From assembly GCA_035291665.1 (NCBI GenBank), contig DATDRP010000003.1, positions 212,549-276,548 of the forward strand: DNA of 64,000 nt. Direction: 5' to 3'. Positions 1 to 64,000 of the stretch are shown piece by piece. The notes beneath the pieces are model-generated. The model was given only the letters and a program-made list of their open reading frames with translations. It made no database searches and was not told the DNA's origin. Positions within the stretch are counted from its first letter, which is position 1. Each line of letters opens with the position of its first letter. Source of the DNA: Patescibacteria group bacterium (GTDB lineage Bacteria; Patescibacteriota; Microgenomatia; UBA8517). Position numbers and translations under genes: made by a program.

Positions 1-171
1 CAGCGTTGGGTACCATACGATACCCGACCAGATACCGAATAGTATCTGGCTGTGCCGCAACCGTGATCCTGAGCAAAGTCGAAGGAGAGCCGGAAAACTA
101 GCGGATCGAGATATAGAGTAAAAGAGCAGGGGGGGGTCTTCCACTCTAACTTAATTCCCGAGTCAGGAAAA

Positions 172-1011
172 ATGATAACAGAAATACGTCCGGATACAGC
201 ATCGATTGCTTATTCATCGATAATCAAAAGTAAAAATCAGGCTATCGTTGAAACTGCTTCTGCCATTTCCGAATCACATCACGAAACCGACCACTATAAC
301 TATATGGTAAAGGGTGGACGTCTTTGGTCCCCAACCGGCAAATGCTTTGTTGAAGATATCACTCTTGACGGACCGGATAGAGTTCTTTTCCAAAAGCTTC
401 AGGACTGGGGAAATAATAATTCGTCAGGGATGTCCGTTTGGATCAGTCCCCCGTTGGATTCAAAACACCCATTTACAAAAATAACAACCTACGAAATCTG
501 GAGCGGAAGAATTCTCAAAATGGTTAAAATCAATTCTACCCTGGTCGATGTCGACCCTGTCGAGATCGCAAAAAATCTTTCAATGTACTCAACTGATCCT
601 CTTGATTACGAATTTTCAGAAAATTCGCTTCGGGAAAAATTATTAATTATGCTGGACACTAAAAATGCCTCAGATCTGATTGATTCCTATACAAAACAAA
701 ACGCTTCGTTCGTAAAATACAAAAACTTTATCCAGTCATCAAAATCAATTTATGAATCTCACAATGAAGATCCCATTCGGTTTGCCGAAATGCTTGAGGC
801 GCAAATGGGAAGTTTCAGACTGGGTTGTGACACTATTTCTTTGACAAAATCGGGTATCAAATCTCTAAAGATTGAAGGTACTCTCAACCAAGGCGGTGAT
901 AAATACGGTTCTCTTGAATTTTCCTGCCCGCACTGCGGATCCACAAATACAAGACCATATAACCAACTAATCAGGAATTGTCAGCATTGCGGTGAAGATG
1001 TCAGCTGTTAA
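172..1011 (+). CDS. hypothetical protein with C-terminal CxxC-x16-CxxC zinc ribbon
   Basis: Long ORF from the track. C-terminal motif CPHCG...CQHCG visible in the translation. No recognisable family. Confidence 0.5.
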   Translation: MITEIRPDTASIAYSSIIKSKNQAIVETASAISESHHETDHYNYMVKGGRLWSPTGKCFVEDITLDGPDRVLFQKLQDWGNNNSSGMSVWISPPLDSKHPFTKITTYEIWSGRILKMVKINSTLVDVDPVEIAKNLSMYSTDPLDYEFSENSLREKLLIMLDTKNASDLIDSYTKQNASFVKYKNFIQSSKSIYESHNEDPIRFAEMLEAQMGSFRLGCDTISLTKSGIKSLKIEGTLNQGGDKYGSLEFSCPHCGSTNTRPYNQLIRNCQHCGEDVSC

Positions 1012-1022
1012 TAAGGATGTGC

Positions 1023-1376
1023 TTACAGCTTTGCCTCATTAAGCTTCAATCTGGCCTTGACCAATTTTTTGATTAAAGCGAGAGGAAGTTTTTTATCCAA
1101 GGGAAACTGAATTGTCGACTTTGCAGTTTTGTAACCTTTCAATTCCTTTATATACAGTTCGATAACCGGAGGCGGGATATAAAGACCAATGTGATTATTA
1201 AAGATTGCAAAATAGGCCAACCGTCCTTTAAAGCCAAAATAAGGCATCCTGTAACTGATTTTTTCTTCCGCGTCGGGGCAAACCTTTTTTATGGTCTTGC
1301 GGAGTTCTTTAAGCTTACGTTGGACATCTTTCGGAGCATTTGATATGTATTCGTCAACTGTTCTTACCTTTTTCAT
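1023..1376 (-). CDS. DUF1801 (YdhG-like) family protein
   Basis: 117 aa. Overall size and sequence (KVRTVDEYI...MPYFGFKGR) resemble DUF1801. Confidence 0.55.
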   Translation of the reverse strand: MKKVRTVDEYISNAPKDVQRKLKELRKTIKKVCPDAEEKISYRMPYFGFKGRLAYFAIFNNHIGLYIPPPVIELYIKELKGYKTAKSTIQFPLDKKLPLALIKKLVKARLKLNEAKL

Positions 1377-1421
1377 TGGTAAATTATATCAAATGATTTA
1401 CTTACGAAATGAAATCAGAAT

Positions 1422-2147
1422 CTATCGCAAGCTTATCCAATCATAAACAAATTTCATTCCAATAATTAAAATTGCGATCAGGACCACTTTTTTGAACTTC
1501 TCTTGGGGAATCCGTTTTATAATATGCTTTCCTGTAAAGGACCCTCCAAGTGCAATAATAAATAAAAAAGGGATATACCAAAAATACTGATTACTTAAAA
1601 ATCCGCCTGCAAAATACAAAGGGATTCTTGTTATATCAACAGCAAGAGCAATGGCTGCGGCTGTAGCGATATATCTTTCTTTAGGCAGACCGAATGCTGT
1701 TAAAAAAGCCCCCCGCAAAGCCCCTCCGGTTCCGATTAAGCCTGCCAAAAAACCCGAGAGACTTCCTCCAAGAATTGCATTATAAAACGATGGGGCTATC
1801 TTTAAACCGTTTTTGAGGAGTGATATGAAAGCAAAGGCAACAAGAAATAATCCCAATATACCTTTCAGAACATCCTGAGAAACAAAGCCTATTAATAGTG
1901 CACCAATAAGAGTAAATGCGACACTGGGTATACCAAAAATAATAAGGGTTCGTTTATCCAAACCGTGCTTAAAAAAACTGATTCTTCCCAAATTGCCAAA
2001 AAAATGAAGTAATGCCACAAGTATTAATGCTGTTTTGAAATCAAGAAAAAGCAGTGCCAGAGGAAGAAAAATCGTAGACGAGCCGAATCCTGCAATGGTT
2101 CCGACAATTTCTGATATAAATGCCGCCAGGAAGAATAACAATACCAT
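1422..2147 (-). CDS. TauE/SafE (DUF81) family membrane permease
   Basis: 241 aa polytopic membrane protein with two Gly-rich half repeats (IAGFGSSTIFLP / GLIGTGGALRGAFL) typical of TauE/SafE. Confidence 0.65.
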   Translation of the reverse strand: MVLLFFLAAFISEIVGTIAGFGSSTIFLPLALLFLDFKTALILVALLHFFGNLGRISFFKHGLDKRTLIIFGIPSVAFTLIGALLIGFVSQDVLKGILGLFLVAFAFISLLKNGLKIAPSFYNAILGGSLSGFLAGLIGTGGALRGAFLTAFGLPKERYIATAAAIALAVDITRIPLYFAGGFLSNQYFWYIPFLFIIALGGSFTGKHIIKRIPQEKFKKVVLIAILIIGMKFVYDWISLR

Positions 2148-2204
2148 TATTTTAGCCTAGCACAAATTCAAGGCTAAGAGGTTACAAAGTCCCCGAATTA
2201 ATGA

Positions 2205-2879
2205 CTACTCCCCTGACAGGATACGTGTTGATTTGGTTCCCATAATAAGCCTCAAAAACCAATTGTTTAACCTGTCCTTTGTGGGATGAAATTGCTGTAG
2301 TACCCCAAAAGATGAATCAGACATCCCTTCAGCTGCACTTGTTTCCGATTGATATGCCAGTCGGGACCAGAGTTCGCAGCTTTCTTTATTTTCCGGAAGT
2401 AAAATCAAATTTTCATCAAAACAATAAGACTTGGCTTTTTTGAAAAAATCTTCAGTAATATCAATGTTGCTGTTTGCATATTTAATTGTGTTCAAATAAT
2501 AAGTAATCACTTTGATTTGGGTTGTTTGGTCCAACTGGGCAATATAACTTACGGGTTCGGACGATTGCGTCCATACATCAGAGGAATATCTGAAGGGAGA
2601 ATATAATAAATTCACGGTTGTCCCCTCTTTGACGTAAGTATTATTTTGTTTAATTATCGAATTTGCTTGAATCATATTCATGACAATTTCATTTTCAAGT
2701 GCCTCCAACATTCTTTGTTTTTGAACATTTTCCTGAATACTCACCGTAACGATATTCACAATTAAACTGAAGACTGCTCCAAATATTAATCCGCCAATAA
2801 AATTGTCTATTTTGGTTTTTTTTAATAACCTGAACGGGAAGGTAAAAACGAGAAGAACACCACTGAAAATTTTTTTCAT
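2205..2879 (-). CDS. hypothetical membrane-anchored protein
   Basis: ORF with N-terminal hydrophobic helix. No recognisable domain. Confidence 0.4.
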   Translation of the reverse strand: MKKIFSGVLLVFTFPFRLLKKTKIDNFIGGLIFGAVFSLIVNIVTVSIQENVQKQRMLEALENEIVMNMIQANSIIKQNNTYVKEGTTVNLLYSPFRYSSDVWTQSSEPVSYIAQLDQTTQIKVITYYLNTIKYANSNIDITEDFFKKAKSYCFDENLILLPENKESCELWSRLAYQSETSAAEGMSDSSFGVLQQFHPTKDRLNNWFLRLIMGTKSTRILSGE

Positions 2880-2960
2880 ATCAATATCTTAAAAAATCCA
2901 ACGGGGCAATTTGACTGGATTCTACCACTTTCTCAGAAAACTTTCAGAATTAAGATTGAA

Positions 2961-4526
2961 TTAATCTGCTTTGGGGAGCCGAACAATAAATACCGCACCT
3001 TTTGGTGTATTGTCAGTTACTGTAATACTTCCTCCATAGCGTTCAACGGTCATCCTTACAATGTACAAGCCCAACCCGGAATGGCCGGTTTCTCCATATT
3101 TGAATCCTTCGGTGAAGAGTTTGACTTTAACATCATCCGGAATCCCCTTACCTTCATCGGCAATTTTTATGTTCACAAACTTTCCCGAAACATTAACTTC
3201 AATATTGACCACATCTGATCCCGAATGCATCTGGACATTTCCGATAATGTTATCAAAAACAGAGGTTATAGCTTCGTCAGCGACAACAGACGCGGCACCG
3301 GTTGTTGTAATTTTCATTTTAGGATAATTCTCAATTACTGTTGATATTACCTTTGACACATCGACCGGTTTCAGTTCACCGCCCGCCAAAACACTATTCT
3401 CCAAATCTCTCATTTTTTTAATGAACTCCATTCCTCTTGCAACAGCAGATTGCGAATCGCCTATAAATGTCTCAACTTGTAATTTATCCTTCATATCCTG
3501 AAACATTTCCAAATTGCCCTGTATTATTGTCAGGTCATTGAGTAAATCATGTCTAAGAAGTTTATTCAGTACTTTTAAAGTTGACGTAAGTTCGCGAATT
3601 TTTATATCTCTTGCCTTCAGTTGACTTGCCATCTGGTTAAAACCTTTTGCCAACGTTCCCAATTCGTCATGATTCTCAACACTTACTTCATAATTGAAGT
3701 TGCCTGATGCTATCTCCCGGCTTCCTTTCTGAAGCTTCGTAATTGGTATGATTAAAAGTTTTTCAGCAACAAAATACCCTAACATAATTGCAAAAATCAT
3801 ACTGAGAATCAAAGATGTATAAGTAATCAATTCTACTTTCATTATTATTCCTGAGACATGTTGATGTTGATCCTCTGATGTCTGCGTATTAAATTCAACC
3901 ATCTGGGTTATTTTGCCTCCCATCTCAGTTTTTATATTTTTAATGGCGGATAGCACTTCATCAAGCTCTGCATGCTGCTCCTCGTGCGTTTCCCCTTGTT
4001 CATGCAAACGAAGTATGCTTTTCTTTAGCTGAAAAGCACGTTCAGACTTCGCTACAAGTTTGTCAAATAAAGCATCTACTTCAACCATCAATCTTGCATT
4101 TGCTTCATCAGACTTATGAATTTTGTAAATATTATTAAACCCGTGGAGTATCCATTCGCGGTAAATTATTCCACCGTCTAATCTTTTAAAATTCTCTGAA
4201 TCACTTCCTTCAATGACGGCTTGTGCAAACATCTCAAAATTAAGAACATTTTTATTAAAGTTGGCTTCTGAGTCGCGTATAATTTGAATGTCAGTGATAT
4301 CCTCTGCACGAAATGCAGCTGATAATTCTCCGGTGACTCCTTCCAAAGCAACCAAAACCTGCTGTGTTGCCAACGAGGTCGGCATTTGGTTTTCAATATG
4401 GTCTTCAAAATTCTTTGAAACGATCGACAGATTGTAAAGAAAGATAACTCCCAGAATAAGAAGAAAACCGACAAGTCCCAAAAATATGAGTGTTAGCTCA
4501 GTTTGAATTGAGCGAAGTTTTTTCAT
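2961..4526 (-). CDS. sensor histidine kinase (two TM, HAMP, HisKA, HATPase_c)
   Basis: N-terminal TM, periplasmic region, second TM. HAMP-like linker (LAKGFNQMASQL), H-box (LLRHDLLNDL), G-boxes (DEGKGIP, GLGLYIV). Confidence 0.8.
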   Translation of the reverse strand: MKKLRSIQTELTLIFLGLVGFLLILGVIFLYNLSIVSKNFEDHIENQMPTSLATQQVLVALEGVTGELSAAFRAEDITDIQIIRDSEANFNKNVLNFEMFAQAVIEGSDSENFKRLDGGIIYREWILHGFNNIYKIHKSDEANARLMVEVDALFDKLVAKSERAFQLKKSILRLHEQGETHEEQHAELDEVLSAIKNIKTEMGGKITQMVEFNTQTSEDQHQHVSGIIMKVELITYTSLILSMIFAIMLGYFVAEKLLIIPITKLQKGSREIASGNFNYEVSVENHDELGTLAKGFNQMASQLKARDIKIRELTSTLKVLNKLLRHDLLNDLTIIQGNLEMFQDMKDKLQVETFIGDSQSAVARGMEFIKKMRDLENSVLAGGELKPVDVSKVISTVIENYPKMKITTTGAASVVADEAITSVFDNIIGNVQMHSGSDVVNIEVNVSGKFVNIKIADEGKGIPDDVKVKLFTEGFKYGETGHSGLGLYIVRMTVERYGGSITVTDNTPKGAVFIVRLPKAD

Positions 4527-5173
4527 TATAATTCCCTCTCAATTGCTCGAATGTCCATTACCGCTTTAATGATTCCTACAACTTTACCCTCGGAACCGAT
4601 TACCGGGACATAAAGTGAAACCGATTCAGATTGCGCACTCTCATCATACTCGATATCCCCGTGATAGGACTTACCGACCCCGTCAGCATACGCATCGATC
4701 CACCATTTTTCATCAGCTTGATAGTAGTCGCTTGTTTTATTGGTTTGGCCTACATTTAAGCCCTTTGAATCTGTCACGAATATTTCGGGAAATCCGGGAT
4801 TCAACTCCTGGAATTCTAATAGCTCAAAGGCAACCTTATTGGTTAGATATCCATCAACAAAACCGCCCCGATTTGTTAACCAATCTTCGTCCAGCTTTTC
4901 AATCTGTTTGGTTGTTAATGTGGCGTTTTTTATAGATTGGGATAGCGTTTCGGAAACAATAACATCATTTGTAGCCAGATTTTCGATTAGGGAAAGCTTT
5001 TTACCAACGACCTTCTCAACCTCAGGAGATAGTTCATCCAAAGTCTGCTGAATAACATTTTCATTGGCTGACCTGTTGGCATTTCTGTAAAAATATAACC
5101 CGCCAGAAACAGAAGCAAGTATTAAAACCGCTAACAACAAGCCAATACGTTCAGAAACAATTTTTCTTAACAT
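4526..5173 (-). CDS. membrane-anchored periplasmic sensor-like protein (possible accessory to the kinase)
   Basis: N-terminal signal anchor. Its stop overlaps the kinase start (ATGA). Domain family not recognised. Confidence 0.45.
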   Translation of the reverse strand: MLRKIVSERIGLLLAVLILASVSGGLYFYRNANRSANENVIQQTLDELSPEVEKVVGKKLSLIENLATNDVIVSETLSQSIKNATLTTKQIEKLDEDWLTNRGGFVDGYLTNKVAFELLEFQELNPGFPEIFVTDSKGLNVGQTNKTSDYYQADEKWWIDAYADGVGKSYHGDIEYDESAQSESVSLYVPVIGSEGKVVGIIKAVMDIRAIEREL

Positions 5174-5220
5174 GGAGACTTCATATCCAGCTTAACGAAT
5201 TAATCCGACCAAAACAATAA

Positions 5221-5273
5221 CATCTTCCCCGCACCAAAGTGCGGGGTTTTCTCCCTAAGGAAGATGTTTTTTT
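5221..5273. terminator. nested hairpin with T-tract (also the minimal member of the hairpin-repeat family)
   Basis: catcttcc-CCCCGCAC-caaa-GTGCGGGG-ttttctccctaagg-aagatg followed by T7. Lies between two minus-strand genes. Confidence 0.4.
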
Positions 5274-5438
5274 GACTAAAGTCATAAGCTTTGCTTATTT
5301 GCCTCAATTCATCCCTGCAACAAATTGAAGGGTATTCTTGAGGTCGATTAATAAGATGTTCAAAAGTTCAAATAGCGAAATTTGATTGGATTCAATCACT
5401 TTCCCTAAATTTTTTTCAAGTTAATGTAAGAAGGCGGA

Positions 5439-5954
5439 TTATTTAAGTTCTGAAAGTTTGTCGACAAATTCTTTTGGATATTTTATTGCTAATAACTCTC
5501 CTGTTTCTTTAGGACTAAACCAACCAAAGTCTATATGTTCGTCACTAATTGTAATACTCTTAATATCACCAACATTACAAATATAGGAAGAAAGAATCAA
5601 TCCGACAGTGTCGGCACCGACAGGGATTCTCACATTGTTAGACAAGACCATAGTAAACGGTGAAAAACTCGAAATTGAAGTAATACCAGTTTCTTCCCTC
5701 ACTTCTCTTTTAAGAGTGTCTTCAATGTTGCTATTTTTGTGAATCCTTCCACCCGGAATGTCCCAATAGGGTTCACCGGAATACTTTTTCAGTTTTTTGG
5801 GGTTAACCTTCAAAAGAAGAATTCTACCTTCACTGTTTCTGATTATTGCTTTTATCCCTAAATGAAAAATATCCTCCATACGATTAAATTGTAACAAAAG
5901 TTTGATGTTAAATGTTGGTTTTACCAATACTGAAACTAATAAGTCATTAATCAC
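5439..5954 (-). CDS. NUDIX hydrolase
   Basis: Nudix box GGRIHKNSNIEDTLKREVREETGI (Gx5Ex7REVxEETGI). Confidence 0.75.
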   Translation of the reverse strand: MINDLLVSVLVKPTFNIKLLLQFNRMEDIFHLGIKAIIRNSEGRILLLKVNPKKLKKYSGEPYWDIPGGRIHKNSNIEDTLKREVREETGITSISSFSPFTMVLSNNVRIPVGADTVGLILSSYICNVGDIKSITISDEHIDFGWFSPKETGELLAIKYPKEFVDKLSELK

Positions 5955-5970
5955 ACCAGTTGCGATTTAG

Positions 5971-6534
5971 TTATTTACTCCTCCCAAGCCATCGATTAAA
6001 GGCGTCGTTGAAAGGTGTTACCCTTTGGACTCCAAATGACTTCCTGACAATACTTAACGACTTACCAAGTAAAAGTCTTGCTTGGAAAGCTTTAAGGTCC
6101 TGTCTATAGAGATTCTTTACCGACACTCCAATTTCGGTTGAGTTTTCCCCATCCCAATAATCTCTTGTAAACCCTTCGGGCATACATTCATCCCACGTAG
6201 CATCTACAACACTTTCGTTTCCACCCAGGCTTGCATACAAAAATAAATGGGAATCTATCGGATCTTTCAGTAAAGCTGTAATCTCTTCCGGAATCGGTAA
6301 TTCTCTCCAATTAAAGGTGGCTATACCCAAGGAAACCTTGTACCCCAAAGGTAGTAATTTAGCAGCAAGATATAAGTGTTTTCTCGTGCAGTTTCCCTTA
6401 TTTTCTACCAAAAGTTTTTTAGGGTTTCCATCAAGTCCTAAGACATAAGGAATGTTTTTAACTCTGGAAAAAACAGATTTGGCTTCATAGATTACCTCCT
6501 CCCAATCTTTACCTCCTCGAGATTCGCCTGTCAT
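5971..6534 (-). CDS. transglutaminase-like cysteine peptidase superfamily protein
   Basis: GNCTRKHLYLAAKLLPLGYKVSLGIATF matches the G-C-...-R-x-G-I-P-A-R catalytic Cys region. Downstream His (DSHLF) and Asp (VVDAT). Confidence 0.5.
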   Translation of the reverse strand: MTGESRGGKDWEEVIYEAKSVFSRVKNIPYVLGLDGNPKKLLVENKGNCTRKHLYLAAKLLPLGYKVSLGIATFNWRELPIPEEITALLKDPIDSHLFLYASLGGNESVVDATWDECMPEGFTRDYWDGENSTEIGVSVKNLYRQDLKAFQARLLLGKSLSIVRKSFGVQRVTPFNDAFNRWLGRSK

Positions 6535-6565
6535 GCGCCGTATTATATTATATATAAAGTGTTAT

Positions 6566-6678
6566 GACATCCTCCCCCGAGTCTGACTCGGGGGTTTCCC
6601 TAAGGAGGGGGACATATCTGAGTTCAATTCATCTACGTTCATGTAAACTTAACGTAGTTTTCTTGAAATCTGTTATAA
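6566..6678. repeat. structured intergenic repeat element (hairpin-repeat family, full-length copy)
   Basis: Perfect palindrome CCCCCGAGTC-T-GACTCGGGGG at 6574-6594. Outer pairing catcctcc...ggaggggga. Second hairpin ctacgtt...aacgtag. Conserved tail ttcttgaaatctgttataa. Related copies at 11443-11492, 33060-33265, 42173-42290 and 5221-5266. Confidence 0.7.
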
Positions 6679-6689
6679 TTTTGCCAAAC

Positions 6690-6989
6690 ATGCAAGAGCA
6701 AAAGATAATTGGATTAGACAATTCAGTTCTCGAAGAAATTATTAGGGGCGGAGGCGGATTTGCACGGCAAGCATTAGAAGAACTTTCGGGAAGGGCAATG
6801 GGTGGAAACCCCGATGCACGAAGCCTAGTTATGAAAATAGACAACGAAGTAAGTTCAGGTCATTTAACATTACCGACCGAAGAGGTAAAACCTGAAAACA
6901 ATACTATAAGTTTGAAAGATCGACTCAAAAGTGCATTTAACCGGCAGGGTAAATTACAGCATTTTCTACCTCCAGATAGAGATCCCTGA
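6690..6989 (+). CDS. hypothetical protein
   Basis: ORF trimmed to the internal ATG at 6690, because the upstream part of the track ORF is the repeat element. Confidence 0.35.
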   Translation: MQEQKIIGLDNSVLEEIIRGGGGFARQALEELSGRAMGGNPDARSLVMKIDNEVSSGHLTLPTEEVKPENNTISLKDRLKSAFNRQGKLQHFLPPDRDP

Positions 6990-7058
6990 AAAGCCCTTGA
7001 TTTTTGTACGTAAAAGTAGTTCGAAAAATCCTATTAACGCGATATAGTAAAATAACGT

Positions 7059-7982
7059 ATGACGCAGACGGTTCTTGACGTTGAAAATTTCCTAAAAAAG
7101 CATACCGGTGTGGCAATTTCCGGTGTTACCCCCATCGGTAAAGGCGAATGGTCTTCTGCCTACTCATATCAACAAAATGGTTTTGGTAAAGTGATTCGTT
7201 TCAGCCGCTTCGAAGAAGATTACAAAAAGGATCGGTTTGCATCAGGCCTTTCCTCCCAAAAGCTTCCCATTCCCCCGATTGAAGAAATCGGTCAGGCTTT
7301 TAACAATTCCTTTGCCATTTCACCTCGGGTCGAAGGAAAAATGATCGACGAGCTTACTCCTTTCGAAATACAAAAAGTCATACCCGCATTTCTGGAGCTA
7401 CTTGACTCTCTTCGCTCGGCTGATGTTTCAAAAACAACAGGTTTCGGAAGTTGGGACGGAAACGGACAAGGTACAAAAAAATGCTGGAATGAATTCATCT
7501 TAGGTATTGCCTCTGACAAACCCTCTAATCGAATTGCCGGATGGAAGGAAAAACTGGCCAAGAATAAAAATACCTACAAAATATATTCTTTGGCATATGA
7601 CCGGTTAACAAATCTTATTTCATACTGTCCAAACGAAAGGTATTTGGTTCACAACGATCTTCTTCATACAAATCTAATTGTGAATGACAATAAAATTGCT
7701 GCAGTAATTGACTGGGGCTGCGCTTTATACGGTGACTTCCTCTACGATCTGGCAATGTATACCTTATGGCAATTCTATTATCCATCCATGGCTAAAATTG
7801 ACTTTAAGAATAAAGCAAAAAATTACTTCAAGGACGCTGGAGCTGACCTTCGGAATTTTGATCAGCGTTTAAAGTGTTACGAATTGCACCTTGCCCTTGA
7901 TTCAATCGCCTATAACTCATTTAAAGAGAATAGGAAGAATGTGGATCTGACTATCGGTAGAATTAAAGAAATATTGGCATAG
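7059..7982 (+). CDS. aminoglycoside/choline-kinase-type phosphotransferase (APH family)
   Basis: Catalytic loop HNDLLHTNLIV (HxDxxxxN). Metal-binding IDWG...D segment. Size ~300 aa. Confidence 0.7.
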   Translation: MTQTVLDVENFLKKHTGVAISGVTPIGKGEWSSAYSYQQNGFGKVIRFSRFEEDYKKDRFASGLSSQKLPIPPIEEIGQAFNNSFAISPRVEGKMIDELTPFEIQKVIPAFLELLDSLRSADVSKTTGFGSWDGNGQGTKKCWNEFILGIASDKPSNRIAGWKEKLAKNKNTYKIYSLAYDRLTNLISYCPNERYLVHNDLLHTNLIVNDNKIAAVIDWGCALYGDFLYDLAMYTLWQFYYPSMAKIDFKNKAKNYFKDAGADLRNFDQRLKCYELHLALDSIAYNSFKENRKNVDLTIGRIKEILA

Positions 7983-8050
7983 AACTGTTATGTTCATATT
8001 TTATGGGTTAACCAAATGTTGCGTCGATTATAGTATTTAACATTGATGTT

Positions 8051-9004
8051 TTATTGATTTTCGGTATCTTTGCTTTTTACTATATTTGGATTTGGATATT
8101 TTACTTGCATTTTTGCATCCATTTCTTTAAACCCTGTAAGGTCAAAAATATGTGCTGGTCTTCCGTCAACTGAGAGGTAGTCTTTGGCAAAAAAACCCTG
8201 ATCAGATCGGCAATTTAATGGATGAGTATCTCGGTATTTTCTGGTGATGATCAAATCTCCACGATTTTTGACCCCTCTTGCCTGGTATTTAGTAAAAACA
8301 TTGTCAGGCATGGCCGCAAAATATGAGATATAGCCAATCTTTTTGACACCTTGCTCAATAATATCGGTCTGGATGGCAAGGTCAAAAGATTGATTGGCCA
8401 ATACCAAACCAATTAATTCTCCTGCTTTAACTTTGCCCTTATTCACATTAGGAGCTCTTTGAACATGCTGAAATTCGATAGAAATATTTGGATAAGCACT
8501 GGGGGCTACTCTTAGCTCCTGGTTATAAGAAACCCCCGAGTCATCAAAATCCAGAAAGCCGTCAACTGGTGTAAAAATTTTGACATCATTCTCCAGCGTG
8601 GGTGTAGGAAAATTTTCTATGCTCAACCCTTCATATTTATAGTTTGGCTGTTTATCATCATACGTACTGAAATAGTGCTTCATGCTCCGACATGTTTCCC
8701 CGCTTAGATAAGAATAATCATGACCCATCCCGGAACGGAATTTTGAGATACTATAAACTTTGTCGAGCTCTACAAAATCTGTCTGGATAAATTTTGAGGG
8801 ATTATCGGGGTCGATGGGTGGTTCTTCATCTACCGTTTTTTCAGCTTCTTGGAACTTTTCCTGTTTAAGTTGAGCAATATCTTTTACGATCCCTTTCAAG
8901 ACGAAAAGGAAAAAAATGAGGAGGGGAATCAGGATAACTATAAGTATCCACCTGTTATTTGGCTTCGATGGATTTTGTCTATTGGTAGTAGAAACATTCT
9001 TCAT
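8051..9004 (-). CDS. hypothetical membrane-anchored secreted protein (paralog family with 17248-18303 and 24763-25602)
   Basis: Start placed at the internal Met before the signal anchor (RWILIVILIPLLIFFLFVL). The track ORF extends to 9100. Confidence 0.4.
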   Translation of the reverse strand: MKNVSTTNRQNPSKPNNRWILIVILIPLLIFFLFVLKGIVKDIAQLKQEKFQEAEKTVDEEPPIDPDNPSKFIQTDFVELDKVYSISKFRSGMGHDYSYLSGETCRSMKHYFSTYDDKQPNYKYEGLSIENFPTPTLENDVKIFTPVDGFLDFDDSGVSYNQELRVAPSAYPNISIEFQHVQRAPNVNKGKVKAGELIGLVLANQSFDLAIQTDIIEQGVKKIGYISYFAAMPDNVFTKYQARGVKNRGDLIITRKYRDTHPLNCRSDQGFFAKDYLSVDGRPAHIFDLTGFKEMDAKMQVKYPNPNIVKSKDTENQ

Positions 9005-9189
9005 TAAATCAAGTATTACATACTCAGAAAGGTTGCTCAAACAATACACTCGAAGGGTGGTCAGACCCTGCCACTCTGGAAAATATGCAAAATTGAACAC
9101 ATATTTCGAGTACTATCAGGATCGCTTATTGCCCTACCCTTATGAATTTGAAAAACGAACGAGGAGGAAGGATTTATAACTATATAGGA

Positions 9190-9591
9190 TTATGTACGAT
9201 CAACATCCCCTGACAAAATTAGATTTCCGTAAGAAAAACCTTCGATTGTTGATGCGGTAGCGGCCACGAGCATTGACCATCTTTGGATTTCCGATTTTTC
9301 TGGAAATATAGTCCCCTTGGATTCCAGAATATTTTGTATTGTTGTGTCGGTTGGCGCATCAAAGTTCCATTTTTTTTCGCCTTCTTCCAGCCTGTCTACA
9401 ATCAGCTTCCTTAGTTCGGCATTTCCCAAGATATTTAGTAAAATTTCTCTGTTTTTTTCAACAGGTGAAATCCTGCTAAATTGTCTGTCTGCACAAACAA
9501 GGAGTTGTTTAAATCGTTTACCCCAATCTTTTCCATGCGATTCCGCCAAATGTTGAAGCTGTATCGGATGAGTTAAATTTTCCACGAGCAT
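9190..9591 (-). CDS. hypothetical protein
   Basis: 133-aa ORF. No family recognised. Confidence 0.35.
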   Translation of the reverse strand: MLVENLTHPIQLQHLAESHGKDWGKRFKQLLVCADRQFSRISPVEKNREILLNILGNAELRKLIVDRLEEGEKKWNFDAPTDTTIQNILESKGTIFPEKSEIQRWSMLVAATASTIEGFSYGNLILSGDVDRT

Positions 9592-9759
9592 ATTATATCA
9601 GGAGTTGAAGAATATTTTTATTGGCACAAGGATCGTAAGGTTAATATAACCACACAATTGACTTCAATTACCAATGCCTTTTCAGATTTTAGACTTGCGT
9701 TAGTCCTGAACGAAGTCGAAGGATGGCTCAAATCAGAGAAGATATTGAATAAGTATGAA

Positions 9760-10116
9760 TTATAACTGAGATGTTAGATTATAAATCGGAAATATGACGC
9801 TTATGACCATTAATCCAACTATTGTTCCGCTTAATAAGAAAGTCACAATGGCGGTGATTAAACTATAATTAAAATAAGCATCTTTATTTTGAGTGTTAGA
9901 AAAACCCTTAATACCAAAAAAGATGTTTACTGCCGAAATGGCAAGTAGAACAACTACACTTAAATAACTAGTACTTATATTTCCTGAAGTATTTGCACCA
10001 AATTCAGAGTATAACGGAGTTAATTTTGGAATAACAAAAAAAAAAGATAAAGCAAGTAGAAGAATCGGAAATCCAAAGAAAAAGTTGAGAATTCCAACTA
10101 ACTTATATTTAGTCAT
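9760..10116 (-). CDS. small integral membrane protein
   Basis: Three predicted TM helices. Confidence 0.4.
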   Translation of the reverse strand: MTKYKLVGILNFFFGFPILLLALSFFFVIPKLTPLYSEFGANTSGNISTSYLSVVVLLAISAVNIFFGIKGFSNTQNKDAYFNYSLITAIVTFLLSGTIVGLMVISVIFPIYNLTSQL

Positions 10117-10281
10117 AAAATATTAAATCAATAATAAAGCCTTGAATCTGCTTTTGGGTAAATTTAGTTCCAACTGACCCCCCGTTGACTTATTCAGTAA
10201 CCGAGAATTTGAGTTTGGATTTACTCCTTTTTCTATTGAACATTGCTGTTTCTGCATGGTTTTCTTTGGCGACAGACAAAA

Positions 10282-10593
10282 CTATTTCGATTTAGATTTT
10301 CTGCCGAGTATATGTTGCACCGAAGGGCTTATTGGTTTACCTTTACGATGAATACACCCGATCCAACAACAAGGACGTCGCATTCCTTCTTTAAGTTCCG
10401 AAACCACTCTACTTACATGGTCTTTTCTGGTTTCTTGTTTCTTGACAAAAATCGTCCAACAAATCCACTCATTTCTCGCAAGCGGTGTTAGATCCTCCCA
10501 CTCAGTAAGCGCTTTTGGGTCAGAAATTAAAGCTTCCCGTAAATCTGCTGGAACTTCATGCACTACACCAGTTGCGATTTTATTTTTAGTCAT
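10282..10593 (-). CDS. YdeI/OmpD-associated (OmdA) family protein
   Basis: LTPLARNEWICWTIFVKKQETRKDHVSRVV matches the OmdA signature (..NEWI.W....K.ETR..R..). Confidence 0.55.
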   Translation of the reverse strand: MTKNKIATGVVHEVPADLREALISDPKALTEWEDLTPLARNEWICWTIFVKKQETRKDHVSRVVSELKEGMRRPCCWIGCIHRKGKPISPSVQHILGRKSKSK

Positions 10594-10911
10594 ATTCTTA
10601 TTTTACCACTCCTTTTTCTTCTTTGGTTCCGCCTGCTAGAAAATACGAGAACCCGCCATGCTAGAATATAGGATGTATGAAGTTATCCAATAACAGCTAC
10701 ACAATTTTCTTAGGCACTAAGAATTTCACTGAGCGTTATTATAAAGACAAAAAAGGGTGGTTGAAGATTTCAGCACAAGGTAAAAAATTCCGGATGACTG
10801 CTGAGCAAGTGCTCAATCACCTGTTGCCAGCAGTTGCAGGTATTAAACCAAATCTAATACTAAAAGTAGAACATCGCGAAATGGTTAAAGAATAGAAATT
10901 TGGCAAATTGC

Positions 10912-11346
10912 TTAATCGCAGAAATTAGGCTTGAGAATTGTGTCAGGGAAACCGTATTGCTGACGTATTTTGGTGCAATCAACATTACCATTGCCATCCC
11001 AAACTACCTCCCAACCATTGCCTAAGATTGCCAACCACATACCGCCCTCACCCGGTCCACCTTGCCCAAACAAAACGCTACCCGAAGCAAATCCGGGTAT
11101 TTCCTTAACAACGGTTACTTTCACTTCAGATATTGGTTTTTGATATTTATTTGCCAAAAAGGCGGCAATCGCATGCTGGGTATCGGGATAAGGTGTGGGA
11201 GAAATAATTCCTTGGGCTACCGGGGTAGGTGTACCTGAAGGCAATGTAACCGGCATATTCGCAACCTTCTGTTTTGCAAAGAATAGATAATAGCCAAATC
11301 CTAAAACCGCAAGAACCACCAAAACAATCAAAGGTTTAAACTTCAT
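10912..11346 (-). CDS. secreted hypothetical protein
   Basis: N-terminal signal anchor (KPLIVLVVLAVLGFGYYLFF). Confidence 0.4.
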   Translation of the reverse strand: MKFKPLIVLVVLAVLGFGYYLFFAKQKVANMPVTLPSGTPTPVAQGIISPTPYPDTQHAIAAFLANKYQKPISEVKVTVVKEIPGFASGSVLFGQGGPGEGGMWLAILGNGWEVVWDGNGNVDCTKIRQQYGFPDTILKPNFCD

Positions 11347-11508
11347 TTGTATAGTGTATCAAATTTTTGGATACATTTAGTGCCAATAGGTTATAACACT
11401 GAGCTTATCGAAGTGCTCCCCCTGGTTGGCGTATTTAAGAATGACATCCTCCCCCGAGTCTGACTCGGTGGTATTCTTGAAATCTGTTATAAATGATAAA
11501 CTGAATCC

Positions 11509-11784
11509 ATGACAATACTGGCAGGCTTGGCGGCAATAACGGGTGTTTTTTTGGGTTTGGGTAGTCTTCCTCAAGCAGTTAAAATATTCCGAACAAAAAG
11601 TGCTGTAGATATTGCTCCTTTATCATATGTCATCATGGTGCTTGGGTCATTCATTTGGATTCTCTATGGATTGGAATTAAAAAGTCTACCAATCATGATC
11701 CCTAATATATTGGGCGTAATTCTTGGAACAATAATATTAATGGGTTGGTTCCTCTACGGAAAGCTACGCAAAAAAACACCTTGA
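11509..11784 (+). CDS. SemiSWEET / PQ-loop family transporter
   Basis: 91 aa, three TM helices, PQ motif (SLPQAVKIFRTKS). Confidence 0.65.
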   Translation: MTILAGLAAITGVFLGLGSLPQAVKIFRTKSAVDIAPLSYVIMVLGSFIWILYGLELKSLPIMIPNILGVILGTIILMGWFLYGKLRKKTP

Positions 11785-11793
11785 CTAAACATT

Positions 11794-12222
11794 TCAATTA
11801 TTAGGAGAATACTCAATGATCCATTCAATACCGTATTTATCTCGAAACATACCCGCATATGAGCCCCATGGACTGTCCCCGATAGATCCTTCTACTTCTC
11901 CTCCGGCTGAAAGACCATGAAATAATCTGTCCGCCTCTTCTTTACTTTCCGTGCTTACCAAAATCTTGTTTCTGTTTTCTTTCTCATTTACTCGTCCCAA
12001 AACTTCCGGGACATCATTGGCAATGAGCATTGTAGTGGTACCGATAGGTAACGCAATATACATTATTTTATCTTCCTCTTTTTCTGCTACTTGGAATTCA
12101 GCGCTGGCAATGTCTTTGAAACGTACCACTTTCGAGAATTCTCCACCGAATACCGATTTATAAAAAGTAAATGCCTCGAGAGCATTACCGTTGAAGTTAA
12201 TCCAAGGATTTAGTGTAGCCAT
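11794..12222 (-). CDS. VOC (glyoxalase/PhnB-like) family protein
   Basis: MATLNPWINFNGNALEAFTFYKSVFGG...MFRDKYGIEW is typical of PhnB/3-demethylubiquinone-9 methyltransferase-like VOC proteins. Start taken at the internal Met. Confidence 0.6.
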   Translation of the reverse strand: MATLNPWINFNGNALEAFTFYKSVFGGEFSKVVRFKDIASAEFQVAEKEEDKIMYIALPIGTTTMLIANDVPEVLGRVNEKENRNKILVSTESKEEADRLFHGLSAGGEVEGSIGDSPWGSYAGMFRDKYGIEWIIEYSPNN

Positions 12223-12470
12223 CAGTAATGATACCAAATCAAATCAATATGATAAAACGGTCTTTTTTGGCTCGAGGATCGTAACGTTAATATAACCAAT
12301 AGAATAGCACAAATTTTCAATGTTGTTGAAGATTATACCTTTGTAGCCTACTTGAGGGAAGAAATGGCGAAAGTAAACGTTTTTCACCTTCTTAAAATTC
12401 CAGACACTTTTATTGCTCTTTGTACTTTTTGGTAAGCTTGGAAAGCATTAATATTACAAATATTCGACCT

Positions 12471-13208
12471 TTATATTCTAGTTAATAACCCATAAATTAG
12501 GTCAAGGCCATATATCACAGAAGATATTTTAAGAGATTTAGTGATAAGTAAATACTTATCATCTCCAACTAACTTTATCCTCCTTATTATATTAATTACT
12601 ACGATAACTAAAGCTATCACAGCTGAAGAAATCATCAAAACTAACATAGGTGATATGACATACCAAGCAAATCCTACACTCAAATCAGAAGTTGAAGTTA
12701 AAAATTGCTTTACAAAAGAAATCGAATAACCAACAACAAACCATTTTGCGAGTTCTTTTTGAGTTTTACCCCAACTTTGATATTTGGACATTACTTCACC
12801 TTTAGGTGATAAAACTTCATAATCAAACTCTTCTTCTGTTTTTTCTAACTTTTCCGCAGCTTTTTGTGAGAAATAAACCGTTATTCCGCCAATGGGGAAA
12901 GTTATTAACCCCACTATCATTTGCCAAAAGTACATAATGAAACTTAAAAATATCAAACCGATTACCGCCACAACTATCAACCACCATCCTATCCCCAAGT
13001 TAGCTGACACCAACTGCCAGATGTAGTAGAGGGGATAAAGTATGAAATAAATTTGTATAACCCAGGTCAGTAACGTATTAATTGCATAAGGAATAGCAAA
13101 GAAGGCTTTTTTAAAAAGGACAGAAAGTGCGTAGAAAAACAAATTAAATACAAACCAGAATATTAGTAATAAAAAATATCCGATTAAGAAGTTGATAATC
13201 CCTATCAT
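12471..13208 (-). CDS. integral membrane protein
   Basis: Multiple TM helices. No family recognised. Confidence 0.4.
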   Translation of the reverse strand: MIGIINFLIGYFLLLIFWFVFNLFFYALSVLFKKAFFAIPYAINTLLTWVIQIYFILYPLYYIWQLVSANLGIGWWLIVVAVIGLIFLSFIMYFWQMIVGLITFPIGGITVYFSQKAAEKLEKTEEEFDYEVLSPKGEVMSKYQSWGKTQKELAKWFVVGYSISFVKQFLTSTSDLSVGFAWYVISPMLVLMISSAVIALVIVVINIIRRIKLVGDDKYLLITKSLKISSVIYGLDLIYGLLTRI

Positions 13209-13507
13209 AGTTTCTTTTTAATTGAATCTGATGCCACAAAAAATAGTACGGCTGAAATTAAATCGATTCCTACCCAAGTCGATTTATCTAAATACACCGG
13301 TAATATTGGATTAAAGAGAAAAGCTATTGCGCCAAAAACAAGCATCCAGCCGTTTAAACCAGATTTATTGAAACCGTATGCAATTGCAATTGAAGTAGTA
13401 AAAATTACCCAACGTAGAAAAATATAATAACCATAAGGCCAAAGGCCAGAGGGAATCGCAAGAATTAGCAAAATGCCAGAAATATATGATATCAATTTTA
13501 TATTCAT
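13205..13507 (-). CDS. small integral membrane protein
   Basis: Three TM helices. Start/stop overlap with the downstream gene (ATGA). Confidence 0.4.
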   Translation of the reverse strand: MNIKLISYISGILLILAIPSGLWPYGYYIFLRWVIFTTSIAIAYGFNKSGLNGWMLVFGAIAFLFNPILPVYLDKSTWVGIDLISAVLFFVASDSIKKKL

Positions 13508-13514
13508 ATTTTTA

Positions 13515-14495
13515 CTATTTGTTGTGATTTTTATTTATTAACTTTTCAATATCTTCTGGACTAGTTGGACCAGTTGATCCAAAACCGCTAGAATAGTACG
13601 GGAGCGTTGTTGTCGTAGTCGCTGTTCCTCCGTAATTAACGGGATAAGATGAACTACTACTTGTAGTTGTTGTATAAGTTGTAGTGGTTGGCCCCATATA
13701 GTTGATAGTGTCACTTGGACTGACAGAAGCCGTAGATATAATAGTCCCAAAAGTCATATCTGCCTGTCTAACAAATCTGTTCACTTTCTCTGTAACGTCT
13801 TTTTCTTTTTCAATCTGCTTTCTTTCAATTTTTTCTTTAGTCAAAGCTCCAATAAATTCTCCCAAGCTGGTATACAGCATAATCTTTTTCTTTGATTTAC
13901 TTTTCCATTCATTTATGAGAACCGGATGAAGCTCTTTTTTAGATTTTACTAATGATTTCCAATCGGGGTCATCCGTAATGATTGCCATATCGTCATCCAC
14001 ACAAAGGTTTATTAATGTTTCCCATTCTATTTCGTCACCTATCGGTCCTTTGCCATATGGTGGGCTACCCTTCCAACGTCTTTTTATTGCTTTTTCTATT
14101 ATTTCGTCGTTCTCATAAATATTCGAGGCGTTTTTGACAACAACATATATTTCGCTTTTCCATTTTTTTACAGAATTAAGATAGTCCTTCTTTAATTTCA
14201 AGATAACCTGTCGCCACTTATCATGAAGCCTGTCTACTTCTTCCGCAACTTTGTTATCCGCAATTGATACGGCTAGTTTTGGTTTTTTCAATGGATAAAT
14301 CTGACTTAAAGTTCCAATATAACCCAACCACACCTTGTCAATATTTCTTAATAATTCTTCTTGAGTAACTTTGGGGAATACTAGTGAAAACTTATCTTGG
14401 CTCATTAGCTCGGATAGTCTACCAAGGGAACCAAATTTCTCTTCGGAACACTCAATAAAACTTAAATATATATTGGTATCAATAAACAATCTCAT
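13515..14495 (-). CDS. PIN-like domain protein with Thr/Ser-rich low-complexity C-terminal tail
   Basis: N-terminal LFIDTNIY and internal AIITDDPDW acidic motifs typical of PIN-like (DUF4935-type) domains. C-terminal TTTTYTTTTSSSSSYP...TATTTTT tract. Confidence 0.45.
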   Translation of the reverse strand: MRLFIDTNIYLSFIECSEEKFGSLGRLSELMSQDKFSLVFPKVTQEELLRNIDKVWLGYIGTLSQIYPLKKPKLAVSIADNKVAEEVDRLHDKWRQVILKLKKDYLNSVKKWKSEIYVVVKNASNIYENDEIIEKAIKRRWKGSPPYGKGPIGDEIEWETLINLCVDDDMAIITDDPDWKSLVKSKKELHPVLINEWKSKSKKKIMLYTSLGEFIGALTKEKIERKQIEKEKDVTEKVNRFVRQADMTFGTIISTASVSPSDTINYMGPTTTTYTTTTSSSSSYPVNYGGTATTTTTLPYYSSGFGSTGPTSPEDIEKLINKNHNK

Positions 14496-14501
14496 AATAA
14501 T

Positions 14502-14870
14502 TTATTTTCTTTCTAGAACTCTGCTAAGAATCGCCTCTACTCCTTTAGTAATATTCAGAGACATAACACAAAGATGACCAAATACTCCCAAGATAAAGAT
14601 AATAAACAAAATAAAGTCGCTAAAAACTAAAGCCTCCCCTTTTAAAAGTAGTGGCAATCGAATTAATGCAAAATAATATACAATTAATCCTGCAATGAAA
14701 AAGTTAAAGGAGTCATTCCATATTTCAGCAAACTTCAATTGCCAGGGAGCGTTCTTACGAGGTTTCTTTTCATCTTTTTCAAAATCATAATAAGAATAAA
14801 TGCTTTTATATTTAATACTACCTAGAACTAAGCTAATTAAAAATATACCTACAATGATTGAATTGTTCAT
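14502..14870 (-). CDS. small integral membrane protein
   Basis: Three to four TM helices. Confidence 0.4.
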   Translation of the reverse strand: MNNSIIVGIFLISLVLGSIKYKSIYSYYDFEKDEKKPRKNAPWQLKFAEIWNDSFNFFIAGLIVYYFALIRLPLLLKGEALVFSDFILFIIFILGVFGHLCVMSLNITKGVEAILSRVLERK

Positions 14871-14911
14871 AATATTTTAACATCGAACTTGGTCAGATTA
14901 AGATAATTCAG

Positions 14912-15063
14912 CTCCTCCGGTAGGATTCCCTTCGATTACACTCAGGGTAAACTTCTCATCCTACCGAACGCTTCTACTCGCCATGCTTGCACTGAGTGAA
15001 GCGTAGTGAGCCGAAGGGCTCCCCCGGTAAGTCTACTTTTGATTACAAAAGATCTTGGCCGGT
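14912..15063. repeat. degenerate tRNA-Asn 3'-end-like direct repeats (two adjacent copies) with shared flank GCTTGCACTGAG...GCCGAAG
   Basis: ctcctccggtaggattcccttcga (14912-) and gctcccccggtaagtctacttttgattacaaaagatcttggccggt (15018-15063) resemble the genuine tRNA-Asn 3' end ctcctcggctaggatttgaacc at 18859. Confidence 0.6.
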
Positions 15064-15209
15064 TTCGCAAATTAAACTTCGTTAAATTTGCTCCCGCTAA
15101 TAAATACATTCAGGACACTTGACTATTCACAATTCCAAGACTACAAACCTCGATTTCTTCAGTCCTATCTATAATAACTTAATAAATACTAATTAGGTTA
15201 TTCAAACAG

Positions 15210-15470
15210 TTACCCTATTTTTTTAACCAAATTTACCTTATGATTAGCCCAATCAAATTCATAAGTCTTAAGTTGTTCGTCTCCTAACACCTCGGGTAAT
15301 CCCATATCAGTATCTCCATCTTTTTGGTGAATATGTGTCTCTCGTGTGACTCTACCGTCAGTCCATTTTGAGAAAACATCACTTCTTAATTTCCCGTCCA
15401 CAGCAGAAACATAAGTGTCAATGGCTTGTTCGGATATTGTGGCTTTAGGAGCTTCATTTTGCTCAGCCAT
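15210..15470 (-). CDS. hypothetical small protein
   Basis: 86-aa ORF. No family. Confidence 0.3.
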   Translation of the reverse strand: MAEQNEAPKATISEQAIDTYVSAVDGKLRSDVFSKWTDGRVTRETHIHQKDGDTDMGLPEVLGDEQLKTYEFDWANHKVNLVKKIG

Positions 15471-15650
15471 TTTTAATCACCTCCTTCAAAATTCTCATAA
15501 CTTTTCTTGCCGTATTATACCCTGTGGTCTACAAAATAGTAAAATACGAACAAAAAGTAATGAAAAAAGTAAAGAAAAATTTGTTGCAACCACCATTCAG
15601 GCAAAAAGATTTAATATCCGTCAGCTCCTTTATCGGTTTTTGTCATAAAT

Positions 15651-15980
15651 ATGATATTAAGACGGCAAATGAGGATTACACAGGATAAATATGACACGCT
15701 ACTAGATAAATATAAGAAAATTAAGGCAGATTTGTTGGTACAAATGGAACAACACAGCAGTGCTGACAAAAACTACTTTGTTAAGGCCAGTAAGTTATTG
15801 GAATTGGCTCGTAAAGCATACGAATTATTTGAAAAAGTGGATGCTTACCAAAAAAGAGAGCTTCTGTTTTACTTATTTCAGAACTCTCAAATGGACGGGG
15901 AAAAGCTCGTTCCTAGCCTCAAAATGCAATTTGATGTCATACTAGAAGCCAATAAAACAAAAGATTGGCTCCCCCGGTAG
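15651..15980 (+). CDS. hypothetical protein
   Basis: 109-aa ORF, helical and charged. No family. Confidence 0.3.
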   Translation: MILRRQMRITQDKYDTLLDKYKKIKADLLVQMEQHSSADKNYFVKASKLLELARKAYELFEKVDAYQKRELLFYLFQNSQMDGEKLVPSLKMQFDVILEANKTKDWLPR

Positions 15981-16013
15981 GTCTACTTTTGATTACAAAA
16001 GATCTTGGCCGGT
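15968..16013. repeat. 46-bp repeat copy (gctcccccggtaggtctacttttgattacaaaagatcttggccggt)
   Basis: Near-identical to 15018-15063 and 18353-18398. Contains perfect hairpin CTTTTG-atta-CAAAAG. Confidence 0.7.
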
Positions 16014-16595
16014 GGAATTTATTTCCTTTTGCCTGCCTTGAGCTTGTTTACACTGAGTTTACCGAATTGCCGAAGAGCTCTCTTATTGGGAGGAATTTAG
16101 AACTATAGCACTTCATATTTAGTTATAGATTTGAGTAAGTTTTGTACATCCACACGAGAATTATCACATTCAAGATTAATATAGCGGAATTAAATATTAG
16201 TATTACTTTGGGGGAAAACTTGGATTTTATTACAAGATAGGAATAACCGGAATAAGTTAGCAAATGAAATAAGATATTGGAAATAGTTCCCCAAGAATTA
16301 ATACTATATTCAAGTTCTCCCGATAAACAGATATTAAATGGAAAGGGAACAAATAAGTCATATTTTGGAGCACACATACAGCTTACGCACATAAAACGAA
16401 CTTCAAAAAATGAACTTATTAAGCTAAAAACTGTATAAACAACAATCTCCATTACTAGAGGTATAAAAAGAATACGTATTTGTAAGGGTGAAAGCTTCGT
16501 AATTATTTTCAATAATTCAGTATTTATTATCAGGTCAGAGAAGTCAATAAAATGGTCCAAGTTGAAATTCGCTTATTGGGAAGAATTTAGAATAT

Positions 16596-17138
16596 TTACC
16601 TCCATCTAATTTTCAGACTTTTAAAACTTTTACGGTCTTTGTGATTCCATTGACCTACCATAATATGTACATGTGGATCTGGTTTTCCCTGATTATTATT
16701 TTCAATCCATCCATTTAAACCAACTACAGCTATGGGTTGTCCTACTTCAACAAGATCTCCAACTTTTAATACAAGCTTTTCTCCTTTTTCATTTATATAT
16801 GGATCCAGATGACCCATCTCAACAAATTCGGGTCTTTCACCTTCTCCAACCCGAATATTCACATAATTCAATTTATCTTTAAAATCATCTGTTGGTCCGC
16901 ACTCGATGTTGTTCATTACAACATAGTCTACAATTCCTGAAATCGGAGCATAAACAACAGTTTTTTCAGTATCAGGGTGTGGTACAGATATATCTAAAGC
17001 ATGCTTGAAACTACCAGTGTGAGCAGAAGATGAGAGAAAAATATATTTTTGCAGTTTAACCGGTAGGTCATACTTATATTTACTGTAACCAAGGAGAGGC
17101 ATGACTTCTTTGACATTTAAGGTTTCATTTTCTGCCAT
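16596..17138 (-). CDS. M23/LytM-family peptidase domain protein
   Basis: PISGIVDYV ... VGQPIAVVGLNGW ... DPHVHIMV resembles the M23 HxH zinc site. Confidence 0.55.
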   Translation of the reverse strand: MAENETLNVKEVMPLLGYSKYKYDLPVKLQKYIFLSSSAHTGSFKHALDISVPHPDTEKTVVYAPISGIVDYVVMNNIECGPTDDFKDKLNYVNIRVGEGERPEFVEMGHLDPYINEKGEKLVLKVGDLVEVGQPIAVVGLNGWIENNNQGKPDPHVHIMVGQWNHKDRKSFKSLKIRWR

Positions 17139-17247
17139 AACTGAAGTATATCAAAAGTTCAAATCCTACTTAGCGTTGATCATTTTGATGCAGTAATTTG
17201 AAACTAAAATCACTTGCTCTCTCTAATAGACGGAGTTCGAACCTATT

Positions 17248-18303
17248 TTATTTCATTGGTGAATATTTGAAATTCACATCACGTTGTTCGGCAGGGATTT
17301 GATAACCGTCGGTTTCGAAAGGATAAGCAAGAACTCCGCTGGGAAAGGTCGCATCAGGACTATAACTTTGCCAATAGAAGAACGAGCCAGGTTGAACAAG
17401 GTGAAGATGTGTGTCTCCATTTTGAATGTTCGGATTTACTGATATGTCCGGTACAGCAAAGTAGAAGTCAGCAAAGGAGTGTGTACCAACATTACCCGGC
17501 GCCGGTACCGTGCCAGCAAATCCAATTAGTTCCCCGCGTTTTACCTTATATCCAATTAGAGCACCATATGAAGTTGCGTTACCCGTGGGTGTAACTTCAT
17601 AGTTCCCATCCCAAAATATTTGGTATCCCTGAGCTGGCGGAGCCATGAGGTCGTTACTTACCTCTTGAGTGTGTCCGGTCAATAGAGGTGAGGTTAATAA
17701 ATGATATACAGTAAAATACACTCCCGGCCAATCAGGACTTGCAGACTTGAAGAATAATTTCACATCATCGGAATGTGCAGATGTTTTCCCCGACACAATC
17801 TGAGTACTGGTATCCCGAAAGCCAACTAACACCATATCGAACGGTGCTAGTACCGGCGAACCGTCTTTATAAGCTTCAAAGCCCATACCAGGCTTATGCT
17901 GGTAAGGTTTCCAACCTGGATGGCCGCCAACCTTTGGACCCAGTGTAATCATGTCAGGGTCAGCACCCGTACCATATAACTCCGTATGGGTATTAATGCC
18001 ATTCATACTGGGTGGTGGTGAAGTTATCGCAGATGCGCTTGTTTTAGGCACGCCTTGAATAGGTATTGTAGTTGGTGTAGGGGCGGAAGTGGGGGTCAGT
18101 GTAGAGGTCGGGGTTGTGGCAACATTTTTTGTTAACAGATACACGCCTGCTCCAACAGTGATCAAAAATATGAATATGATTATGATTAAAATCAATTTCC
18201 ATTTATTTTTCGGGGTAGAAATCTTGCTAATTAATTGCTGTAAGTTGGGTTGAATTATTGGAGTTTCATTTTTAATCGATTGACTTGGGATATTTGAATC
18301 CAT
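17248..18303 (-). CDS. secreted Pro/Thr-rich M23-like protein
   Basis: TM anchor, PT-rich linker, C-terminal ELIGFAGTVPAPGNVGTHSF...THLHLV. Confidence 0.5.
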   Translation of the reverse strand: MDSNIPSQSIKNETPIIQPNLQQLISKISTPKNKWKLILIIIIFIFLITVGAGVYLLTKNVATTPTSTLTPTSAPTPTTIPIQGVPKTSASAITSPPPSMNGINTHTELYGTGADPDMITLGPKVGGHPGWKPYQHKPGMGFEAYKDGSPVLAPFDMVLVGFRDTSTQIVSGKTSAHSDDVKLFFKSASPDWPGVYFTVYHLLTSPLLTGHTQEVSNDLMAPPAQGYQIFWDGNYEVTPTGNATSYGALIGYKVKRGELIGFAGTVPAPGNVGTHSFADFYFAVPDISVNPNIQNGDTHLHLVQPGSFFYWQSYSPDATFPSGVLAYPFETDGYQIPAEQRDVNFKYSPMK

Positions 18304-18352
18304 AAATAAATCATTCCAGAAAGCAATAGGGAAGTCAATTTGAGGCTAATTT

Positions 18353-18468
18353 GCTCCCCCGGTAAGTCTACTTTTGATTACAAAAGATCTTGGCCGGTGT
18401 CGCAAATTTCTCTGCGATAAATTTACTCCCCCGGTAGGATTCCCTTCAGCTTCGTTCAGGGTAAACTC
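18353..18468. repeat. 46-bp repeat copy plus second tRNA-Asn-3'-end-like copy
   Basis: gctcccccggtaagtctacttttgattacaaaagatcttggccggt (18353-18398), then ctcccccggtaggattcccttcagc (18426-). Confidence 0.65.
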
Positions 18469-18769
18469 ACAACAGGTTCTCACCAGCCAGAAGAGCTTCA
18501 ACAAACTCAGTATATGTATTATATCCCAACTTGCCTTCTACTAACATTTGCTTCTTTGCTCTTGACCAACCTTTAATTTGTTTTTCTCTAATAGCTGCCA
18601 AATGTTCACCGGGATATTTTTCAGCATAAATAAGTTTCAAATCAGAAAATTTTTTGGTAAAAAAAGAGACCTTTGATTTATGTTGTTTTATTCTGTTTAC
18701 AATATCAGGGGTTATACCAATATAAAAAGTTTTTTGGTCGCAAAGAAGCATATAAACATACCATGACAC
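18467..18769 (-). CDS. GIY-YIG nuclease family protein (UPF0213/YhbQ-like)
   Basis: WYVYMLLCDQKTFYIGITPDIVNRIKQH matches the GIY-x10-YIG motif. ~100 aa. Confidence 0.7.
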   Translation of the reverse strand: MSWYVYMLLCDQKTFYIGITPDIVNRIKQHKSKVSFFTKKFSDLKLIYAEKYPGEHLAAIREKQIKGWSRAKKQMLVEGKLGYNTYTEFVEALLAGENLL

Positions 18770-18859
18770 TTATTCTTTTCCATAAAATAACCTGCACTGA
18801 GCCCTTCAGTTTCATTCAGGACTGTGCAACTGGTGCTTGCACTGAGCTTGCCGAAGTGC

Positions 18860-18930
18860 TCCTCGGCTAGGATTTGAACCTAGAACCTTCTCGTTAACAG
18901 CGAGCCGCTCTACCGTTGAGCTACCGAGGA
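18860..18930 (-). tRNA. tRNA-Asn (anticodon GTT)
   Basis: Manual fold of the reverse complement: acceptor tcctcgg/ccgagga, D arm gctc-aacggta-gagc, anticodon loop cuGUUaa, T arm ctagg-ttcaaat-cctag. Confidence 0.75.
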
Positions 18931-19085
18931 ATGTTTGAAATCGCATGCTATTATATCAACTGCCTCTGTTCTTTTCCATATAATATCATCCAAATTATGC
19001 AGCATTAACATTCGTTGGGGTCGTTTTTGAAAATCCGACATATGAAAATAATTTACTAACTTATAATTATAGGATATAATAATGT

Positions 19086-19703
19086 ATGCCAGAAAGAATA
19101 AAAGTTAACGGTTATACATCAAAATACCAAAGATCGATTCGCCTGATTAACGGATCCGAAAATGAAGGGTGTTGGGACCTTATGAAGGGTGGTGCTTTTA
19201 ATTTGTATTACTCCCAACCCGACAAACAATGGCTCAAGGTTCCTCAGGGTGGTGATTATGAATATAGAATATGTCGATCCCTACCTCCTCAACACGACGC
19301 CCTTGAATTGGCTGGGCTGAATGCGGAAAAAGATATGACAAGAATAGTTCATGTTTACCCCGGAAATACAAAATCCCTGTTAATGCCGCATTTGGGAGAT
19401 ACGATAGAATCAACATTAAAAGATATTTCCAATCATCCCGATAAAGATAAGTGGATTGATATCGTAAGCGAAATATATTATTACGCGTGGTTACAAGCTC
19501 AAGCTTTGCTTATCAATGGTGGGTGGTGGTTTGACGACCCAAATCCCGGAAATATAATACGCCATAAAACAAAACAACCTGTATTAATTGATTTTTCAAA
19601 CAACAAAATTCGATCATCTGCAAATGCGTTTTCCCAAAACGAACTTGAGAAAAAATTCCTAAAACAAATGAAGAAAAACGGATTGCGCGGGTGGTGGGAT
19701 TAA
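19086..19703 (+). CDS. small atypical protein-kinase-like protein (Kdo/RIO/lipopolysaccharide-kinase-like catalytic loop)
   Basis: WFDDPNPGNIIRH...PVLIDF resembles the HxDxxxxN ... IDF motifs of Kdo/RIO-type kinases. Confidence 0.45.
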   Translation: MPERIKVNGYTSKYQRSIRLINGSENEGCWDLMKGGAFNLYYSQPDKQWLKVPQGGDYEYRICRSLPPQHDALELAGLNAEKDMTRIVHVYPGNTKSLLMPHLGDTIESTLKDISNHPDKDKWIDIVSEIYYYAWLQAQALLINGGWWFDDPNPGNIIRHKTKQPVLIDFSNNKIRSSANAFSQNELEKKFLKQMKKNGLRGWWD

Positions 19704-21595
19704 TTTTTTTCAAAATATCTTTCAAACCAAAGTTCCAAATTAAGAAGCGTCCACAGCTTGGGACCATAATCATTTTTTACTGAATGCGTCATCAGCATAT
19801 TTTTTACGTATTTAGTATCAAAAAGTTCTCTTCTTAGTGCGTTTTTGGAAAGAAGTATGTGTTTTGCATACTTACCCAAATCACCGGTAAACCACTTGTC
19901 CAATGGAATACTGAAACCCATTTTCTTCCGGTAAAGATTTTCGTCGGGTACCAACCCCCGAAGAGCCTTTTTCAAAATATATTTGCTTTCTCCTCCCGGT
20001 GAAAGCTTAAGGTTAAAAGGAATTTTTGAAGCCAGATCCACTACTTCCCTGTCAAGAAAGGGAGACCTTACTTCCAACCCAACACTCATACTAGCCATAT
20101 CAACCTTGACCAACAAATCGTCCGGCAAATAGGTTGTAAGATCAAAATACAAAGCTTGGTCACAGAGGTCTTTTGCCCCGCTTTCTGTAAAACTTTTCCT
20201 TATAACCTCAAGCGAATCCTCATATTTTGTAAGCGATGAAAAATTATATGATAATAACTTTTCTTTATCAGAAGGCAAAAAGTAGAAATTATAAGACATC
20301 AGTTTGTAGGCAAAATCAGTATCTAATTTATGAAGAAAATTTTCCGCTCTTTTTATTCTTGGGGAATTCGAAAAATTTTTTAATCTTTCCGTTAGAGACA
20401 ACCCCAGCGGCGATATCCAATGTCTTTGGTTATTAAGAAGGGCATCCCTTCTTAACCTCCAATAACGATCATACCCGGCAAAGTTTTCATCCCCGCCGTC
20501 ACCGTTAAGAATAACCTTGACGTGTTTTCTCGCTAGCTTACTTACCATGCAGGTGATAACGTTGCTGGCGTCAGCAAAAGGTTCTTCATAGGTTTCAACT
20601 AACTCCGGCAAACTCTCAACTGATTCGGGTTCTGCAATAAGCACAGTGTGTTCAGTTTTATATTTTTTAGCGATAATATCGGCATATTTTGATTCATCAT
20701 ATTTCTTAACACGCGATCCGATAGTGAAGGTTTTTATTGGCTTAACCGAATTTCTTGCCATCATCGCAACAACCGCACTGGAATCGACACCTCCCGACAA
20801 AAATGCTCCAATTGGCACATCGGCTATCATCCGAAGTTTGACTGATTCTTCAAATGTTTCCTGAAACTTCCTGATCCACTCCCCCTCAGTCATCTGTAAT
20901 TTCTCCGAAAAATCAGGTTTCCAATATCTTCTTTTTAGAAGAGATTCTTTTTTAAGGTCCACAAACAAATAGTGACCCGGTTCAAGTTTATAAATATCTT
21001 CAAATCCGGTAAAAGGCGCCGGAATATAACCGAAGGTGAGATAGTTATTGATAGCGATAAAATCGGGTTTAGCGTGAATTTCTTTTTGAGTTAGCAGCGC
21101 CTTCAGCTCAGATGCAAAACAAAATATATTCCCATCAAAATAATATTTAAGAGGTTTTTTCCCCATCCTGTCTCTTGCGAGAAAGAGTGTTTCTTTGACT
21201 TGGTCGTAAATTGCAAAAGCAAAAAATCCCCTCAGAAATTCAAGACATTTAGTGCCATGCTTTGCATAAAGGGTAAGAAGTACTTCCGTATCGGTTTTTG
21301 ATTTAAAACGGGTTCCTTTTTTTATTAAATCTGATCTTAATTTCTGGTAATTATAAATTTCGCCATTGAAAACAATCACAAAACGGTTCTTGTAAATCAT
21401 GGGCTGATGCCCATTTGATGACAAATCTATTATCGATAAACGCCTGTGACCAAGTCCGACTTTATGGTTTGCCGATATATAAATACCGCTATCGTCAGGT
21501 CCGCGATGGGAAACCTTCTCACTCATGGAATTAATTTCCGATGGGATAACTTTTTTCCCCAGTCCAAGGACACATTTTCCGACAATGCCGCACAT
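19700..21595 (-). CDS. asnB: asparagine synthase (glutamine-hydrolysing)
   Basis: N-terminal MCGIVG nucleophile. GATase-2 domain. PP-loop SGGVDSS in the synthetase domain. Confidence 0.9.
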   Translation of the reverse strand: MCGIVGKCVLGLGKKVIPSEINSMSEKVSHRGPDDSGIYISANHKVGLGHRRLSIIDLSSNGHQPMIYKNRFVIVFNGEIYNYQKLRSDLIKKGTRFKSKTDTEVLLTLYAKHGTKCLEFLRGFFAFAIYDQVKETLFLARDRMGKKPLKYYFDGNIFCFASELKALLTQKEIHAKPDFIAINNYLTFGYIPAPFTGFEDIYKLEPGHYLFVDLKKESLLKRRYWKPDFSEKLQMTEGEWIRKFQETFEESVKLRMIADVPIGAFLSGGVDSSAVVAMMARNSVKPIKTFTIGSRVKKYDESKYADIIAKKYKTEHTVLIAEPESVESLPELVETYEEPFADASNVITCMVSKLARKHVKVILNGDGGDENFAGYDRYWRLRRDALLNNQRHWISPLGLSLTERLKNFSNSPRIKRAENFLHKLDTDFAYKLMSYNFYFLPSDKEKLLSYNFSSLTKYEDSLEVIRKSFTESGAKDLCDQALYFDLTTYLPDDLLVKVDMASMSVGLEVRSPFLDREVVDLASKIPFNLKLSPGGESKYILKKALRGLVPDENLYRKKMGFSIPLDKWFTGDLGKYAKHILLSKNALRRELFDTKYVKNMLMTHSVKNDYGPKLWTLLNLELWFERYFEKN

Positions 21596-21799
21596 AAGTA
21601 TTTCAGTAGTAGTTACCCTCGAGTATTTTATGAAGAGGAGGAACCTTTAATGAGCTCTCTATGAGATTATAGTAATTTTTGATTATCTTTCAAGAAGTTG
21701 GTTTTCGAACTTGGTTTCTTAAAATTTGTTCTCAGCGAAGAGAAAGTAAAAAAATGACTATTGACAGCAAATTTTATTTATAACTACTATGAAATAAGG

Positions 21800-22801
21800 A
21801 TGAATAAATTTAACAACATTGCAATAAGCCTTACTTTAATCCTAATTTCTTCATTGTTTATTTATTCGTTCATCAAATTTCCAAAAGTTGCATCTTCAGT
21901 CGGAAGCGGTGTTGTTATTAACGAAATTGCATGGAGCGGGACAACTGCCGATACCAACGATGAATGGATTGAGTTGTTCAACAACTCAGGAACAGAAGTT
22001 GATTTAACAGGCTGGACTCTGAATGCTACTGACGGGACACCGAGTATAACTCTTTCCGGAACGATCCCCACAGGGGGATATTTTTTACTTGAAAGAACTG
22101 ACGACAACGCGGTTAAAGATGTTGCTGCAAATCAGTTTTTTACGGGTGCACTCGGAAACGGGGGTGAGGTTCTCGAACTCAGAAATGCAAGCGCCGAACT
22201 CGAAGATTCGGCCAATGCTAACGGAGATGTTTGGCCGGCGGGATCAATAACTCCCATCCGGTCAATGGAAAGAGTTGATCCGCTTCTTCCCGACACAGAT
22301 GGGAACTGGGCAACTAATGATGGGCTGACAATTAATGGAAGCGATTCAGCAGACGGACCGATTCTTGGAACCCCCAAGGATCAAAATAGCATTATCGGAG
22401 CAACCCCAACACCGACCACCCAACCCAGTCCGACTGATGTACCCACACCTACCGATGAACCAACTCCGACTCTGGAGCCCACACCCACCAGCGAACCAAC
22501 ACCAACCGAAGTACCGACCTCAACTCCGGTCCCTACTGTTGAACCTACTGCAGTACCAACCGAGATTCCGACACCCACTCCCACAGAGGAACCCTCACCA
22601 ACGGGAGAACCGTCGGTAACTCCGACAGAAATTCCAACACCGACCGAGTCGCCTTCCCCCACTCCGGAACCAACGCCCGTTAGCGGAATCTTTTGGACAA
22701 TCGGATTCGGAAGCAACAAAACCACCTGCAGACCGGTCTACCAAACTTTCCACTTCGGATTCATGCATTTCAGAATCTTCACAATATCCTGCTCGAGATA
22801 G
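21800..22801 (+). CDS. lamin-tail-domain (LTD) secreted protein with long Pro/Thr linker
   Basis: VINEIAWSGT...DEWIELFN LTD signature. ~90-aa (E/T)PTPT repeat. Non-descript C-terminus, possible frameshift. Confidence 0.55.
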   Translation: MNKFNNIAISLTLILISSLFIYSFIKFPKVASSVGSGVVINEIAWSGTTADTNDEWIELFNNSGTEVDLTGWTLNATDGTPSITLSGTIPTGGYFLLERTDDNAVKDVAANQFFTGALGNGGEVLELRNASAELEDSANANGDVWPAGSITPIRSMERVDPLLPDTDGNWATNDGLTINGSDSADGPILGTPKDQNSIIGATPTPTTQPSPTDVPTPTDEPTPTLEPTPTSEPTPTEVPTSTPVPTVEPTAVPTEIPTPTPTEEPSPTGEPSVTPTEIPTPTESPSPTPEPTPVSGIFWTIGFGSNKTTCRPVYQTFHFGFMHFRIFTISCSR

Positions 22802-22975
22802 ACTCTCCTTAACATCTCAATCTATTGAATGAGTAAGTAATTCTAATTACAGAGTCTTCAAGTAATTACGGAGCAAAATATAACTACATTTCTCCCTTAT
22901 CAGAAAAGTTCCAGACAAATATTATGTTAGAATAATCTGCTTCCCAAAACTATTTATGAAAAGAGTTTTCAATTT

Positions 22976-24745
22976 ATGAAAAATATATTCAAAATAATAA
23001 AACTGTCCAAACCGCAGCATAAATTAATCGCGGTTGCCTGCGTTCTGATTACAATCCAGGCTGTTTTACAGCAAGCAACCCCGGTTACTCTCAAGTATGT
23101 TGTTGATGAGTTGTCAAAGCAGATCAGCGCGGGTAACGGTAATTTCCAAAAATTAACCCAGCTTTTCGCTATCATTCTTTCAATTAATATCGCAATTGTT
23201 GTTATTAATGCTGTCGGACAGCGGTTGGGAGACTTCATTGCTTCCCGATTGGGGCGACATCTGACCGAAATTTACTACCGGAAAATCTTTACCCTACCCC
23301 AACTTTATTTTGATTCGGAAGTTTCGGGAAAAATTGTCAACCAGCTTAACCGGGGAATAATTTCCATCAGAGAGTTTGTCGGTACGATGACGAACTTTAT
23401 TATGCCGGCAATGCTGCAGGCAATTTTCGGAATAGCCGTCCTTGCATATTTTGACCTGGGAATAGCCCTTTTGGCGCTTTCGGTTTTCCCTGTTTATATC
23501 GCGATTTCAAGCTATTCAACAAAAAAATGGGGTGATATCCAAAAAGAAAAAAATATCCATGAAGATACAACACGCGGCCGTATCCAGGAAGTCATTTCAA
23601 ATATAAAACTCGTCAAAACTTATAACACTCAGTCCCGCGAATGGAATTTTGTTTCCGATGAATACGGTGAAATCAACAGACTTTACGACAGGCAGTCAAC
23701 TTTGTATCACATCCTTAATTTCTTACGGGAATTCGGCTTAGAGATTTCCTTCGTTATTATTTTATACGTAATATTCAAAAAAACCTTCATGGGTGAAGTA
23801 ACTCTTGGGGAAATGATCCTCATCATCCAAATTCTTAACCAACTCCGCTGGCCGCTTTTTGGCATGAGCTACATACTGGAACAGATTCAAAGGGCAGAGG
23901 CCGACTCCAAAGAGTTTTTTGAAGTTCTGGATCTGAAAGGCAGTGAAGTTTTTCATACCAAAAAACTTCCGAGGTTGATAAAAAATCCTGAAATCAGTCT
24001 TGAGAATGTCAGCTTTTCCTACGAAGAAGGTTCTCCGGTTTTGTCCGACGTAAGTCTTAGTCTGGGTAATCATGAAACTGTAGCTTTTGTGGGACATTCG
24101 GGTGCAGGAAAAACCACGCTCGTAAATCTCATTCTGAAACTTTATAACCCCACGAACGGCAAGCTTATGCTTTCCGGGAAAGACTACAAAAAAGTCCAGC
24201 ATGCTTGGATCCGGGATCATATTGCACTCGTTTTTCAAGAAAACGAACTTTTCTCTTCCACCATCAGGGAAAATGTCTCATATGGAAAACCCGATGCTAC
24301 CGATAAACAGATAATAAGCGCACTTAAAAAAGCAAATGCCTATGATTTTGTTTTCAATTTTAAAGCAGGGTTGGACGCAAAAATAGGCGAACGCGGAGTG
24401 AAATTGTCAGGCGGACAAAAACAAAGGATTCAAATTGCCCGGGCAATACTCCATGACAAACCGATACTTATTTTGGATGAAGCAACCAGCAGTCTTGATT
24501 CAAAATCGGAAAAACTTGTCCAGGACGCCTTGGGAAACTTAATCAAAAACAGGCTTGTTATTGTCATCGCACACCGTTTCTCAACCATCCAAAACGCCGA
24601 CCGGATTGTTGTTCTTGATGGTGGAACTGTTGCAGATATCGGAAAACCCCAGGAATTAGCCAGACGTAAAGGAATTTACTCGGAACTTTTGCAGTACCAA
24701 ATCGAAGGAAACAAAAAACTATTGAGTGAGTATGAACTGAATTGA
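22976..24745 (+). CDS. ABC transporter permease/ATP-binding fusion (MsbA-like exporter)
   Basis: Six-TM N-domain. Walker A GHSGAGKTT. ABC signature LSGGQKQR. Walker B ILILDEATS. H-loop IAHR. Confidence 0.85.
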   Translation: MKNIFKIIKLSKPQHKLIAVACVLITIQAVLQQATPVTLKYVVDELSKQISAGNGNFQKLTQLFAIILSINIAIVVINAVGQRLGDFIASRLGRHLTEIYYRKIFTLPQLYFDSEVSGKIVNQLNRGIISIREFVGTMTNFIMPAMLQAIFGIAVLAYFDLGIALLALSVFPVYIAISSYSTKKWGDIQKEKNIHEDTTRGRIQEVISNIKLVKTYNTQSREWNFVSDEYGEINRLYDRQSTLYHILNFLREFGLEISFVIILYVIFKKTFMGEVTLGEMILIIQILNQLRWPLFGMSYILEQIQRAEADSKEFFEVLDLKGSEVFHTKKLPRLIKNPEISLENVSFSYEEGSPVLSDVSLSLGNHETVAFVGHSGAGKTTLVNLILKLYNPTNGKLMLSGKDYKKVQHAWIRDHIALVFQENELFSSTIRENVSYGKPDATDKQIISALKKANAYDFVFNFKAGLDAKIGERGVKLSGGQKQRIQIARAILHDKPILILDEATSSLDSKSEKLVQDALGNLIKNRLVIVIAHRFSTIQNADRIVVLDGGTVADIGKPQELARRKGIYSELLQYQIEGNKKLLSEYELN

Positions 24746-24762
24746 TTTGTTACACTTAAATA

Positions 24763-25602
24763 ATGTCCAAAGGAATAGCGACCTTACTTGTACTTCTTTT
24801 GATCCCAGTCATCCTTGTCGTGTTATTTCTTTTATTCACAAAGGGTTCACCCTCTCCTCTCGGGAATAAAACATCATTAATGAATTCTGTTAATAAAGCC
24901 AAAAACGATCTGGCAAAGGTATCTCCTATGGCTTTGTGGGATTTTGAGTACGAAACAAAGACCTGGAAATCGGTAGGCTCTCCCCCAACATGTCCCGATC
25001 CTTTTACATTTCCGGCTCCTGCCGATTTGAGCCTTGCAAGCGGAATTCTATACCCGGGTCAAATAAGAGGCGGAGACTACAAACCCCATGGCGGAGCAAG
25101 ATTTGACAATCTACCAAATAATGAACTTAATGTTTACTCTCCTTTTGATGGCAAACTATATCAAGCTGCAAGACATTTGGAATCCGGAGAAATGCAGTAT
25201 TCACTTTATTTTATAAACGACTGCGGAATGATGTACAAACTCGACCATCTTCGGAAACTAACCGACAAATTTGAGAGGCTATTGGAACCCATCCCCACAG
25301 GCGCCGAGGGCGATTCAAGAACAACGATGATAAATCCGGCTGTTTTCATATCCAAAGGTGAGCTCGTGGCCACCGAAGTCGGAATCATAAAAACCAAAAA
25401 TGTATTTTTTGATTTTGGAGTCTATGATTTACGGCAAAGAAACGGAGTTGATTACAGCGGCAAAGATTACTTCAATATTGAACAATACGGGATGCATGGT
25501 GTTTGCTGGATGGATTATTTGCAGGAACCGGATAAATCGTTATCGTATAGTCTCCCCGGCGCCGACGGACAAAGTGGTAAAAAGAGTGATTATTGCAAAT
25601 AG
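24763..25602 (+). CDS. secreted hypothetical protein (paralog of 8051/17248 family)
   Basis: Signal anchor. Motif GGDYKPHGGARFDN...SPFDGKLY shared with the M23-like paralogs. Confidence 0.4.
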   Translation: MSKGIATLLVLLLIPVILVVLFLLFTKGSPSPLGNKTSLMNSVNKAKNDLAKVSPMALWDFEYETKTWKSVGSPPTCPDPFTFPAPADLSLASGILYPGQIRGGDYKPHGGARFDNLPNNELNVYSPFDGKLYQAARHLESGEMQYSLYFINDCGMMYKLDHLRKLTDKFERLLEPIPTGAEGDSRTTMINPAVFISKGELVATEVGIIKTKNVFFDFGVYDLRQRNGVDYSGKDYFNIEQYGMHGVCWMDYLQEPDKSLSYSLPGADGQSGKKSDYCK

Positions 25603-26143
25603 CAAGAGAGGTATTAGAAAAAGTTAAAAATTAAACTGAAGCTATGCGTCTCTCTATTTTTTTCACTTTAGTTTGTAATTTATCAAAATCTTCAACTGTG
25701 GGAGAGTCGTCTTCCAAATTAGCCAACTGCAAACCTATCTTATCCAAACGATTTGTCAGTTTTGTATCGACCTTATCAATCTTTTCATCGACATTTTTTA
25801 ATGTCTTTACGAATTTTTGTTTGGCCGTCAAGAATAGCTTGGAGAACTTTATTGTCTGACATAACTACACTATGCCATAAGAAATTATCTTTTAAAGACT
25901 CATTTTATGCAAAATTATTAATAAGCAGAAACCCCTTCCCCGCGCTCAGATGTCACATTATAATTTCATAAATGAAATGGCGTGACTTATGCTGTAGAAA
26001 TTACATTTCAGTCCTATTTCAAAATATTATTTTGTATGCAGCAATGGACAAGGCAGAAAAATTACCACAGGAACCTTGAATACAGTTGAGGGAATATCGG
26101 AAGCGAGTTGTGTAAATTAGATTTTTGATATACTGCCTTTGAA

Positions 26144-26779
26144 GTGTCTAAAACCCTTTTCCAATATTACGAACAATTGCTTGATGAATATGGTGACCCA
26201 ATAATCTATTGGCCTCAGTGGTGCGCTAAAACCAAATCAATTGCGGAAAGAGAACAGATTATTATTGGTATGATTTTGGTTCAGAGAACCAGTTGGCACA
26301 ACGCCAACATTGCTCTTAAAAATCTAAAAAAAGAAAACTTTCTATCTGTTAAAAAAATAGCAAAACTTAAAACACTGGAAAGGCTAACCCAACTTATTCG
26401 TTCAGCTGGTTTTTATCACTCCAAACCTAAGCGCATATTTGATGTTTGTACTTTCGTAACCAATCAAGGCGGAGTAAGAGGTCTTATGAACAAAAATAAA
26501 GTTGACGTCCGTCAGCAGCTTCTAACTATCAAGGGTGTGGGTCAGGAGACTGCCGATACAATTCTACTTTATGCATTGGATAAGCCGGTTTTTATTATTG
26601 ACGACTATACCCGACGCTGGACTGAAAAAGAAGGTTTGACTAAAGAAAAAGACTATATCATGTTACAAAAGTTTTTCCAGAGCAATTTGAAACTCAACAT
26701 AGAAACCTATCGGAATTTTCATACCCTTATTATTGTTTCTCAAAGGGGCAAAGAGAAGTCAATGATGGAGATAGTGTAG
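26144..26779 (+). CDS. HhH-GPD superfamily base-excision DNA glycosylase (endonuclease III-like)
   Basis: Helix-hairpin-helix IKGVGQETADTILLYAL followed by the catalytic Asp region FIIDDYTRRW. Confidence 0.65.
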   Translation: MSKTLFQYYEQLLDEYGDPIIYWPQWCAKTKSIAEREQIIIGMILVQRTSWHNANIALKNLKKENFLSVKKIAKLKTLERLTQLIRSAGFYHSKPKRIFDVCTFVTNQGGVRGLMNKNKVDVRQQLLTIKGVGQETADTILLYALDKPVFIIDDYTRRWTEKEGLTKEKDYIMLQKFFQSNLKLNIETYRNFHTLIIVSQRGKEKSMMEIV

Positions 26780-26892
26780 TTAAATGCTAAAAAAGCGCTA
26801 TACAGCAATGAGCAAGTTTGAAAAAATTTTCTGAGCCCAAATAAGCTTGTTATTTAGCAGTCGTAATGTTATATTGCTTGTGAATAAAAAAT

Positions 26893-27654
26893 ATGAGCGA
26901 TCTATCGGAATTTGAAGAAAAATACTTCATAGACGGGCAAAGATACAACTGTCCTTTTTGTAATGTGCGCGGTGCTAAATACACTGTTGTGGATGATGCA
27001 GAATATAACAAAAACGATAGTGAAATTATTTATTGCTATATTGTGGAGTGCGACCTTTGTAATAAAAGGTCAATACATCTTTCTACCTGGCGATGGAGCA
27101 CCGGTAGTACCAGGGGGAGGCTTACTAACCCCTTCGCTTACAGACCTGAAGGTTTAAGTTATGAGAAACATAAAGATTACAAAAAAGTCGAGCCTAGGCT
27201 TGATCTATTTTTCTTTTATCATTTCCCTACAGGCTTTTTTACGATTAACGAGCTTATTCCTAAGAAAATTAGAGAATTGGTATCAGAAGCGGATGGGTGC
27301 AAGGAAATGAACTTTATGACTGGCGCTTCTGGTTCTTTAAGAAGAGCTATTTACAAGTTCCTCAGGAAAGAGGGTGCTCAAGGAAAACATTACGAGGATA
27401 AAATCAAATGGCTCAAGCAAAAGTATACTGGCGTAGATGAAGAATATTTTGATGCTTTAGCAAATATTAAAGATATGAGCGACGACGATTTACATGAGGA
27501 AGATTGGGAACCTTGGAAAAGTTCAGAATTTAACTACTTGGTTAGCTGTTTTAAAGAGGTACTGGAAGAAATTTATGTGAAACCGTATAAAAGAAGCAAA
27601 ACCCTCAGTCGAATAATAGCGATGAAGTCAGGTAGGAAAAAAATGAAAGAATAA
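26893..27654 (+). CDS. zinc-ribbon protein with DUF4145-like C-terminal domain
   Basis: N-terminal CPFC-x25-CDLC. C-terminal helical region (LRRAIYKFL...DALANIKDMSDDDLHE) resembles DUF4145. Confidence 0.4.
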   Translation: MSDLSEFEEKYFIDGQRYNCPFCNVRGAKYTVVDDAEYNKNDSEIIYCYIVECDLCNKRSIHLSTWRWSTGSTRGRLTNPFAYRPEGLSYEKHKDYKKVEPRLDLFFFYHFPTGFFTINELIPKKIRELVSEADGCKEMNFMTGASGSLRRAIYKFLRKEGAQGKHYEDKIKWLKQKYTGVDEEYFDALANIKDMSDDDLHEEDWEPWKSSEFNYLVSCFKEVLEEIYVKPYKRSKTLSRIIAMKSGRKKMKE

Positions 27655-27657
27655 AGA

Positions 27658-28104
27658 ATGAACTTTTATGTAAATATTGCTATAAGTGCAGGAATCGGGA
27701 CTGCTTTGGTAGAAATAGTTACAAAACTATTTTTGGAACACTTTTTAAAGGAAGAGTTCTACAAGTTTAAAATTCGTTTTACTGACAAGAGAGATTGTGC
27801 TAATGAACTTTTGAATCTTGTCAGCTTTGAAAACTCCGGCAAGTGGATTACAGAAAAATCCTTAATGTATTCCAAAGCATATTCGCTTGCTGATCGTCTT
27901 GATTCCTTGGGAGAACATAAATTCGCGAAAAAAGTAACTGCTTATGTCACCAAGACTTGTATTATGCTTGACCTGTTATCTGGACTATTGGGCAAAAACA
28001 TTGATGCCCAGAGAGAAGAAAGAATAAAGCACTATTTAAAAACAGCGACTGACGTTGCACATATACGTCAAGAATTAACAGAAATAGCTAGAAAATTAAA
28101 ATAG
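27658..28104 (+). CDS. small membrane-anchored helical protein
   Basis: N-terminal TM. Translationally coupled to the upstream gene (3-nt gap). Confidence 0.35.
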   Translation: MNFYVNIAISAGIGTALVEIVTKLFLEHFLKEEFYKFKIRFTDKRDCANELLNLVSFENSGKWITEKSLMYSKAYSLADRLDSLGEHKFAKKVTAYVTKTCIMLDLLSGLLGKNIDAQREERIKHYLKTATDVAHIRQELTEIARKLK

Positions 28105-28185
28105 AAAAAATGGGTTATCAGAATCCGACTTGATTAAGTAAGCGCTTCGGTAACTTTCTCTTCCAATCCTGTATAATCCAATAGT

Positions 28186-29067
28186 ATGAATGTAGATTTT
28201 GTACGTTTCAAAGCAAGCGATAACGTAGAGCTAAGGGGTTGGTTTAGCGATGGTGGGAGCGACAAAGCAGTTATTCATGTCCACGGAATGTCCGGAAACG
28301 GTTATGAAAATTATTTTCTTGATAATCTGAGGGAGATGTACAACAGTAATGGTTTTGCGTTTTTCTCAATTGATACCCGCGGGAGTGGAATTTATAATTC
28401 ATTTTTTCTTGGAGGTGATCAAAGTAAATGGGGTGAAGGCACAAAACCCGGCGGCAGTTGTTTTGAGATTTTCGAAGAAAGCGTTAACGACATTCAAGGA
28501 GCAATTGATTACCTTAAAACTCTTGGTAAAACAAAGTTTATTTTGCAAGGTCACTCTTTGGGAGGAAGCAAGGTTGTTAACTATATTGTTAATAAAGGTA
28601 ATCCTGAAGTAATCGCCTCGATTTTACTTGCTCCTACAGATATGTCAGGCTGGGCCGCCACAGATCCAAACCACAAGAAATATTTGCTGAAAGCCAAAAA
28701 ACTTATTGCCGAAAATAAAGGAAAAGAACTTGTAAGTGCTGAGTGCTGGTTGGATAAAACCCCCCTCTCCGCTCAAACCTATCCAACTATTTGTGAAGCA
28801 GGAAGGGCTGTTGATATTTACGGAAATAAAGGTATTGCACCTTTGGGAAAGGTTAAAATTCCAAACTTGATTGTATACGGTGATAACGATATTGGAATCC
28901 TAAAAATTGATGGTTCTACAGCTAAATGGAAAGATAGGGTTGGAAAAATTAAACACAAAAATACACAAATATCCGTAATTTCCGGTGCTTCACACAGTTT
29001 TAAGGGATACGAAGAGAAGTTGTCGCAAATAATTCAAAAATATCTAAAAGGCACGAATAAATCTTGA
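28186..29067 (+). CDS. alpha/beta hydrolase fold protein
   Basis: Nucleophile elbow GHSLGG. HG oxyanion motif (VHGMSGNG). Confidence 0.65.
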   Translation: MNVDFVRFKASDNVELRGWFSDGGSDKAVIHVHGMSGNGYENYFLDNLREMYNSNGFAFFSIDTRGSGIYNSFFLGGDQSKWGEGTKPGGSCFEIFEESVNDIQGAIDYLKTLGKTKFILQGHSLGGSKVVNYIVNKGNPEVIASILLAPTDMSGWAATDPNHKKYLLKAKKLIAENKGKELVSAECWLDKTPLSAQTYPTICEAGRAVDIYGNKGIAPLGKVKIPNLIVYGDNDIGILKIDGSTAKWKDRVGKIKHKNTQISVISGASHSFKGYEEKLSQIIQKYLKGTNKS

Positions 29068-29093
29068 CTTGACTAAGTGGGTTAACCGTCAAC

Positions 29094-29915
29094 TTACTGT
29101 TGGGCCCAGATGACAAATGTGAAGAGCTTATTTCCCAAACCCAAGTCGCGCTCAAATAATGCAACATTGCCGTTATCGCGAATTGATCTTCCCCATTCGC
29201 TTTGATTTTCAAAGTCCTGGTTTTTTGCGGCTTCGGAAATTATCGAGCCCAGAGGTAACTTTTGCGAACTACCCGCAAGCGACGTAAAACTATCAAGGTG
29301 CGCATATATCAATGACAGCTCGTCATAATCATGCTGGTTCGGGTGCTCATTACTAGGGGGACCGTCCGGATCACTTGTGTAATCCATACAGCTGCCCAAG
29401 TTGGGGTTGTCAAAATTTTCATCCTGATGGTCAAGTCCAAATGTGTGGGCAACCTCCTGGCACATTACCAGTCTCTTCCATTGGGGGGTGTTGTAGGTGA
29501 CAGAACTAAAATAAGTATCATTTACTTTAGCTGTACCTTGGGTAATGTGACTGCCGCTCGCCCAAATTTGGGCTATTCCCAGCCAGCCATTACTGCCATA
29601 ACGGTAATTACAAACCTCTACGCGTCCGCTTGTCGGACGACATCGGCGCGGGTTTTGGAAACCTGCAACAATTTGCGTATTAAGTACCGACGATACACTC
29701 CAGTCGGTTGAAGCTGTAGCAAGATAGGGATCCCAGGAGGATGATAGATTATCAGCAAGCGTCAAATTAAAGGGATTGGAAGTACGTGCCCAGTGATAAC
29801 CCCCCCATGAATGGCTGGCCAAAATCCCGGGCGGTAAAAAAGTTAATGTAACTAAGGTAAACACCATTAACAAAACCCCTGTTATTGTAATTTGTTTCAA
29901 CGGTAATGAGCGCAT
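29094..29915 (-). CDS. secreted zincin-like protein with degenerate active site (HTFGLDH instead of HExxH)
   Basis: Signal peptide. EVAHTFGLDHQDE resembles a metzincin HExxHxxGxxH with Glu replaced by Thr. Confidence 0.4.
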   Translation of the reverse strand: MRSLPLKQITITGVLLMVFTLVTLTFLPPGILASHSWGGYHWARTSNPFNLTLADNLSSSWDPYLATASTDWSVSSVLNTQIVAGFQNPRRCRPTSGRVEVCNYRYGSNGWLGIAQIWASGSHITQGTAKVNDTYFSSVTYNTPQWKRLVMCQEVAHTFGLDHQDENFDNPNLGSCMDYTSDPDGPPSNEHPNQHDYDELSLIYAHLDSFTSLAGSSQKLPLGSIISEAAKNQDFENQSEWGRSIRDNGNVALFERDLGLGNKLFTFVIWAQQ

Positions 29916-30169
29916 ATTTGTCTTTATATAACTATTAACATAATTTATTATTATATCTGTAATCCAGATTACTTATTTGTCAATAATCAGGGTATTACAA
30001 TATTTAAATATCATGAAAAAAATGTATCCCGTAGTTCATTTTGAAATGCCTCACAATAATCTGAAAACCGGCTTATCATGTATAAACCCATTTAAATAAT
30101 TGACGCCTGTTATTGTTAGAAGCGTTACATATTAAAGCGTCCTATAAAAGTTATAATTTGATTCACGGT

Positions 30170-30568
30170 ATGACTAACAGGGTGGTCCACTTCGAAATAC
30201 AAGCAGATAATCCCAAACGTGCTATAAAGTTTTACGAATATGTTTTTGGTTGGGAATTTCCATTATGGATGAAAAAACCGCTTTATTACGGAGTCATGAC
30301 AGCTTCAGTGGAAAGCAAAACCCAAGGCATTAACGGCGGACTTTTGAAACGACCCGCAAAAACTTCTCCAGCCAGGTACGGGACCAATGCGTTCGTCTGC
30401 ACAATACAAGTTGCGGACTTTGATAAAACCGCAAAAAAAATCCTCAAAATGGGGGGAAGGGTTGCTCTTCCTAAGCACGCAATCGCCGGGATTGCCTGGC
30501 AGGGATACTTTTTGGATACTGAAGGAAACACCTTTGGGATTCACCAACCGGATACGGATGCGAAATAA
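30170..30568 (+). CDS. VOC/glyoxalase family protein
   Basis: VHFEIQADNPKRAIKFYEYVFGWEF ... FLDTEGNTFGIHQ is typical of glyoxalase/bleomycin-resistance fold proteins. Confidence 0.6.
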   Translation: MTNRVVHFEIQADNPKRAIKFYEYVFGWEFPLWMKKPLYYGVMTASVESKTQGINGGLLKRPAKTSPARYGTNAFVCTIQVADFDKTAKKILKMGGRVALPKHAIAGIAWQGYFLDTEGNTFGIHQPDTDAK

Positions 30569-30623
30569 TCAATATGCATAAGATTGATATAAAAGGGCTT
30601 GAAAAGGCCTATTCAGGAAGGGC

Positions 30624-30806
30624 GTGAAACCTTTTACCCCGGAAGCCAAATACCAAAGAGTGAATATGATTCCCCCCCGAAATGTAAGATCAAGTGCAAA
30701 TGAAAATCAACCGTGTCCACAATGCGGATTTCCGATCGGGGTTATTGCCGGAAGTAAAAACGCAATCTGTAATAACTGCGGATTCAAAGATCCCTGCTGT
30801 GAATAG
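30624..30806 (+). CDS. small zinc-ribbon protein
   Basis: CPQCG...CNNCG in 60 aa. Confidence 0.3.
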   Translation: MKPFTPEAKYQRVNMIPPRNVRSSANENQPCPQCGFPIGVIAGSKNAICNNCGFKDPCCE

Positions 30807-30877
30807 TCCTACACTTTGCCGCTCCTTTCAATGGAGAAGTCAAACCAATCGCTTCAAAAAATCGATATAATCTGGTT

Positions 30878-32209
30878 ATGGTAAAGCATTCGCCGATTAT
30901 TATTGTTTTTATTCTTGCCTTGATTTTACGCTTTGTATTATCCCCCACAGTCTTCCATGTTGATATTTTCAGTAACGCCGGCTGGGGAGAATGGATACAC
31001 GATAACGGTCCATTGGGCTTTTATCAAAATTCGAAATGGATATATTCATGGCCTACACAGCCACCACTTGTCAATCTTACTTACGGGTTTTCAAAAGAAG
31101 TATATGTACAAATACTTGAAATATTAAGGCAATCCGCAAATATAATCGTCAAATATCATCTCGCCCCCGGACACATGATATGGTGGTTTAATTTTGTTAT
31201 TTGGTTTGATAATCCGGTAAGTACGGAAATCTGGTATCCGTTGGGGTATCTTGTTTCAATAAAAGCATTTGCTATTATTGCGGACATTCTCATCGCAGGA
31301 GTAATCTATTGGTTTGCTAAAAAACAAAATCGCAGTCCGTTTCTTTGGACATCAGTCTATCTTTTCATGCCTTTCAGCTGGTATATATCGGGTTTGTGGG
31401 GCCAATACGATCAATTGGCATATCTTTTCGTATTAGCTTCTTTCATCGGCCTTGTCAGATTTCCGATTATCTCCCCCCTTCTTTTGGCACTTAGTATCTC
31501 CCTAAAGCCAACTTCGGCCATTTTTATACCTTTATTTATTTGGTTTTATTGGAAAAGAAGACCCGGTATATTGACATTTGTTGTGGGAATTGTGTCCGCC
31601 ATCCTGGTAACCTATTTCACCTTGACTGCGTTCACAACTGACAATGTGTTTGTGTTTATCAAGGAAGTTCTTATTCCAAAAATAATCTTTAAATCCGATT
31701 TCCGGGCAACAACAGGTGCATACAATTTATGGTATTTTATCTTCGGAGAAACTCCGACAAGTCACGATAAAAGTGTTTTATTTGTTCCTGCAAAAGTTTG
31801 GGGACTATTATTATATGCATTTATAAACGTCAAGACATTCTTACTGGTAAAAAAGCCCGACTACAAAAACATTTTGGCGGCGATGTTCGTGGTCGGAGCC
31901 GGAAGTTTTATTTCCTTGACAAACCAGCTTGAAAGATATTACTTTGCGGGGGTAGTAAGCGGACTTTTTGTTGTGATTGCGTATCCCAAACTATTCAAAT
32001 ATTGGATCCTTTTGGCAATTATATTTTGTCTAAATCTTTACAAATCCTGGCAGTATCCGGATCTACCGTTCCTTAAAAACCTGCTTTTTGAAAACAACTA
32101 TCTTATGGGGAGATTGATTTCGCTTGCAAATGTTATATTGTACTTTAAAATGTCAAAAGCGATACTTAATGATTCCCGGATATCAAAAAGGCTACTTCCT
32201 AAATACTAA
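30878..32209 (+). CDS. GT-C-type polytopic membrane protein (putative glycosyltransferase, DUF2029/PMT-like)
   Basis: About 11 TM helices and an aromatic-rich composition. One of four such genes flanking dnaG-rpoD. Confidence 0.5.
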   Translation: MVKHSPIIIVFILALILRFVLSPTVFHVDIFSNAGWGEWIHDNGPLGFYQNSKWIYSWPTQPPLVNLTYGFSKEVYVQILEILRQSANIIVKYHLAPGHMIWWFNFVIWFDNPVSTEIWYPLGYLVSIKAFAIIADILIAGVIYWFAKKQNRSPFLWTSVYLFMPFSWYISGLWGQYDQLAYLFVLASFIGLVRFPIISPLLLALSISLKPTSAIFIPLFIWFYWKRRPGILTFVVGIVSAILVTYFTLTAFTTDNVFVFIKEVLIPKIIFKSDFRATTGAYNLWYFIFGETPTSHDKSVLFVPAKVWGLLLYAFINVKTFLLVKKPDYKNILAAMFVVGAGSFISLTNQLERYYFAGVVSGLFVVIAYPKLFKYWILLAIIFCLNLYKSWQYPDLPFLKNLLFENNYLMGRLISLANVILYFKMSKAILNDSRISKRLLPKY

Positions 32210-33010
32210 AACCGTATTCCAAAAATAACGTCTTAAAAATGGTAAATTGTCAACAATGAAGTCGTCTATCTTTTTAAGAAAAGTAAACACACCCCCTACC
32301 CTTCCCGAATCTTTCAAAATGTATTTCCAGTACCTGACTTCATTTGGGTTTTTCCTTTCAAATAAAAAATACCATAAAAAAATAAAAAGGGTAGTCAGAT
32401 GAAACTCCCTATGTTCAAATCTGGAAAACTTAAGATTTCGGAAGGATAAAACCAAATCGTAAGTTAGTGGTGTTTCGTAATCGGTCCGCACCTTTTTCGC
32501 TATCGTTCTATAGATATTAATAATCGGGTTATGGGCAAGCGGTTCGATAAATGCAGCCGTTCCTCCGGGCCTTAAAATCCGATAAACTTCAGCCAGCGCT
32601 TTTTTGGGATCAACATGATGCAAAAGGCCATTCCCGAAAACAATATCAAACGATTTGTCGTTGTAAGGAAGCTTATCCGCATTAACTACTCCGGCAAGTA
32701 TCAATCTTGTGAAACCATTGATCTTAGCCAGTTTTTTGACCAGTTTTATCATTTCCGGTGAAATATCTCCCGCCGTAACGCGGGCTTTTTTACTCGCAAA
32801 ATACAGGGAAGCATCCCCCATACCGCAACCAATATCCAGGATCTTTTTCCCGGTAACAGGCGATAACTTGGAATATGCGAACACATTCTCCGAAGATGTT
32901 ACGGATTCAAATGAAGCTTTATAATCAACCTCTTTCGGGATTATTAATTTTGCCCAGCGGTCATGGAAATCCGCTTCATATTGGTATCTTTTTTTTGAAC
33001 TTTTGCTCAT
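32192..33010 (-). CDS. class I SAM-dependent methyltransferase
   Basis: Motif I ILDIGCGMGDAS. Motif post-I. ILRPGG. Confidence 0.75.
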   Translation of the reverse strand: MSKSSKKRYQYEADFHDRWAKLIIPKEVDYKASFESVTSSENVFAYSKLSPVTGKKILDIGCGMGDASLYFASKKARVTAGDISPEMIKLVKKLAKINGFTRLILAGVVNADKLPYNDKSFDIVFGNGLLHHVDPKKALAEVYRILRPGGTAAFIEPLAHNPIINIYRTIAKKVRTDYETPLTYDLVLSFRNLKFSRFEHREFHLTTLFIFLWYFLFERKNPNEVRYWKYILKDSGRVGGVFTFLKKIDDFIVDNLPFLRRYFWNTVLVFRK

Positions 33011-33059
33011 ATTTTTAAGTAGTCTATTCTCTCATAGCCAGGGTTATATTAGAAGCAGC

Positions 33060-33265
33060 TTAAAAGAATTGATCCCCGGAGTCAGATTTGGGGATTTTCT
33101 TGAACATTGATGTGAAACCTCCCCGCCCTCTCGCTATCACTTTCAGGCGGGGTATCCTTTCGGATCCGTCTAAACGAGGTTACATTCTTAATTCAATTCA
33201 TCCCCATCCTTCGGCAATTGCCTTCAGATGGGGTATTCTTGAAATACGTATAAAATAATACGGAC
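33060..33265. repeat. diverged double copy of the hairpin-repeat family
   Basis: Shares ttcttgaa, ttcaattcatcc and catcc...gggg modules. Variable hairpins ccccgccctctcgctatcactttcaggcgggg and catccccatccttcggcaattgccttcagatgggg. Confidence 0.55.
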
Positions 33266-33266
33266 C

Positions 33267-34409
33267 ATGGAAAAACTGTCTAATTTATTCAAAAACAGAA
33301 TTGTATTAATTTTGTTCCTTTTCGTTATCAGCAGGACCTTGCTGACTATATTCGGTGTCGATTCACGAAATTTACCGCAATTTAAGAGTAATCCTTGGTA
33401 CGAATGGAAAAATTCTGATATCCCAGCGCTTGACATATGGAGCGTTTGGGATAGCTCTTGGTATCTGGATATTGCAAGAAACGGCTATAGCCCGGAACCT
33501 AAAACTGACATCCCTAAGTCTTGCTGCGGTCAGGCAAATTACGCATTCTATCCGCTTTATCCGTACAGCATAAGATTCTTGGCAATATTATTTAAGAATC
33601 ATTACCTTATCGGTTTGGCGGTTTCAAACATTTGTCTTTTAATTGCCTCATACTTTCTCCACAAGCTGGTATCAAAGCAATATAGCCGGGGGGTTGCCGA
33701 TGGGACATTAATATTTTTATATCTTTTTCCCACTGCTTTTGTGTTTTCCGGATTTTTTTCAGAATCAATGTTTTTGATGCTATTGATTCTTAGTTTTTAC
33801 TTTGCTGATAAGAACAAGTGGTTCCTGTCGGGGTTCTTTGGATTTTTGATGTCTTTAACCAGGTCGATCGGAGTTTTTGTCTCGATAGCTCTTTTGTGGG
33901 AATATCTCCGGCAAAGAGGATTTAATTATAAAAAATTGGATAAAAACTTCTTCTCATTCTTATTTTATCCCTTGGGTCCGATATTAATGATGTTTATTAT
34001 GTACCGTTTAACCGGCGATTTCCTGGCACACATCCACCTGGAACATTCTTCATGGGGAGTAAATTTTACCAATCCCTTTCAAACACTTTTTTCCACTTTA
34101 TTTATGAAAACCAACATCAGCATTATAAGCCTTTACACTTTTTGGCTGTTTGTGCTTTTGGCATTTAACTTGAAGGCTATAAAATTCAGTTATTTTATCC
34201 TAAGCATGATACTTCTGACTGCTCCACTTACAATCGGAGATGTCGGTATGGTCAGCATGCTTCGCTATTCGATTGTCGTCTTTCCCATCCCGTTGATTTT
34301 GGCATTGAAAATAAAATCAAATCTAATAACAGCCGCTCTGGTACTCATTTTGGCAATACTTCAATTAACTTTTATGGGTTTCTGGAGTAATGGCTTATTT
34401 ATAATCTGA
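33267..34409 (+). CDS. GT-C-type polytopic membrane protein
   Basis: About 10 TM helices. No soluble domain. Confidence 0.45.
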   Translation: MEKLSNLFKNRIVLILFLFVISRTLLTIFGVDSRNLPQFKSNPWYEWKNSDIPALDIWSVWDSSWYLDIARNGYSPEPKTDIPKSCCGQANYAFYPLYPYSIRFLAILFKNHYLIGLAVSNICLLIASYFLHKLVSKQYSRGVADGTLIFLYLFPTAFVFSGFFSESMFLMLLILSFYFADKNKWFLSGFFGFLMSLTRSIGVFVSIALLWEYLRQRGFNYKKLDKNFFSFLFYPLGPILMMFIMYRLTGDFLAHIHLEHSSWGVNFTNPFQTLFSTLFMKTNISIISLYTFWLFVLLAFNLKAIKFSYFILSMILLTAPLTIGDVGMVSMLRYSIVVFPIPLILALKIKSNLITAALVLILAILQLTFMGFWSNGLFII

Positions 34410-35533
34410 AAAAGTAATTTGAAAGTTAAAACGGTAAGTACGATTCCGAATATCCAGTTTGCATTAATCAATCCGGATAGCGGTCCAAAGTATAAAACGG
34501 CTCTAACCAAACTACTGTTCAGAACCGTCCTTGCTCTTAGATAAGAAAAAGCAATCGGAATAACGCTTAAAATAAGATCATGAGACAGAAGATGCGGTAA
34601 AAAGATCATTGTTGAGAGGATTGCCAGGGAATACTTCGTTTCCAAATATTCTTCCGGCTTTGACTTATGAAAAAAATAAAGACTAGTCAAATATAATAAA
34701 ATGTTCACCGCCATATAAACCAAGTTTTTGGTTTCTGATAATCCGAATATTATTTGTTGAAGAGGATACAAACTAAACATCTGATAGAAACGGCTTCCAA
34801 AATCGGCACTTTCGGTCAATCGTAAAAATCCTAAATAATCGGTTAAAAGTCCGGTTCCCCCTATTGAAAAGTTCACAATAAAAGCTAATGAGAGACTTAA
34901 TAAAACTCCTTGAGTAAAAGATTTCTTATTGCTAGAAATCAAAAAGATGTAGGGTAAAAAAATTAACAGCTGTGGCTTTATCGATAGTACTCCCAGTAAA
35001 AGCCCTGCAACAAATGCCTTTTGTTTCTTAATTAAATAGTAAATAGCTGCAAAAATAAAAAGGAAAACAGGTGTCATCTGACCCAAAAAAAGTGCATTTA
35101 TAACCGGCCAGAAAAAAAATAAAGGTATGAGAGTTCCCCACTGTAACCGTGGTTGAATTTCTTTTAGCAGATATAAAGACGCTGTAATTAAAACTAGATT
35201 TATTAATTGAACGATAAAAAAAGAAAAATTAAGCGGGATTCGTGTGAAGGGAAGATATAAATAGGATACAAGCGGAGGATTTCGGAATGGCAATAAGAAT
35301 TTTTTATTTGTTAACCCAGTAAGCGCTTTTTGATATGAAAACTGTGTCTCGGAATCATAAAGTAAGTTACTTTTGCCCGCAGAGATTATTTTTGCTCCCG
35401 TAACAAAACTCACAAGATCGGAGCCTTTTATGAAATTCCCGTCAGTATATGGAAGAAGGATAAAAATTGATATTGATACCGCATAAAATACAAATAAAAG
35501 GAGCTTTAAGGGTCTGAGGAGATTTTTTTTCAT
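34361..35533 (-). CDS. GT-C-type polytopic membrane protein (DUF2029/GT87-like)
   Basis: About 11 TM helices. Confidence 0.45.
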   Translation of the reverse strand: MKKNLLRPLKLLLFVFYAVSISIFILLPYTDGNFIKGSDLVSFVTGAKIISAGKSNLLYDSETQFSYQKALTGLTNKKFLLPFRNPPLVSYLYLPFTRIPLNFSFFIVQLINLVLITASLYLLKEIQPRLQWGTLIPLFFFWPVINALFLGQMTPVFLFIFAAIYYLIKKQKAFVAGLLLGVLSIKPQLLIFLPYIFLISSNKKSFTQGVLLSLSLAFIVNFSIGGTGLLTDYLGFLRLTESADFGSRFYQMFSLYPLQQIIFGLSETKNLVYMAVNILLYLTSLYFFHKSKPEEYLETKYSLAILSTMIFLPHLLSHDLILSVIPIAFSYLRARTVLNSSLVRAVLYFGPLSGLINANWIFGIVLTVLTFKLLFQIINKPLLQKPIKVN

Positions 35534-35580
35534 CCCGGTAATCTACAAATGTCACATTATTAATTTTTCATACTGTTCCC

Positions 35581-36660
35581 TTACTCTAAATAGTCCTGAA
35601 GTTTCTTTCTTCTACTGGGGTGTTTAAGTTTACGAAGAGCTTTGGCCTCGATCTGACGTATTCGTTCACGCGTTACTCCGAATACTTTACCCACTTCTTC
35701 GAGTGTCATCGATTTCGTCCCTTCAAGTCCAAAGCGTAATCTCAAGACTTTCGCCTCTCTGTCGGAGAGGGTTTTCAAAACTTCTTCAAGATGGTCCTTC
35801 AAAAGCTGTTTTGAAGCTGCGTCGACCGGCGATAGCTGACTTTCATCGGGTATGAAGTCACCCAAAAAGCTTTCCTTGTCTTCCCCAACAGGTGCTTCCA
35901 GAGATGTTACTTCCTGGGCTATCTTAAAAATCTCACGTACGCGATCCGGTTCCAACTCGACTTCTTCAGCTATCTCTTCAGCCGTCGGTTCACGGCCTAA
36001 CTCTTGCATCAAACGCCTTGATGTCCGATATAATTTGTTAATCGTTTCAACCATGTGTACCGGTATACGGATCGTTCTCGCCTGATCTGCAATCGCTCTG
36101 GTTATTGCCTGGCGGATCCACCAAGTGGCATAGGTTGAAAACTTGAAGCCCTTTCTCCAATCATATTTCTCAACTGCTCTTATGAGCCCCTGATTTCCCT
36201 CCTGAATAAGATCCAGTAGCGATAAACCCCGACCGATGTATTTTTTTGCAATTGAAACAACCAGCCGGAGATTCGACTCGGTCAATTTATCTTTTGCAAA
36301 CTTATCTCCTTTTTCAAACTTTTTTGCCAGCTCAATCTCGTCTTCAGCTGTCAAAAGATTCACTTTCCCAATTTCCCGGAGATATTGCCTGACGGGGTCG
36401 GTTGATTCAGCTCCACCAAGCTTTGTAAGGATTTCTATTTCGCGTTCAAGTTTCTCTTTTGCTTTTTCTTCACTTTCATCCTCTTCGGCCTCGACCGACT
36501 CAAAAACATCAACCCCTTCTGAGATTAATCTGTCATATAAATCGTCAAGTTCGGAAATGCGATCTTCCGCATCGTTGAAGACATCCAAAATCTCATCCTG
36601 GGTAAGAAATCCCTGCTCGCGGGCGTGTTTAATAAGACTTGTTACTTCATTTCTCAGCAT
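35581..36660 (-). CDS. rpoD: RNA polymerase sigma factor RpoD (sigma-70, short form)
   Basis: Region 2 [18 protein letters not shown]. RpoD box. Region 4 HTH. Acidic N-terminus. Confidence 0.9.
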
Positions 36661-36890
36661 AATGTTGTTTGAGGAAACTTTTTTGTATTATACCTAAAAT
36701 TGGCAGTTTTGTAACTTTTTGGCTACAAAAAATCCCAAAAAAAATCAATTTAAATATGCCTGAAACAACGTAAAAAGTTGTGGTTTATGTAGTATTAAGA
36801 TTTTTTACTACAATGGTTTTCGGCAATACGGAAGAAGTATATATCTATTTAATGCTTACGGCAACCTCAACTATATAGTTTTCAAAAAAC

Positions 36891-38684
36891 TTAACGGTTT
36901 TCAGATTCGAGCCTGCGTTTTTTTTCAATTACCTGACCGAAACGGACTTTCATTTTCCGAAGCATATCTATATTTTTCTCTTTTTGATATTGTTTCATTT
37001 TTACAATGAGATCCGACTGCTGACTTCTTAGATCAATCAGCTCAATCTGGGTTTTGGAATCCTGATATTCTGCCTCGACCTGGACCGGAGTGTAACTGTC
37101 ATAATCAATAGAATATTTGAGGATTATTTCAGAAAACTGAAGTTTAATTTCTTCCGGAAGCCCCTGTACAAATACCTCAAGAGAAAACTTCTTAAGATTT
37201 TTATGGTTATTTATGAAGATACTGATTGCTTTTTTCAATACAGGCTTTGTAATGTATTCAAAAAAATCATTATCAATATACTTTTTCGGGTCCGATAAAA
37301 ATACCAAAGCTGTGAGATTTTCTTCAAGCATTGTGCGCCTATCTTTTTTGGCCTCCCCTCCCGGACCTTTGAGAGTCTCGCGTTTACTTGGTTTAGCTTT
37401 AGTTTTTTCCACCTGAGCAAAAACTGATTCGTATGGGATACCAATCTTCCCGGCAACAATATTGATATATTTTGCTTTTGTTATTTCATCTTCTATAGAT
37501 GAAAGCATCGGTACAAGCTCCCGAGAAATGTCCGAAACCCCCTCGCCTGAGCTCAAATCATACCTCTCAATCGTACTATTGATAATAAAATCATAAACGG
37601 GAACTGCATTTTTAAGCGCTTTTTTTAATGCATCGGGATCCGATCTGGCCATCTCATCAGGGTCCTTATATTTTCCTAATCTTGCGACCCGGATTTTCAT
37701 TCCCTGCACCTGCGCGATTTCAATTCCGCGGCGGGCTGCTTTGTTTCCGGCAAAGTCGGTGTCCAGTGCAAAAACCAGATTTTTCGTAAATCTGGAAATA
37801 AGCCTTACTTGGTTTTCAGTTAAGGCCGACCCTTTAATGGCGACTATGTTTTTTATCCCTTCCTGCCAAGGCGAAATTGTATCTATCTCTCCTTCAACGA
37901 TCACGCAACGATTCTCCTTTTTGATTTCACCTTTGTTAATATCAAGCGCATATAAAATATCCGATTTGTGATAAATGGGGGTTTCCGGAGTATTAATATA
38001 TTTGGCTAAATCGGAACTTGCTCCTGGAAGCGTTCTTCCTGAAAACCCGACAACATTCCCCCGATGGTCCTTCAGCGGAAAAACCACCCTTCCAAAAAAC
38101 CGGTCGAAGACCGTGTTCCCTCTCCGATAGGCAAGGCCGCAAAGTTCAAGATCTTTCGGACTTATTCTTTTTTTCCTGACAAAAAAGGACTCAAAAATTT
38201 TCGGATCGGTAGGAGAGTATCCCAGCTCAAATGTCTCAAGTGTTTTAACTTTCAGACCTCTTTCGGATAAAAGATAATTCAATGCAGCCTTTCCGCTTCG
38301 ATGCTTTGTCAAAAGGTATTGATAATATTTTTTTGCCAGTTCATTTATTTCAAGACAGGTCTTACGCTCCCGGTCGTATGAGGTGTTTCTTGGTTTAAGT
38401 TCAACGCCTACTTTTTCCGCCAGATACTGAAGCGCTTCGGAAAAATCCATCCCTTCGTATTTTTCCAAAAAGCTGATTACATCACCTGACTCGCCGCAGC
38501 CAAAACATTTATATATCCCCAGTTCGGGTGATACCATAAATGAAGGTGTTTTTTCGTTGTGGAATGGACAGTTCGCCTTGAAATTTCGTCCCGCTTTTTT
38601 CAGATCTACACGCTCTCCGATAATCTGAACAATATCGGCTTTTTGCTTTACCTCTTCAACATCATTCCCCATACTTTTGCCCAA
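36891..38684 (-). CDS. dnaG: DNA primase
   Basis: CHC2 zinc finger CPFHNEKTPSF...CFGC. TOPRIM acidic residues (VIVEGEID, LDTDFAG). Confidence 0.9.
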   Translation of the reverse strand: MGKSMGNDVEEVKQKADIVQIIGERVDLKKAGRNFKANCPFHNEKTPSFMVSPELGIYKCFGCGESGDVISFLEKYEGMDFSEALQYLAEKVGVELKPRNTSYDRERKTCLEINELAKKYYQYLLTKHRSGKAALNYLLSERGLKVKTLETFELGYSPTDPKIFESFFVRKKRISPKDLELCGLAYRRGNTVFDRFFGRVVFPLKDHRGNVVGFSGRTLPGASSDLAKYINTPETPIYHKSDILYALDINKGEIKKENRCVIVEGEIDTISPWQEGIKNIVAIKGSALTENQVRLISRFTKNLVFALDTDFAGNKAARRGIEIAQVQGMKIRVARLGKYKDPDEMARSDPDALKKALKNAVPVYDFIINSTIERYDLSSGEGVSDISRELVPMLSSIEDEITKAKYINIVAGKIGIPYESVFAQVEKTKAKPSKRETLKGPGGEAKKDRRTMLEENLTALVFLSDPKKYIDNDFFEYITKPVLKKAISIFINNHKNLKKFSLEVFVQGLPEEIKLQFSEIILKYSIDYDSYTPVQVEAEYQDSKTQIELIDLRSQQSDLIVKMKQYQKEKNIDMLRKMKVRFGQVIEKKRRLESENR

Positions 38685-38721
38685 TTATATACCCCTCCCC
38701 TTTGAAAAGGAGAGTGAAGCA

Positions 38722-40389
38722 CTAGATTCTTTCGAGTCCGGGTTTTTTGTAAATTTGAGCTTCTTTGTCTTCATGCACCAACACCCAGCCTGATTTTTTT
38801 AAGGAGTCAATAAAATTGAACTTTTGTTCATCCGCCTTCACTAACTTTCTCACAACTTTTTCGATGTAATTCAAAGATGTCTCTTCTTCTTTCGGCCATA
38901 AGACAGTATCTATACCGTACTTTTCCGACACTTCGGAAAAATTAAGTTTTCCATCTTTAATTGCATTATAATCATCAAACGCGGAAGACGACTCATGATT
39001 ATTTGGCGGATTAAATCTCCAGCTCGGCATTCTTCCGTCTACAAAAACTCTTTTTTGAGGCAACTGCCAAATAAGATAACCTCCCCAGCCATAGCTGGAA
39101 AATATTTCACCACCGGGTAAATTATTTTTTAATATTGCTACAGCCTCAACCGGATAGTACCCCCCTTCGTCAGTCGGTAGCAATACTCTCCAAACGGAAA
39201 AAATTGATTGGAATAAAAATATGCCAACTGCGATCACTAAAAAATATTTATAGACGACCCAGAAACGGGCTTTTACAAAAGTCTTTTTAGAATAATCTTC
39301 ATACAATTCTCTGATCAAATCGGCTGAAATCGGTAGAGAATATAATACCCAAAAAGGGAAATTTCTGCGGCTGGAAAGTGCAAATAGAAAAATTATAAAA
39401 AATAAAATGAGTTTTTCTATTGCTAAGGATTTTCTTTTCAAAAAGACCGTTATCGAAACAATCGCCAAATAAAAAGCCACCGATAGATCAAAATAAGTAA
39501 GAGACGGAAGCCACTCTGCTATTTTGAAACGTAAGCTTGAATCGGAAATTGAGGAATAGACTTCTTTCACACTCCCTATTCCATATGGGTTTACCAATAT
39601 GACGCCTGTTGAAAGGATCAGAATAAATAAATTTGTTAAATTCTTTTTGTTTAATAGCTTTCGTCCTGATGAAAAATCTCTGACAAATTCAATAAAGATG
39701 GTGTAGTAAAGAACAAATAGTCCAAGTGCGTACCCGCCGTGAAGATTTGCCCACAAAAGAAAGGTGAGAGGTAGAAAATATTTATACTTCTCAAAGATCG
39801 CTTTTGAAGACGTCAGATATAAAACTCCCGAAAACATGAGCCATGTCGCAATCTGGGCCCGGATTGAAAAGAATGGAAGTAATATTGCCAATGCCAAAAT
39901 AACTAACGGGTGTCCGAAAAGCCACAATCCGGAAGTCGGACGAATTGAAAATTTTCTCAACCGAAGCGGATTCCCGGTTCTGAAAGCGATAATTATAGCT
40001 GCAACGAGAGCTGTTACCGTAACAACTGTAAGAAGTGTTTTTCCAAAAACCGGGTAGGTTAAGCCGATAAAAAGACTTACAAGCCAAGCATGATCAACAA
40101 ACGGATAGCTTGGCATGGTATATGAAAAAGGATCCGTAAAAGTGAAGCCGTTATTTAATATATACTGTCCGTTTCGCAACCTCCAGCCAAAATCCGGATC
40201 CAAAAATATTTGAGCCTTGGTAACAAAAGTCAGAACAATAAAAATTACAAAAAGAAAGTATATCGGTTTTTGATATTTTACAAAAAAACTCACCAACGAC
40301 TCATTGAATCTGGTGATTTCTTTCCCTACCGAAGAGTTGACCGAAAATATTTTCCCGATAATTCTGGGTATGGAATACATAAGTTTCAT
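38722..40389 (-). CDS. GT-C-type polytopic membrane protein
   Basis: More than 10 TM helices plus a C-terminal soluble domain. Confidence 0.45.
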   Translation of the reverse strand: MKLMYSIPRIIGKIFSVNSSVGKEITRFNESLVSFFVKYQKPIYFLFVIFIVLTFVTKAQIFLDPDFGWRLRNGQYILNNGFTFTDPFSYTMPSYPFVDHAWLVSLFIGLTYPVFGKTLLTVVTVTALVAAIIIAFRTGNPLRLRKFSIRPTSGLWLFGHPLVILALAILLPFFSIRAQIATWLMFSGVLYLTSSKAIFEKYKYFLPLTFLLWANLHGGYALGLFVLYYTIFIEFVRDFSSGRKLLNKKNLTNLFILILSTGVILVNPYGIGSVKEVYSSISDSSLRFKIAEWLPSLTYFDLSVAFYLAIVSITVFLKRKSLAIEKLILFFIIFLFALSSRRNFPFWVLYSLPISADLIRELYEDYSKKTFVKARFWVVYKYFLVIAVGIFLFQSIFSVWRVLLPTDEGGYYPVEAVAILKNNLPGGEIFSSYGWGGYLIWQLPQKRVFVDGRMPSWRFNPPNNHESSSAFDDYNAIKDGKLNFSEVSEKYGIDTVLWPKEEETSLNYIEKVVRKLVKADEQKFNFIDSLKKSGWVLVHEDKEAQIYKKPGLERI

Positions 40390-40497
40390 TTTACTATGGA
40401 TTTAATGATGCCCCAAATTGTGATATATATTCAATTTCATACCCCAACCTGCACTCAGCGGTGGAATATTTCTCTTCACAACAGGTAAAATACAATA

Positions 40498-42039
40498 ATG
40501 TCTCAGAGTAAAAAATCTTATTTTCTGCAAATTCTTGCCGTTGCGGCAATATCGCTTTTTGTGGTTCTCCCTACTCTTATCGGGGTATTTCACAAAATCC
40601 CAGGGAAAACTTTTACCGGCAACACGTTCTATTTTGACCCTTGGGATGTGAATGTTTATGTATCCGCCGTCAACTACTCGCAAAAATTCGGGTTTGACTT
40701 TGAAAATATGTACACCACAGAAAATTTTCCGAACAGAGTAAATTTATATCCTTTATATAGCCTGACCGGAACGCTTTTCAAAAATATAAATCCATTTCTG
40801 GTGTATTACCTACTGATTATTTCCGCAATTTATGTTTTCGTTCTTGTTGTAGGTAAAACCATAAAATTTGTAATTCCTGTTCCTTTAAATAGATTTTATT
40901 TTATTATTTTACTGTCCTTGTCGGGTGGTTTTGGATGGCTATTGTTTGGCAATATTCCGTCGGCGGACATCACCACAACGCCTTTTACTTTTCTAAACAT
41001 GCTTCAAAGGCCGCATGCAACCGCCGCAATATCTTTCTATATCGCCTCTTTGATAAGCTTCTATCGGTTTTCCCAAACCAAGGCAAAGAAATATTTAACT
41101 TTATCGATCATATCTCTTTTTGTATTTGCAATATTTTATCCATATCTTTTGTTAAGCTTTTACGCAACGATTTTTATATACAGTTTGTTTTTATATCATA
41201 CGGAAAAAAACACTCTCGGAATAAAAACCGTTTTGAAAATTTTCTTCTTAACGCTTATTCCTGCCGCTATCTACTCTTTATATATTCTGAAAGGATCTCA
41301 ATTTAAAGGAGTTCTGAGTCCTAACCTGCCAACACCGCAGATTCTATATATTTTCCTCGGCCATGGTGTTTTTTTAACGGGATTAATATACCAGATCTTC
41401 AACAAAAAAAGGTCAAATCTTTCAACTTTTCTTATCATCTGGTATCTTTCGGGGATACTTCTTTCTTATGCGCCAATCTCCTTCTCGAGATATTATTTGA
41501 GTTCGCTTTTTTTCCCTATAACTCTATTACTATACATTTCCAAAAAAGATTTATTAAAGATGATCAAAAGTATCCATCTTCGAACAACGTTGGTTGTTAT
41601 ATTTATATTTTTCGGGACGCTCACCAGTTGGGTAATTCTTTTCGTCAGAATCCTGGCTGTATCGATGTCCAGCAGATGGGCTTACCTTGATGAGTCTTAT
41701 TTTGATATTTTCAAATTTCTCAATAGAAATTCCCCGTCAGGATCCGGAGTAATGGTTACCTACCCTATATCAAACTTTATTCCGGTCTACACCTACAATA
41801 AAGTCTATCTCGGACACGGTGCGCAAACTTTTAACGCAGTTGAGAAAGATGCGTTGCAGAAAAGATTTTACGATCTGACCATTTCAGAAGATGGGTTAAA
41901 TTCAATTATAAAAAGCAATGTTCGTTACGCAGTTGTTGAAAACAATTCGGTTGATATGTATCTGAACCTTAATTCCCAAACAACAAAAATCGGAAGTGTG
42001 TATCAAAGCGGGAACTATACTTTATTGGAATTCAGATAA
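40498..42039 (+). CDS. GT-C-type polytopic membrane protein (DUF2079-like)
   Basis: More than 10 TM helices plus a C-terminal soluble domain. Confidence 0.45.
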   Translation: MSQSKKSYFLQILAVAAISLFVVLPTLIGVFHKIPGKTFTGNTFYFDPWDVNVYVSAVNYSQKFGFDFENMYTTENFPNRVNLYPLYSLTGTLFKNINPFLVYYLLIISAIYVFVLVVGKTIKFVIPVPLNRFYFIILLSLSGGFGWLLFGNIPSADITTTPFTFLNMLQRPHATAAISFYIASLISFYRFSQTKAKKYLTLSIISLFVFAIFYPYLLLSFYATIFIYSLFLYHTEKNTLGIKTVLKIFFLTLIPAAIYSLYILKGSQFKGVLSPNLPTPQILYIFLGHGVFLTGLIYQIFNKKRSNLSTFLIIWYLSGILLSYAPISFSRYYLSSLFFPITLLLYISKKDLLKMIKSIHLRTTLVVIFIFFGTLTSWVILFVRILAVSMSSRWAYLDESYFDIFKFLNRNSPSGSGVMVTYPISNFIPVYTYNKVYLGHGAQTFNAVEKDALQKRFYDLTISEDGLNSIIKSNVRYAVVENNSVDMYLNLNSQTTKIGSVYQSGNYTLLEFR

Positions 42040-42040
42040 A

Positions 42041-42115
42041 ATGCGCAATCGAAAACCCTACCTCAACGCGAGTGCAACGAGCGGAGCGTCAAACGCACCA
42101 ACCGAGTTTGACTAT
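42041..42115. repeat. 75-bp direct repeat, copy 1 (copy 2 at 43026-43100)
   Basis: atgcgcaatcgaaaaccctacctcaacgcgagtgcaacgagcggagcgtcaaacgcaccaaccgagtttgact vs atgcgtaatcgaaaaacctgcctcaacgcgagtgcaacgaccagagcgtcaaacgcaccagccgagtttgactcgg. Confidence 0.8.
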
Positions 42116-42172
42116 ATAGTGTTTAGTTGAATTTATTGAAACTTATTATTAAACAATTTACTATTCTAATGG

Positions 42173-42290
42173 CATCCTCCCCCGAGTCAAACTCGGGGGT
42201 TTCCTCAAGAGGAGGATGACATATCAGAGTTCAATTCACCCTCAGATTGAAAGTCCGGGGTTCTCTTGAACGCTGTTATAGAATTTACTA
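42173..42290. repeat. hairpin-repeat family, full-length copy
   Basis: catcctcc-CCCCGAGTC-aaa-CTCGGGGG-tttcctcaagaggaggatg, acatatcagagttcaattca, hairpin ccctcagattgaaagtccgggg, ttctcttgaacgctgttata. Confidence 0.7.
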
Positions 42291-42905
42291 CTAACTCATC
42301 TTTACTTCTAATAAGGGTTTTCCGTTATCGTCTAGGACCTTTAATATTCCTGTTTGTGTATCCAAGCTGACATCCTTGCCTTCTCCACTACTAAATACTT
42401 TGACATTTTTTATCCCTTTCTTTTTCAAGTATTCAGCTATAGCTTTATTCCAACTTTCTCGATCTCCTTCCAATTCTTGCACGTATGGATCTAAACTGCT
42501 TGTGTCACCTAAGACATAAGGTAGGGCACTTTTGGATAGGTCTGGGACTGCTTCCAATAATTGATCTATAAGTTCTTCATGTCTGTTTCCCCATAAATCC
42601 ACAGCATTTATATGGATAACAGCTCCATTTTTACCAGCATTTTCATACATAGCGATAACTCTACAGGCACCACCCCATGCCTCTAATACAGGACCATCCC
42701 TACCTATAACAAAGGTATCTGCTTTTGCGTAAAGACGGCCATTTTCTCGACTGTGTCCTTCTTGCGTTTTGCCATCTTGTAGAAATGCGGACTCCCCCCT
42801 ATTACGGTTTATTCTCCTTACAGTTTTTTCCTCTGAGTGTGTTTCCATAAGTATTTTAGTTCTAACTTCCTCAATTGTGCGGTGAGGGAGGGTCTCCTTC
42901 GTCAA
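42291..42905 (-). CDS. hypothetical protein (cassette gene between 75-bp direct repeats)
   Basis: 204-aa ORF with a GC-richer, hydrophilic composition unlike its neighbours. No family recognised. Confidence 0.45.
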   Translation of the reverse strand: MTKETLPHRTIEEVRTKILMETHSEEKTVRRINRNRGESAFLQDGKTQEGHSRENGRLYAKADTFVIGRDGPVLEAWGGACRVIAMYENAGKNGAVIHINAVDLWGNRHEELIDQLLEAVPDLSKSALPYVLGDTSSLDPYVQELEGDRESWNKAIAEYLKKKGIKNVKVFSSGEGKDVSLDTQTGILKVLDDNGKPLLEVKMS

Positions 42906-42981
42906 GACTTCGAAGACTAAGGATTCTCAAGTTTTAGTATTCTAATCAAAGCAGCCTGCCGTCCCGTAGCATTGGCGTAGG

Positions 42982-43004
42982 GCGGTGAGGGAGGGATTCG
43001 AACG
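42982..43004 (-). other. partial duplicate of tRNA-Ser(GGA) 3' end (att-like)
   Basis: ggcggtgagggagggattcgaac is identical to the 3' end of the tRNA at 43102-43125. Confidence 0.7.
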
Positions 43005-43025
43005 CACAATTTGCAACACCTTACA

Positions 43026-43100
43026 ATGCGTAATCGAAAAACCTGCCTCAACGCGAGTGCAACGACCAGAGCGTCAAACGCACCAGCCGAGTTTGACTCG
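43026..43100. repeat. 75-bp direct repeat, copy 2
   Basis: See copy 1. Abuts the tRNA-Ser 3' end. Confidence 0.8.
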
Positions 43101-43101
43101 G

Positions 43102-43188
43102 CGGTGAGGGAGGGATTCGAACCCTCGATGGCGTTGCCGCCATACACGCTTTCCAAGCGAGCCGATTAAACCGCTCTCGCACCTCACC
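43102..43188 (-). tRNA. tRNA-Ser (anticodon GGA), class II with long variable arm
   Basis: Reverse complement: acceptor ggtgagg/cctcacc, anticodon loop uuGGAaa, variable stem atggcg-gcaa-cgccat, T arm gaggg-ttcgaat-ccctc. 87 nt. Confidence 0.7.
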
Positions 43189-43429
43189 TCAAATCAATCT
43201 GTATTTTATCACGACTTTATAGTCAAAATACTTCAGTTTGCATAATATAAATAAAATTTTTGAATATATAATCTCTAACATAAAAATGTCAGCCAAAAGT
43301 TGATCCGCCTCTGGAGGACAAATTCAAGTTAGAGGAGTATATTCGAAATTATTATTCTTGTAGGGCTGGGTACCCAGAAAACGGAAGTTTATCGTATATA
43401 AAACGCTTAACGTTTTTGAAGCAAAAAAA

Positions 43430-43915
43430 CTAATATTCTGTTTGCTCAGCTTGTTCATCTTCTGCAAATCTTAATTTCCCTTTTCTTTCTTTGAACCAGC
43501 TTTTAAACATCTTACCGGCATCCCGCAGTATTTGGACTTCTCTTTTAAGGTTCAATTTTTTGGAGGCTTTTGTATTCTCGAGCCACTCCGATTCGGAAAA
43601 CCCAATACTTTCTCCGGAATCCGCACGGTGCAGCATAAGATAGAAAATCTGCTTTTGATTGATTACTTTATCTCCCTTTTTAACGGTAGAATTAATTCTT
43701 CCAACCTCTTCCAGAACTTTTGCCCGCATACTACCCTGTTCACCCATGGTTCGAATGACTGCACGGACTGAAGATTCAGTCTTTCGTACCACGACTTTCG
43801 GAAGTTCCCAGCCGTTATTTTCAGCATTTTTTACGATTAACCATAAAAACTTTCCGTTAAGAACCTTAACAACGACCGCGCCTCCAATAAGCAGAATGTT
43901 TTTAAACATATTCAA
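43430..43915 (-). CDS. hypothetical protein (weakly NUDIX-like)
   Basis: 161-aa ORF. GWELPKVVVRKTESSVRAVIRTMGEQG loosely recalls a Nudix box but does not satisfy it. Confidence 0.35.
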   Translation of the reverse strand: MNMFKNILLIGGAVVVKVLNGKFLWLIVKNAENNGWELPKVVVRKTESSVRAVIRTMGEQGSMRAKVLEEVGRINSTVKKGDKVINQKQIFYLMLHRADSGESIGFSESEWLENTKASKKLNLKREVQILRDAGKMFKSWFKERKGKLRFAEDEQAEQTEY

Positions 43916-44009
43916 ATGTGTATTATATCAGGTTTTGGAAAAATCGTATTTGTAAGAAGCTCAATTCATCACACACAACAAATCCTGGCTCGGAATCGAA
44001 AGAAGAGAG

Positions 44010-44094
44010 CGGAGGTGGTGAGATTCGAACTCACGAGACCCTTGCGAGTCGAGGTTTAGCAAACCTCTGCCATAGGCCACTAGGCGACACCTCC
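44010..44094 (-). tRNA. tRNA-Ser (anticodon GCT)
   Basis: Reverse complement: acceptor ggaggtg/cacctcc, anticodon stem gaggt/acctc with loop uuGCUaa, long variable arm, T arm gtgag-ttcgaat-ctcac. Confidence 0.75.
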
Positions 44095-44161
44095 AGATTC
44101 AATCATAGTATACAGCTAACAGATCTTTTCAGCGAAATAAAAAGTATTATATAATGGATAA

Positions 44162-44713
44162 ATGCCCGAAAGTAATTCTTCACAATCAAAAGACAAAAGT
44201 CCCCGTAGCGGAAGTGTTAACGACGGTCGAATTGAACCTGAAAAGGATCTATATTCCTGGAACGCAGCCTCTCGTCCGTACAAAAAAAGAGATCGCGATT
44301 TTTGGATCACAACAGTATTGATAACGGGAATTTCGGGGATGATACTTTTGTTTGTGGAGGGATTCATGCCCGTAATTTTGATAATTTCGATTATATTTTT
44401 GTATTACATCTTAAACTCCGTTGAACCGGAAATGATTCAGTTTAAAATTACCAACAGGGGAGTCAAAATGGCCGATAAACTTAACGCATACGATGAATTG
44501 GGACGGTATTGGTTCTCCAAGAGGTACAATAATGAAATAATTGTATTTGAAGCGTATACAATCGGTGGAAGGCTTGAAATGGTAATAAACCCAACCGACA
44601 AAGAAAAAATTAAAAAAGCACTCTCGAAATATTTAACTTTTGAAGAGGTTCCGGCTTCAAAGCTTGACCAGGCGACGGAATGGTTTTCCAAAAAGCTTCC
44701 CGGAAACTCTTGA
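44162..44713 (+). CDS. hypothetical membrane protein
   Basis: Two central TM helices. No family. Confidence 0.4.
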   Translation: MPESNSSQSKDKSPRSGSVNDGRIEPEKDLYSWNAASRPYKKRDRDFWITTVLITGISGMILLFVEGFMPVILIISIIFLYYILNSVEPEMIQFKITNRGVKMADKLNAYDELGRYWFSKRYNNEIIVFEAYTIGGRLEMVINPTDKEKIKKALSKYLTFEEVPASKLDQATEWFSKKLPGNS

Positions 44714-44765
44714 AAGCAGGATTTTCGCACTTCAAACTGGTAAAATATCAATGACTTAGCTTTTG

Positions 44766-44837
44766 GCCCCTGTAGCTCAACGGATAGAGCAGCAGTTTGC
44801 GGAACTGTAGATATCAGTTCAATTCTGATCAGGGGCA
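44766..44837 (+). tRNA. tRNA-Arg (anticodon read as GCG)
   Basis: Acceptor gcccctg/caggggc, D arm gctc-aacggata-gagc, anticodon stem gcagt/actgt with loop uuGCGga, T arm atcag-ttcaatt-ctgat. Confidence 0.7.
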
Positions 44838-44875
44838 CTTTATTAGAAATTAGTTATTAGTGTTAAGTTAAACAA

Positions 44876-44965
44876 GGAGGTGTGCCAGAGCGGACGATCG
44901 GGCTTGTTTCGAAAACAAGTATCTCATGTTTAATGGGATCAGAGGTTCGAATCCTCTCACCTCCG
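44876..44965 (+). tRNA. tRNA-Ser (anticodon CGA)
   Basis: Acceptor ggaggtg/cacctcc, anticodon stem cttgt/acaag with loop uuCGAaa, long variable arm, T arm agagg-ttcgaat-cctct. Confidence 0.75.
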
Positions 44966-45024
44966 CTCTCTTCGCTCACTTCGGTGTAAGGGTTCGATAT
45001 TGCGAATCAAGGATTAAAACTGTG

Positions 45025-45047
45025 CAAGGCGAATCTTCTCACATCCG
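45025..45047 (+). repeat. degenerate copy of tRNA-Ser(CGA) 3' end (second copy at 46181-46204)
   Basis: aaggcgaatcttctcacatccg and aaggcgaatcttctcacctccgcc vs the tRNA 3' end ttcgaatcctctcacctccg. Confidence 0.65.
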
Positions 45048-45281
45048 CAGATTGGAACAATTCTCGGGTTTTAAGAGTATGTCATACGACTGTTGAGTGA
45101 AGCTCCAAACAAGCTTTTTGTCCTTAACCATCACGCTCTAACCGACTTTTTCAACCGCTTTGCGTTTTGATATTAAATCACCACTTAAAATCAATTCCCG
45201 AGCTTGGAAAGCCGTAGTTATAAAATCTTCGGCTAGTTCCAACCAATAACGTTGAACATAACCCGTCATCAGTTTTTGAGC

Positions 45282-46133
45282 CTACCTTAAACCCTCTACG
45301 AAGCGTCTATCACCATAATATCGTGCATATGTGGCAAGGCAAAGCCTCGCATAGTCAAAATATGAGGTTTGCCTTTGGAAACCCGTTGGATAGCCATTAG
45401 CTCTTACAAGGTTCATTCCGGCAGCCCAAGCGTTTCTTTCATGAAATAAGTGAATTGTTTTGTCTACTCCATGACTTCGTGCTTCTAGACGAGTGAGTGC
45501 ATATCTTGTTGCTTCAAAAGGTGGTTGTTGTTCCCGAATACCGTACGGGAGTGCGTGGGCTAATTCGTTACCATAGGTTTGCACCATTGCAACAGGTGGT
45601 AAATCCCTTCCCTTTAGTGATATGGCGGCTTTAAGTAATCGCGTATCAAGGTCGTTGTGGAATATCAATACATGACCTAACTCATGATAAGTGGCGGACA
45701 TTCTAGTCATGTTTTCCTTTAACTCATCTACTTGTAGGCCAATGACGTAAAATGGATACTCTCTTCCACTCATGAGCGGGTCATGCGCATAAAACCCGTT
45801 TGTTGTACCAGTAAATAAAACCGGTTTTCCCTTTGAAGTTGTAAGTGATAAGTTAGATTTTCTAATATTACCTTTTTTCCTAACTTGTTCTAATTTTCCC
45901 GTATAAACCTGAATATGGCTAGACATGCCAAATCGTTCGGGCATGTTATACGTTCCAACTTGAGAAAAGGTAAGCCTTGCGTTTGGCCAGACAATTTGTG
46001 CCGGGAGCGGTATATGAGCAGCTTGGTCAATATCAATTTCCGTAAAGCTACTTTCAATCCCACCTTCAATTCGTGCCTCTTGTGGACGGGGTCTTTCATA
46101 ACCACTAGTACCGCTCTCAATTCCCATAATCAC
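45282..46133 (-). CDS. putative HExxH zinc metallopeptidase (cassette gene)
   Basis: YHELGHVLIFHND motif. Bounded by the two tRNA-3'-end-like repeats. Confidence 0.5.
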   Translation of the reverse strand: MIMGIESGTSGYERPRPQEARIEGGIESSFTEIDIDQAAHIPLPAQIVWPNARLTFSQVGTYNMPERFGMSSHIQVYTGKLEQVRKKGNIRKSNLSLTTSKGKPVLFTGTTNGFYAHDPLMSGREYPFYVIGLQVDELKENMTRMSATYHELGHVLIFHNDLDTRLLKAAISLKGRDLPPVAMVQTYGNELAHALPYGIREQQPPFEATRYALTRLEARSHGVDKTIHLFHERNAWAAGMNLVRANGYPTGFQRQTSYFDYARLCLATYARYYGDRRFVEGLR

Positions 46134-46180
46134 ATATTATACTATAAGCTATAATTAAATTAAATGATTTTATGCTTTGT

Positions 46181-46204
46181 AAGGCGAATCTTCTCACCTC
46201 CGCC
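46181..46204 (+). repeat. degenerate copy of tRNA-Ser(CGA) 3' end, distal
   Basis: aaggcgaatcttctcacctccgcc, followed by the GACTCAGACTCGG palindrome-like motif. Confidence 0.65.
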
Positions 46205-46254
46205 GACTCAGACTCGGCTGGGACATTTGAAGTTTTTGTTCAGAGTGGCACAAT

Positions 46255-46935
46255 TTACGCAGCAACGGTCAATCCCCAAACTGTTTTAATACCATTTTCT
46301 TTCAGAACTTTAGCGCATTCTGAAATTGTTGAACCGGTTGTCAGGACATCATCAAATATAATTACAGGTTTTTTGTCATTCGCAAGTTTTTTGTATTTCA
46401 TATTGAATCCAAATGCACCCTTAATGTTGTGAACGCGTTCTTTCCCTTTTAATTCCGCCTGATGCTTGCCTGCCTTTTTACGAAGCAGTACATCCGGAAG
46501 CAGTTTCCATCCGAATTCCAAACTAATCGCTTTGCAAAGCTCGAGGGACTGATTATAGCCTCTCCAGTTATACCGGGAGCGGTTAAGAGGTACAACTGTA
46601 ATGTATGCTTTCTGACCCCGAAAAAGTTTCGTTCGAAGAATTGCTAGGCAATATTTCTTTCCCAACTCTTGCGAAACTTCTCTTACAAAATTATATTTCA
46701 GCCTGAGGAGTGCACTTCTTACAGCCCCATCATAACTCCAGGGGGAATAGGCAAACTCGGGAGAATGATTTGTTATGCACTTTGCATGTGTTAACCCATC
46801 AATTGATTTTTTCTTACATCTGAGGCAAAAAAGCTTTGCGGGTGGAACTTTTGACAAACATCGTGCACATAAATAATTACCTTTTATACCGCATTCAAGG
46901 CAGTTCGTAGGAAAAAGTATATCAAACACACCCAT
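46255..46935 (-). CDS. comF: ComF family protein (phosphoribosyltransferase-type, competence)
   Basis: N-terminal double CxxC zinc finger. C-terminal PRTase motif VIIFDDVLTTGSTI. Confidence 0.75.
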   Translation of the reverse strand: MGVFDILFPTNCLECGIKGNYLCARCLSKVPPAKLFCLRCKKKSIDGLTHAKCITNHSPEFAYSPWSYDGAVRSALLRLKYNFVREVSQELGKKYCLAILRTKLFRGQKAYITVVPLNRSRYNWRGYNQSLELCKAISLEFGWKLLPDVLLRKKAGKHQAELKGKERVHNIKGAFGFNMKYKKLANDKKPVIIFDDVLTTGSTISECAKVLKENGIKTVWGLTVAA

Positions 46936-47091
46936 TCATTTATAATAGAATATATCAAGGAGACAATGATATTGAGATATTTGGATACTAAAACAATTAC
47001 TAATTAATCTAATTTCTAATCAAATCCCAAACCCGAATGTCAAATGACAAAGAAACAATTCAGCAATTTAACAATATAACAATTTACTTAT

Positions 47092-47523
47092 ATGGTAATT
47101 TATAACAAAAAAGCAAAATTTAACTATAAACTGTTTGAAACTTTTGAGGCAGGGATAGTCCTTTCCGGCTCAGAAGCCAAGTCAATTCGGACACATCGGA
47201 TCGATTTGTCCAATTCGTATGCAAAAATCATACAAAATGAAGTCTTTTTGATTAATGCAAATGTCCCGATACCCGGAAAGAAGGATTACGATTCAACGAG
47301 AACCCGAAAATTGCTTCTTCATACACGCGAAATTACGTCAATACAATCGAAGATCAAGGCTAATAAATTGACTCTGGTACCAGTTAAATTGTATAATACT
47401 GGACATCTTTTTAAGCTTCAGCTTGCGTTAGCTAAGGCTAAACGTAAGTTTGAAAAGAAAGATAGTATCAAAAAAAAGGATATTGAGAGGGAAATTTCCT
47501 CTCAGTATAAGAGTTCAGTCTAA
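47092..47523 (+). CDS. smpB: SsrA-binding protein SmpB
   Basis: NKKAKFNYKLFETFEAGIVLSGSEAKSIR is the canonical SmpB N-terminus. Located immediately upstream of the tmRNA. Confidence 0.9.
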   Translation: MVIYNKKAKFNYKLFETFEAGIVLSGSEAKSIRTHRIDLSNSYAKIIQNEVFLINANVPIPGKKDYDSTRTRKLLLHTREITSIQSKIKANKLTLVPVKLYNTGHLFKLQLALAKAKRKFEKKDSIKKKDIEREISSQYKSSV

Positions 47524-47576
47524 GCCTAAGGTGTGTAAAATTTCCTTAGACTTATACCTAAACTTAGACTTTTTTT

Positions 47577-47974
47577 GGGGACGACCGGTTTCGACGGGAA
47601 AGCACCTTAAAAAACTGCAAGCCGAGTTTAATTCACACTCGCTAATAATGGATTAACAAATAAACGCTGATAACGAAAGTTACAGTCCAGAAGCAATAGC
47701 TTCAACTTTGCTCGGTACTAACCAAGCCAATTGGGCATTTGCTTAAACACTGGTGTCGTTTGAAAGGTTCTCAATCGTTTCAAAACGGCATAAACCTATT
47801 GAGATAAGCCAACAGCCGTTGACTGCAAGCTGTAGGTCGAAAAATATTCAGTCTTACTTGAAAGAAGGTCGTTAGTAATCTAACTTTCAAGAAAATATAA
47901 AAATACTAACTAAGCTTGTAAGAAAAGTTTTTTATTTACTTTTTCGGACGAGGGTTCGATTCCCTCCGTCTCCA
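47577..47974 (+). ncRNA. ssrA: tmRNA (ssrA)
   Basis: 5' GGGGACGACCGGTTTCGACGGG. 3' GGACGAGGGTTCGATTCCCTCCGTCTCCA paired with the 5' end. Internal tag ORF ...ANWAFA-stop. Confidence 0.9.
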
Positions 47975-47983
47975 CATATAAAA

Positions 47984-48012
47984 ATCCAGGTATTGCTACC
48001 TGGATTTTTTTA
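47984..48012 (+). terminator. rho-independent terminator of ssrA
   Basis: ATCCAGGTA-ttgc-TACCTGGAT followed by T7. Confidence 0.75.
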
Positions 48013-48128
48013 TGCTGAAAACCAAAGGAGGGATGAGAATTTATTCGCTCACTAGATTTGCGGCTTTGAAATCTTTAGATGAAAAATAAAGCAAACCTAG
48101 TGATATGAAATTTGTCTGAATTTCATAT

Positions 48129-48146
48129 TCCCTCCGTCTCCACCAA
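48129..48146 (+). repeat. duplicate of tmRNA 3' end (ttccctccgtctccacca)
   Basis: 18-nt identity with 47960-47976. This copy carries a full CCA. Confidence 0.7.
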
Positions 48147-48239
48147 GTCGAACTTGGTTTCGCCGAGTCAAAGCGAAAGCAAGGTTGACGCAGGTAGTCG
48201 AGTTTGACTCGACACCTTCTTTTTGTATATATTTTGTTC

Positions 48240-48524
48240 ATGAACAAAACGTCAGACGTTTTGTTAAAATTCTACGTTTATACACTTCTCTCACTAAAGG
48301 ATAAAAAATTTTATACTGGTTACACTACCGACTTGAAAATTCGGCTTACTCAACATTCAAAAGGTTTGGTCAAGTCCACAAAGTTAAGAAGGCCTTTCAA
48401 ACTAATTCATTACGAATATTTTATAAACGAGGAAGATGCAATGTCCCGAGAGCGCTTTCTAAAAAGTGGTTTTGGAAGAAAACAATTAAAAAACGCATTA
48501 AAGAGAACTTTGAGAAATATTTAA
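48240..48524 (+). CDS. GIY-YIG nuclease family protein (UPF0213-like)
   Basis: FYVYTLLSLKDKKFYTGYTTDLKIRLTQH matches the GIY-YIG motif. Start taken at the internal Met. Confidence 0.65.
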   Translation: MNKTSDVLLKFYVYTLLSLKDKKFYTGYTTDLKIRLTQHSKGLVKSTKLRRPFKLIHYEYFINEEDAMSRERFLKSGFGRKQLKNALKRTLRNI

Positions 48525-48559
48525 AATCCAGTTCCGGATTTGCTTTCAGAAACAAACAC

Positions 48560-50425
48560 TTAATTTAGTCCAAACTCCCACAGCTTTTCGGGGGTCATTA
48601 CCAAAACCTTATCATCGACAACCAAGATAGCATTTGCATCGGAAAATACATCGCTTTCGTAATATTTTTGATAATTCCCCTCTTTGTCAAATACGACAAT
48701 TCTTTTTAGGTTGGGTACAAGAATATATAACTCATTTAGATTTTCGTCCGTATATATGCTTTTCCCATCAGCTATTTCAAACGGTACACCTTTAGGTGTA
48801 AAAGATATATCATTTCCCAGGCTGAAACGTCGTATTTTACCGCTACCTTTCAAAACCCAAATACTTCCGTCAAATGCCCATGAGACCGAGTCGCCAATAT
48901 CAGAACTTTCAGCCGTAAGCCACGCCGATCCGGACGAAAAACCCGACTCCGTACCTGCATATTTCGTAATTGATCCTTTACTTTTACTTAAGAAGTACAA
49001 GTTTGAAGCAAAGGAATACAATAACCCGTCGTCAAAATCCGCATCAACCACCCTTTTTAAGGACCCTCCGCTCTCCGAATATATACCATCATTTTTTAGT
49101 AAATATACATTTCCGAGGCTTGAAGATATTCTTTTTGAACCCTCAACAGCATCTGACCCCAAGAAACTTAACGATTTCTTACTCTCAAAAACTATCGAAA
49201 CCACTTTTTTCGATTCAGACGACAAAACATAAATTGTTCCGTCAGATATGGTTATATCGCTTCCCTTGAACCCATCCGACAGGAGTGTTAAGTCCAAATA
49301 AAGCTGGGGATTAACCATATACTCCCCCAAAACCTTACCCTGAGAATTTTTAATATTCGCAGATAATTCTGTCAGTTTTGAGTCGTCAATTCCCCGGGAG
49401 GTGAGAGATTCTGTGATACTTCTTGACTCAATAAACATGTCCCTTGCCCTATTCGGATCAAGCGCTATCAACTTCTGCGATTCATCATATAAAGAAACTG
49501 CTTTAATAAGATCTGATTCATACGAGCTTTTATATTCTGAGTCCTGCTTTTTCTTAAGACCAAAGACAACGCTTACTCCCAATAAAGTAAGAAGAATCAA
49601 ACCAAGAAAAAGCGTACTTTTCTTTCTACTCCCACCGGCGACATCTTCCTCAAAACGGGATTTTACAATTATTCTTTTTACGGGGATAAGGCCTTTTAGT
49701 CTTTCCAAAAAATTAATTTTCGGATATTCCGGTTGAGTGGCTTCTTCATCAACAACCTCTTGAGATGCGTCCTGGGTATCAAGCTCTTCAAGTGTTTTTT
49801 GAAGTTTGCCGGTAAATTCTATTACCAAAACACCTTTCTTCCCCGAACTTCCGTCATTTGAAACCATGGGGGCAAGAACTTCAAGGGCGTCTTTTAGACC
49901 ATACCCCAGCGCGTTTTTCAATTCGGAATTTTTTATCCCTGACATGAAGCCGTTTGTTGAGAGAATCAGGAAATCTTTGTCTTTTGCGTAGCCGTTTGCA
50001 GAAATCACTTTTTCGCCAAAACTGTCAAGAATTCTGACCAGATAGTTATCCCTCAGAAGGATAACTTTTGTACCGTTAGTGCAAACGGCATAAATATTAT
50101 TTCCGACTACAGAAACGGCGGCGATTTCAAAATGGAGCAGGAATTTTTCAAATTCATCATAAATTTTGACAACCGCATCCCGTAAAGCGTTAAGGGGTTC
50201 TTTATCAATATTTCCAAAATATTCCTCCTGCAGCCTCTGAAGACATTCTCTTCCCAACTTGGCGCTTTCTATATCAATATTGTCCTTGCTGGCGCTGAAA
50301 AGAACATGAATTTTTCCCCTTTTAATCTGCTTTTCAGGAGTGGCAGGGAAAAAATCATACGCCTGTGTCCATCCGGAACCGTCGGGGTTACCGGTAAGCT
50401 TTACGCAGTTTGTTCCCAAATCCAT
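48560..50425 (-). CDS. membrane protein with N-terminal cytoplasmic degenerate PP2C-like domain and large extracytoplasmic beta-rich domain
   Basis: AAVSVVGNNIYAVCTNGTKVILLRDN resembles PPM motif 3-4 without the GDSR metal ligand. Single TM near residue 265. Confidence 0.4.
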   Translation of the reverse strand: MDLGTNCVKLTGNPDGSGWTQAYDFFPATPEKQIKRGKIHVLFSASKDNIDIESAKLGRECLQRLQEEYFGNIDKEPLNALRDAVVKIYDEFEKFLLHFEIAAVSVVGNNIYAVCTNGTKVILLRDNYLVRILDSFGEKVISANGYAKDKDFLILSTNGFMSGIKNSELKNALGYGLKDALEVLAPMVSNDGSSGKKGVLVIEFTGKLQKTLEELDTQDASQEVVDEEATQPEYPKINFLERLKGLIPVKRIIVKSRFEEDVAGGSRKKSTLFLGLILLTLLGVSVVFGLKKKQDSEYKSSYESDLIKAVSLYDESQKLIALDPNRARDMFIESRSITESLTSRGIDDSKLTELSANIKNSQGKVLGEYMVNPQLYLDLTLLSDGFKGSDITISDGTIYVLSSESKKVVSIVFESKKSLSFLGSDAVEGSKRISSSLGNVYLLKNDGIYSESGGSLKRVVDADFDDGLLYSFASNLYFLSKSKGSITKYAGTESGFSSGSAWLTAESSDIGDSVSWAFDGSIWVLKGSGKIRRFSLGNDISFTPKGVPFEIADGKSIYTDENLNELYILVPNLKRIVVFDKEGNYQKYYESDVFSDANAILVVDDKVLVMTPEKLWEFGLN

Positions 50426-50503
50426 TTTTTAATATTTTAAAACGAAAAAAGTTTATCAGTTAAATATTCGGTAACTTCAAATGCTAAAACCTTTAACGGT
50501 GTT

Positions 50504-50728
50504 TCACATTATTATCGAATAAATAAAAACCAAAATTGCTGTAAACAAATGAAGGGCAGCAGCAATTCTTAATGGTTTCTCAAAATTCACTTCAAGAGTT
50601 TGAGTCATAATATTAACCTGCTTCAAAACCACAAATGCAAAAACAACATACAAAGCCATACCAACAATAGCTGCAATTTTCAGGATAATAAATCCTGTTG
50701 ATTCAAGCTGCGGTATTTCAAAGGGCAT
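50504..50728 (-). CDS. small two-TM membrane protein
   Basis: 74 aa. Start overlaps the upstream gene stop. Confidence 0.3.
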   Translation of the reverse strand: MPFEIPQLESTGFIILKIAAIVGMALYVVFAFVVLKQVNIMTQTLEVNFEKPLRIAAALHLFTAILVFIYSIIM

Positions 50729-51501
50729 TATCTTACCCTCCCTTCCAATTTTTCTACTTCTTCCTCAATACGAAGCTCTCTCAGAACTTTAGCAACTTTG
50801 TCCGGAAACGGAACCGCTTCGAATTCTATCTCTGGAACTTCTGAAGCAGTCTGGACTAGAACATCGCCATAATTAAACATCGTCCTTATTCCTCCGCCAA
50901 GCTGGACTGTAACGTCCTGGATTTGGTCAATATTAGCATCTGTCATTTTTCTGTAAATTAAATTGTAAAAATCTACATCAAAAATCCGCTCATCAGTAAT
51001 TATATTTACGGAAAAAAACCAATCTAAAAATTTTTCAAACATATAAGCAAAGACTAATAAATACCATGCCATAACAGCGAAAACCTGATAACTCGCAGGG
51101 ATACTTTCAAAAGGCGGAAGGATAGTAAAGAACGACGGAGCTATTATCAAAAAGAATGATGCTATTACCCATTTAATATTTGTTATTGCATGTCTTCGTA
51201 ATATTAAAACTATTCTTTCCTGGGGATCTTTGTTAACAAAATCAGCACGCGTCGGAAAATAAATATACGACGCCAATGGATTTGAAGTGTATCCGGGCAG
51301 TTTCTCGGCAGCTTCTTTTGTAAGCGGATATTCCAAAGCGCCTGCTTTTTCGGCAACTTTATTTTTCTTGATGCCATCAAGTATTTCCGGAAGTTTCTTT
51401 TCCGATACCAAGTTGCTCTTTACTTTAGCTTCTGCATTCTCAATGCTTCCGGGCTCCGGATTTTTCGCGATGGTATCTTTTGATATAAATAAATCGGGCA
51501 T
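50728..51501 (-). CDS. membrane protein with bPH_2 (DUF304, YdbT-like) domain
   Basis: Two TM helices. C-terminal DERIFDVDFYNLIYRKMTDANIDQIQDV...GDVLVQT pattern. Confidence 0.5.
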   Translation of the reverse strand: MPDLFISKDTIAKNPEPGSIENAEAKVKSNLVSEKKLPEILDGIKKNKVAEKAGALEYPLTKEAAEKLPGYTSNPLASYIYFPTRADFVNKDPQERIVLILRRHAITNIKWVIASFFLIIAPSFFTILPPFESIPASYQVFAVMAWYLLVFAYMFEKFLDWFFSVNIITDERIFDVDFYNLIYRKMTDANIDQIQDVTVQLGGGIRTMFNYGDVLVQTASEVPEIEFEAVPFPDKVAKVLRELRIEEEVEKLEGRVR

Positions 51502-51664
51502 AACTTAGTTACTAGAGAAAAGTAAAAAGTGCATAGTCAGTTTGAGTTCAATACTTACTGGATTATAACATTTGCGAGTGTAAATGTTTAAGCGGGGGTG
51601 CTTTTATATTTTACAAACTTATTACTTTTCTCTTTTCACTTATCTCATTGTACTAAGTACTAAA

Positions 51665-53458
51665 TTACAGTTTCTCTAAATTATAAAGCGAGCTTTTTAA
51701 CCCGACATAACCGGGCGCCCGAAGATTGAAAGCTTTTTTAAATTCATCTCCGGGAATATTAATGCTTCCTTTGTTTGTCGAAAATATTACAGTTTGAGTT
51801 GATCCTGAATTGGAATAAACAACACTTATAGATGAAGCACTAGTAAATCCGCCGATCCCGGCAAGATCACTCAAGGAGTAGGGATTACCACCCCAGCAGC
51901 TGGTATCAACCGGACTTATCCTTGAAACATCTCCCCCGCCTTTATTTAAGACACTCCAGGCGTTTATTATGTCTGCAGTTTGTTCACTCGTCAGCCACGG
52001 GTTTACCTTACCGCAAGTCGCGCCTGAACGGGATTTGTACCAGCCTTTGTAAAACCAAGGGGATCCGGAAATTTTTTCATAGGCTGAATTTGGCCAATTA
52101 CCGTCTTTGGCATCTTTTATCCCTGTCCATCCCCATTGGGATATGGTAAATCCTCCCGCAGTAGATGCGTAATAAGTCTTTGCCGGAGTTCCCCCGACAG
52201 TCAAAACCCAACCTCGGGTATCGCGTACTGCCTGTGCCCATTTACCCGATTTTAGCTGTGGCTTATACACCTGACAGCTTTCGGTTGTACAAATACTTCC
52301 GGCTCCGTTATTGGTGTACGAAAGTGCGTAAGTCCTGGCGGCAACCGCCTGCGCTTTGAGAGCTTCGTACCCGCCATTATCCCCCCACTTTTCGGGGACC
52401 TCATAAATTCCAAGGAGGTAATTTTCCTCAAAAGAAACCCTTCCGATGCCGGTCACTCCGATGGTTGCCGGAACGGGATAATTTTTATTAAGTGTTGCAC
52501 CCTGAAAATAATCCGATAAAATTTGTTCTGCCGATTGACCTGATTTTGATCTTCCGTACGCGCCGTATTGGCTCATGCCTGTTCTATGGGGCGCACCAAA
52601 TGAAAACGCAGCAAACGCCGGGCGGTATCCGGGGTCGCAAAAATTTGCAGAGCCGGGCGGACCGGAACAGGGTTCAAGCGTTTCAGGAGTATCTCCGACC
52701 GAGGTTTGGAAGCCTCCCTCCTTTTGGGCAATCAGGGCTTGCTGTTTGGAAGACAGAGTAGCCAAATAGCTTTCTGTTTTTTCAACCTCCACTGATAGGA
52801 ATGCTGCTCTTTCTGAAACGTTTTTCTTAACAGATGCAAGCAATGTCTGGTTTTTTTCCAGACTTTCCTTATCGCTTTTCAGTTTTACCAGATCTGCCGC
52901 ATATTTCTCCATCGTTTTTATGTCCTCACCCGTTGCTTTTTTACGAAGATTAATTTCTCTGAAGGCGTTGCTGGCATTGGCGGCAGTAATAAAAGCCTGA
53001 AATTCATCGTAAAAGCGGATAAAAATATAGTGATTTTTTGTTTTTTCTTCGAATATTCTTTGCGCGTACGCAAGATCGCCTTCCCGCTCTTTAATGTTTT
53101 GTTCTGTAACTTTCAACTGCGCTGAAAGAGCTGCAATCTTTTTTTCTAAAGAAGATATCTGGATTCTTAAATCAGCCAACTCTTGTTTGTTATATTCGTG
53201 GGCGGGTTTAAGAGCGTCGATCTCTTTCTGAAGTTTGTCCAAACAAAAATCAATATCACCTATACTTGGAGCATCGCAGTTCGGTTCGGCAGTCACATAC
53301 CGAAGCTTTGCTCCCAGAAGGAAAAAGGGGGAGATAATAATTAAGAAGGTTACCAGCAAAAATAATTTACTCCCAAGTGGAGGTTGGGGCTTTCCGGAAA
53401 TCATAGTAAAATAATATTTATCCATGAAATACTTCATTAAAATTATATCAGGAGTCAT
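51665..53458 (-). CDS. SpoIID/LytB-domain protein with N-terminal signal anchor and coiled coil
   Basis: GMSQYGAYG motif plus Trp/Gly-rich C-terminal half. The start may be the internal Met near 53404, as it overlaps the divergent gene. Confidence 0.55.
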   Translation of the reverse strand: MTPDIILMKYFMDKYYFTMISGKPQPPLGSKLFLLVTFLIIISPFFLLGAKLRYVTAEPNCDAPSIGDIDFCLDKLQKEIDALKPAHEYNKQELADLRIQISSLEKKIAALSAQLKVTEQNIKEREGDLAYAQRIFEEKTKNHYIFIRFYDEFQAFITAANASNAFREINLRKKATGEDIKTMEKYAADLVKLKSDKESLEKNQTLLASVKKNVSERAAFLSVEVEKTESYLATLSSKQQALIAQKEGGFQTSVGDTPETLEPCSGPPGSANFCDPGYRPAFAAFSFGAPHRTGMSQYGAYGRSKSGQSAEQILSDYFQGATLNKNYPVPATIGVTGIGRVSFEENYLLGIYEVPEKWGDNGGYEALKAQAVAARTYALSYTNNGAGSICTTESCQVYKPQLKSGKWAQAVRDTRGWVLTVGGTPAKTYYASTAGGFTISQWGWTGIKDAKDGNWPNSAYEKISGSPWFYKGWYKSRSGATCGKVNPWLTSEQTADIINAWSVLNKGGGDVSRISPVDTSCWGGNPYSLSDLAGIGGFTSASSISVVYSNSGSTQTVIFSTNKGSINIPGDEFKKAFNLRAPGYVGLKSSLYNLEKL

Positions 53459-55100
53459 AAAGACAAAGCTATTTAAAATTTTACTTCCTATCTTTATAAG
53501 CGGATTTTATATTTTCCTGAACCCGAAGATTCTTGATGCACAAACCAGCTTTTCCTACACATCGTTTACCCACAGGTCTCAGTTGAATACCGATCAAATA
53601 AACGCCTGTGTTACAAATGACCATGCCTATTTTACTGCACAGGGAATTTCCAGCGGGAGGTATATTTACGTACTTTTCCGACAAACCGGAGGAGATTATT
53701 ATCCAATCCTTCCTGATTTTACTATTAACACTAACGGTTCCGATTATACTTGGGACCAAAGATTTGATTTTATAACCGCAGGTTTTCCTCAGGGGTTATG
53801 CGCAACGGCTTCTGCATACGATGTCCCGACCGGCACCTACCAAGTACGGCTATATGACTATACAAGCTGGTTCAATTTCATAAATAGCGGCACTCCGACA
53901 ACCAATTATGGCGTAAGCAGTTCCTACGGTGGAATCTTGTACATTTCAACTCCCACCCTCCCAACCGCAGTACCGACAGCGGGTCCGACCGCCACACCGC
54001 CTCCATCATGTTCTTTGGCATATTGCTCCCAAGACACAGCAAGATGTACAGAGTCAATATGTGTAGGGTGTCCTTTTTGCGGATGTCCTGATAATCTGTT
54101 ATCGTCCAATGAAGAAAAATTTGCTTTCTGTTCGAGTGCATCAGTGGTTCCCCCAAGCGGACCGGGAAATACCAGTTTCACCTTTGAAGGAAGAAATTGT
54201 GTAAATATCGGAAGCGCTTCATATTACCGGATGAGTATCTATGATGGTAACGGTTTAATAAACTCTTCAACCCCCCAGATTTATGCCGTTGATGCCGATT
54301 CTGACGGGCAAATGGATGATGTTCGGGCTTCAATAGCTCTTGCAACTTTTCAGAATCCGGGAACTTTCTATGCAAAATTGTTTGCTCCCTACACAGACAT
54401 TTCCGGAAATCCGTTTGTTGGTGCCCAGTGTGCTCCTTTCGGGGTAACCAGCCCTGTTGCGTCCTCCACCTGCTGTAACATTGATCCTTCATCTAATCCT
54501 GCAGCCTTTTGCGGTCCTCCTTTGGGATGTACCAATGTCGGATCAAACGATCCCAGTCTTTGTCCCGCATCCTGTCCGCCGGAACGTTTTTACTGCACAA
54601 GCGAAGTCTGGGTTTGTATGAATCGTAACGCCTGTAGCGGATTTTTTACAGGTAATGCGGGAACATGTCGTTTTGCAAGATGTCCGGAAAATATGGTTTT
54701 TGATGGGTTTAACCCTCCGACGAATAACGATTGTCCGGTATTGTTTGCCTGCTGTACTGATCCGCAACCTGCAATAACAAGAGCGCTTCTTAATACCGGC
54801 TGTACGACAACAGACGGTCAGCAAGGTATAAATACGGCTGTTGGTTGTATCGCAACCACAACTAATATTCAATTCTTAACTTTTGTACTTCCTTGGGCAT
54901 TGGGTGTTGCAGGCGGAACTTCATTCATTTTATTTATTGTATCAGCAGTTATGTTTTCAACGTCCGCGGGAGATCCCCAAAGAATTAAATCCGCAAAACA
55001 ACTCTTCTGGTCAGCGTTAACCGGACTTATAATGATCATTTTTTCCGTTTATTTACTTAATTTGATAGGTCTTCAGATTCTCCGACTCCCGGGAATATAA
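53424..55100 (+). CDS. large Cys-rich secreted protein with C-terminal TrbC/VirB2-type (T4SS) pilin domain
   Basis: Signal peptide, about 40 Cys, YQVRLY module. C-terminus ...FVLPWALGVAGGTSFILFIV-SAGDPQRIKSAK-...TM2 is homologous to the small pilins downstream. Confidence 0.6.
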   Translation: MKYFIKIISGVIKTKLFKILLPIFISGFYIFLNPKILDAQTSFSYTSFTHRSQLNTDQINACVTNDHAYFTAQGISSGRYIYVLFRQTGGDYYPILPDFTINTNGSDYTWDQRFDFITAGFPQGLCATASAYDVPTGTYQVRLYDYTSWFNFINSGTPTTNYGVSSSYGGILYISTPTLPTAVPTAGPTATPPPSCSLAYCSQDTARCTESICVGCPFCGCPDNLLSSNEEKFAFCSSASVVPPSGPGNTSFTFEGRNCVNIGSASYYRMSIYDGNGLINSSTPQIYAVDADSDGQMDDVRASIALATFQNPGTFYAKLFAPYTDISGNPFVGAQCAPFGVTSPVASSTCCNIDPSSNPAAFCGPPLGCTNVGSNDPSLCPASCPPERFYCTSEVWVCMNRNACSGFFTGNAGTCRFARCPENMVFDGFNPPTNNDCPVLFACCTDPQPAITRALLNTGCTTTDGQQGINTAVGCIATTTNIQFLTFVLPWALGVAGGTSFILFIVSAVMFSTSAGDPQRIKSAKQLFWSALTGLIMIIFSVYLLNLIGLQILRLPGI

Positions 55101-55148
55101 TTGGCCTGAAATATTCTTGGATGCTGATATAAGATATAATAAATTGAC

Positions 55149-56588
55149 ATGAAAGCGATTGTAAAAAATCTTCTATTTTTAGCTTTGACAATATTTTTTT
55201 TTATCGCTTCGGATGAACTTACAATTGCGCAGGAATACGGGACTTACAGTTGTACCTATATTCCGACAAGTCCTTCCTGTTCCGGCAACCCAGCCAGTTG
55301 TACAACCTATGGCTGCCGATTCCCAACGGATGACAGTACGGCTGGTTGCGGCCAATTTAACGGCGATGCCGTGCAGTGTTCTTCATCCACTTTCGCCTGC
55401 GACTTCTGTCCGATTATGACTCATTCCCCGATGCAAATAAGTGATTGTTCCCAGGGAGTAAGGTTTCAGGCATTGCTTCTTAATGACACCATGTCCTATA
55501 CCATTAGGCTTTACAATCTTGGCAACGGCCGTTTATACGATGTACCCCAAGCGTCAATTGTGTCTCAATCTTCATATGACCAAACTTTATATTTTGATGT
55601 AACCGATATTAATGACGAAAACCTTGTGCTTTGTAATAATTCTCAAACCAGTGCAAGAATCCCGTCGGGTTTCTACCAAGTTAGGTTGTATACACAGGGG
55701 ACTTCTTATTACCGCGTCAGTAATGCCGGAAGTCTTTACTTTGTCCAACCTGTAATCACACCCCAACCCGGGACCTGTTCCTGTAACCAAAACGGTACAG
55801 CGTGTACGGTAAATTCAAGCCCCACCTGCAACTCAGGCTACTTACCCTCCTGCTTCTATGGGGGAACATTTTGCGGATGTAATTGTGTTACCCCCACTCC
55901 GGGGGGATCAGGGCTTCCCTGTCCTGTAACAACGCCCGGCATCCAATGCTGCGCTTCTTCATCCGCCTGTTCCTCTCCCGCCGGTACGGTGTTAACTCAG
56001 TATTCATGTGCGACCGGTGTCTGCTGCCAGGGTGCATGTACGGCAGTTGCTCCGACTGTCGCCATTCCTCCCGAATTCGCCGCATGCGATACGACCTGTT
56101 CAGCAAATCCGGAACCATACACGATAGGAAATTGTTCCCGAACCGGAGGTAATCCGGACACTTCAAAATGCCAGCGTCCGGTTTCAAATCCGGGATATGA
56201 CTGTAATATCAACGGGGTAACCTATGACTGCTTTTGCTGTTCGGAGCTTCTTTCGTCATCTACTGCAGCACTCACCCCAAGACCATCTCTTCCTGCCACT
56301 TGTGCTAACAACGGAATAGATACTGCAATCGGATGTTTGCCTGTGGGGAACCGCCAGCTATTCTTGCAATTTATTCTTCGCTGGGCACTGGGAATCTCGG
56401 GTGGAACTGCTCTTGTCATGATTGCCTATTCCGGAATTTTAATCATGACAGCACAGGGCGATAAGCAAAGACTTCAAACCGGCAAGGAATTTTTGACAGC
56501 ATCGGTGGCAGGCATAATGATGATTATTTTTTCGGCGTATTTATTGCAGCTTATCGGTGTAACCATATTCCGGCTGCCAGGAATATAA
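55149..56588 (+). CDS. large Cys-rich secreted protein with C-terminal TrbC/VirB2-type pilin domain (paralog)
   Basis: Same architecture. C-terminal 85 aa nearly collinear with the previous gene (…ILRWALGISGGTALVMIAYSGILIMTAQGDKQR…RLPGI). Confidence 0.6.
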   Translation: MKAIVKNLLFLALTIFFFIASDELTIAQEYGTYSCTYIPTSPSCSGNPASCTTYGCRFPTDDSTAGCGQFNGDAVQCSSSTFACDFCPIMTHSPMQISDCSQGVRFQALLLNDTMSYTIRLYNLGNGRLYDVPQASIVSQSSYDQTLYFDVTDINDENLVLCNNSQTSARIPSGFYQVRLYTQGTSYYRVSNAGSLYFVQPVITPQPGTCSCNQNGTACTVNSSPTCNSGYLPSCFYGGTFCGCNCVTPTPGGSGLPCPVTTPGIQCCASSSACSSPAGTVLTQYSCATGVCCQGACTAVAPTVAIPPEFAACDTTCSANPEPYTIGNCSRTGGNPDTSKCQRPVSNPGYDCNINGVTYDCFCCSELLSSSTAALTPRPSLPATCANNGIDTAIGCLPVGNRQLFLQFILRWALGISGGTALVMIAYSGILIMTAQGDKQRLQTGKEFLTASVAGIMMIIFSAYLLQLIGVTIFRLPGI

Positions 56589-56632
56589 GTAAGCCGTTTA
56601 TATCCTGCCATAAAAAATATAGAATAATAACA

Positions 56633-57211
56633 ATGAAGAAAAGTCTATTTACACTCTTACTCATCGCCTTCGTGGGTTACTTCATGATCCTTAAACCTGA
56701 TATTGCCAGCGCTCAGGGGTACGGTACCTGCACCTGGAACGGTCCGGAATTCGGCGGCTACTGTCAAGTGGGCTCGGTAAATTGCGATCCTAACTGTTTC
56801 GCACCGGCAAGTGCATGCGTCGGAATCCAGTTCAGTTCCTGTCCCGGCGCAACATTCGTCTGCGGCAACTGCTTTGTCCCACCAACAAGCGCACCGCCGC
56901 CTCCCAGCAACCTGGACTTTAATAGCTTGTATAGCGCAATTGGTTTTCGATTCGGCGGTTCAACGGTTGGCAACATTATCAGTGTTGCCAACACATATCT
57001 CTTTCCGATTGCTGGCTTAATACTTCTTTTATATCTGATATACGGAGGGTTAAATTTAATGCTGTCTGGCGGAGATCCGAAAAAAGCGGCTGCAGCAAAA
57101 TCAATTATCTCAACTGCAATTATGGGAATAATTATTATCTTTGCAGCTTACTGGATTGTTCAGTTGGTTGGAAGAATACTTGGTCTTACACAAATTTCAC
57201 TTACTTTTTAA
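56633..57211 (+). CDS. Cys-containing TrbC/VirB2-type pilin-like protein
   Basis: Signal peptide, 12 Cys in a short N-domain, then TM1-GGLNLMLSGGDPKKAAAAKS-TM2. Confidence 0.6.
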   Translation: MKKSLFTLLLIAFVGYFMILKPDIASAQGYGTCTWNGPEFGGYCQVGSVNCDPNCFAPASACVGIQFSSCPGATFVCGNCFVPPTSAPPPPSNLDFNSLYSAIGFRFGGSTVGNIISVANTYLFPIAGLILLLYLIYGGLNLMLSGGDPKKAAAAKSIISTAIMGIIIIFAAYWIVQLVGRILGLTQISLTF

Positions 57212-57214
57212 ATT

Positions 57215-57541
57215 ATGAATAAACTTGCACTTGTTGATATCGGAAGCGTTTTTGGAAGCCCGTTCGGAAGAGACAGGGGTTTTGCCGATTTTGTGTCGGT
57301 TGTTCTTTTTAATGTTATTGCATTGGCATCCGTACTTTTATTGATATTAATAATTTACGGTTCAATTACAATCATAGCCGGAGCCGGGAGCGGCAATAAA
57401 GAAGATGTTGGTAAAGGAAGGAAAGCTGTCACTTCAGCGCTCGTCGGCTTTTTGATTATTTTCGTTTCTTATTGGATAATATATTTATTGCAAAGAATTT
57501 TGGGTTTTAATATATTGCAGCCTTTTCAACCGCTACCATGA
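57215..57541 (+). CDS. TrbC/VirB2-type (T4SS) pilin-like protein
   Basis: TM1-loop(AGAGSGNKEDVGKGRKA)-TM2. 4-nt gap from the previous gene. Confidence 0.6.
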   Translation: MNKLALVDIGSVFGSPFGRDRGFADFVSVVLFNVIALASVLLLILIIYGSITIIAGAGSGNKEDVGKGRKAVTSALVGFLIIFVSYWIIYLLQRILGFNILQPFQPLP

Positions 57542-57894
57542 ATAACCTGCTCGCTCAGTTCGGAAGAGTTAACCCCCCGCCGGGAGTAAGCTCTTGGATT
57601 GCAAATGCCGGTGGAAATTCGGAAACGGGGTTGCAGCGTTTTGTTTCAGCAATTATCCAAACATTAATTGCCGGCGCCGGAATATACGCTCTTATCAATC
57701 TGGTAATGGCCGGATATTCTTTTATGTCTGCCGGCGGTAATCCGGAAAAAATTGCACAATCCTGGGGAAAAATCTGGCAGACACTCCTTGGACTTCTGGT
57801 TGCTGCAGGGGCGTTTGTTCTTGCCGGAGTATTCGGCCAGATTATATTCGGTAATCCCCGCGCGCTAATACAAATACAAATTTTTACACCGTAA
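57538..57894 (+). CDS. TrbC/VirB2-type pilin-like protein
   Basis: TM1-SAGGNPEKIAQSW-TM2. Overlaps the previous stop. Confidence 0.6.
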   Translation: MNNLLAQFGRVNPPPGVSSWIANAGGNSETGLQRFVSAIIQTLIAGAGIYALINLVMAGYSFMSAGGNPEKIAQSWGKIWQTLLGLLVAAGAFVLAGVFGQIIFGNPRALIQIQIFTP

Positions 57895-58260
57895 ATGAAA
57901 AACATACTTGCTCAAAATCCGCGAAATATTGGAGGAGAGATAAACGGTCTGGGTTCATACGGAACACCGGGGAACTCATCACCCGGACTGTTTGCAACCA
58001 TTCTCTCCCGAATAATCGGGCTTTTAACGATCGTTGCCGGAATATTTTTTATTTTTCTTCTTATTTCGGGGGGCATCGCCTGGATGTCGGCAGGAGGAGA
58101 TAAGGGAAAACTGGCGAGTGCCAGAACCAGCATGGTTAACGGAGCCGTTGGACTTGCTGTTGTTGTTGCCGGAATCTTTATCGTCCAAATCATTGGAAAC
58201 ATTATCGGAGTCGGAAATTTTCTTGATCCGGTTAACTTAATACAAAGGATAACCCCCTAA
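57895..58260 (+). CDS. TrbC/VirB2-type pilin-like protein
   Basis: TM1-GGIAWMSAGGDKGKLASAR-TM2. Confidence 0.6.
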   Translation: MKNILAQNPRNIGGEINGLGSYGTPGNSSPGLFATILSRIIGLLTIVAGIFFIFLLISGGIAWMSAGGDKGKLASARTSMVNGAVGLAVVVAGIFIVQIIGNIIGVGNFLDPVNLIQRITP

Positions 58261-58303
58261 CCCCACCCCTTGACAAGAATTTTGCATGGCCGGATAATAT
58301 TAA

Positions 58304-58642
58304 TTGGATATGAGAAATTTATTGGCTCAAGGTTATGTGGTTAATTTGGATCCTCCCAACCAATTTCAAAATCTTGAAAATATTGATTTTGGATCACTCG
58401 TAACCATCGCGATTGCGTTTGTCATGATCGTTGCCGCCATTGCATTCTTCTTTATCCTGATCTTGGGTGGAATCAAATGGATCACCTCCGGTGGGGATAA
58501 AGGTAGAACTGAAGCTGCCCGCAGTCAGATTACAGCTGCACTTATTGGTCTTGTAATCGTATTTGCTTCCTGGGCAATCCTAAATATTGTGGAAAACTTC
58601 TTCCAGGTTAATTTGAGAAGCTTTAATCTCAACCTGTTTTAA
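58304..58642 (+). CDS. TrbC/VirB2-type pilin-like protein
   Basis: TM1-GGIKWITSGGDKGRTEAARSQ-TM2. Confidence 0.65.
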   Translation: MDMRNLLAQGYVVNLDPPNQFQNLENIDFGSLVTIAIAFVMIVAAIAFFFILILGGIKWITSGGDKGRTEAARSQITAALIGLVIVFASWAILNIVENFFQVNLRSFNLNLF

Positions 58643-58714
58643 ATCTTAAAAAGCATAAATTACTTTGAGATTTTTAGAACTTATTTCTAAAAACCGAAAG
58701 GGGGTGGAAAAAAG

Positions 58715-59041
58715 ATGAATCTATTAGCACAAGACACAGTCGTACTTAATGCTCCGGCAGGTTTTGAAAACCTTGAAAACATTTCGTTCGGAGGATTAGT
58801 GGGACTTGCTATTTCGTTCGTTCTGATTATTGCCGCAATCGCTTTCTTCTTTATGTTGGTCCTAGGTGGAATCAAGTGGATTACCTCAGGAGGAGACAAG
58901 GGAAAGACAGAAGCAGCCAGAAACCAGATTACAGCCGGATTGGTTGGTTTGGTTATCGTCTTTGCTGCGTGGGCAATATTGACTCTAATTGAAAGCTTCT
59001 TTGGTGTAAGTTTGAGGACATTTACAATTCCTGGAACTTAA
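58715..59041 (+). CDS. TrbC/VirB2-type pilin-like protein (close paralog of 58304)
   Basis: TM1-GGIKWITSGGDKGKTEAARNQ-TM2. Confidence 0.65.
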   Translation: MNLLAQDTVVLNAPAGFENLENISFGGLVGLAISFVLIIAAIAFFFMLVLGGIKWITSGGDKGKTEAARNQITAGLVGLVIVFAAWAILTLIESFFGVSLRTFTIPGT

Positions 59042-59067
59042 AGAAACATGCAAGGAAGAATCAATTA

Positions 59068-59097
59068 AAAAGCGGTCTTTTGTAAGGCCGCTTTTTA
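59068..59097 (+). terminator. rho-independent terminator
   Basis: AAGCGGTC-ttttgtaa-GGCCGCTT followed by TTTTTATT. Confidence 0.55.
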
Positions 59098-59198
59098 TTG
59101 TCTTGAGCATTGATAAACAAATCTTCTTAAACTAGAATTTATATGGTAGTAAAAAGAGATAAGGGCAAAGTTAAAAGTATTTAAAAAAAGGAAAATTT

Positions 59199-59528
59199 AT
59201 GAAACTCGCACAACTTATTAATCCAGTTCCCGGTGTCCATACCACAGATAATGGAATTGCAACAATAAAGGGTTTTGAATGGATTTTTAACAACATTGTC
59301 TTTTCCATCATCGCATTTGCCGGGATCGCTCTTTTTGTCATGCTTCTTGTGGGAGGATTTAAGTATCTGACGTCCGCAGGAAACCCTGAAAGCGTAGCTG
59401 CAGCTCAAAAAACTTTAACTTATGCACTAATCGGAATGGTCCTTGTTGCATTATCGTTTTTGATATTATTTCTTATTCAGACCTTTACGGGTGCGAATGT
59501 CACCGTATTCAACGTGACGGTTCCTTGA
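59199..59528 (+). CDS. TrbC/VirB2-type pilin-like protein
   Basis: TM1-GGFKYLTSAGNPESVAAAQK-TM2. Confidence 0.6.
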   Translation: MKLAQLINPVPGVHTTDNGIATIKGFEWIFNNIVFSIIAFAGIALFVMLLVGGFKYLTSAGNPESVAAAQKTLTYALIGMVLVALSFLILFLIQTFTGANVTVFNVTVP

Positions 59529-59613
59529 GGAAATTTGTCATGATGCCACTTTATCCCCCGAGTCTAACTCGATAGACACCTTGAACATATGATAAAATTT
59601 GTAAACAATACAT

Positions 59614-62600
59614 ATGACAAAAAAATTGTTCGCAATTGTCTTTTCATTCTTATTTTTAGCAAAGAGCTATTCAATAATTTCGGCGCAAACTCCAACAACT
59701 CTTGATTGTACAAACGGATTCCAAACGCTTTTCCCCGATCAAACAAGCGCAATAACCTACAAAGAAGTGACCCTCACTTCCCCCAGAAGAATGGTTGTCC
59801 ATATTGTCAAAGCCAACATCAATAGCGGGGATCTTGATTTTACAACAACGCCGCGAAAATATTTGGGATCAACTACTTCGACTTTTTTAACCGGCGTCGA
59901 CGCAGCGGTTGCCATAAACGGAAGCGGTTTTTTTGAGTCCGACCCGGAAGATCCGACCGGATTTAATTCATATCAGGGAGACCGATACTCATCCGATTCG
60001 GGATTGGGAATTTTGGGTTTTTTCATCTCCGAAGACAACGTTCCATCATTCACCTATTCAATCCCATCACCCTTGTGGGATGCATTAAGCGGCGTCAACC
60101 TTCTTGTGAGCAACAATAATATTTATGATCGATTAATAAGCTGCCCCCTTCAAAGCTGCACCCCTTCCGGCTGTGACACATCATACTGCACAGTTGCTCC
60201 CAGAACCGCACTTGGATTAAACGATGATAATATAATAATTATCGTCGTAGACGGCCGGTTGCCGGGTTACAGTGAAGGAGCAAGACTTGATGAGCTGGCG
60301 ACGATAATGCGAAGGTGTGAAGCGACAAATGCCGTAAACATGGATGGCGGAGGTTCTTCAACACTAGCCGCATCGGGCTTAAATTATACAGGTAATCAGA
60401 TTTTAAACCGCCCGAGCGACGGAACGGAAAGAACCGTTTCGAACCATTTCGGAATCTGTATTGGATCGTGTTCTGATATCAGCAGCAACCCGATTCTTAT
60501 ACTTCCTGAAGGGGAAGCCAGACCAAGATATCAGGCTGGTGCGGAGTATCCATTCCCATGTAACAGAAGCGCCCCTGATAATAGCATTCCTTTCTCCGAT
60601 GATGAATTTCATTCCTTAAGACCCTATCAGGCAAGTCCCTGCAATCCAAATAAGGAAGATCTTGCGCTTTTTTGCGGAAATGACTTGTTTGTCGGAGACA
60701 ATGTCACAATCATAAAAACCAATTATGAACCCCCCACTATTCCTGCTTACTCTGTAAACGGATCCCCCGCTTCACCCAATGTACCTTCCGATCCTTACAG
60801 CAATGCATGCTTTATCTGCGGAGATAGCGGCTATTGTCAAAGAACGCTGAATGTATATTGCGACAGCTCAGCCGATCAGTGCGACCCCAATATAACAAAC
60901 TCCTGCAGCCGGTGCATTAATAACGGCGACGGAACGGAAAGCTGCTCATTTGTTATTTCTTCATCAAAGCAAATAGCGGTGGATCTCTTTGGAGCGGAAC
61001 TGCCGATTATGGGTTACACCGAGCCCTCAGTGGGAAACACTAATGGACCGAAAGTGATAAACAGCCAAAACAAAACCGACGAAACCATGGATCACGCAAC
61101 AAAGATGAATGAATATGTCAGCTGGTACTTGAACGGTGTTATCGGAAGAGCCGAATATGATTTTCCCGACCCTACCCCCGACTGCGTCGGGGAATCATCA
61201 GACAAACCCGGCTGGTGTGAACCGTTGGTCCTCGGAAGTAATTACTGTATGACAAAAAGTTCAGTTCCTCTGGTTGGAGCAACCCCCAACTTCGATCATA
61301 TTGCCGATGGAAAGGATACCTGTTCTTCGGGAGAATATTGCTGCGTCAGCCAGTCAACTTCTGACAGTGGCAAAATTCCTGACCGGGAAATAACCAGTAA
61401 TTATTCCGGTCCGGTAAAAAAACTTCTTCCTTTTACTATCCAAAACATAGAAAGGATCGCTGAGATCAATGACGGTTTTGCTTCAAAAAATCTTGATACT
61501 CGTATCCGACATGATCAGTACGTAGGCTGCCACTTCGGTGGAATGTTTAATGTCAAAATTCCCTTTACAAGTACGTATGTTGATTTTTCGATTCTGGCAA
61601 TTCCAACACAATGTTACGGAGGCGGTTTTGTGGATTATATCAGAGACGAACTGCACCTGAGTGAATTCGCACCAAACAATCTTCCACCCGTTGAAGAAGA
61701 TTACCAGGGAAGGCCGTTTATTGAATTCCAAAAGGATTACAGGGAGTGGAAGGGCGACTGGTGTTATCCTTTGACGATCAATATTCCGATATTCGGTACT
61801 TTTCAATTCCTTTTGTGCTTTAACAATCCATTCAGTCCGGATATCTTTTCAAACCTTTTCAGCTTTACTCCGTTCACGTCAACCGAAGACCGACTGGGGG
61901 ATGTCAGGGTCAGGTCGGTTGGAATAGTTCCGATCGGATCCAACCTGCGGTTGATTTCCTACAGACTCAGGAACGTTAAAAATGCGGACCTCTTCTTTGC
62001 CCACATGGAAGAAGACACTCAGCTTTCTGCAAATCTTCAGGATACATTCATTTATAAAGACGCCGATCGCGATGATATCGGTTCGTCCTCATTTGTACCC
62101 TATGAACCATATTGCAGCTATCGCCGGGTCATTACTAATCCCGGAGACGATCTTTTTGCCGGAGAAATCTCAGCCGATGTTGACTATACGGTTGCTCTGA
62201 CCTGTCCCTTTTTTATCTGGGGAGATGGACAGAATGCTGATTACGGCAACCTTTGCCGGAACCTGAATAATGCGGAGTGTGTAAGAGCAATTCCCGCGGA
62301 TGCCACTTGGTGTGATGTAAGTTATGGGCAATTCGACTGCATCGGAGGACAAATTTGCGGTGTGAATTGCCAATCGGTGGTTGGAGTAGACGAATCAAAT
62401 TGCGAGTCCGCAGCAGCACTGGATTTTCCCAGTTTACCGTATGTTAATTCGGAGAACCCGGGTTGTGTACCGGAAAGCTTTGATGGTATATGCGAGGAGG
62501 TCAGCGATTATCCCAGTAGATCTCCTTATAGTATTCCCTACCCATACTGCAGAAGCGGATTTAAGTGTGTTTTCAATAAAAATACCTGTACGAGAAGCGA

Positions 62601-63546
62601 CCAGCAACCAACGACTACTCAAGCCTGTTATGGGCAAACACTGGTTGGCATAAGACTTCAGACCCGTACCCCTCTTGCGGATAAAGTCTGGGCAAGACTC
62701 GTTGCAGGATCAACCAGCGTTTTCAGGAAAATGTTTCCCAAAGTCGGAGAAGAAGGTGCCCCCATTGAAGGCATAGAAGATATCCCAACAGCAACAAACG
62801 TTACATATCAAAATCTTTCCGGAGGTCTTTTGTTTGCCGGTAACCCAGGAGATCAAAGACCGGGAAGCGCTGCCCAGCTTTACTTCCCCCATATCGGAGC
62901 TCTCCGGGAATATTTTCTCGGCGGGATCCAAACAATGCTGCGTCCTTATGAATACAAAGACACATTGATAAGCTCAACCTTGGAAGGAAGAACTCCAACT
63001 TATGTTTCCTCTGACTGCGGAGGCATTTCCGACGATCAGGTACCAGAACAATATTTGGGGGCGCTTAAGGAAGAATTCATCGCCTACTGTAATAAATTCG
63101 CCGGGGGAAACTTGGGTGAAGCCTGCTATAACGATATGGTCGTCAAATCCATAGCAGCCAATGTCAATCCGGCTTTCACCATGTCTATTTGGATAAACGA
63201 GTCTGCCTGCAGCAACTATACCTTCGGGGATATCGTCAATGATTTCGGAACGATGCTTGCACCAAGTAAAAATTACGAAGAGCAGCTTGATGCTTTCCTT
63301 GATAAAAGTACTGTTTACTGGACACACACTTCAAACTGCTACCAAAATTCATGGTTTTTGAGTTACATGCACGCATTTTTGTCATTCTTCAAAGCAGGAG
63401 ACACGGACGGAGACTGCCGGCCGAATAGTACCGCCGATGCGGAAAGATATTACAATGCAATAAAAGGAGTTTGGTATTCACTTATAGATATGGTAGACCC
63501 TACCTGTTATTTGCCGGATAATCCTGCGGATATGAGTTGTCCGTAG
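59614..63546 (+). CDS. 1310-aa Cys-rich secreted protein with N-terminal phosphodiester glycosidase (NAGPA/DUF2233-like) domain
   Basis: Signal peptide. AVAINGSGFF and NAVNMDGGGSSTL motifs characteristic of the phosphodiester glycosidase family. More than 60 Cys in the remainder. Confidence 0.6.
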   Translation: MTKKLFAIVFSFLFLAKSYSIISAQTPTTLDCTNGFQTLFPDQTSAITYKEVTLTSPRRMVVHIVKANINSGDLDFTTTPRKYLGSTTSTFLTGVDAAVAINGSGFFESDPEDPTGFNSYQGDRYSSDSGLGILGFFISEDNVPSFTYSIPSPLWDALSGVNLLVSNNNIYDRLISCPLQSCTPSGCDTSYCTVAPRTALGLNDDNIIIIVVDGRLPGYSEGARLDELATIMRRCEATNAVNMDGGGSSTLAASGLNYTGNQILNRPSDGTERTVSNHFGICIGSCSDISSNPILILPEGEARPRYQAGAEYPFPCNRSAPDNSIPFSDDEFHSLRPYQASPCNPNKEDLALFCGNDLFVGDNVTIIKTNYEPPTIPAYSVNGSPASPNVPSDPYSNACFICGDSGYCQRTLNVYCDSSADQCDPNITNSCSRCINNGDGTESCSFVISSSKQIAVDLFGAELPIMGYTEPSVGNTNGPKVINSQNKTDETMDHATKMNEYVSWYLNGVIGRAEYDFPDPTPDCVGESSDKPGWCEPLVLGSNYCMTKSSVPLVGATPNFDHIADGKDTCSSGEYCCVSQSTSDSGKIPDREITSNYSGPVKKLLPFTIQNIERIAEINDGFASKNLDTRIRHDQYVGCHFGGMFNVKIPFTSTYVDFSILAIPTQCYGGGFVDYIRDELHLSEFAPNNLPPVEEDYQGRPFIEFQKDYREWKGDWCYPLTINIPIFGTFQFLLCFNNPFSPDIFSNLFSFTPFTSTEDRLGDVRVRSVGIVPIGSNLRLISYRLRNVKNADLFFAHMEEDTQLSANLQDTFIYKDADRDDIGSSSFVPYEPYCSYRRVITNPGDDLFAGEISADVDYTVALTCPFFIWGDGQNADYGNLCRNLNNAECVRAIPADATWCDVSYGQFDCIGGQICGVNCQSVVGVDESNCESAAALDFPSLPYVNSENPGCVPESFDGICEEVSDYPSRSPYSIPYPYCRSGFKCVFNKNTCTRSDQQPTTTQACYGQTLVGIRLQTRTPLADKVWARLVAGSTSVFRKMFPKVGEEGAPIEGIEDIPTATNVTYQNLSGGLLFAGNPGDQRPGSAAQLYFPHIGALREYFLGGIQTMLRPYEYKDTLISSTLEGRTPTYVSSDCGGISDDQVPEQYLGALKEEFIAYCNKFAGGNLGEACYNDMVVKSIAANVNPAFTMSIWINESACSNYTFGDIVNDFGTMLAPSKNYEEQLDAFLDKSTVYWTHTSNCYQNSWFLSYMHAFLSFFKAGDTDGDCRPNSTADAERYYNAIKGVWYSLIDMVDPTCYLPDNPADMSCP

Positions 63547-63611
63547 CTAAGATTTCGGCTAATCTTACAAAATCAAACTTGTAGTAACGGTAAAAATATT
63601 ACATAATCAAA

Positions 63612-64000
63612 ATGATGTTAAGAAAAATAATTGCTTCATTATTATTAATTGTATTCTTGCTGACCCAAACTCTGTCATACGCCTCCGCCCAGGAAACTTA
63701 TCCCTGGTATTCGCAAAGCTATAAACAATGGTTTGTAAAAGTTTATGATCAGGACGTGTCTCCTCCGCAGGAAATCTTCGGTGAAAGGTATACTGCCGCC
63801 CAGGTTTCGTGGGTAATTTATTCGCTTATCGCTTTTGTTCAGCAGGGTGTATACAGGCTGATGGCGTGTATTTGGCAAGGGGGGGCTGGTCAAATCGGAT
63901 CCTGCTTATATCAAAATCTTCCTTTTCCGCCTGTAAGCGAGAATCTTGAAACTCCACAAAAAAGCGTTCTGGCAACACTATTCCCCGAAGAAAGACAGCT
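63612..64000 (+). CDS. secreted hypothetical protein (3' partial, runs off window)
   Basis: ATG at 63612 followed by a signal peptide (IIASLLLIVFLLTQTLSYASAQ). No stop before the window end. Confidence 0.35.
   Translation, partial: MMLRKIIASLLLIVFLLTQTLSYASAQETYPWYSQSYKQWFVKVYDQDVSPPQEIFGERYTAAQVSWVIYSLIAFVQQGVYRLMACIWQGGAGQIGSCLYQNLPFPPVSENLETPQKSVLATLFPEERQ

Follow-up and report, generated by a model that had tools for sequence, protein, structure and literature searches.

Patescibacteria, which grow attached to host cells, may account for much of bacterial diversity. The window analysed here, a stretch of 64,000 nucleotides from an uncultured, ultra-small member of this group, encodes two large cysteine-rich proteins, ORF A and ORF B, that end in a short hydrophobic module. 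This raises the question of whether these proteins are pilins and, if so, what their outer parts might do. The initial annotation described them as pilins fused to disulfide-rich ectodomains and proposed them as tip adhesins; the observation is confirmed by our analysis, and the interpretation is supported in part.

The pilin array and the C-terminal hairpin

Nine tandem pilin genes (53424-59528, plus strand, as are all array features below) form the array in the window. ORF A (53424..55100, 558 aa) and ORF B (55149..56588, 479 aa, NCBI name 'hypothetical protein') are followed by ORF C (56633..57211, 192 aa), a position-2 pilin composed of a signal peptide, an 8-Cys N-terminal module, a Pro-rich linker and a pilin hairpin. 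Six small pilins, Cys-free and without signal peptide, complete the array (57215..59528; individually 57215-57541, 57538-57894, 57895-58260, 58304-58642, 58715-59041 and 59199-59528) and occupy positions 3, 4, 5, 7, 7 and 8. The next gene (59614..63546, plus strand) encodes a secreted Cys-rich protein of 1310 aa with 52 Cys and a phosphodiester glycosidase (NAGPA) domain, which is the syntenic partner of the pilin array in most related loci. On the other side lies a conserved upstream block (48560-53458) of SpoIID, a 257-aa protein, DUF5657 and a 621-aa protein, whose first gene, encoding the SpoIID-domain membrane protein (51665..53458, minus strand), is divergently transcribed. Genes for PrgI/VirB3-like, TraC-like and VirB4 (DUF87/AAA_10) proteins are found approximately 8-10 kb downstream on the same contig, past the window end, and the synteny of this type IV secretion system (T4SS) neighbourhood is kept in ~30 related loci. 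A promoter and terminator scan of the locus gave no excess over the shuffled expectation and hence no evidence for differential expression.

The pilin modules of A (aa 463-558, 54810..55097) and B (aa 383-479, 56295..56585) are homologous, with 41% identity and an E-value of 7e-27 in pairwise alignment, and both are also homologous to the seven downstream small pilins (C and the six), as the initial annotation had noted. Each module starts with a Cys loop, C-x14-C including GINTAVGC in A and C-x10-C with IDTAIGCLP, a beta-hairpin, in B. Two hydrophobic helices follow, connected by a short basic loop with three Lys or Arg residues (SAGDPQR..K between TM1 and TM2 in A; QGDKQR between helices 402-434 and 439-468 in B), and the sequence ends in RLPGI. 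The alignment shows a G-G-D/N motif and retention of the family-invariant Gly, and the basic residues typical of the family are kept in the loop as well. An AF2 model of the B pilin module reaches a pLDDT of 77.8 and contains the expected helices; the full-length model of B, built from a 5-sequence alignment, has a pLDDT of 38.7, and its ectodomain fold is unusable.

Against Pfam PF18895, A scores 17.4 bits at full length (E 0.0047) and 21.3 bits as an isolated domain (E 3e-4), and B scores 24.5 bits (E 3e-5). Both lie below the gathering cut-off of 26.6 bits; the matches are nevertheless significant and span 57-62 of the 71 profile positions. Four neighbours reach 35-38 bits and exceed it, namely ORF C (37.7 bits) and half of the six small pilins, and the precomputed annotation assigns PF18895 to B. 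Furthermore, an independent pilin profile matches A and B with E-values of 2e-10 and 7e-9 and no other ORF of the window. Across related arrays, 137/147 members match PF18895 and 9 match TrbC/VirB2. Profiles from 9 pilins and from 147 pilins matched no solved pilin among PDB sequences, and the likeness of the hairpin to solved pilins (PDB 8dfu, 8dft) is statistically non-significant, structure searches being non-diagnostic.

Judged by their sequences, A and B are VirB2/TrbC-like type IV secretion pilins (PF18895) and not type IV pili. Type IV pilins, including T2SS pseudopilins, were rejected because the N-termini are of the Sec type ending in A|Q and the hydrophobic hairpin is C-terminal; neither protein has an N_methyl or type IV pilin Pfam match at E up to 1. 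Sortase-assembled pilins or adhesins were likewise rejected, as the RLPGI end comes straight after the second helix and there is no LPXTG-TM-basic tail. The positive-inside rule and the signal peptide predict that the ectodomain and the C-terminus are outside and the basic GD(K/P)xR loop inside, the same orientation as in VirB2 pilins.

A conserved first position with exchanged ectodomains

In 33 related genomes, each array contains eight ordered pilin paralogues, and in comparisons between loci 2618/2736 best matches (95.7%) join genes of the same array position. In 19/19 loci, position 1 is the counterpart of both A and B. Across the related genomes, position 1 forms an orthologous group of its own, whose members vary in the N-terminus only, between ~30 and ~430 residues in length. 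Among the paralogues, it alone has a signal peptide and a Cys loop in every locus, and its Cys numbers are even (2 to 46); position 2 also has a signal peptide in the window and in L003, the closest genome. Most of the position-1 orthologues are bare pilins of ~125 aa with almost no ectodomain, so that a large domain cannot be a requirement for their core role. On sequence grounds, A and B go back to a duplication of the position-1 pilin of a chromosomal T4SS of Microgenomatia-type Patescibacteria, and both are expanded at the N-terminus. Rather than as a fusion, the term used in the initial annotation, the architecture is better described as an N-terminal expansion, specific to the lineage, of a single conserved paralogue that opens an ordered eight-pilin array.

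Both proteins start with a Sec-type signal peptide according to heuristic prediction. In A it covers aa 1-39 (53424..53540) and ends ...KILDA|Q after a hydrophobic h-region, with an A-x-A/Q-like end; the same h-region and cleavage-like end are found in all position-1 orthologues. An alternative gene call for A begins at residue 54 (505 aa), and only the 558-aa form contains the signal peptide and A|Q site common to all orthologues. In B, the signal peptide (aa 1-27, 55149..55229) ends ...LTIA|Q, and AF2 places an N-terminal helix at residues 2-29.

The ectodomain of A consists of a beta-rich distal part (aa 41-180, 53544..53963), a Pro/Thr/Ala-rich linker (aa 180-195, 53961..54008) and a Cys-rich middle with a membrane-proximal stalk (aa 196-462, 54009..54809). 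The stalk includes a conserved A-type module at about aa 398-445, with the pattern C-x-G-x-F-x-G-x2-G-x-C-x-F-x2-CP-x4-F-[DE]-G-x-NPP...GC...CC. The Cys-rich ectodomain of B (aa 28-382, 55230..56294) is divided into a distal half (aa 28-205) and a proximal half (aa 207-382, ending in ...DCNINGVTYDCFCC), the latter common to L003, P0002, P0003 and P0013. A contains 28 and B 36 Cys, at a window median of 0.7%, and the two share the YQVRLY motif (53838-53855 in A, 55674-55691 in B, where the distal half also has YTIRLY), in line with the initial annotation. A second YQVRLY-like repeat within A was rejected (z 0.9-1.3). The covalent attachment of a pilin module to a disulfide-rich extracellular domain is supported as an architecture, and MdbA/VKOR disulfide machinery is enriched in CPR (10.1101/335083).

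Among 1.84 billion representative proteins, the distal ectodomain of A matches only itself and residues 1-220 have no relative; none was found for the distal half of B. All 10/10 non-self matches of A are ectodomain-pilin fusions that resemble it in the stalk only. The ectodomains of A and B, like those of ten homologues, match no Pfam family, and in particular no adhesin or lectin. Module shuffling is apparent in P0013, which has both stalk types. In comparison with L003, identity of the small pilins is 60-90% from end to end, whereas the alignable part begins at residue 376 in A and at residue 207 in B. The membrane-distal part is fully replaced between close relatives, and the neighbouring pilins are conserved.

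Comparison with known systems

Pilin arrays of the same family (PF18895), in tandem and with a chromosomal VirB4 and PrgI/VirB3 neighbourhood, are described for the T4SS of Patescibacteria by Wang et al. 2023 Cell (PMC10633639) and Quinonero-Coronel et al. 2025 (PMC12102498). They are reported to comprise 2-11 genes and to be abundant in Microgenomatia, their pilins are treated as small, sequence-divergent paralogues for which antigenic or host variation is suggested, and in Southlakia, the one tractable species, the T4SS and its pilin array are essential for epibiotic growth (PMC10633639). Term searches of PMC12102498, PMC12857230 and PMC10633639 returned no report of large pilin ectodomains, a signal-peptide-bearing first member or a fixed eight-position order. 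Searches of the openly accessible literature turned up no VirB2 pilins with a fused or extended domain.

VirB2, TrbC and TraA of Gram-negative bacteria and the archaeal Ced/Ted pilins have ~65-110 residues when mature and no appended domain; A and B, in contrast, have 340-420 extra extracellular residues. Conjugative pilins of the VirB2/TrbC/TraA superfamily are processed or cyclised and polymerise with phospholipid to form an extracellular tube. The role proposed for A and B is that of VirB5, TrwJ and CagL, low-copy subunits for target-cell contact at the distal end of a T4SS pilus that grows from its base (PMC12624023), and the comparison is by analogy only. VirB5 is a soluble helical pentamer without a pilin hairpin, unrelated to A and B in fold and ancestry, and no VirB5 Pfam match is present in A, B or the ten homologues. 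PMC12102498 reports neither VirB5 nor a PrgB-like adhesin for Patescibacteria T4SSs. The initial annotation called the architecture that expected of a tip pilin; within the VirB2-like class there is no precedent for this, because the known tip protein, VirB5, is unrelated.

The minor or tip pilins of type IV pili (GspK/PilX class, PilY1-associated complexes) are alike in concept, a polymerisation module carrying a bulky domain that is accommodated only at the tip. However, their polymerisation element is one N-terminal helix that follows a class III (prepilin peptidase) signal, and their globular part is C-terminal, whereas in A and B the order is reversed, with a Sec signal and an N-terminal ectodomain before the C-terminal hairpin, and the assembly machine is a different one. 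Pam pili of CPR (bioRxiv 10.64898/2026.03.03.709456), surface filaments of Saccharimonadia and Microgenomatia, are also built from disulfide-stabilised, beta-rich proteins implicated in host contact. Kinship with them was considered and rejected, since Pam pilins are Ig-like, use donor-strand exchange with chaperone-like partners, and have neither a VirB2 hairpin nor a link to T4SSs.

Possible roles of the position-1 pilin

The best explanation of the locus is that A and B are expanded position-1 T4SS pilins with a putative role at the tip or in host recognition, an account that, taken whole, we consider about equally likely to be right or wrong. Through their hairpin, A and B would join the assembly that takes up the small pilins. 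Because T4SS pili grow from the base below a pre-assembled tip in the established Gram-negative model (PMC12624023) and VirB5 is absent here, the position-1 pilin with its ectodomain would be built in at the start or only sparsely. The variable domain would then be exposed at the far end or on the surface of the structure, where the position-1 pilin could serve an epibiotic bacterium as its subunit for host recognition or adhesion, and the duplication into A-type and B-type might provide two receptor specificities. A tip-adhesin role analogous to that of VirB5 is plausible in view of position, signal peptide, hypervariability and topology; the word adhesin rests on analogy, as the full-length AF2 model is unusable. 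Weighing against the account are the ectodomains' failure to match any adhesin or lectin family, the Pfam scores of A and B under the gathering cut-off, and the many position-1 orthologues that hardly have an ectodomain. A and B are the best candidates so far for the host-cell-recognising part of the T4SS.

A more specific version is tentative, and we regard it as doubtful: the eight ordered VirB2-like paralogues would form a heteromeric structure, with the first as a pilin-derived tip subunit that replaces VirB5 and whose exchanged Cys-rich ectodomain sets host attachment. If this were true, the pilin itself would have evolved into a receptor-binding protein, an architecture that we know of in no T4SS.

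Alternatively, A and B may be membrane-anchored accessory proteins whose hairpin is never extracted and only anchors, perhaps docking to the T4SS platform. The Cys-rich domain would then lie on the cell surface beside the channel, perhaps as an adhesin, as a collar spanning the wall or as the stalk of a monoderm T4SS. The Pro/Thr linker and stalk modules do look like wall-spanning regions, and a bulky N-terminal cargo could impede extraction via a VirB6-like platform. Reviews treat a pilus of PF18895 pilins as a possibility, no T4SS pilus has yet been observed in CPR (PMC12857230), and Gram-positive T4SSs use surface adhesins, not pili (PMC12102498). We still deem this alternative unlikely, as all family-conserved hairpin positions are kept, the bare position-1 orthologues would have nothing to anchor, and the gene lies in a fixed order within the pilin array and not elsewhere. 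The N-terminus of VirB2-class pilins is on the outside of the filament in the F- and T-pilus structures, which would also suit random co-polymerisation of A and B along a heteropolymer, as a coat for masking, stabilisation or multivalent binding. By a rough geometric estimate, a shell of 40-kDa domains around a ~9 nm filament looks sterically possible. Eight ordered, non-redundant paralogues suggest defined places and not random mixing, and one or two gene copies face six or seven small pilins, making such a decorated shaft quite improbable.

Less likely still is a carrier for a released factor, the Cys-rich part being a toxin, a bacteriocin-like or an enzymatic cargo cleaved after export. Small disulfide-knotted modules look like secreted peptides, the linkers could serve as protease sites, and the homologue P0016 has one weak defensin-like Pfam match (E 0.008, below cut-off). 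However, neither a protease site nor an enzyme domain turned up, and the conserved stalk adjoins a hairpin whose Cys loop is invariant, pointing to permanent attachment. The initial annotation had itself raised a further case, in which the C-terminus is a generic membrane anchor that resembles pilins by chance. In its favour are the commonness of two-helix hairpins as a fold, the non-diagnostic structure searches and the Pfam scores under the cut-off; the reading is nevertheless scarcely credible, being refuted by the specific match to the independent profile and by positional orthology, with position-1 synteny in 33 loci and the PF18895 and TrbC/VirB2 matches of the array members.

Returning to the position-1 pilin as a recognition subunit, the signal-peptide-bearing first pilin would be a concrete candidate host-recognition element, with an outer domain ranging from nothing to >400 hypervariable, disulfide-rich residues. 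L034 suggests that a first pilin of this type also occurs in Saccharibacteria. On this view, each array would be an ordered series of specialised subunits and not a collection of interchangeable antigenic variants.

Relatives were recovered unevenly by the search methods. Word-indexed protein searches yielded 4 matches for full-length B and 1 for its hairpin alone, and an alignment-based protein search, of which the best 120 matches were considered, was far more productive. The genome itself recurs in at least 9 contigs. The Pfam cut-off is missed by most of the ectodomain-pilin fusions, a possible reason for the lack of a pilin annotation and the name 'hypothetical protein' in many of them.

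Organization of the pilin array and its secretion locus

Nine genes are arranged in tandem on the plus strand between positions 53424 and 59528. The first three encode A (53424–55100, 558 aa), B (55149–56588, 479 aa), and C (56633–57211, 192 aa), and are followed by six small pilin genes of 108–121 aa each that extend to the end of the array. The longest open reading frame of A overlaps the start of that of the SpoIID-domain gene, located upstream on the opposite strand, by 35 nt (53424–53458). Gene callers differ here, giving 558 or 505 aa for A and 597 or 564 aa for SpoIID; the signal peptide found in all orthologues is present in A solely in the 558-aa form.

The initial annotation described the C-termini of A and B as resembling each other and the small pilins, and pairwise alignment bears this out. 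Their C-terminal 117 residues are 41% identical (E = 7e-27) and line up in register with the C-terminal portion of C and with the six small proteins over their whole length. All nine array proteins match Pfam PF18895, "type IV secretion system pilin"; C and three small pilins exceed its curated cut-off of 26.6 bits, while B (24.5 bits) and A (17.4 bits) score below it. For comparison, we assembled 33 related loci from the genomes of species representatives, almost all of which are Woesebacteria or Microgenomates-type Patescibacteria. Of 147 pilin modules in these loci, 137 match PF18895, and nine also show a match to the classical TrbC/VirB2 family (best E = 5.9e-5). An independent profile, constructed exclusively from small pilins of other genomes (167 sequences), detects A with 46.1 bits (E = 2e-10) and B with 41.2 bits (E = 7e-9). 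Since its only other matches among the window ORFs are the remaining seven pilins, a generic membrane anchor without pilin similarity can be rejected for the C-terminal hairpin. We also rejected a type IV pilus pilin, as the N-termini are of Sec type with an A|Q end, the hydrophobic hairpin lies at the C-terminus, and the prepilin motif is absent. By these sequence criteria, the module of A and B is that of a VirB2-like secretion-system pilin.

Directly after the array, a plus-strand gene (59614–63546) encodes a secreted 1310-aa protein with a phosphodiester glycosidase domain (NAGPA, PF09992) and 52 Cys. Just past the window end follows a 584-aa protein (13999–15753 of the contig continuation L002) with a signal peptide, at least five hydrophobic segments, and no Pfam match, and then two large cytoplasmic proteins encoded on the opposite strand, for which no match was found in the other loci. 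Further along the contig lie genes for a 377-aa protein whose N-terminus weakly matches PrgI (VirB3-like; E = 8e-4), a 220-aa TraC-like protein, and a VirB4 ATPase (DUF87/AAA_10/P-loop_TraG). Upstream, a divergent minus-strand block (48560–53458) encodes the SpoIID membrane protein, a single-TM 257-aa protein, a 74-aa DUF5657 protein with two TM segments, and a 621-aa protein that matches no Pfam family; it adjoins the array in about 30 loci.

Most of this gene order recurs in about 30 related loci: the 621-aa protein, DUF5657, the 257-aa protein, and SpoIID on one strand, and the pilin array, the NAGPA protein (syntenic in most loci), and the 584-aa, PrgI-like, and TraC-like proteins on the other. 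VirB4 is seen on the window's own contig alone. The locus is a chromosomal T4SS locus as described for Patescibacteria, in which, according to PMC12102498, tandem VirB2-like arrays of 2–11 genes are especially common in Microgenomatia. Such an array is essential in Southlakia epibionticum (PMC10633639). The 584-aa protein could represent the "missing" VirB6/PrgH-like platform, a component reported to be scarce in Microgenomatia. The NAGPA protein may act with the T4SS on glycopolymers of the host or its own cell wall, the SpoIID protein possibly serves VirB1-like wall remodelling, and the divergent block as a whole probably comprises further T4SS-associated components.

Within the array, a strong terminator-like hairpin (14-bp stem and T run, 59066–59097) separates the eighth and ninth pilin genes, and a sigma-70-like promoter match (11/12, 58270–58298) precedes the seventh; overall, counts of promoter- and terminator-like sites do not exceed shuffled expectation. 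Minus-strand ORFs antisense to the pilin genes (57555–57905, 57912–58202, and 58687–58899) are 58–61% identical in L003, the closest genome; their "conservation" is a by-product of the conserved sense-strand genes and does not mark them as genes.

Array positions and the expansion of the first pilin

In the 19 loci whose arrays comprise exactly eight pilin genes, 2618 of 2736 comparisons (95.7%) place the top cross-locus match at the identical array position. The array thus consists of eight orthologous groups in a set order and is not a cassette of interchangeable variants. Antigenic or host-variation cassettes have been suggested in the literature on pilin arrays; the fixed order observed here instead argues for non-redundant, specialised subunits. 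In the window, A and B both belong to position 1 and C to position 2, while the six small pilins fall, in order, into positions 3, 4, 5, 7, 7, and 8, so that positions 1 and 7 occur twice and position 6 is absent.

Position 1 alone among the paralogues invariably carries a Sec-type signal peptide, found in every complete copy. Helix 1 is immediately preceded by a conserved Cys loop, C-x(4-14)-[IL]-x-T-A-[IV]-G-C, and the C-terminus is usually P-G-[LIF], extended by a short tail in some genomes. Total length is highly variable: many copies have 124–137 aa and 2 Cys, a second group 172–232 aa and 8–16 Cys, and a minority 264–558 aa and up to 46 Cys. The N-terminus of one conserved pilin is therefore expanded along a continuum, with A and B at its large end. 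At least 2204 clusters of this subtype emerged from an alignment-based search; the best 120 measure 99–181 aa, with an 8-Cys pattern in 17. C and its counterparts in L003 and the related locus L004 show that position 2 can expand likewise on a smaller scale. Other positions at times bear Cys-rich extensions (L008, 11706–12299; L033, 7546–8208; L004, 478–1572); in the L008 pilin (197 aa, 8 Cys) the extension is C-terminal and also predicted to lie outside. The addition of disulfide-rich modules to VirB2-like pilins is thus a recurrent theme.

Cysteine-rich ectodomains of A and B

The N-terminal parts of A and B had been noted as Cys-rich, which the counts confirm: Cys content reaches 5.0% in A and 7.5% in B, against a window median of 0.70%. 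Every Cys lies between signal peptide and hairpin, in even numbers (28 in A, 36 in B, and 8 in C), and the linkers between modules are rich in Pro and Thr. The YQVRLY motif proposed to be shared by A and B reflects a genuine but short similarity of 25 residues (z = 5.7), and looks like a strand pair of a β-rich domain; the AF2 model of B is β-rich, at low confidence.

No Pfam family matched the ectodomains of A, B, and ten homologues. An exhaustive HMMER search with residues 1–474 of A against 1.84 billion representative proteins returned 11 matches, one being A itself; the other ten all combine a signal peptide, a Cys-rich ectodomain, and the same pilin module. In all but one of these ten, similarity is limited to a membrane-proximal "stalk" module; the exception, a closer homologue, covers residues 220–474. 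Residues 1–220 had no relative in this search. The proximal half of B is common to L003 and the homologous proteins P0002, P0003, and P0013; its distal half had no relative either in a word-indexed search or in our collection of fused pilins. P0013 contains both B-type and A-type stalks, demonstrating module shuffling. L003 has the identical nine-gene layout, with small pilins 60–90% identical over their full length and SpoIID 75% identical; A is alignable only from residue 376 onward and B only from residue 207.

Membrane orientation and possible role

The positive-inside rule and the signal peptide predict that the ectodomain and C-terminus of A and B lie outside and the basic loop in the cytoplasm, as in VirB2. 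In the small pilins, the N-tails are acidic and contain neither K nor R and the loops are basic, consistent with the same orientation. These pilins lack signal peptides, and many (57215–59528; L003–L026) begin with an M-x-[NK]-[LI]-[LA]-A-Q-like sequence, although just 29 of 196 small pilins contain the strict motif [LIVMF][LIVMAF]AQ. An A|Q end is likewise found in the signal peptides of positions 1 and 2. In Agrobacterium, VirB2 undergoes cleavage at an Ala|Gln bond followed by cyclisation, which makes a short processed leader, or cyclisation, conceivable.

In the established Gram-negative model, VirB4 extracts membrane-embedded VirB2 at the VirB3/VirB6 platform, and the pilus grows at its base under a pre-assembled VirB5 tip (PMC12624023). 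Given growth from the base, and as no VirB5 or PrgB-like adhesin is reported for Patescibacteria (PMC12102498), the specialised first pilin is the natural candidate for the distal subunit; with its bulky, fast-evolving outer domain, it would contact the target. The initial annotation had proposed a minor or tip pilin. We consider it about as likely as not that A and B are specialised minor pilins presenting a host-interaction domain, and a strict tip location less probable than this. The main rival is that the hairpin stays in the membrane and A and B are T4SS-associated surface proteins; reviews still treat a pilus in monoderm Patescibacteria as only a possibility (PMC12857230). Decoration of the shaft by A and B, or their release as cleaved cargo, is less likely.

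Pilin arrays and the pilin family itself are already published, and the Pam pili lately reported from CPR bacteria form an unrelated system. Searches of the openly accessible literature turned up no description of VirB2-like pilins with large ectodomains, of a signal-peptide-bearing first array member, or of a fixed eight-position order. The ectodomain-pilins, although deduced entirely from sequence, are of clear interest for research into epibiotic life and the diversity of T4SSs.

Elsewhere in the window, smpB and, directly after it, a tmRNA (166 bits) lie at 47092–47977. A neighbouring 106-aa ORF (48204–48524) contains the sequence …FYTGYTTDL…R…H… and resembles a GIY-YIG nuclease domain.

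Follow-up and report, generated by a model that had tools for sequence, protein, structure and literature searches.

A NAGPA-family domain joined to a conserved core family in a cysteine-rich exoprotein linked to a type IV secretion locus of Patescibacteria

A 1310-residue exoprotein encoded beside the pilin array of a Patescibacteria type IV secretion system (T4SS) locus is a genuine member of the NAGPA/DUF2233 family, and its NAGPA domain is joined to a core family that has neither a Pfam model nor a structural match in the PDB or BFVD. Our best explanation, to which we give roughly an even chance, is that the protein is a Sec-exported, disulfide-rich enzyme in three parts (the NAGPA domain, a core of ~830 residues, and a C-terminal lysozyme-like domain) that is linked to the secretion locus of a Woesebacteria-type Patescibacterium and breaches envelope glycans.

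Results

The window analyzed here is a stretch of 64,000 nucleotides in which positions 59614 to 63546 of the + strand form one complete open reading frame (ORF) of 1310 amino acids plus a stop codon. The ORF reported in the first-pass annotation is real, and its translation is identical to a public protein named [quoted passage not shown] at NCBI. All coordinates given below are also on the + strand. A hydropathy scan and the sequence itself indicate a Sec-type signal peptide at residues 1 to 24 (positions 59614 to 59685; MTKKLFAIVFSFLFLAKSYSIISA, followed by Q), which is probably cleaved after the A-x-A-like ISA and before this Q. This is the only hydrophobic segment that the scan detected in the 1310 residues, and the protein has no lipobox Cys, no LPXTG motif, and no C-terminal anchor; it carries no membrane anchor.

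The N-terminal part had been proposed to be a phosphodiester glycosidase, and an HMM search bore this out with a significant match, far beyond chance. Pfam PF09992 (NAGPA/DUF2233 phosphodiester glycosidase) matched residues 97 to 281 (positions 59902 to 60456) over profile positions 3 to 168 of 169, with an E-value of 1.1e-26 and a score of 94.5 bits (cut-off, 25); the fold itself probably extends over about residues 30 to 290. Both signature motifs are present, AVAINGSGF at residues 98 to 106 and VNMDGGGSS at residues 241 to 249. A phmmer search of PDB sequences returned only DUF2233/NAGPA proteins, namely, bacterial DUF2233 (3ohg) and vertebrate NAGPA (6pky and 6pku), at E-values of ~6e-8. 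The exoprotein shares with the family a match to the whole model, the NG-GFF region, and the DGGGS loop, which is intact at residues 244 to 248 (positions 60343 to 60357), with D244 aligned to the LDGGGS of both 6pky and 3ohg.

In human NAGPA, the DGGGS loop including D286 is catalytic, R316 binds phosphate, and E226/T227 and T260 contact GlcNAc (PMC13474241). Judged by alignment, D244 of the exoprotein corresponds to the catalytic D286. R273 lies 29 residues past D244, where R316 lies 30 past D286 in the human enzyme; it is aligned to an Arg of 3ohg and kept in the subfamily. The GlcNAc contacts are not evidently kept: in the 6pky alignment, the columns counted as E226/T227 and T260 hold P/S and L, in a poorly aligned region where a Cys-rich loop lies. 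Within the NAGPA subfamily, 15 of 18 members keep DGGGS, and the subfamily alignment also shows conservation of INGSGF, PRT, and ERxVxNH; the loop is degenerate in the homologues P0008 (DGGNS), P0018, and P0020 (both DGGSS). As in the exoprotein, a Cys-rich extracellular region follows the catalytic domain of human NAGPA (PMC13474241). The human protein has an EGF-like stalk and a transmembrane helix, whereas the exoprotein has the 830-residue CPR-specific core and the lysozyme-like domain; it also differs in having no furin-type propeptide and in its substrate, which cannot be the mannose-6-phosphate tag. We predict that the NAGPA domain cleaves HexNAc-1-phosphodiester linkages at the sugar-1-phosphate bond. 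Bonds of this kind are found in teichoic-acid-like and secondary wall polymers, in the GlcNAc-1-P linkage units that join them to peptidoglycan, and in phosphodiester-linked capsules.

The remaining ~1000 residues had been taken for a Cys-rich scaffold and nothing more; they instead comprise a conserved family core of ~830 residues (residues ~300 to 1125, positions 60511 to 62988) and a C-terminal, probably lysozyme-like domain. The protein matched the core-family profile over positions 29 to 763 of 768, with eleven conserved motifs and the invariant Cys/His/Asp set present. Core motifs include PEFHSLRPYQASPC, AELPIMG(N/Y)TE, NEYVSWYLNG, RHDQ, (F/S)STEDR, FFAHMEE, NPGDDLFAGEI, and LYFPHIG..EYFL.GIQ..LRP, and R336, C343, C354, H633, H797, C834, G844, and D845 are among the invariant residues. 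The core consists of two separable modules, at about residues 300 to 820 and 830 to 1125. No Pfam model covers it; its AlphaFold2 model is confident (pLDDT 85, pTM 0.80), and Foldseek found no structural relatives in the PDB or BFVD. An exhaustive search placed the family at 866 clusters at 50% identity, and more than 100 homologues of 730 to 1000 residues have no NAGPA domain and start near query residue 300. Named records of the family belong to Woesebacteria, Microgenomates, or Patescibacteria. Across GTDB genomes we detected it at 74 loci, where every informative title names one of these three groups; it was not found in plasmid and phage collections. The core, which occurs in hundreds of CPR proteins and mostly without NAGPA, is the family's invariant element.

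These remaining residues were also described as extremely Cys-rich, with clusters of CxxC and CxxxC. The protein is indeed enriched, with 52 cysteines (3.97%, an even number), 44 of them in residues 291 to 1310 (4.3%). The other ORFs of at least 150 amino acids in the window average 1.14% Cys, or ~0.7% by arithmetic on those figures once the three Cys-rich pilin-fusion proteins are excluded, so that the enrichment is 3.5- to 6-fold and "extreme" is not warranted. The clusters were likewise overstated: there are only two CxxC motifs (at 399 and 431) and two CxxxC motifs (at 282 and 915). A sole Cx4Cx4Cx4C loop (C177, C182, C187, and C192; positions 60142 to 60189) lies within the NAGPA domain, and a variable insert in the core with 12 cysteines (residues ~866 to 1003, positions 62209 to 62622) is shorter or missing in many homologues. 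Of the 36 core cysteines, all but C431 and C992 are matched by Cys in nearly every homologue aligned at the column, and this near-invariance supports structural disulfides. Together with the signal peptide, the lack of any other hydrophobic segment, and the even number of cysteines, it makes the proposed disulfide-stabilized extracellular protein plausible.

The C-terminal domain, which we call ctA (residues 1126 to 1310, ~185 residues, positions 62989 to 63543), consists of helices and of a beta-hairpin that follows the helix bearing an invariant Glu, and its structure model is confident (pLDDT 87, pTM 0.87). Its invariant residues are W1193, E1196, S1200, D1210, and Q1224, and its signature comprises WxxESxASNY...QDFG, a conserved Cys, and the conserved C-terminal end PxDxSCP (PTDxSCP). 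In the searches run, the only ctA homologues were members or fragments of the core family. In the model, E1196 (codon at positions 63199 to 63201) ends helix 61-72, and hairpin 82-90 comes next, bearing D1210; goose-type lysozymes (GH23) resemble ctA in size (~185 residues) and in this order, in which a beta-hairpin and an Asp come after a Glu at a helix end. The top four Foldseek matches in the PDB were all goose-type lysozymes, well apart from the rest (probability 0.57 to 0.89, TM 0.36 to 0.46), with E-values of 0.13 to 0.5 that are below significance. An hhalign comparison with goose lysozyme placed E1196 on the catalytic Glu73, DFGTM on GFGLM, and ES on RES (E-value 0.017, probability 2.7%), making E1196 the candidate catalytic acid. 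Other comparisons set ctA apart. Its signature is its own and the fold match to GH23 falls below significance, Pfam gave no SLT match at E≤1, and profile searches of PDB sequences with ctA found no lysozyme and no significant chain. In other core-family members, the position of ctA is filled by SLT_3 (PF18896, "lysozyme like" in Pfam); the two show no significant profile match, and hhalign of ctA against the family's own SLT_3 domains was not significant (probability 0.07%). The model-based, weak assignment is that ctA is probably lysozyme-like (GH23-like), and the domain is predicted to cut the glycan backbone of peptidoglycan.

A functional comparison can be drawn with TraN, the large, Sec-exported, Cys-rich protein that stabilizes mating pairs in F-type conjugation and whose variable regions probably touch the partner cell. 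Enzymatic heads are absent from TraN, which resides in the outer membrane of diderms. The exoprotein, likewise large, Sec-exported, and Cys-rich, might be its functional analogue only; no Pfam TraN match appeared at E≤1. If it served as a pilus-associated adhesin for host recognition, the core and its Cys-rich inserts would bind the host surface in a TraN-like function, and the NAGPA and lysozyme-like modules would be lectin-like rather than enzymes. We consider this quite unlikely. The size of the secreted, disulfide-rich protein, its variable inserts, the placement of its gene where the pilin array ends, and the degenerate DGGGS loops of P0008, P0018, and P0020 would all suit an adhesin, but the query's own loop is intact, the Glu/Asp pattern of ctA is invariant across members of about 25 to 40% identity, as is typical of active sites, and the Pfam search at E≤1 returned no adhesin domain.

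The enzymatic heads attached to the core differ by species and may be NAGPA, SLT_3, ctA, GH5, or none. NAGPA occurs in ~10% of core-family members, which indicates that it is accessory and not the core function, and it does so in two architectures. In the second (L029, L049, and P0028), gene 1 encodes a signal peptide and the N-terminal core module, while gene 2 encodes its own signal peptide, NAGPA, the C-terminal core module, and SLT_3. Of 28 long members examined for glycan-active accessory modules, 6 carry SLT_3, 2 carry a GH5 cellulase, and 1 has a weak match to BNR_4.

Upstream of the exoprotein gene lies an array of nine PF18895 T4SS_pilin (VirB2-like) genes by Pfam (positions 53424 to 59528), three of them N-terminally extended and Cys-rich (558, 479, and 192 residues) and six small (108 to 121 residues) and Cys-free. 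Microgenomatia typically carry VirB2 arrays of 2 to 11 genes (PMC12102498). Downstream, a conserved partner ORF begins at position 63612 and runs out of the window at 64000; on the full contig it encodes 584 residues with a signal peptide and has no Pfam match. We scanned 79 loci by script and scored upstream pilins in the 61 with at least 6 kb upstream. At least three (usually eight) pilin ORFs preceded the core-family gene in 56/61 loci, the nearest pilin ended less than 400 bp from it in 55/61 (species-level genomes), and VirB4 lay 5 to 9.5 kb downstream in 45/79. In four loci annotated singly, the gene order was SpoIID (- strand), the pilin array, the exoprotein gene, an ORF of ~570 residues, an ORF of ~900 residues (- strand), 23S_rRNA_IVP, PrgI-like/CarboxypepD_reg, TraC-like, and VirB4, with the SpoIID match adjoining the array in 3/4. 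The gene had originally been placed at the end of a pilin locus, and this linkage is real and strongly conserved; the pilins, however, are VirB2-like PF18895 proteins of a T4SS rather than type IV pilins. We rejected a type IV pilus locus because VirB2-like pilins, a PrgI-like gene, and VirB4 together make a type IV secretion locus. The synteny is linkage to that locus, which is distinct from physical association.

The position of the gene bears on whether the protein could be secreted as a free enzyme that scavenges nutrients or processes the exopolysaccharide or capsule of the cell itself, its T4SS linkage being mere genomic neighborhood. The nearest NAGPA relatives outside the core family, stand-alone secreted proteins of ~290 residues from Anaerolineales/Chloroflexota (33 to 38% identity), would fit such a role, and some NAGPA proteins are labeled "exopolysaccharide biosynthesis protein" in databases. 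We regard it as improbable: the core family is fixed right after the pilin array in those 55/61 genomes with VirB4 downstream, most of its members lack NAGPA, and plasmid and phage collections did not contain it.

Like VirB1, PrgK (pCF10), TraG (pIP501), and TcpG, the exoprotein is encoded within a T4SS locus with VirB4 and a PrgI-like gene and is multidomain, with a probable lysozyme- or lytic-transglycosylase-like module that in homologues is demonstrably SLT_3. It differs from them in being exported with a cleavable signal peptide in place of a membrane anchor, in having no SLT, CHAP, NlpC/P60, or M23 match (Pfam, E≤1), and in adding a NAGPA head and a huge, dominant core whose fold has no match. 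Canonical monoderm T4SSs have no VirB2-like pilin array (PMC12102498), whereas the exoprotein gene adjoins one. In Patescibacteria, canonical VirB1 is mostly unlinked to virB4, and few VirB1 matches lie near virB4 outside Paceibacteria (PMC12102498). The exoprotein could be a true VirB1 analogue that clears the producer's own wall polymers and peptidoglycan for assembly of the pilus/T4SS through the monoderm envelope, which we judge unlikely. Monoderm T4SS loci need a dedicated multidomain wall hydrolase, as PrgK and TraG of pIP501 illustrate (PMC12102498); the exoprotein gene is present in one copy and keeps its place within the T4SS locus, and a SpoIID-like wall-remodeling gene stands beside the array in 3/4 annotated loci. 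Differences among the target (host) envelopes, however, account more readily than the cell's own wall for heads that vary by species. PrgK and TraG are membrane-anchored, and the exoprotein, unlike them, is not.

Discussion

With its NAGPA and probable lysozyme-like domains and its position in a T4SS locus, the exoprotein is a good candidate for opening sugar-polymer envelopes for the T4SS. On our preferred reading, that of an envelope-glycan-breaching enzyme linked to the secretion locus, the core would anchor the protein, either on the pilin/T4SS machinery or at the cell surface; this docking role is conjecture, because the core has no recognizable pilin- or wall-binding module. Exchangeable glycan-cleaving heads (NAGPA, SLT_3, lysozyme-like, or GH5, by species) would then open a passage for the pilus/T4SS. 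The envelope opened would most probably be that of the host or of a partner cell. Domain identities, motif and cysteine conservation, synteny, and the swapping of domain modules are shown here; catalysis, its substrate, attachment to the pilus or T4SS, and a target in the host rather than in the cell's own wall are inferred, as is a host-glycan-modifying role.

A bolder form of this proposal is, in our view, doubtful yet worth stating. The core may be a new fold and an obligatory extracellular part of the pilin-bearing T4SS of Woesebacteria/Microgenomatia, serving as a chassis for swappable heads matched to the surface chemistry of the host. In this lineage, NAGPA would strip phosphodiester-linked wall polymers or capsule (e.g., at GlcNAc-1-P linkage units), with the lysozyme-like head cutting glycan strands. 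If the core is such a chassis, the two heads together would constitute the step, long sought, by which episymbiotic Patescibacteria breach the host envelope, and a bacterial enzyme of the NAGPA family would gain its first physiological role.

An NAGPA-type domain in an exported protein

The gene at positions 59614-63546 on the plus strand is a single uninterrupted ORF of 1310 codons. An identical protein, encoded on contigs as long as 606 kb, is public under the NCBI name [quoted passage not shown]. The first-pass annotation had assigned its N terminus to the phosphodiester glycosidases, and this assignment stands, since a match to that family was found: Pfam NAGPA (PF09992) matched residues 97-281 with an E value of 1.1e-26 (94.5 bits; cut-off, 25) and over model positions 3-168 of 169. 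Both strings quoted in its favor were located, AVAINGSGF at residues 98-106 and VNMDGGGSS at residues 241-249. The only meaningful sequence relatives in the PDB were 3ohg (bacterial DUF2233) and 6pky and 6pku (vertebrate NAGPA), all within the NAGPA region. The domain call is thus correct, but it was already present in the automatic annotation. A PHROGs search gave a single weak match, also in the NAGPA region, and an NCBIfam search gave only a chance match to glgD (E value of 0.054).

In human NAGPA, the DGGGS loop is invariant and D286 is essential, while the phosphate is contacted by R316, T260, and G289 and GlcNAc by E226, T227, and G287 (PMC13474241). The query keeps the loop as D244-GGGS, and its R273, 29 residues after D244, matches the 3ohg arginine in the alignment and is kept in the subfamily. 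In contrast, counterparts of human E226/T227 and T260 are not evident, the corresponding segment being a poorly aligned Cys-rich loop. The nearest NAGPA relatives outside the family are stand-alone proteins of ~290 aa with 33 to 38% identity, those that are named coming from Anaerolineales/Chloroflexota; judging from these sequences, the NAGPA module probably originated as a simple secreted enzyme that the family took over.

The remainder of the protein had been described as a Cys-rich extracellular scaffold with CxxC and CxxxC clusters. The enrichment is real, with 52 cysteines (3.97%), 44 of them in residues 291-1310 (4.3%), compared with a mean of 1.14% for the remaining window ORFs of 150 aa or more, a mean that takes in three richer neighbors (5.0, 7.5, and 4.2%). 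The clusters are few: there are just two CxxC and two CxxxC motifs and one Cx4Cx4Cx4C run, which lies within the NAGPA domain. An N-terminal signal peptide is the sole hydrophobic stretch by hydropathy, and 34 of the 36 core cysteines (all except C431 and C992) are cysteine in nearly all homologues aligned at that column, so that export and disulfide stabilization are a fair reading. A scaffold is too simple a description, however, because this part of the protein holds a conserved core and a C-terminal domain.

A core family of apparently orphan fold

BLAST homologues of the query (n = 120) fell into three layers. About 20 full-length relatives (34 to 48% identity) have the NAGPA domain in common with it; more than 100 proteins of 730 to 1000 aa have their own signal peptide followed by query residues ~300 to ~1120; and residues 1126-1310 are common to only a subset of homologues. 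An exhaustive HMMER search extended the core family to 866 clusters at 50% identity, 749 of them with E values of ≤1e-10. A BLAST comparison with the neighboring genes revealed no paralogue of the giant protein. The core has optional inserts at about residues 365-434, 520-596, and 866-1003 and eleven strongly conserved motifs, which include PEFHSLRPYQASPC, AELPIMGNTE, NEYVSWYLNG, RHDQ, SSTEDR, FFAHMEE, NPGDDLFAGEI, TPLAD..W.RLVAG, and LYFPHIGG..EYFL.GIQ..LRP; R336, C343, C354, H633, H797, C834, G844, and D845 are among its invariant residues.

A core profile had no meaningful match among PDB sequences; Vav and 2qp2, which appeared in the profile searches with the core and the C-terminal domain, were dismissed as noise (E values of 0.1 to 0.2). 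Foldseek searches with the core model reached at best an E value of 1.6 (probability up to 0.13) against the PDB and 1.2 (probability up to 0.35, over a 49-column match) against BFVD. The core is thus an 830-residue domain set with a confident model and without a Foldseek relative in either database. At the Foldseek sensitivity used, no adhesin, beta-helix, peptidase, or phage-tail fold was recognized in the core. H633 (in RHDQ), H797-x-x-E800 (in FFAHMEE, at a helix start), and D845 (in NPGDD), encoded at about 61510-62150, are all conserved. As a lead only, a metal or catalytic site might be built from H797-x-x-E800 and either H633 or D845, a candidate that drew no support from any known metallohydrolase fold or profile.

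The core family is fixed in a T4SS locus

Nine plus-strand genes with a VirB2-like T4SS_pilin domain lie upstream of the giant gene. On the full contig, it is followed in order by a 584-aa secreted ORF, two large minus-strand ORFs, a 23S_rRNA_IVP gene, a PrgI-like/CarboxypepD_reg gene, a TraC-like gene, and virB4. The same gene order was found at three distant homologues, of which one lacks NAGPA, one carries SLT_3, and one carries NAGPA. A GTDB scan of one genome per species found 74 loci, and every informative title was Woesebacteria, Microgenomates, or Patescibacteria. Many of the locus-bearing MAGs (loci L009-L012, L015, L016, and others; binchicken co-assemblies) are titled "uncultured Gammaproteobacteria bacterium", almost certainly a placeholder or wrong taxonomy. 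An HMM-based script counted at least three (usually eight) upstream pilin ORFs in 56 of the 61 loci whose upstream sequence was long enough. Less than 400 bp separated the core gene from its closest pilin in 55 of the 61, and VirB4 lay 5 to 9.5 kb downstream of the core gene in 45 loci. These counts have to be set against a rival explanation, a secreted enzyme that acts independently of the T4SS. VirB2 arrays are typical of Microgenomatia, and the core family is not described in the survey of Patescibacteria T4SSs (PMC12102498).

No match to the query was found by tblastn in plasmid and phage collections, which rules out a mobile-element or phage gene within those collections. Five tRNA genes (Asn, three Ser, and Arg, at 18858-18930, 43100-43188, 44009-44094, 44766-44838, and 44876-44966) and a plus-strand tmRNA at 47577-47977 (tag peptide ADNESYSPEAIASTLLGTNQANWAFA) point to a chromosomal setting.

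The first three genes of the array, at 53424-55100, 55149-56588, and 56633-57211 (+), encode N-terminally extended proteins that end in a VirB2-like pilin domain and whose ectodomains are very rich in cysteine (5.0, 7.5, and 4.2% Cys, respectively), while the six small pilins have no cysteine. In other genomes, too, the array begins with large pilin-domain genes of this kind, and the three proteins may be pilus-displayed or minor-pilin-like fusions. The six small pilins (57215-59528) start with M-x(1-4)-L-(L)-A-Q (MNLLAQ, MKNILAQ, MNNLLAQ, MKLAQ), and the signal peptides of the proteins encoded at 53424, 55149, 56633, 59614, and 63612 end in ...A|Q, which suggests that all of these proteins are processed alike, to an N-terminal Gln. 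A strong terminator-like hairpin at 59066-59097 (+), with a 14-bp stem and a T tract, lies within the array, directly 3' of the pilin gene at 58715-59041 (which shares 70% identity with the pilin before it, 58304-58642) and 5' of both the giant gene and the last pilin. The hairpin may be an attenuator that keeps major pilin in high excess over the products encoded downstream. Beyond it is a promoter-like TTGATA-17-TAGAAT at 59110-59138. A promoter scan gave counts no higher than in shuffled sequences.

Other genes of the region recur as well. A DUF5657 small membrane protein (50504-50728, minus strand) is kept upstream of the array in 4/4 genomes, and a SpoIID-domain protein (peptidoglycan remodeling; 51665-53458, minus strand), divergent to the array, is kept in 3/4. 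The secreted ORF that follows the giant gene (63612-64000 in the window, plus strand; 13999-15753 on the inspected contig L002) has no Pfam match; an ORF of this type (~520 to 580 aa) is present in 4/4 loci, directly after the giant gene or past an ORF of 150 to 190 aa. Behind it, in the four loci, are one or two minus-strand ORFs of ~770 to 970 aa, also without Pfam matches. These ORFs may be further uncharacterized T4SS components; VirB6 and VirB8 have been reported as "missing" in Microgenomatia (PMC12102498). The 23S_rRNA_IVP gene (PF05635, a four-helix bundle; 21033-21401 on L001/L002, and also in L003 and L004) lies just upstream of the PrgI-like gene within the T4SS locus in 3/4 genomes.

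Exchangeable heads and split genes

Among 79 loci for which architectures were counted, 33 have the core alone or with an unrecognized C terminus, 26 have the core with the query-type C-terminal domain, 12 have the core with SLT_3, and 8 bear NAGPA, a head confined to a minority of about 10% of members. Two long members carry a GH5 cellulase domain (best E value of 5.7e-6), and there was a weak BNR_4 match; seven members with a long extension at the N terminus yielded only a single weak GDSL/SGNH match to Pfam. The variable appendages of the family are nearly all glycan-active modules.

In L029 (9659-13046), L049 (1080-4345), and the homologue P0028, the family is split into two genes. The first encodes a signal peptide and the N-terminal core module and ends past FFAHMQE...LQ, at about query residue 820; the second encodes its own signal peptide, NAGPA, the C-terminal core module, and SLT_3. 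The L049 version has an additional break, which may be a frameshift. The core therefore consists of at least two separable modules, and NAGPA has been joined to the family by two distinct routes, an argument for a functional association and against an accidental one.

A probable lysozyme-like C-terminal domain

The position occupied by residues 1126-1310, just after LYFPHIGG...LRPKGFGE, is taken in other members by Pfam SLT_3, a "lysozyme like domain". The query-type domain has the signature WxxES.ASNY...QDFG, with W1193, E1196, S1200, D1210, and Q1224 invariant. Its confident, helical model (pLDDT 87, pTM 0.87) places the invariant Glu at the end of a helix, followed by a beta-hairpin that bears the invariant Asp. 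The best four Foldseek matches in the PDB were goose-type lysozymes (probability of 0.57 to 0.89, TM score of 0.36 to 0.46), clearly apart from the nuclear-receptor noise that came next, yet with E values of only 0.13 to 0.5. In hhalign with an approximate goose lysozyme sequence, E1196 fell on the catalytic Glu73 and DFGTM on GFGLM (E value of 0.017). No significant hhalign match to the family's SLT_3 domains was obtained with untrimmed or trimmed alignments under local, permissive, or global settings, and the domain was therefore not filed as SLT_3. Profiles of the domain had no meaningful match among PDB sequences, and a domain-only homologue search returned 8 short proteins, mostly from contigs of <2 kb, none of which carried a Pfam domain or linked the C-terminal domain to an annotated family. 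On balance, we favor a lysozyme-like glycosidase or lytic transglycosylase.

A proposed T4SS-linked envelope hydrolase

The giant protein is exported, is Cys-rich, carries a bona fide NAGPA-type domain, and is a member of a core family that is conserved and keeps its place in the locus. We rate its probable kind, a T4SS-linked multidomain envelope hydrolase, as known; what is new is an undescribed core family, fixed in the T4SS locus and apparently of orphan fold, with exchangeable glycan-cleaving heads. HexNAc-1-phosphodiester bonds occur in teichoic-acid-type polymers, in their linkage units, and in some capsules, and the NAGPA head would cleave such bonds in envelope polymers. The C-terminal head would cleave the glycan strands of peptidoglycan, and the core would place both heads at the pilus or T4SS. 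The heads vary from species to species, which points to the envelope of a partner cell as the probable target. Less probable but possible alternatives, besides the T4SS-independent enzyme, are remodeling of the bacterium's own wall and an adhesin with lectin-like heads.

Canonical VirB1 is mostly unlinked to virB4 in Patescibacteria, and other glycosidases may take its role (PMC12102498). Being fixed in the locus and exported, with species-variable glycan-cleaving modules, the core family would fill this gap in Woesebacteria. Saccharibacterial T4SS genes have been reported as essential for epibiotic growth (cited in PMC12102498), and the unusual pilin-bearing T4SS is among the few conserved candidates for how these bacteria breach or tap a host. 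Testable reagents on offer are the NAGPA head alongside D244A as its control, the C-terminal domain alongside E1196Q, and the core as a pilin bait. To our knowledge, bacterial NAGPA/DUF2233 enzymes have no known substrate so far, and the core family provides a natural context in which to identify one.
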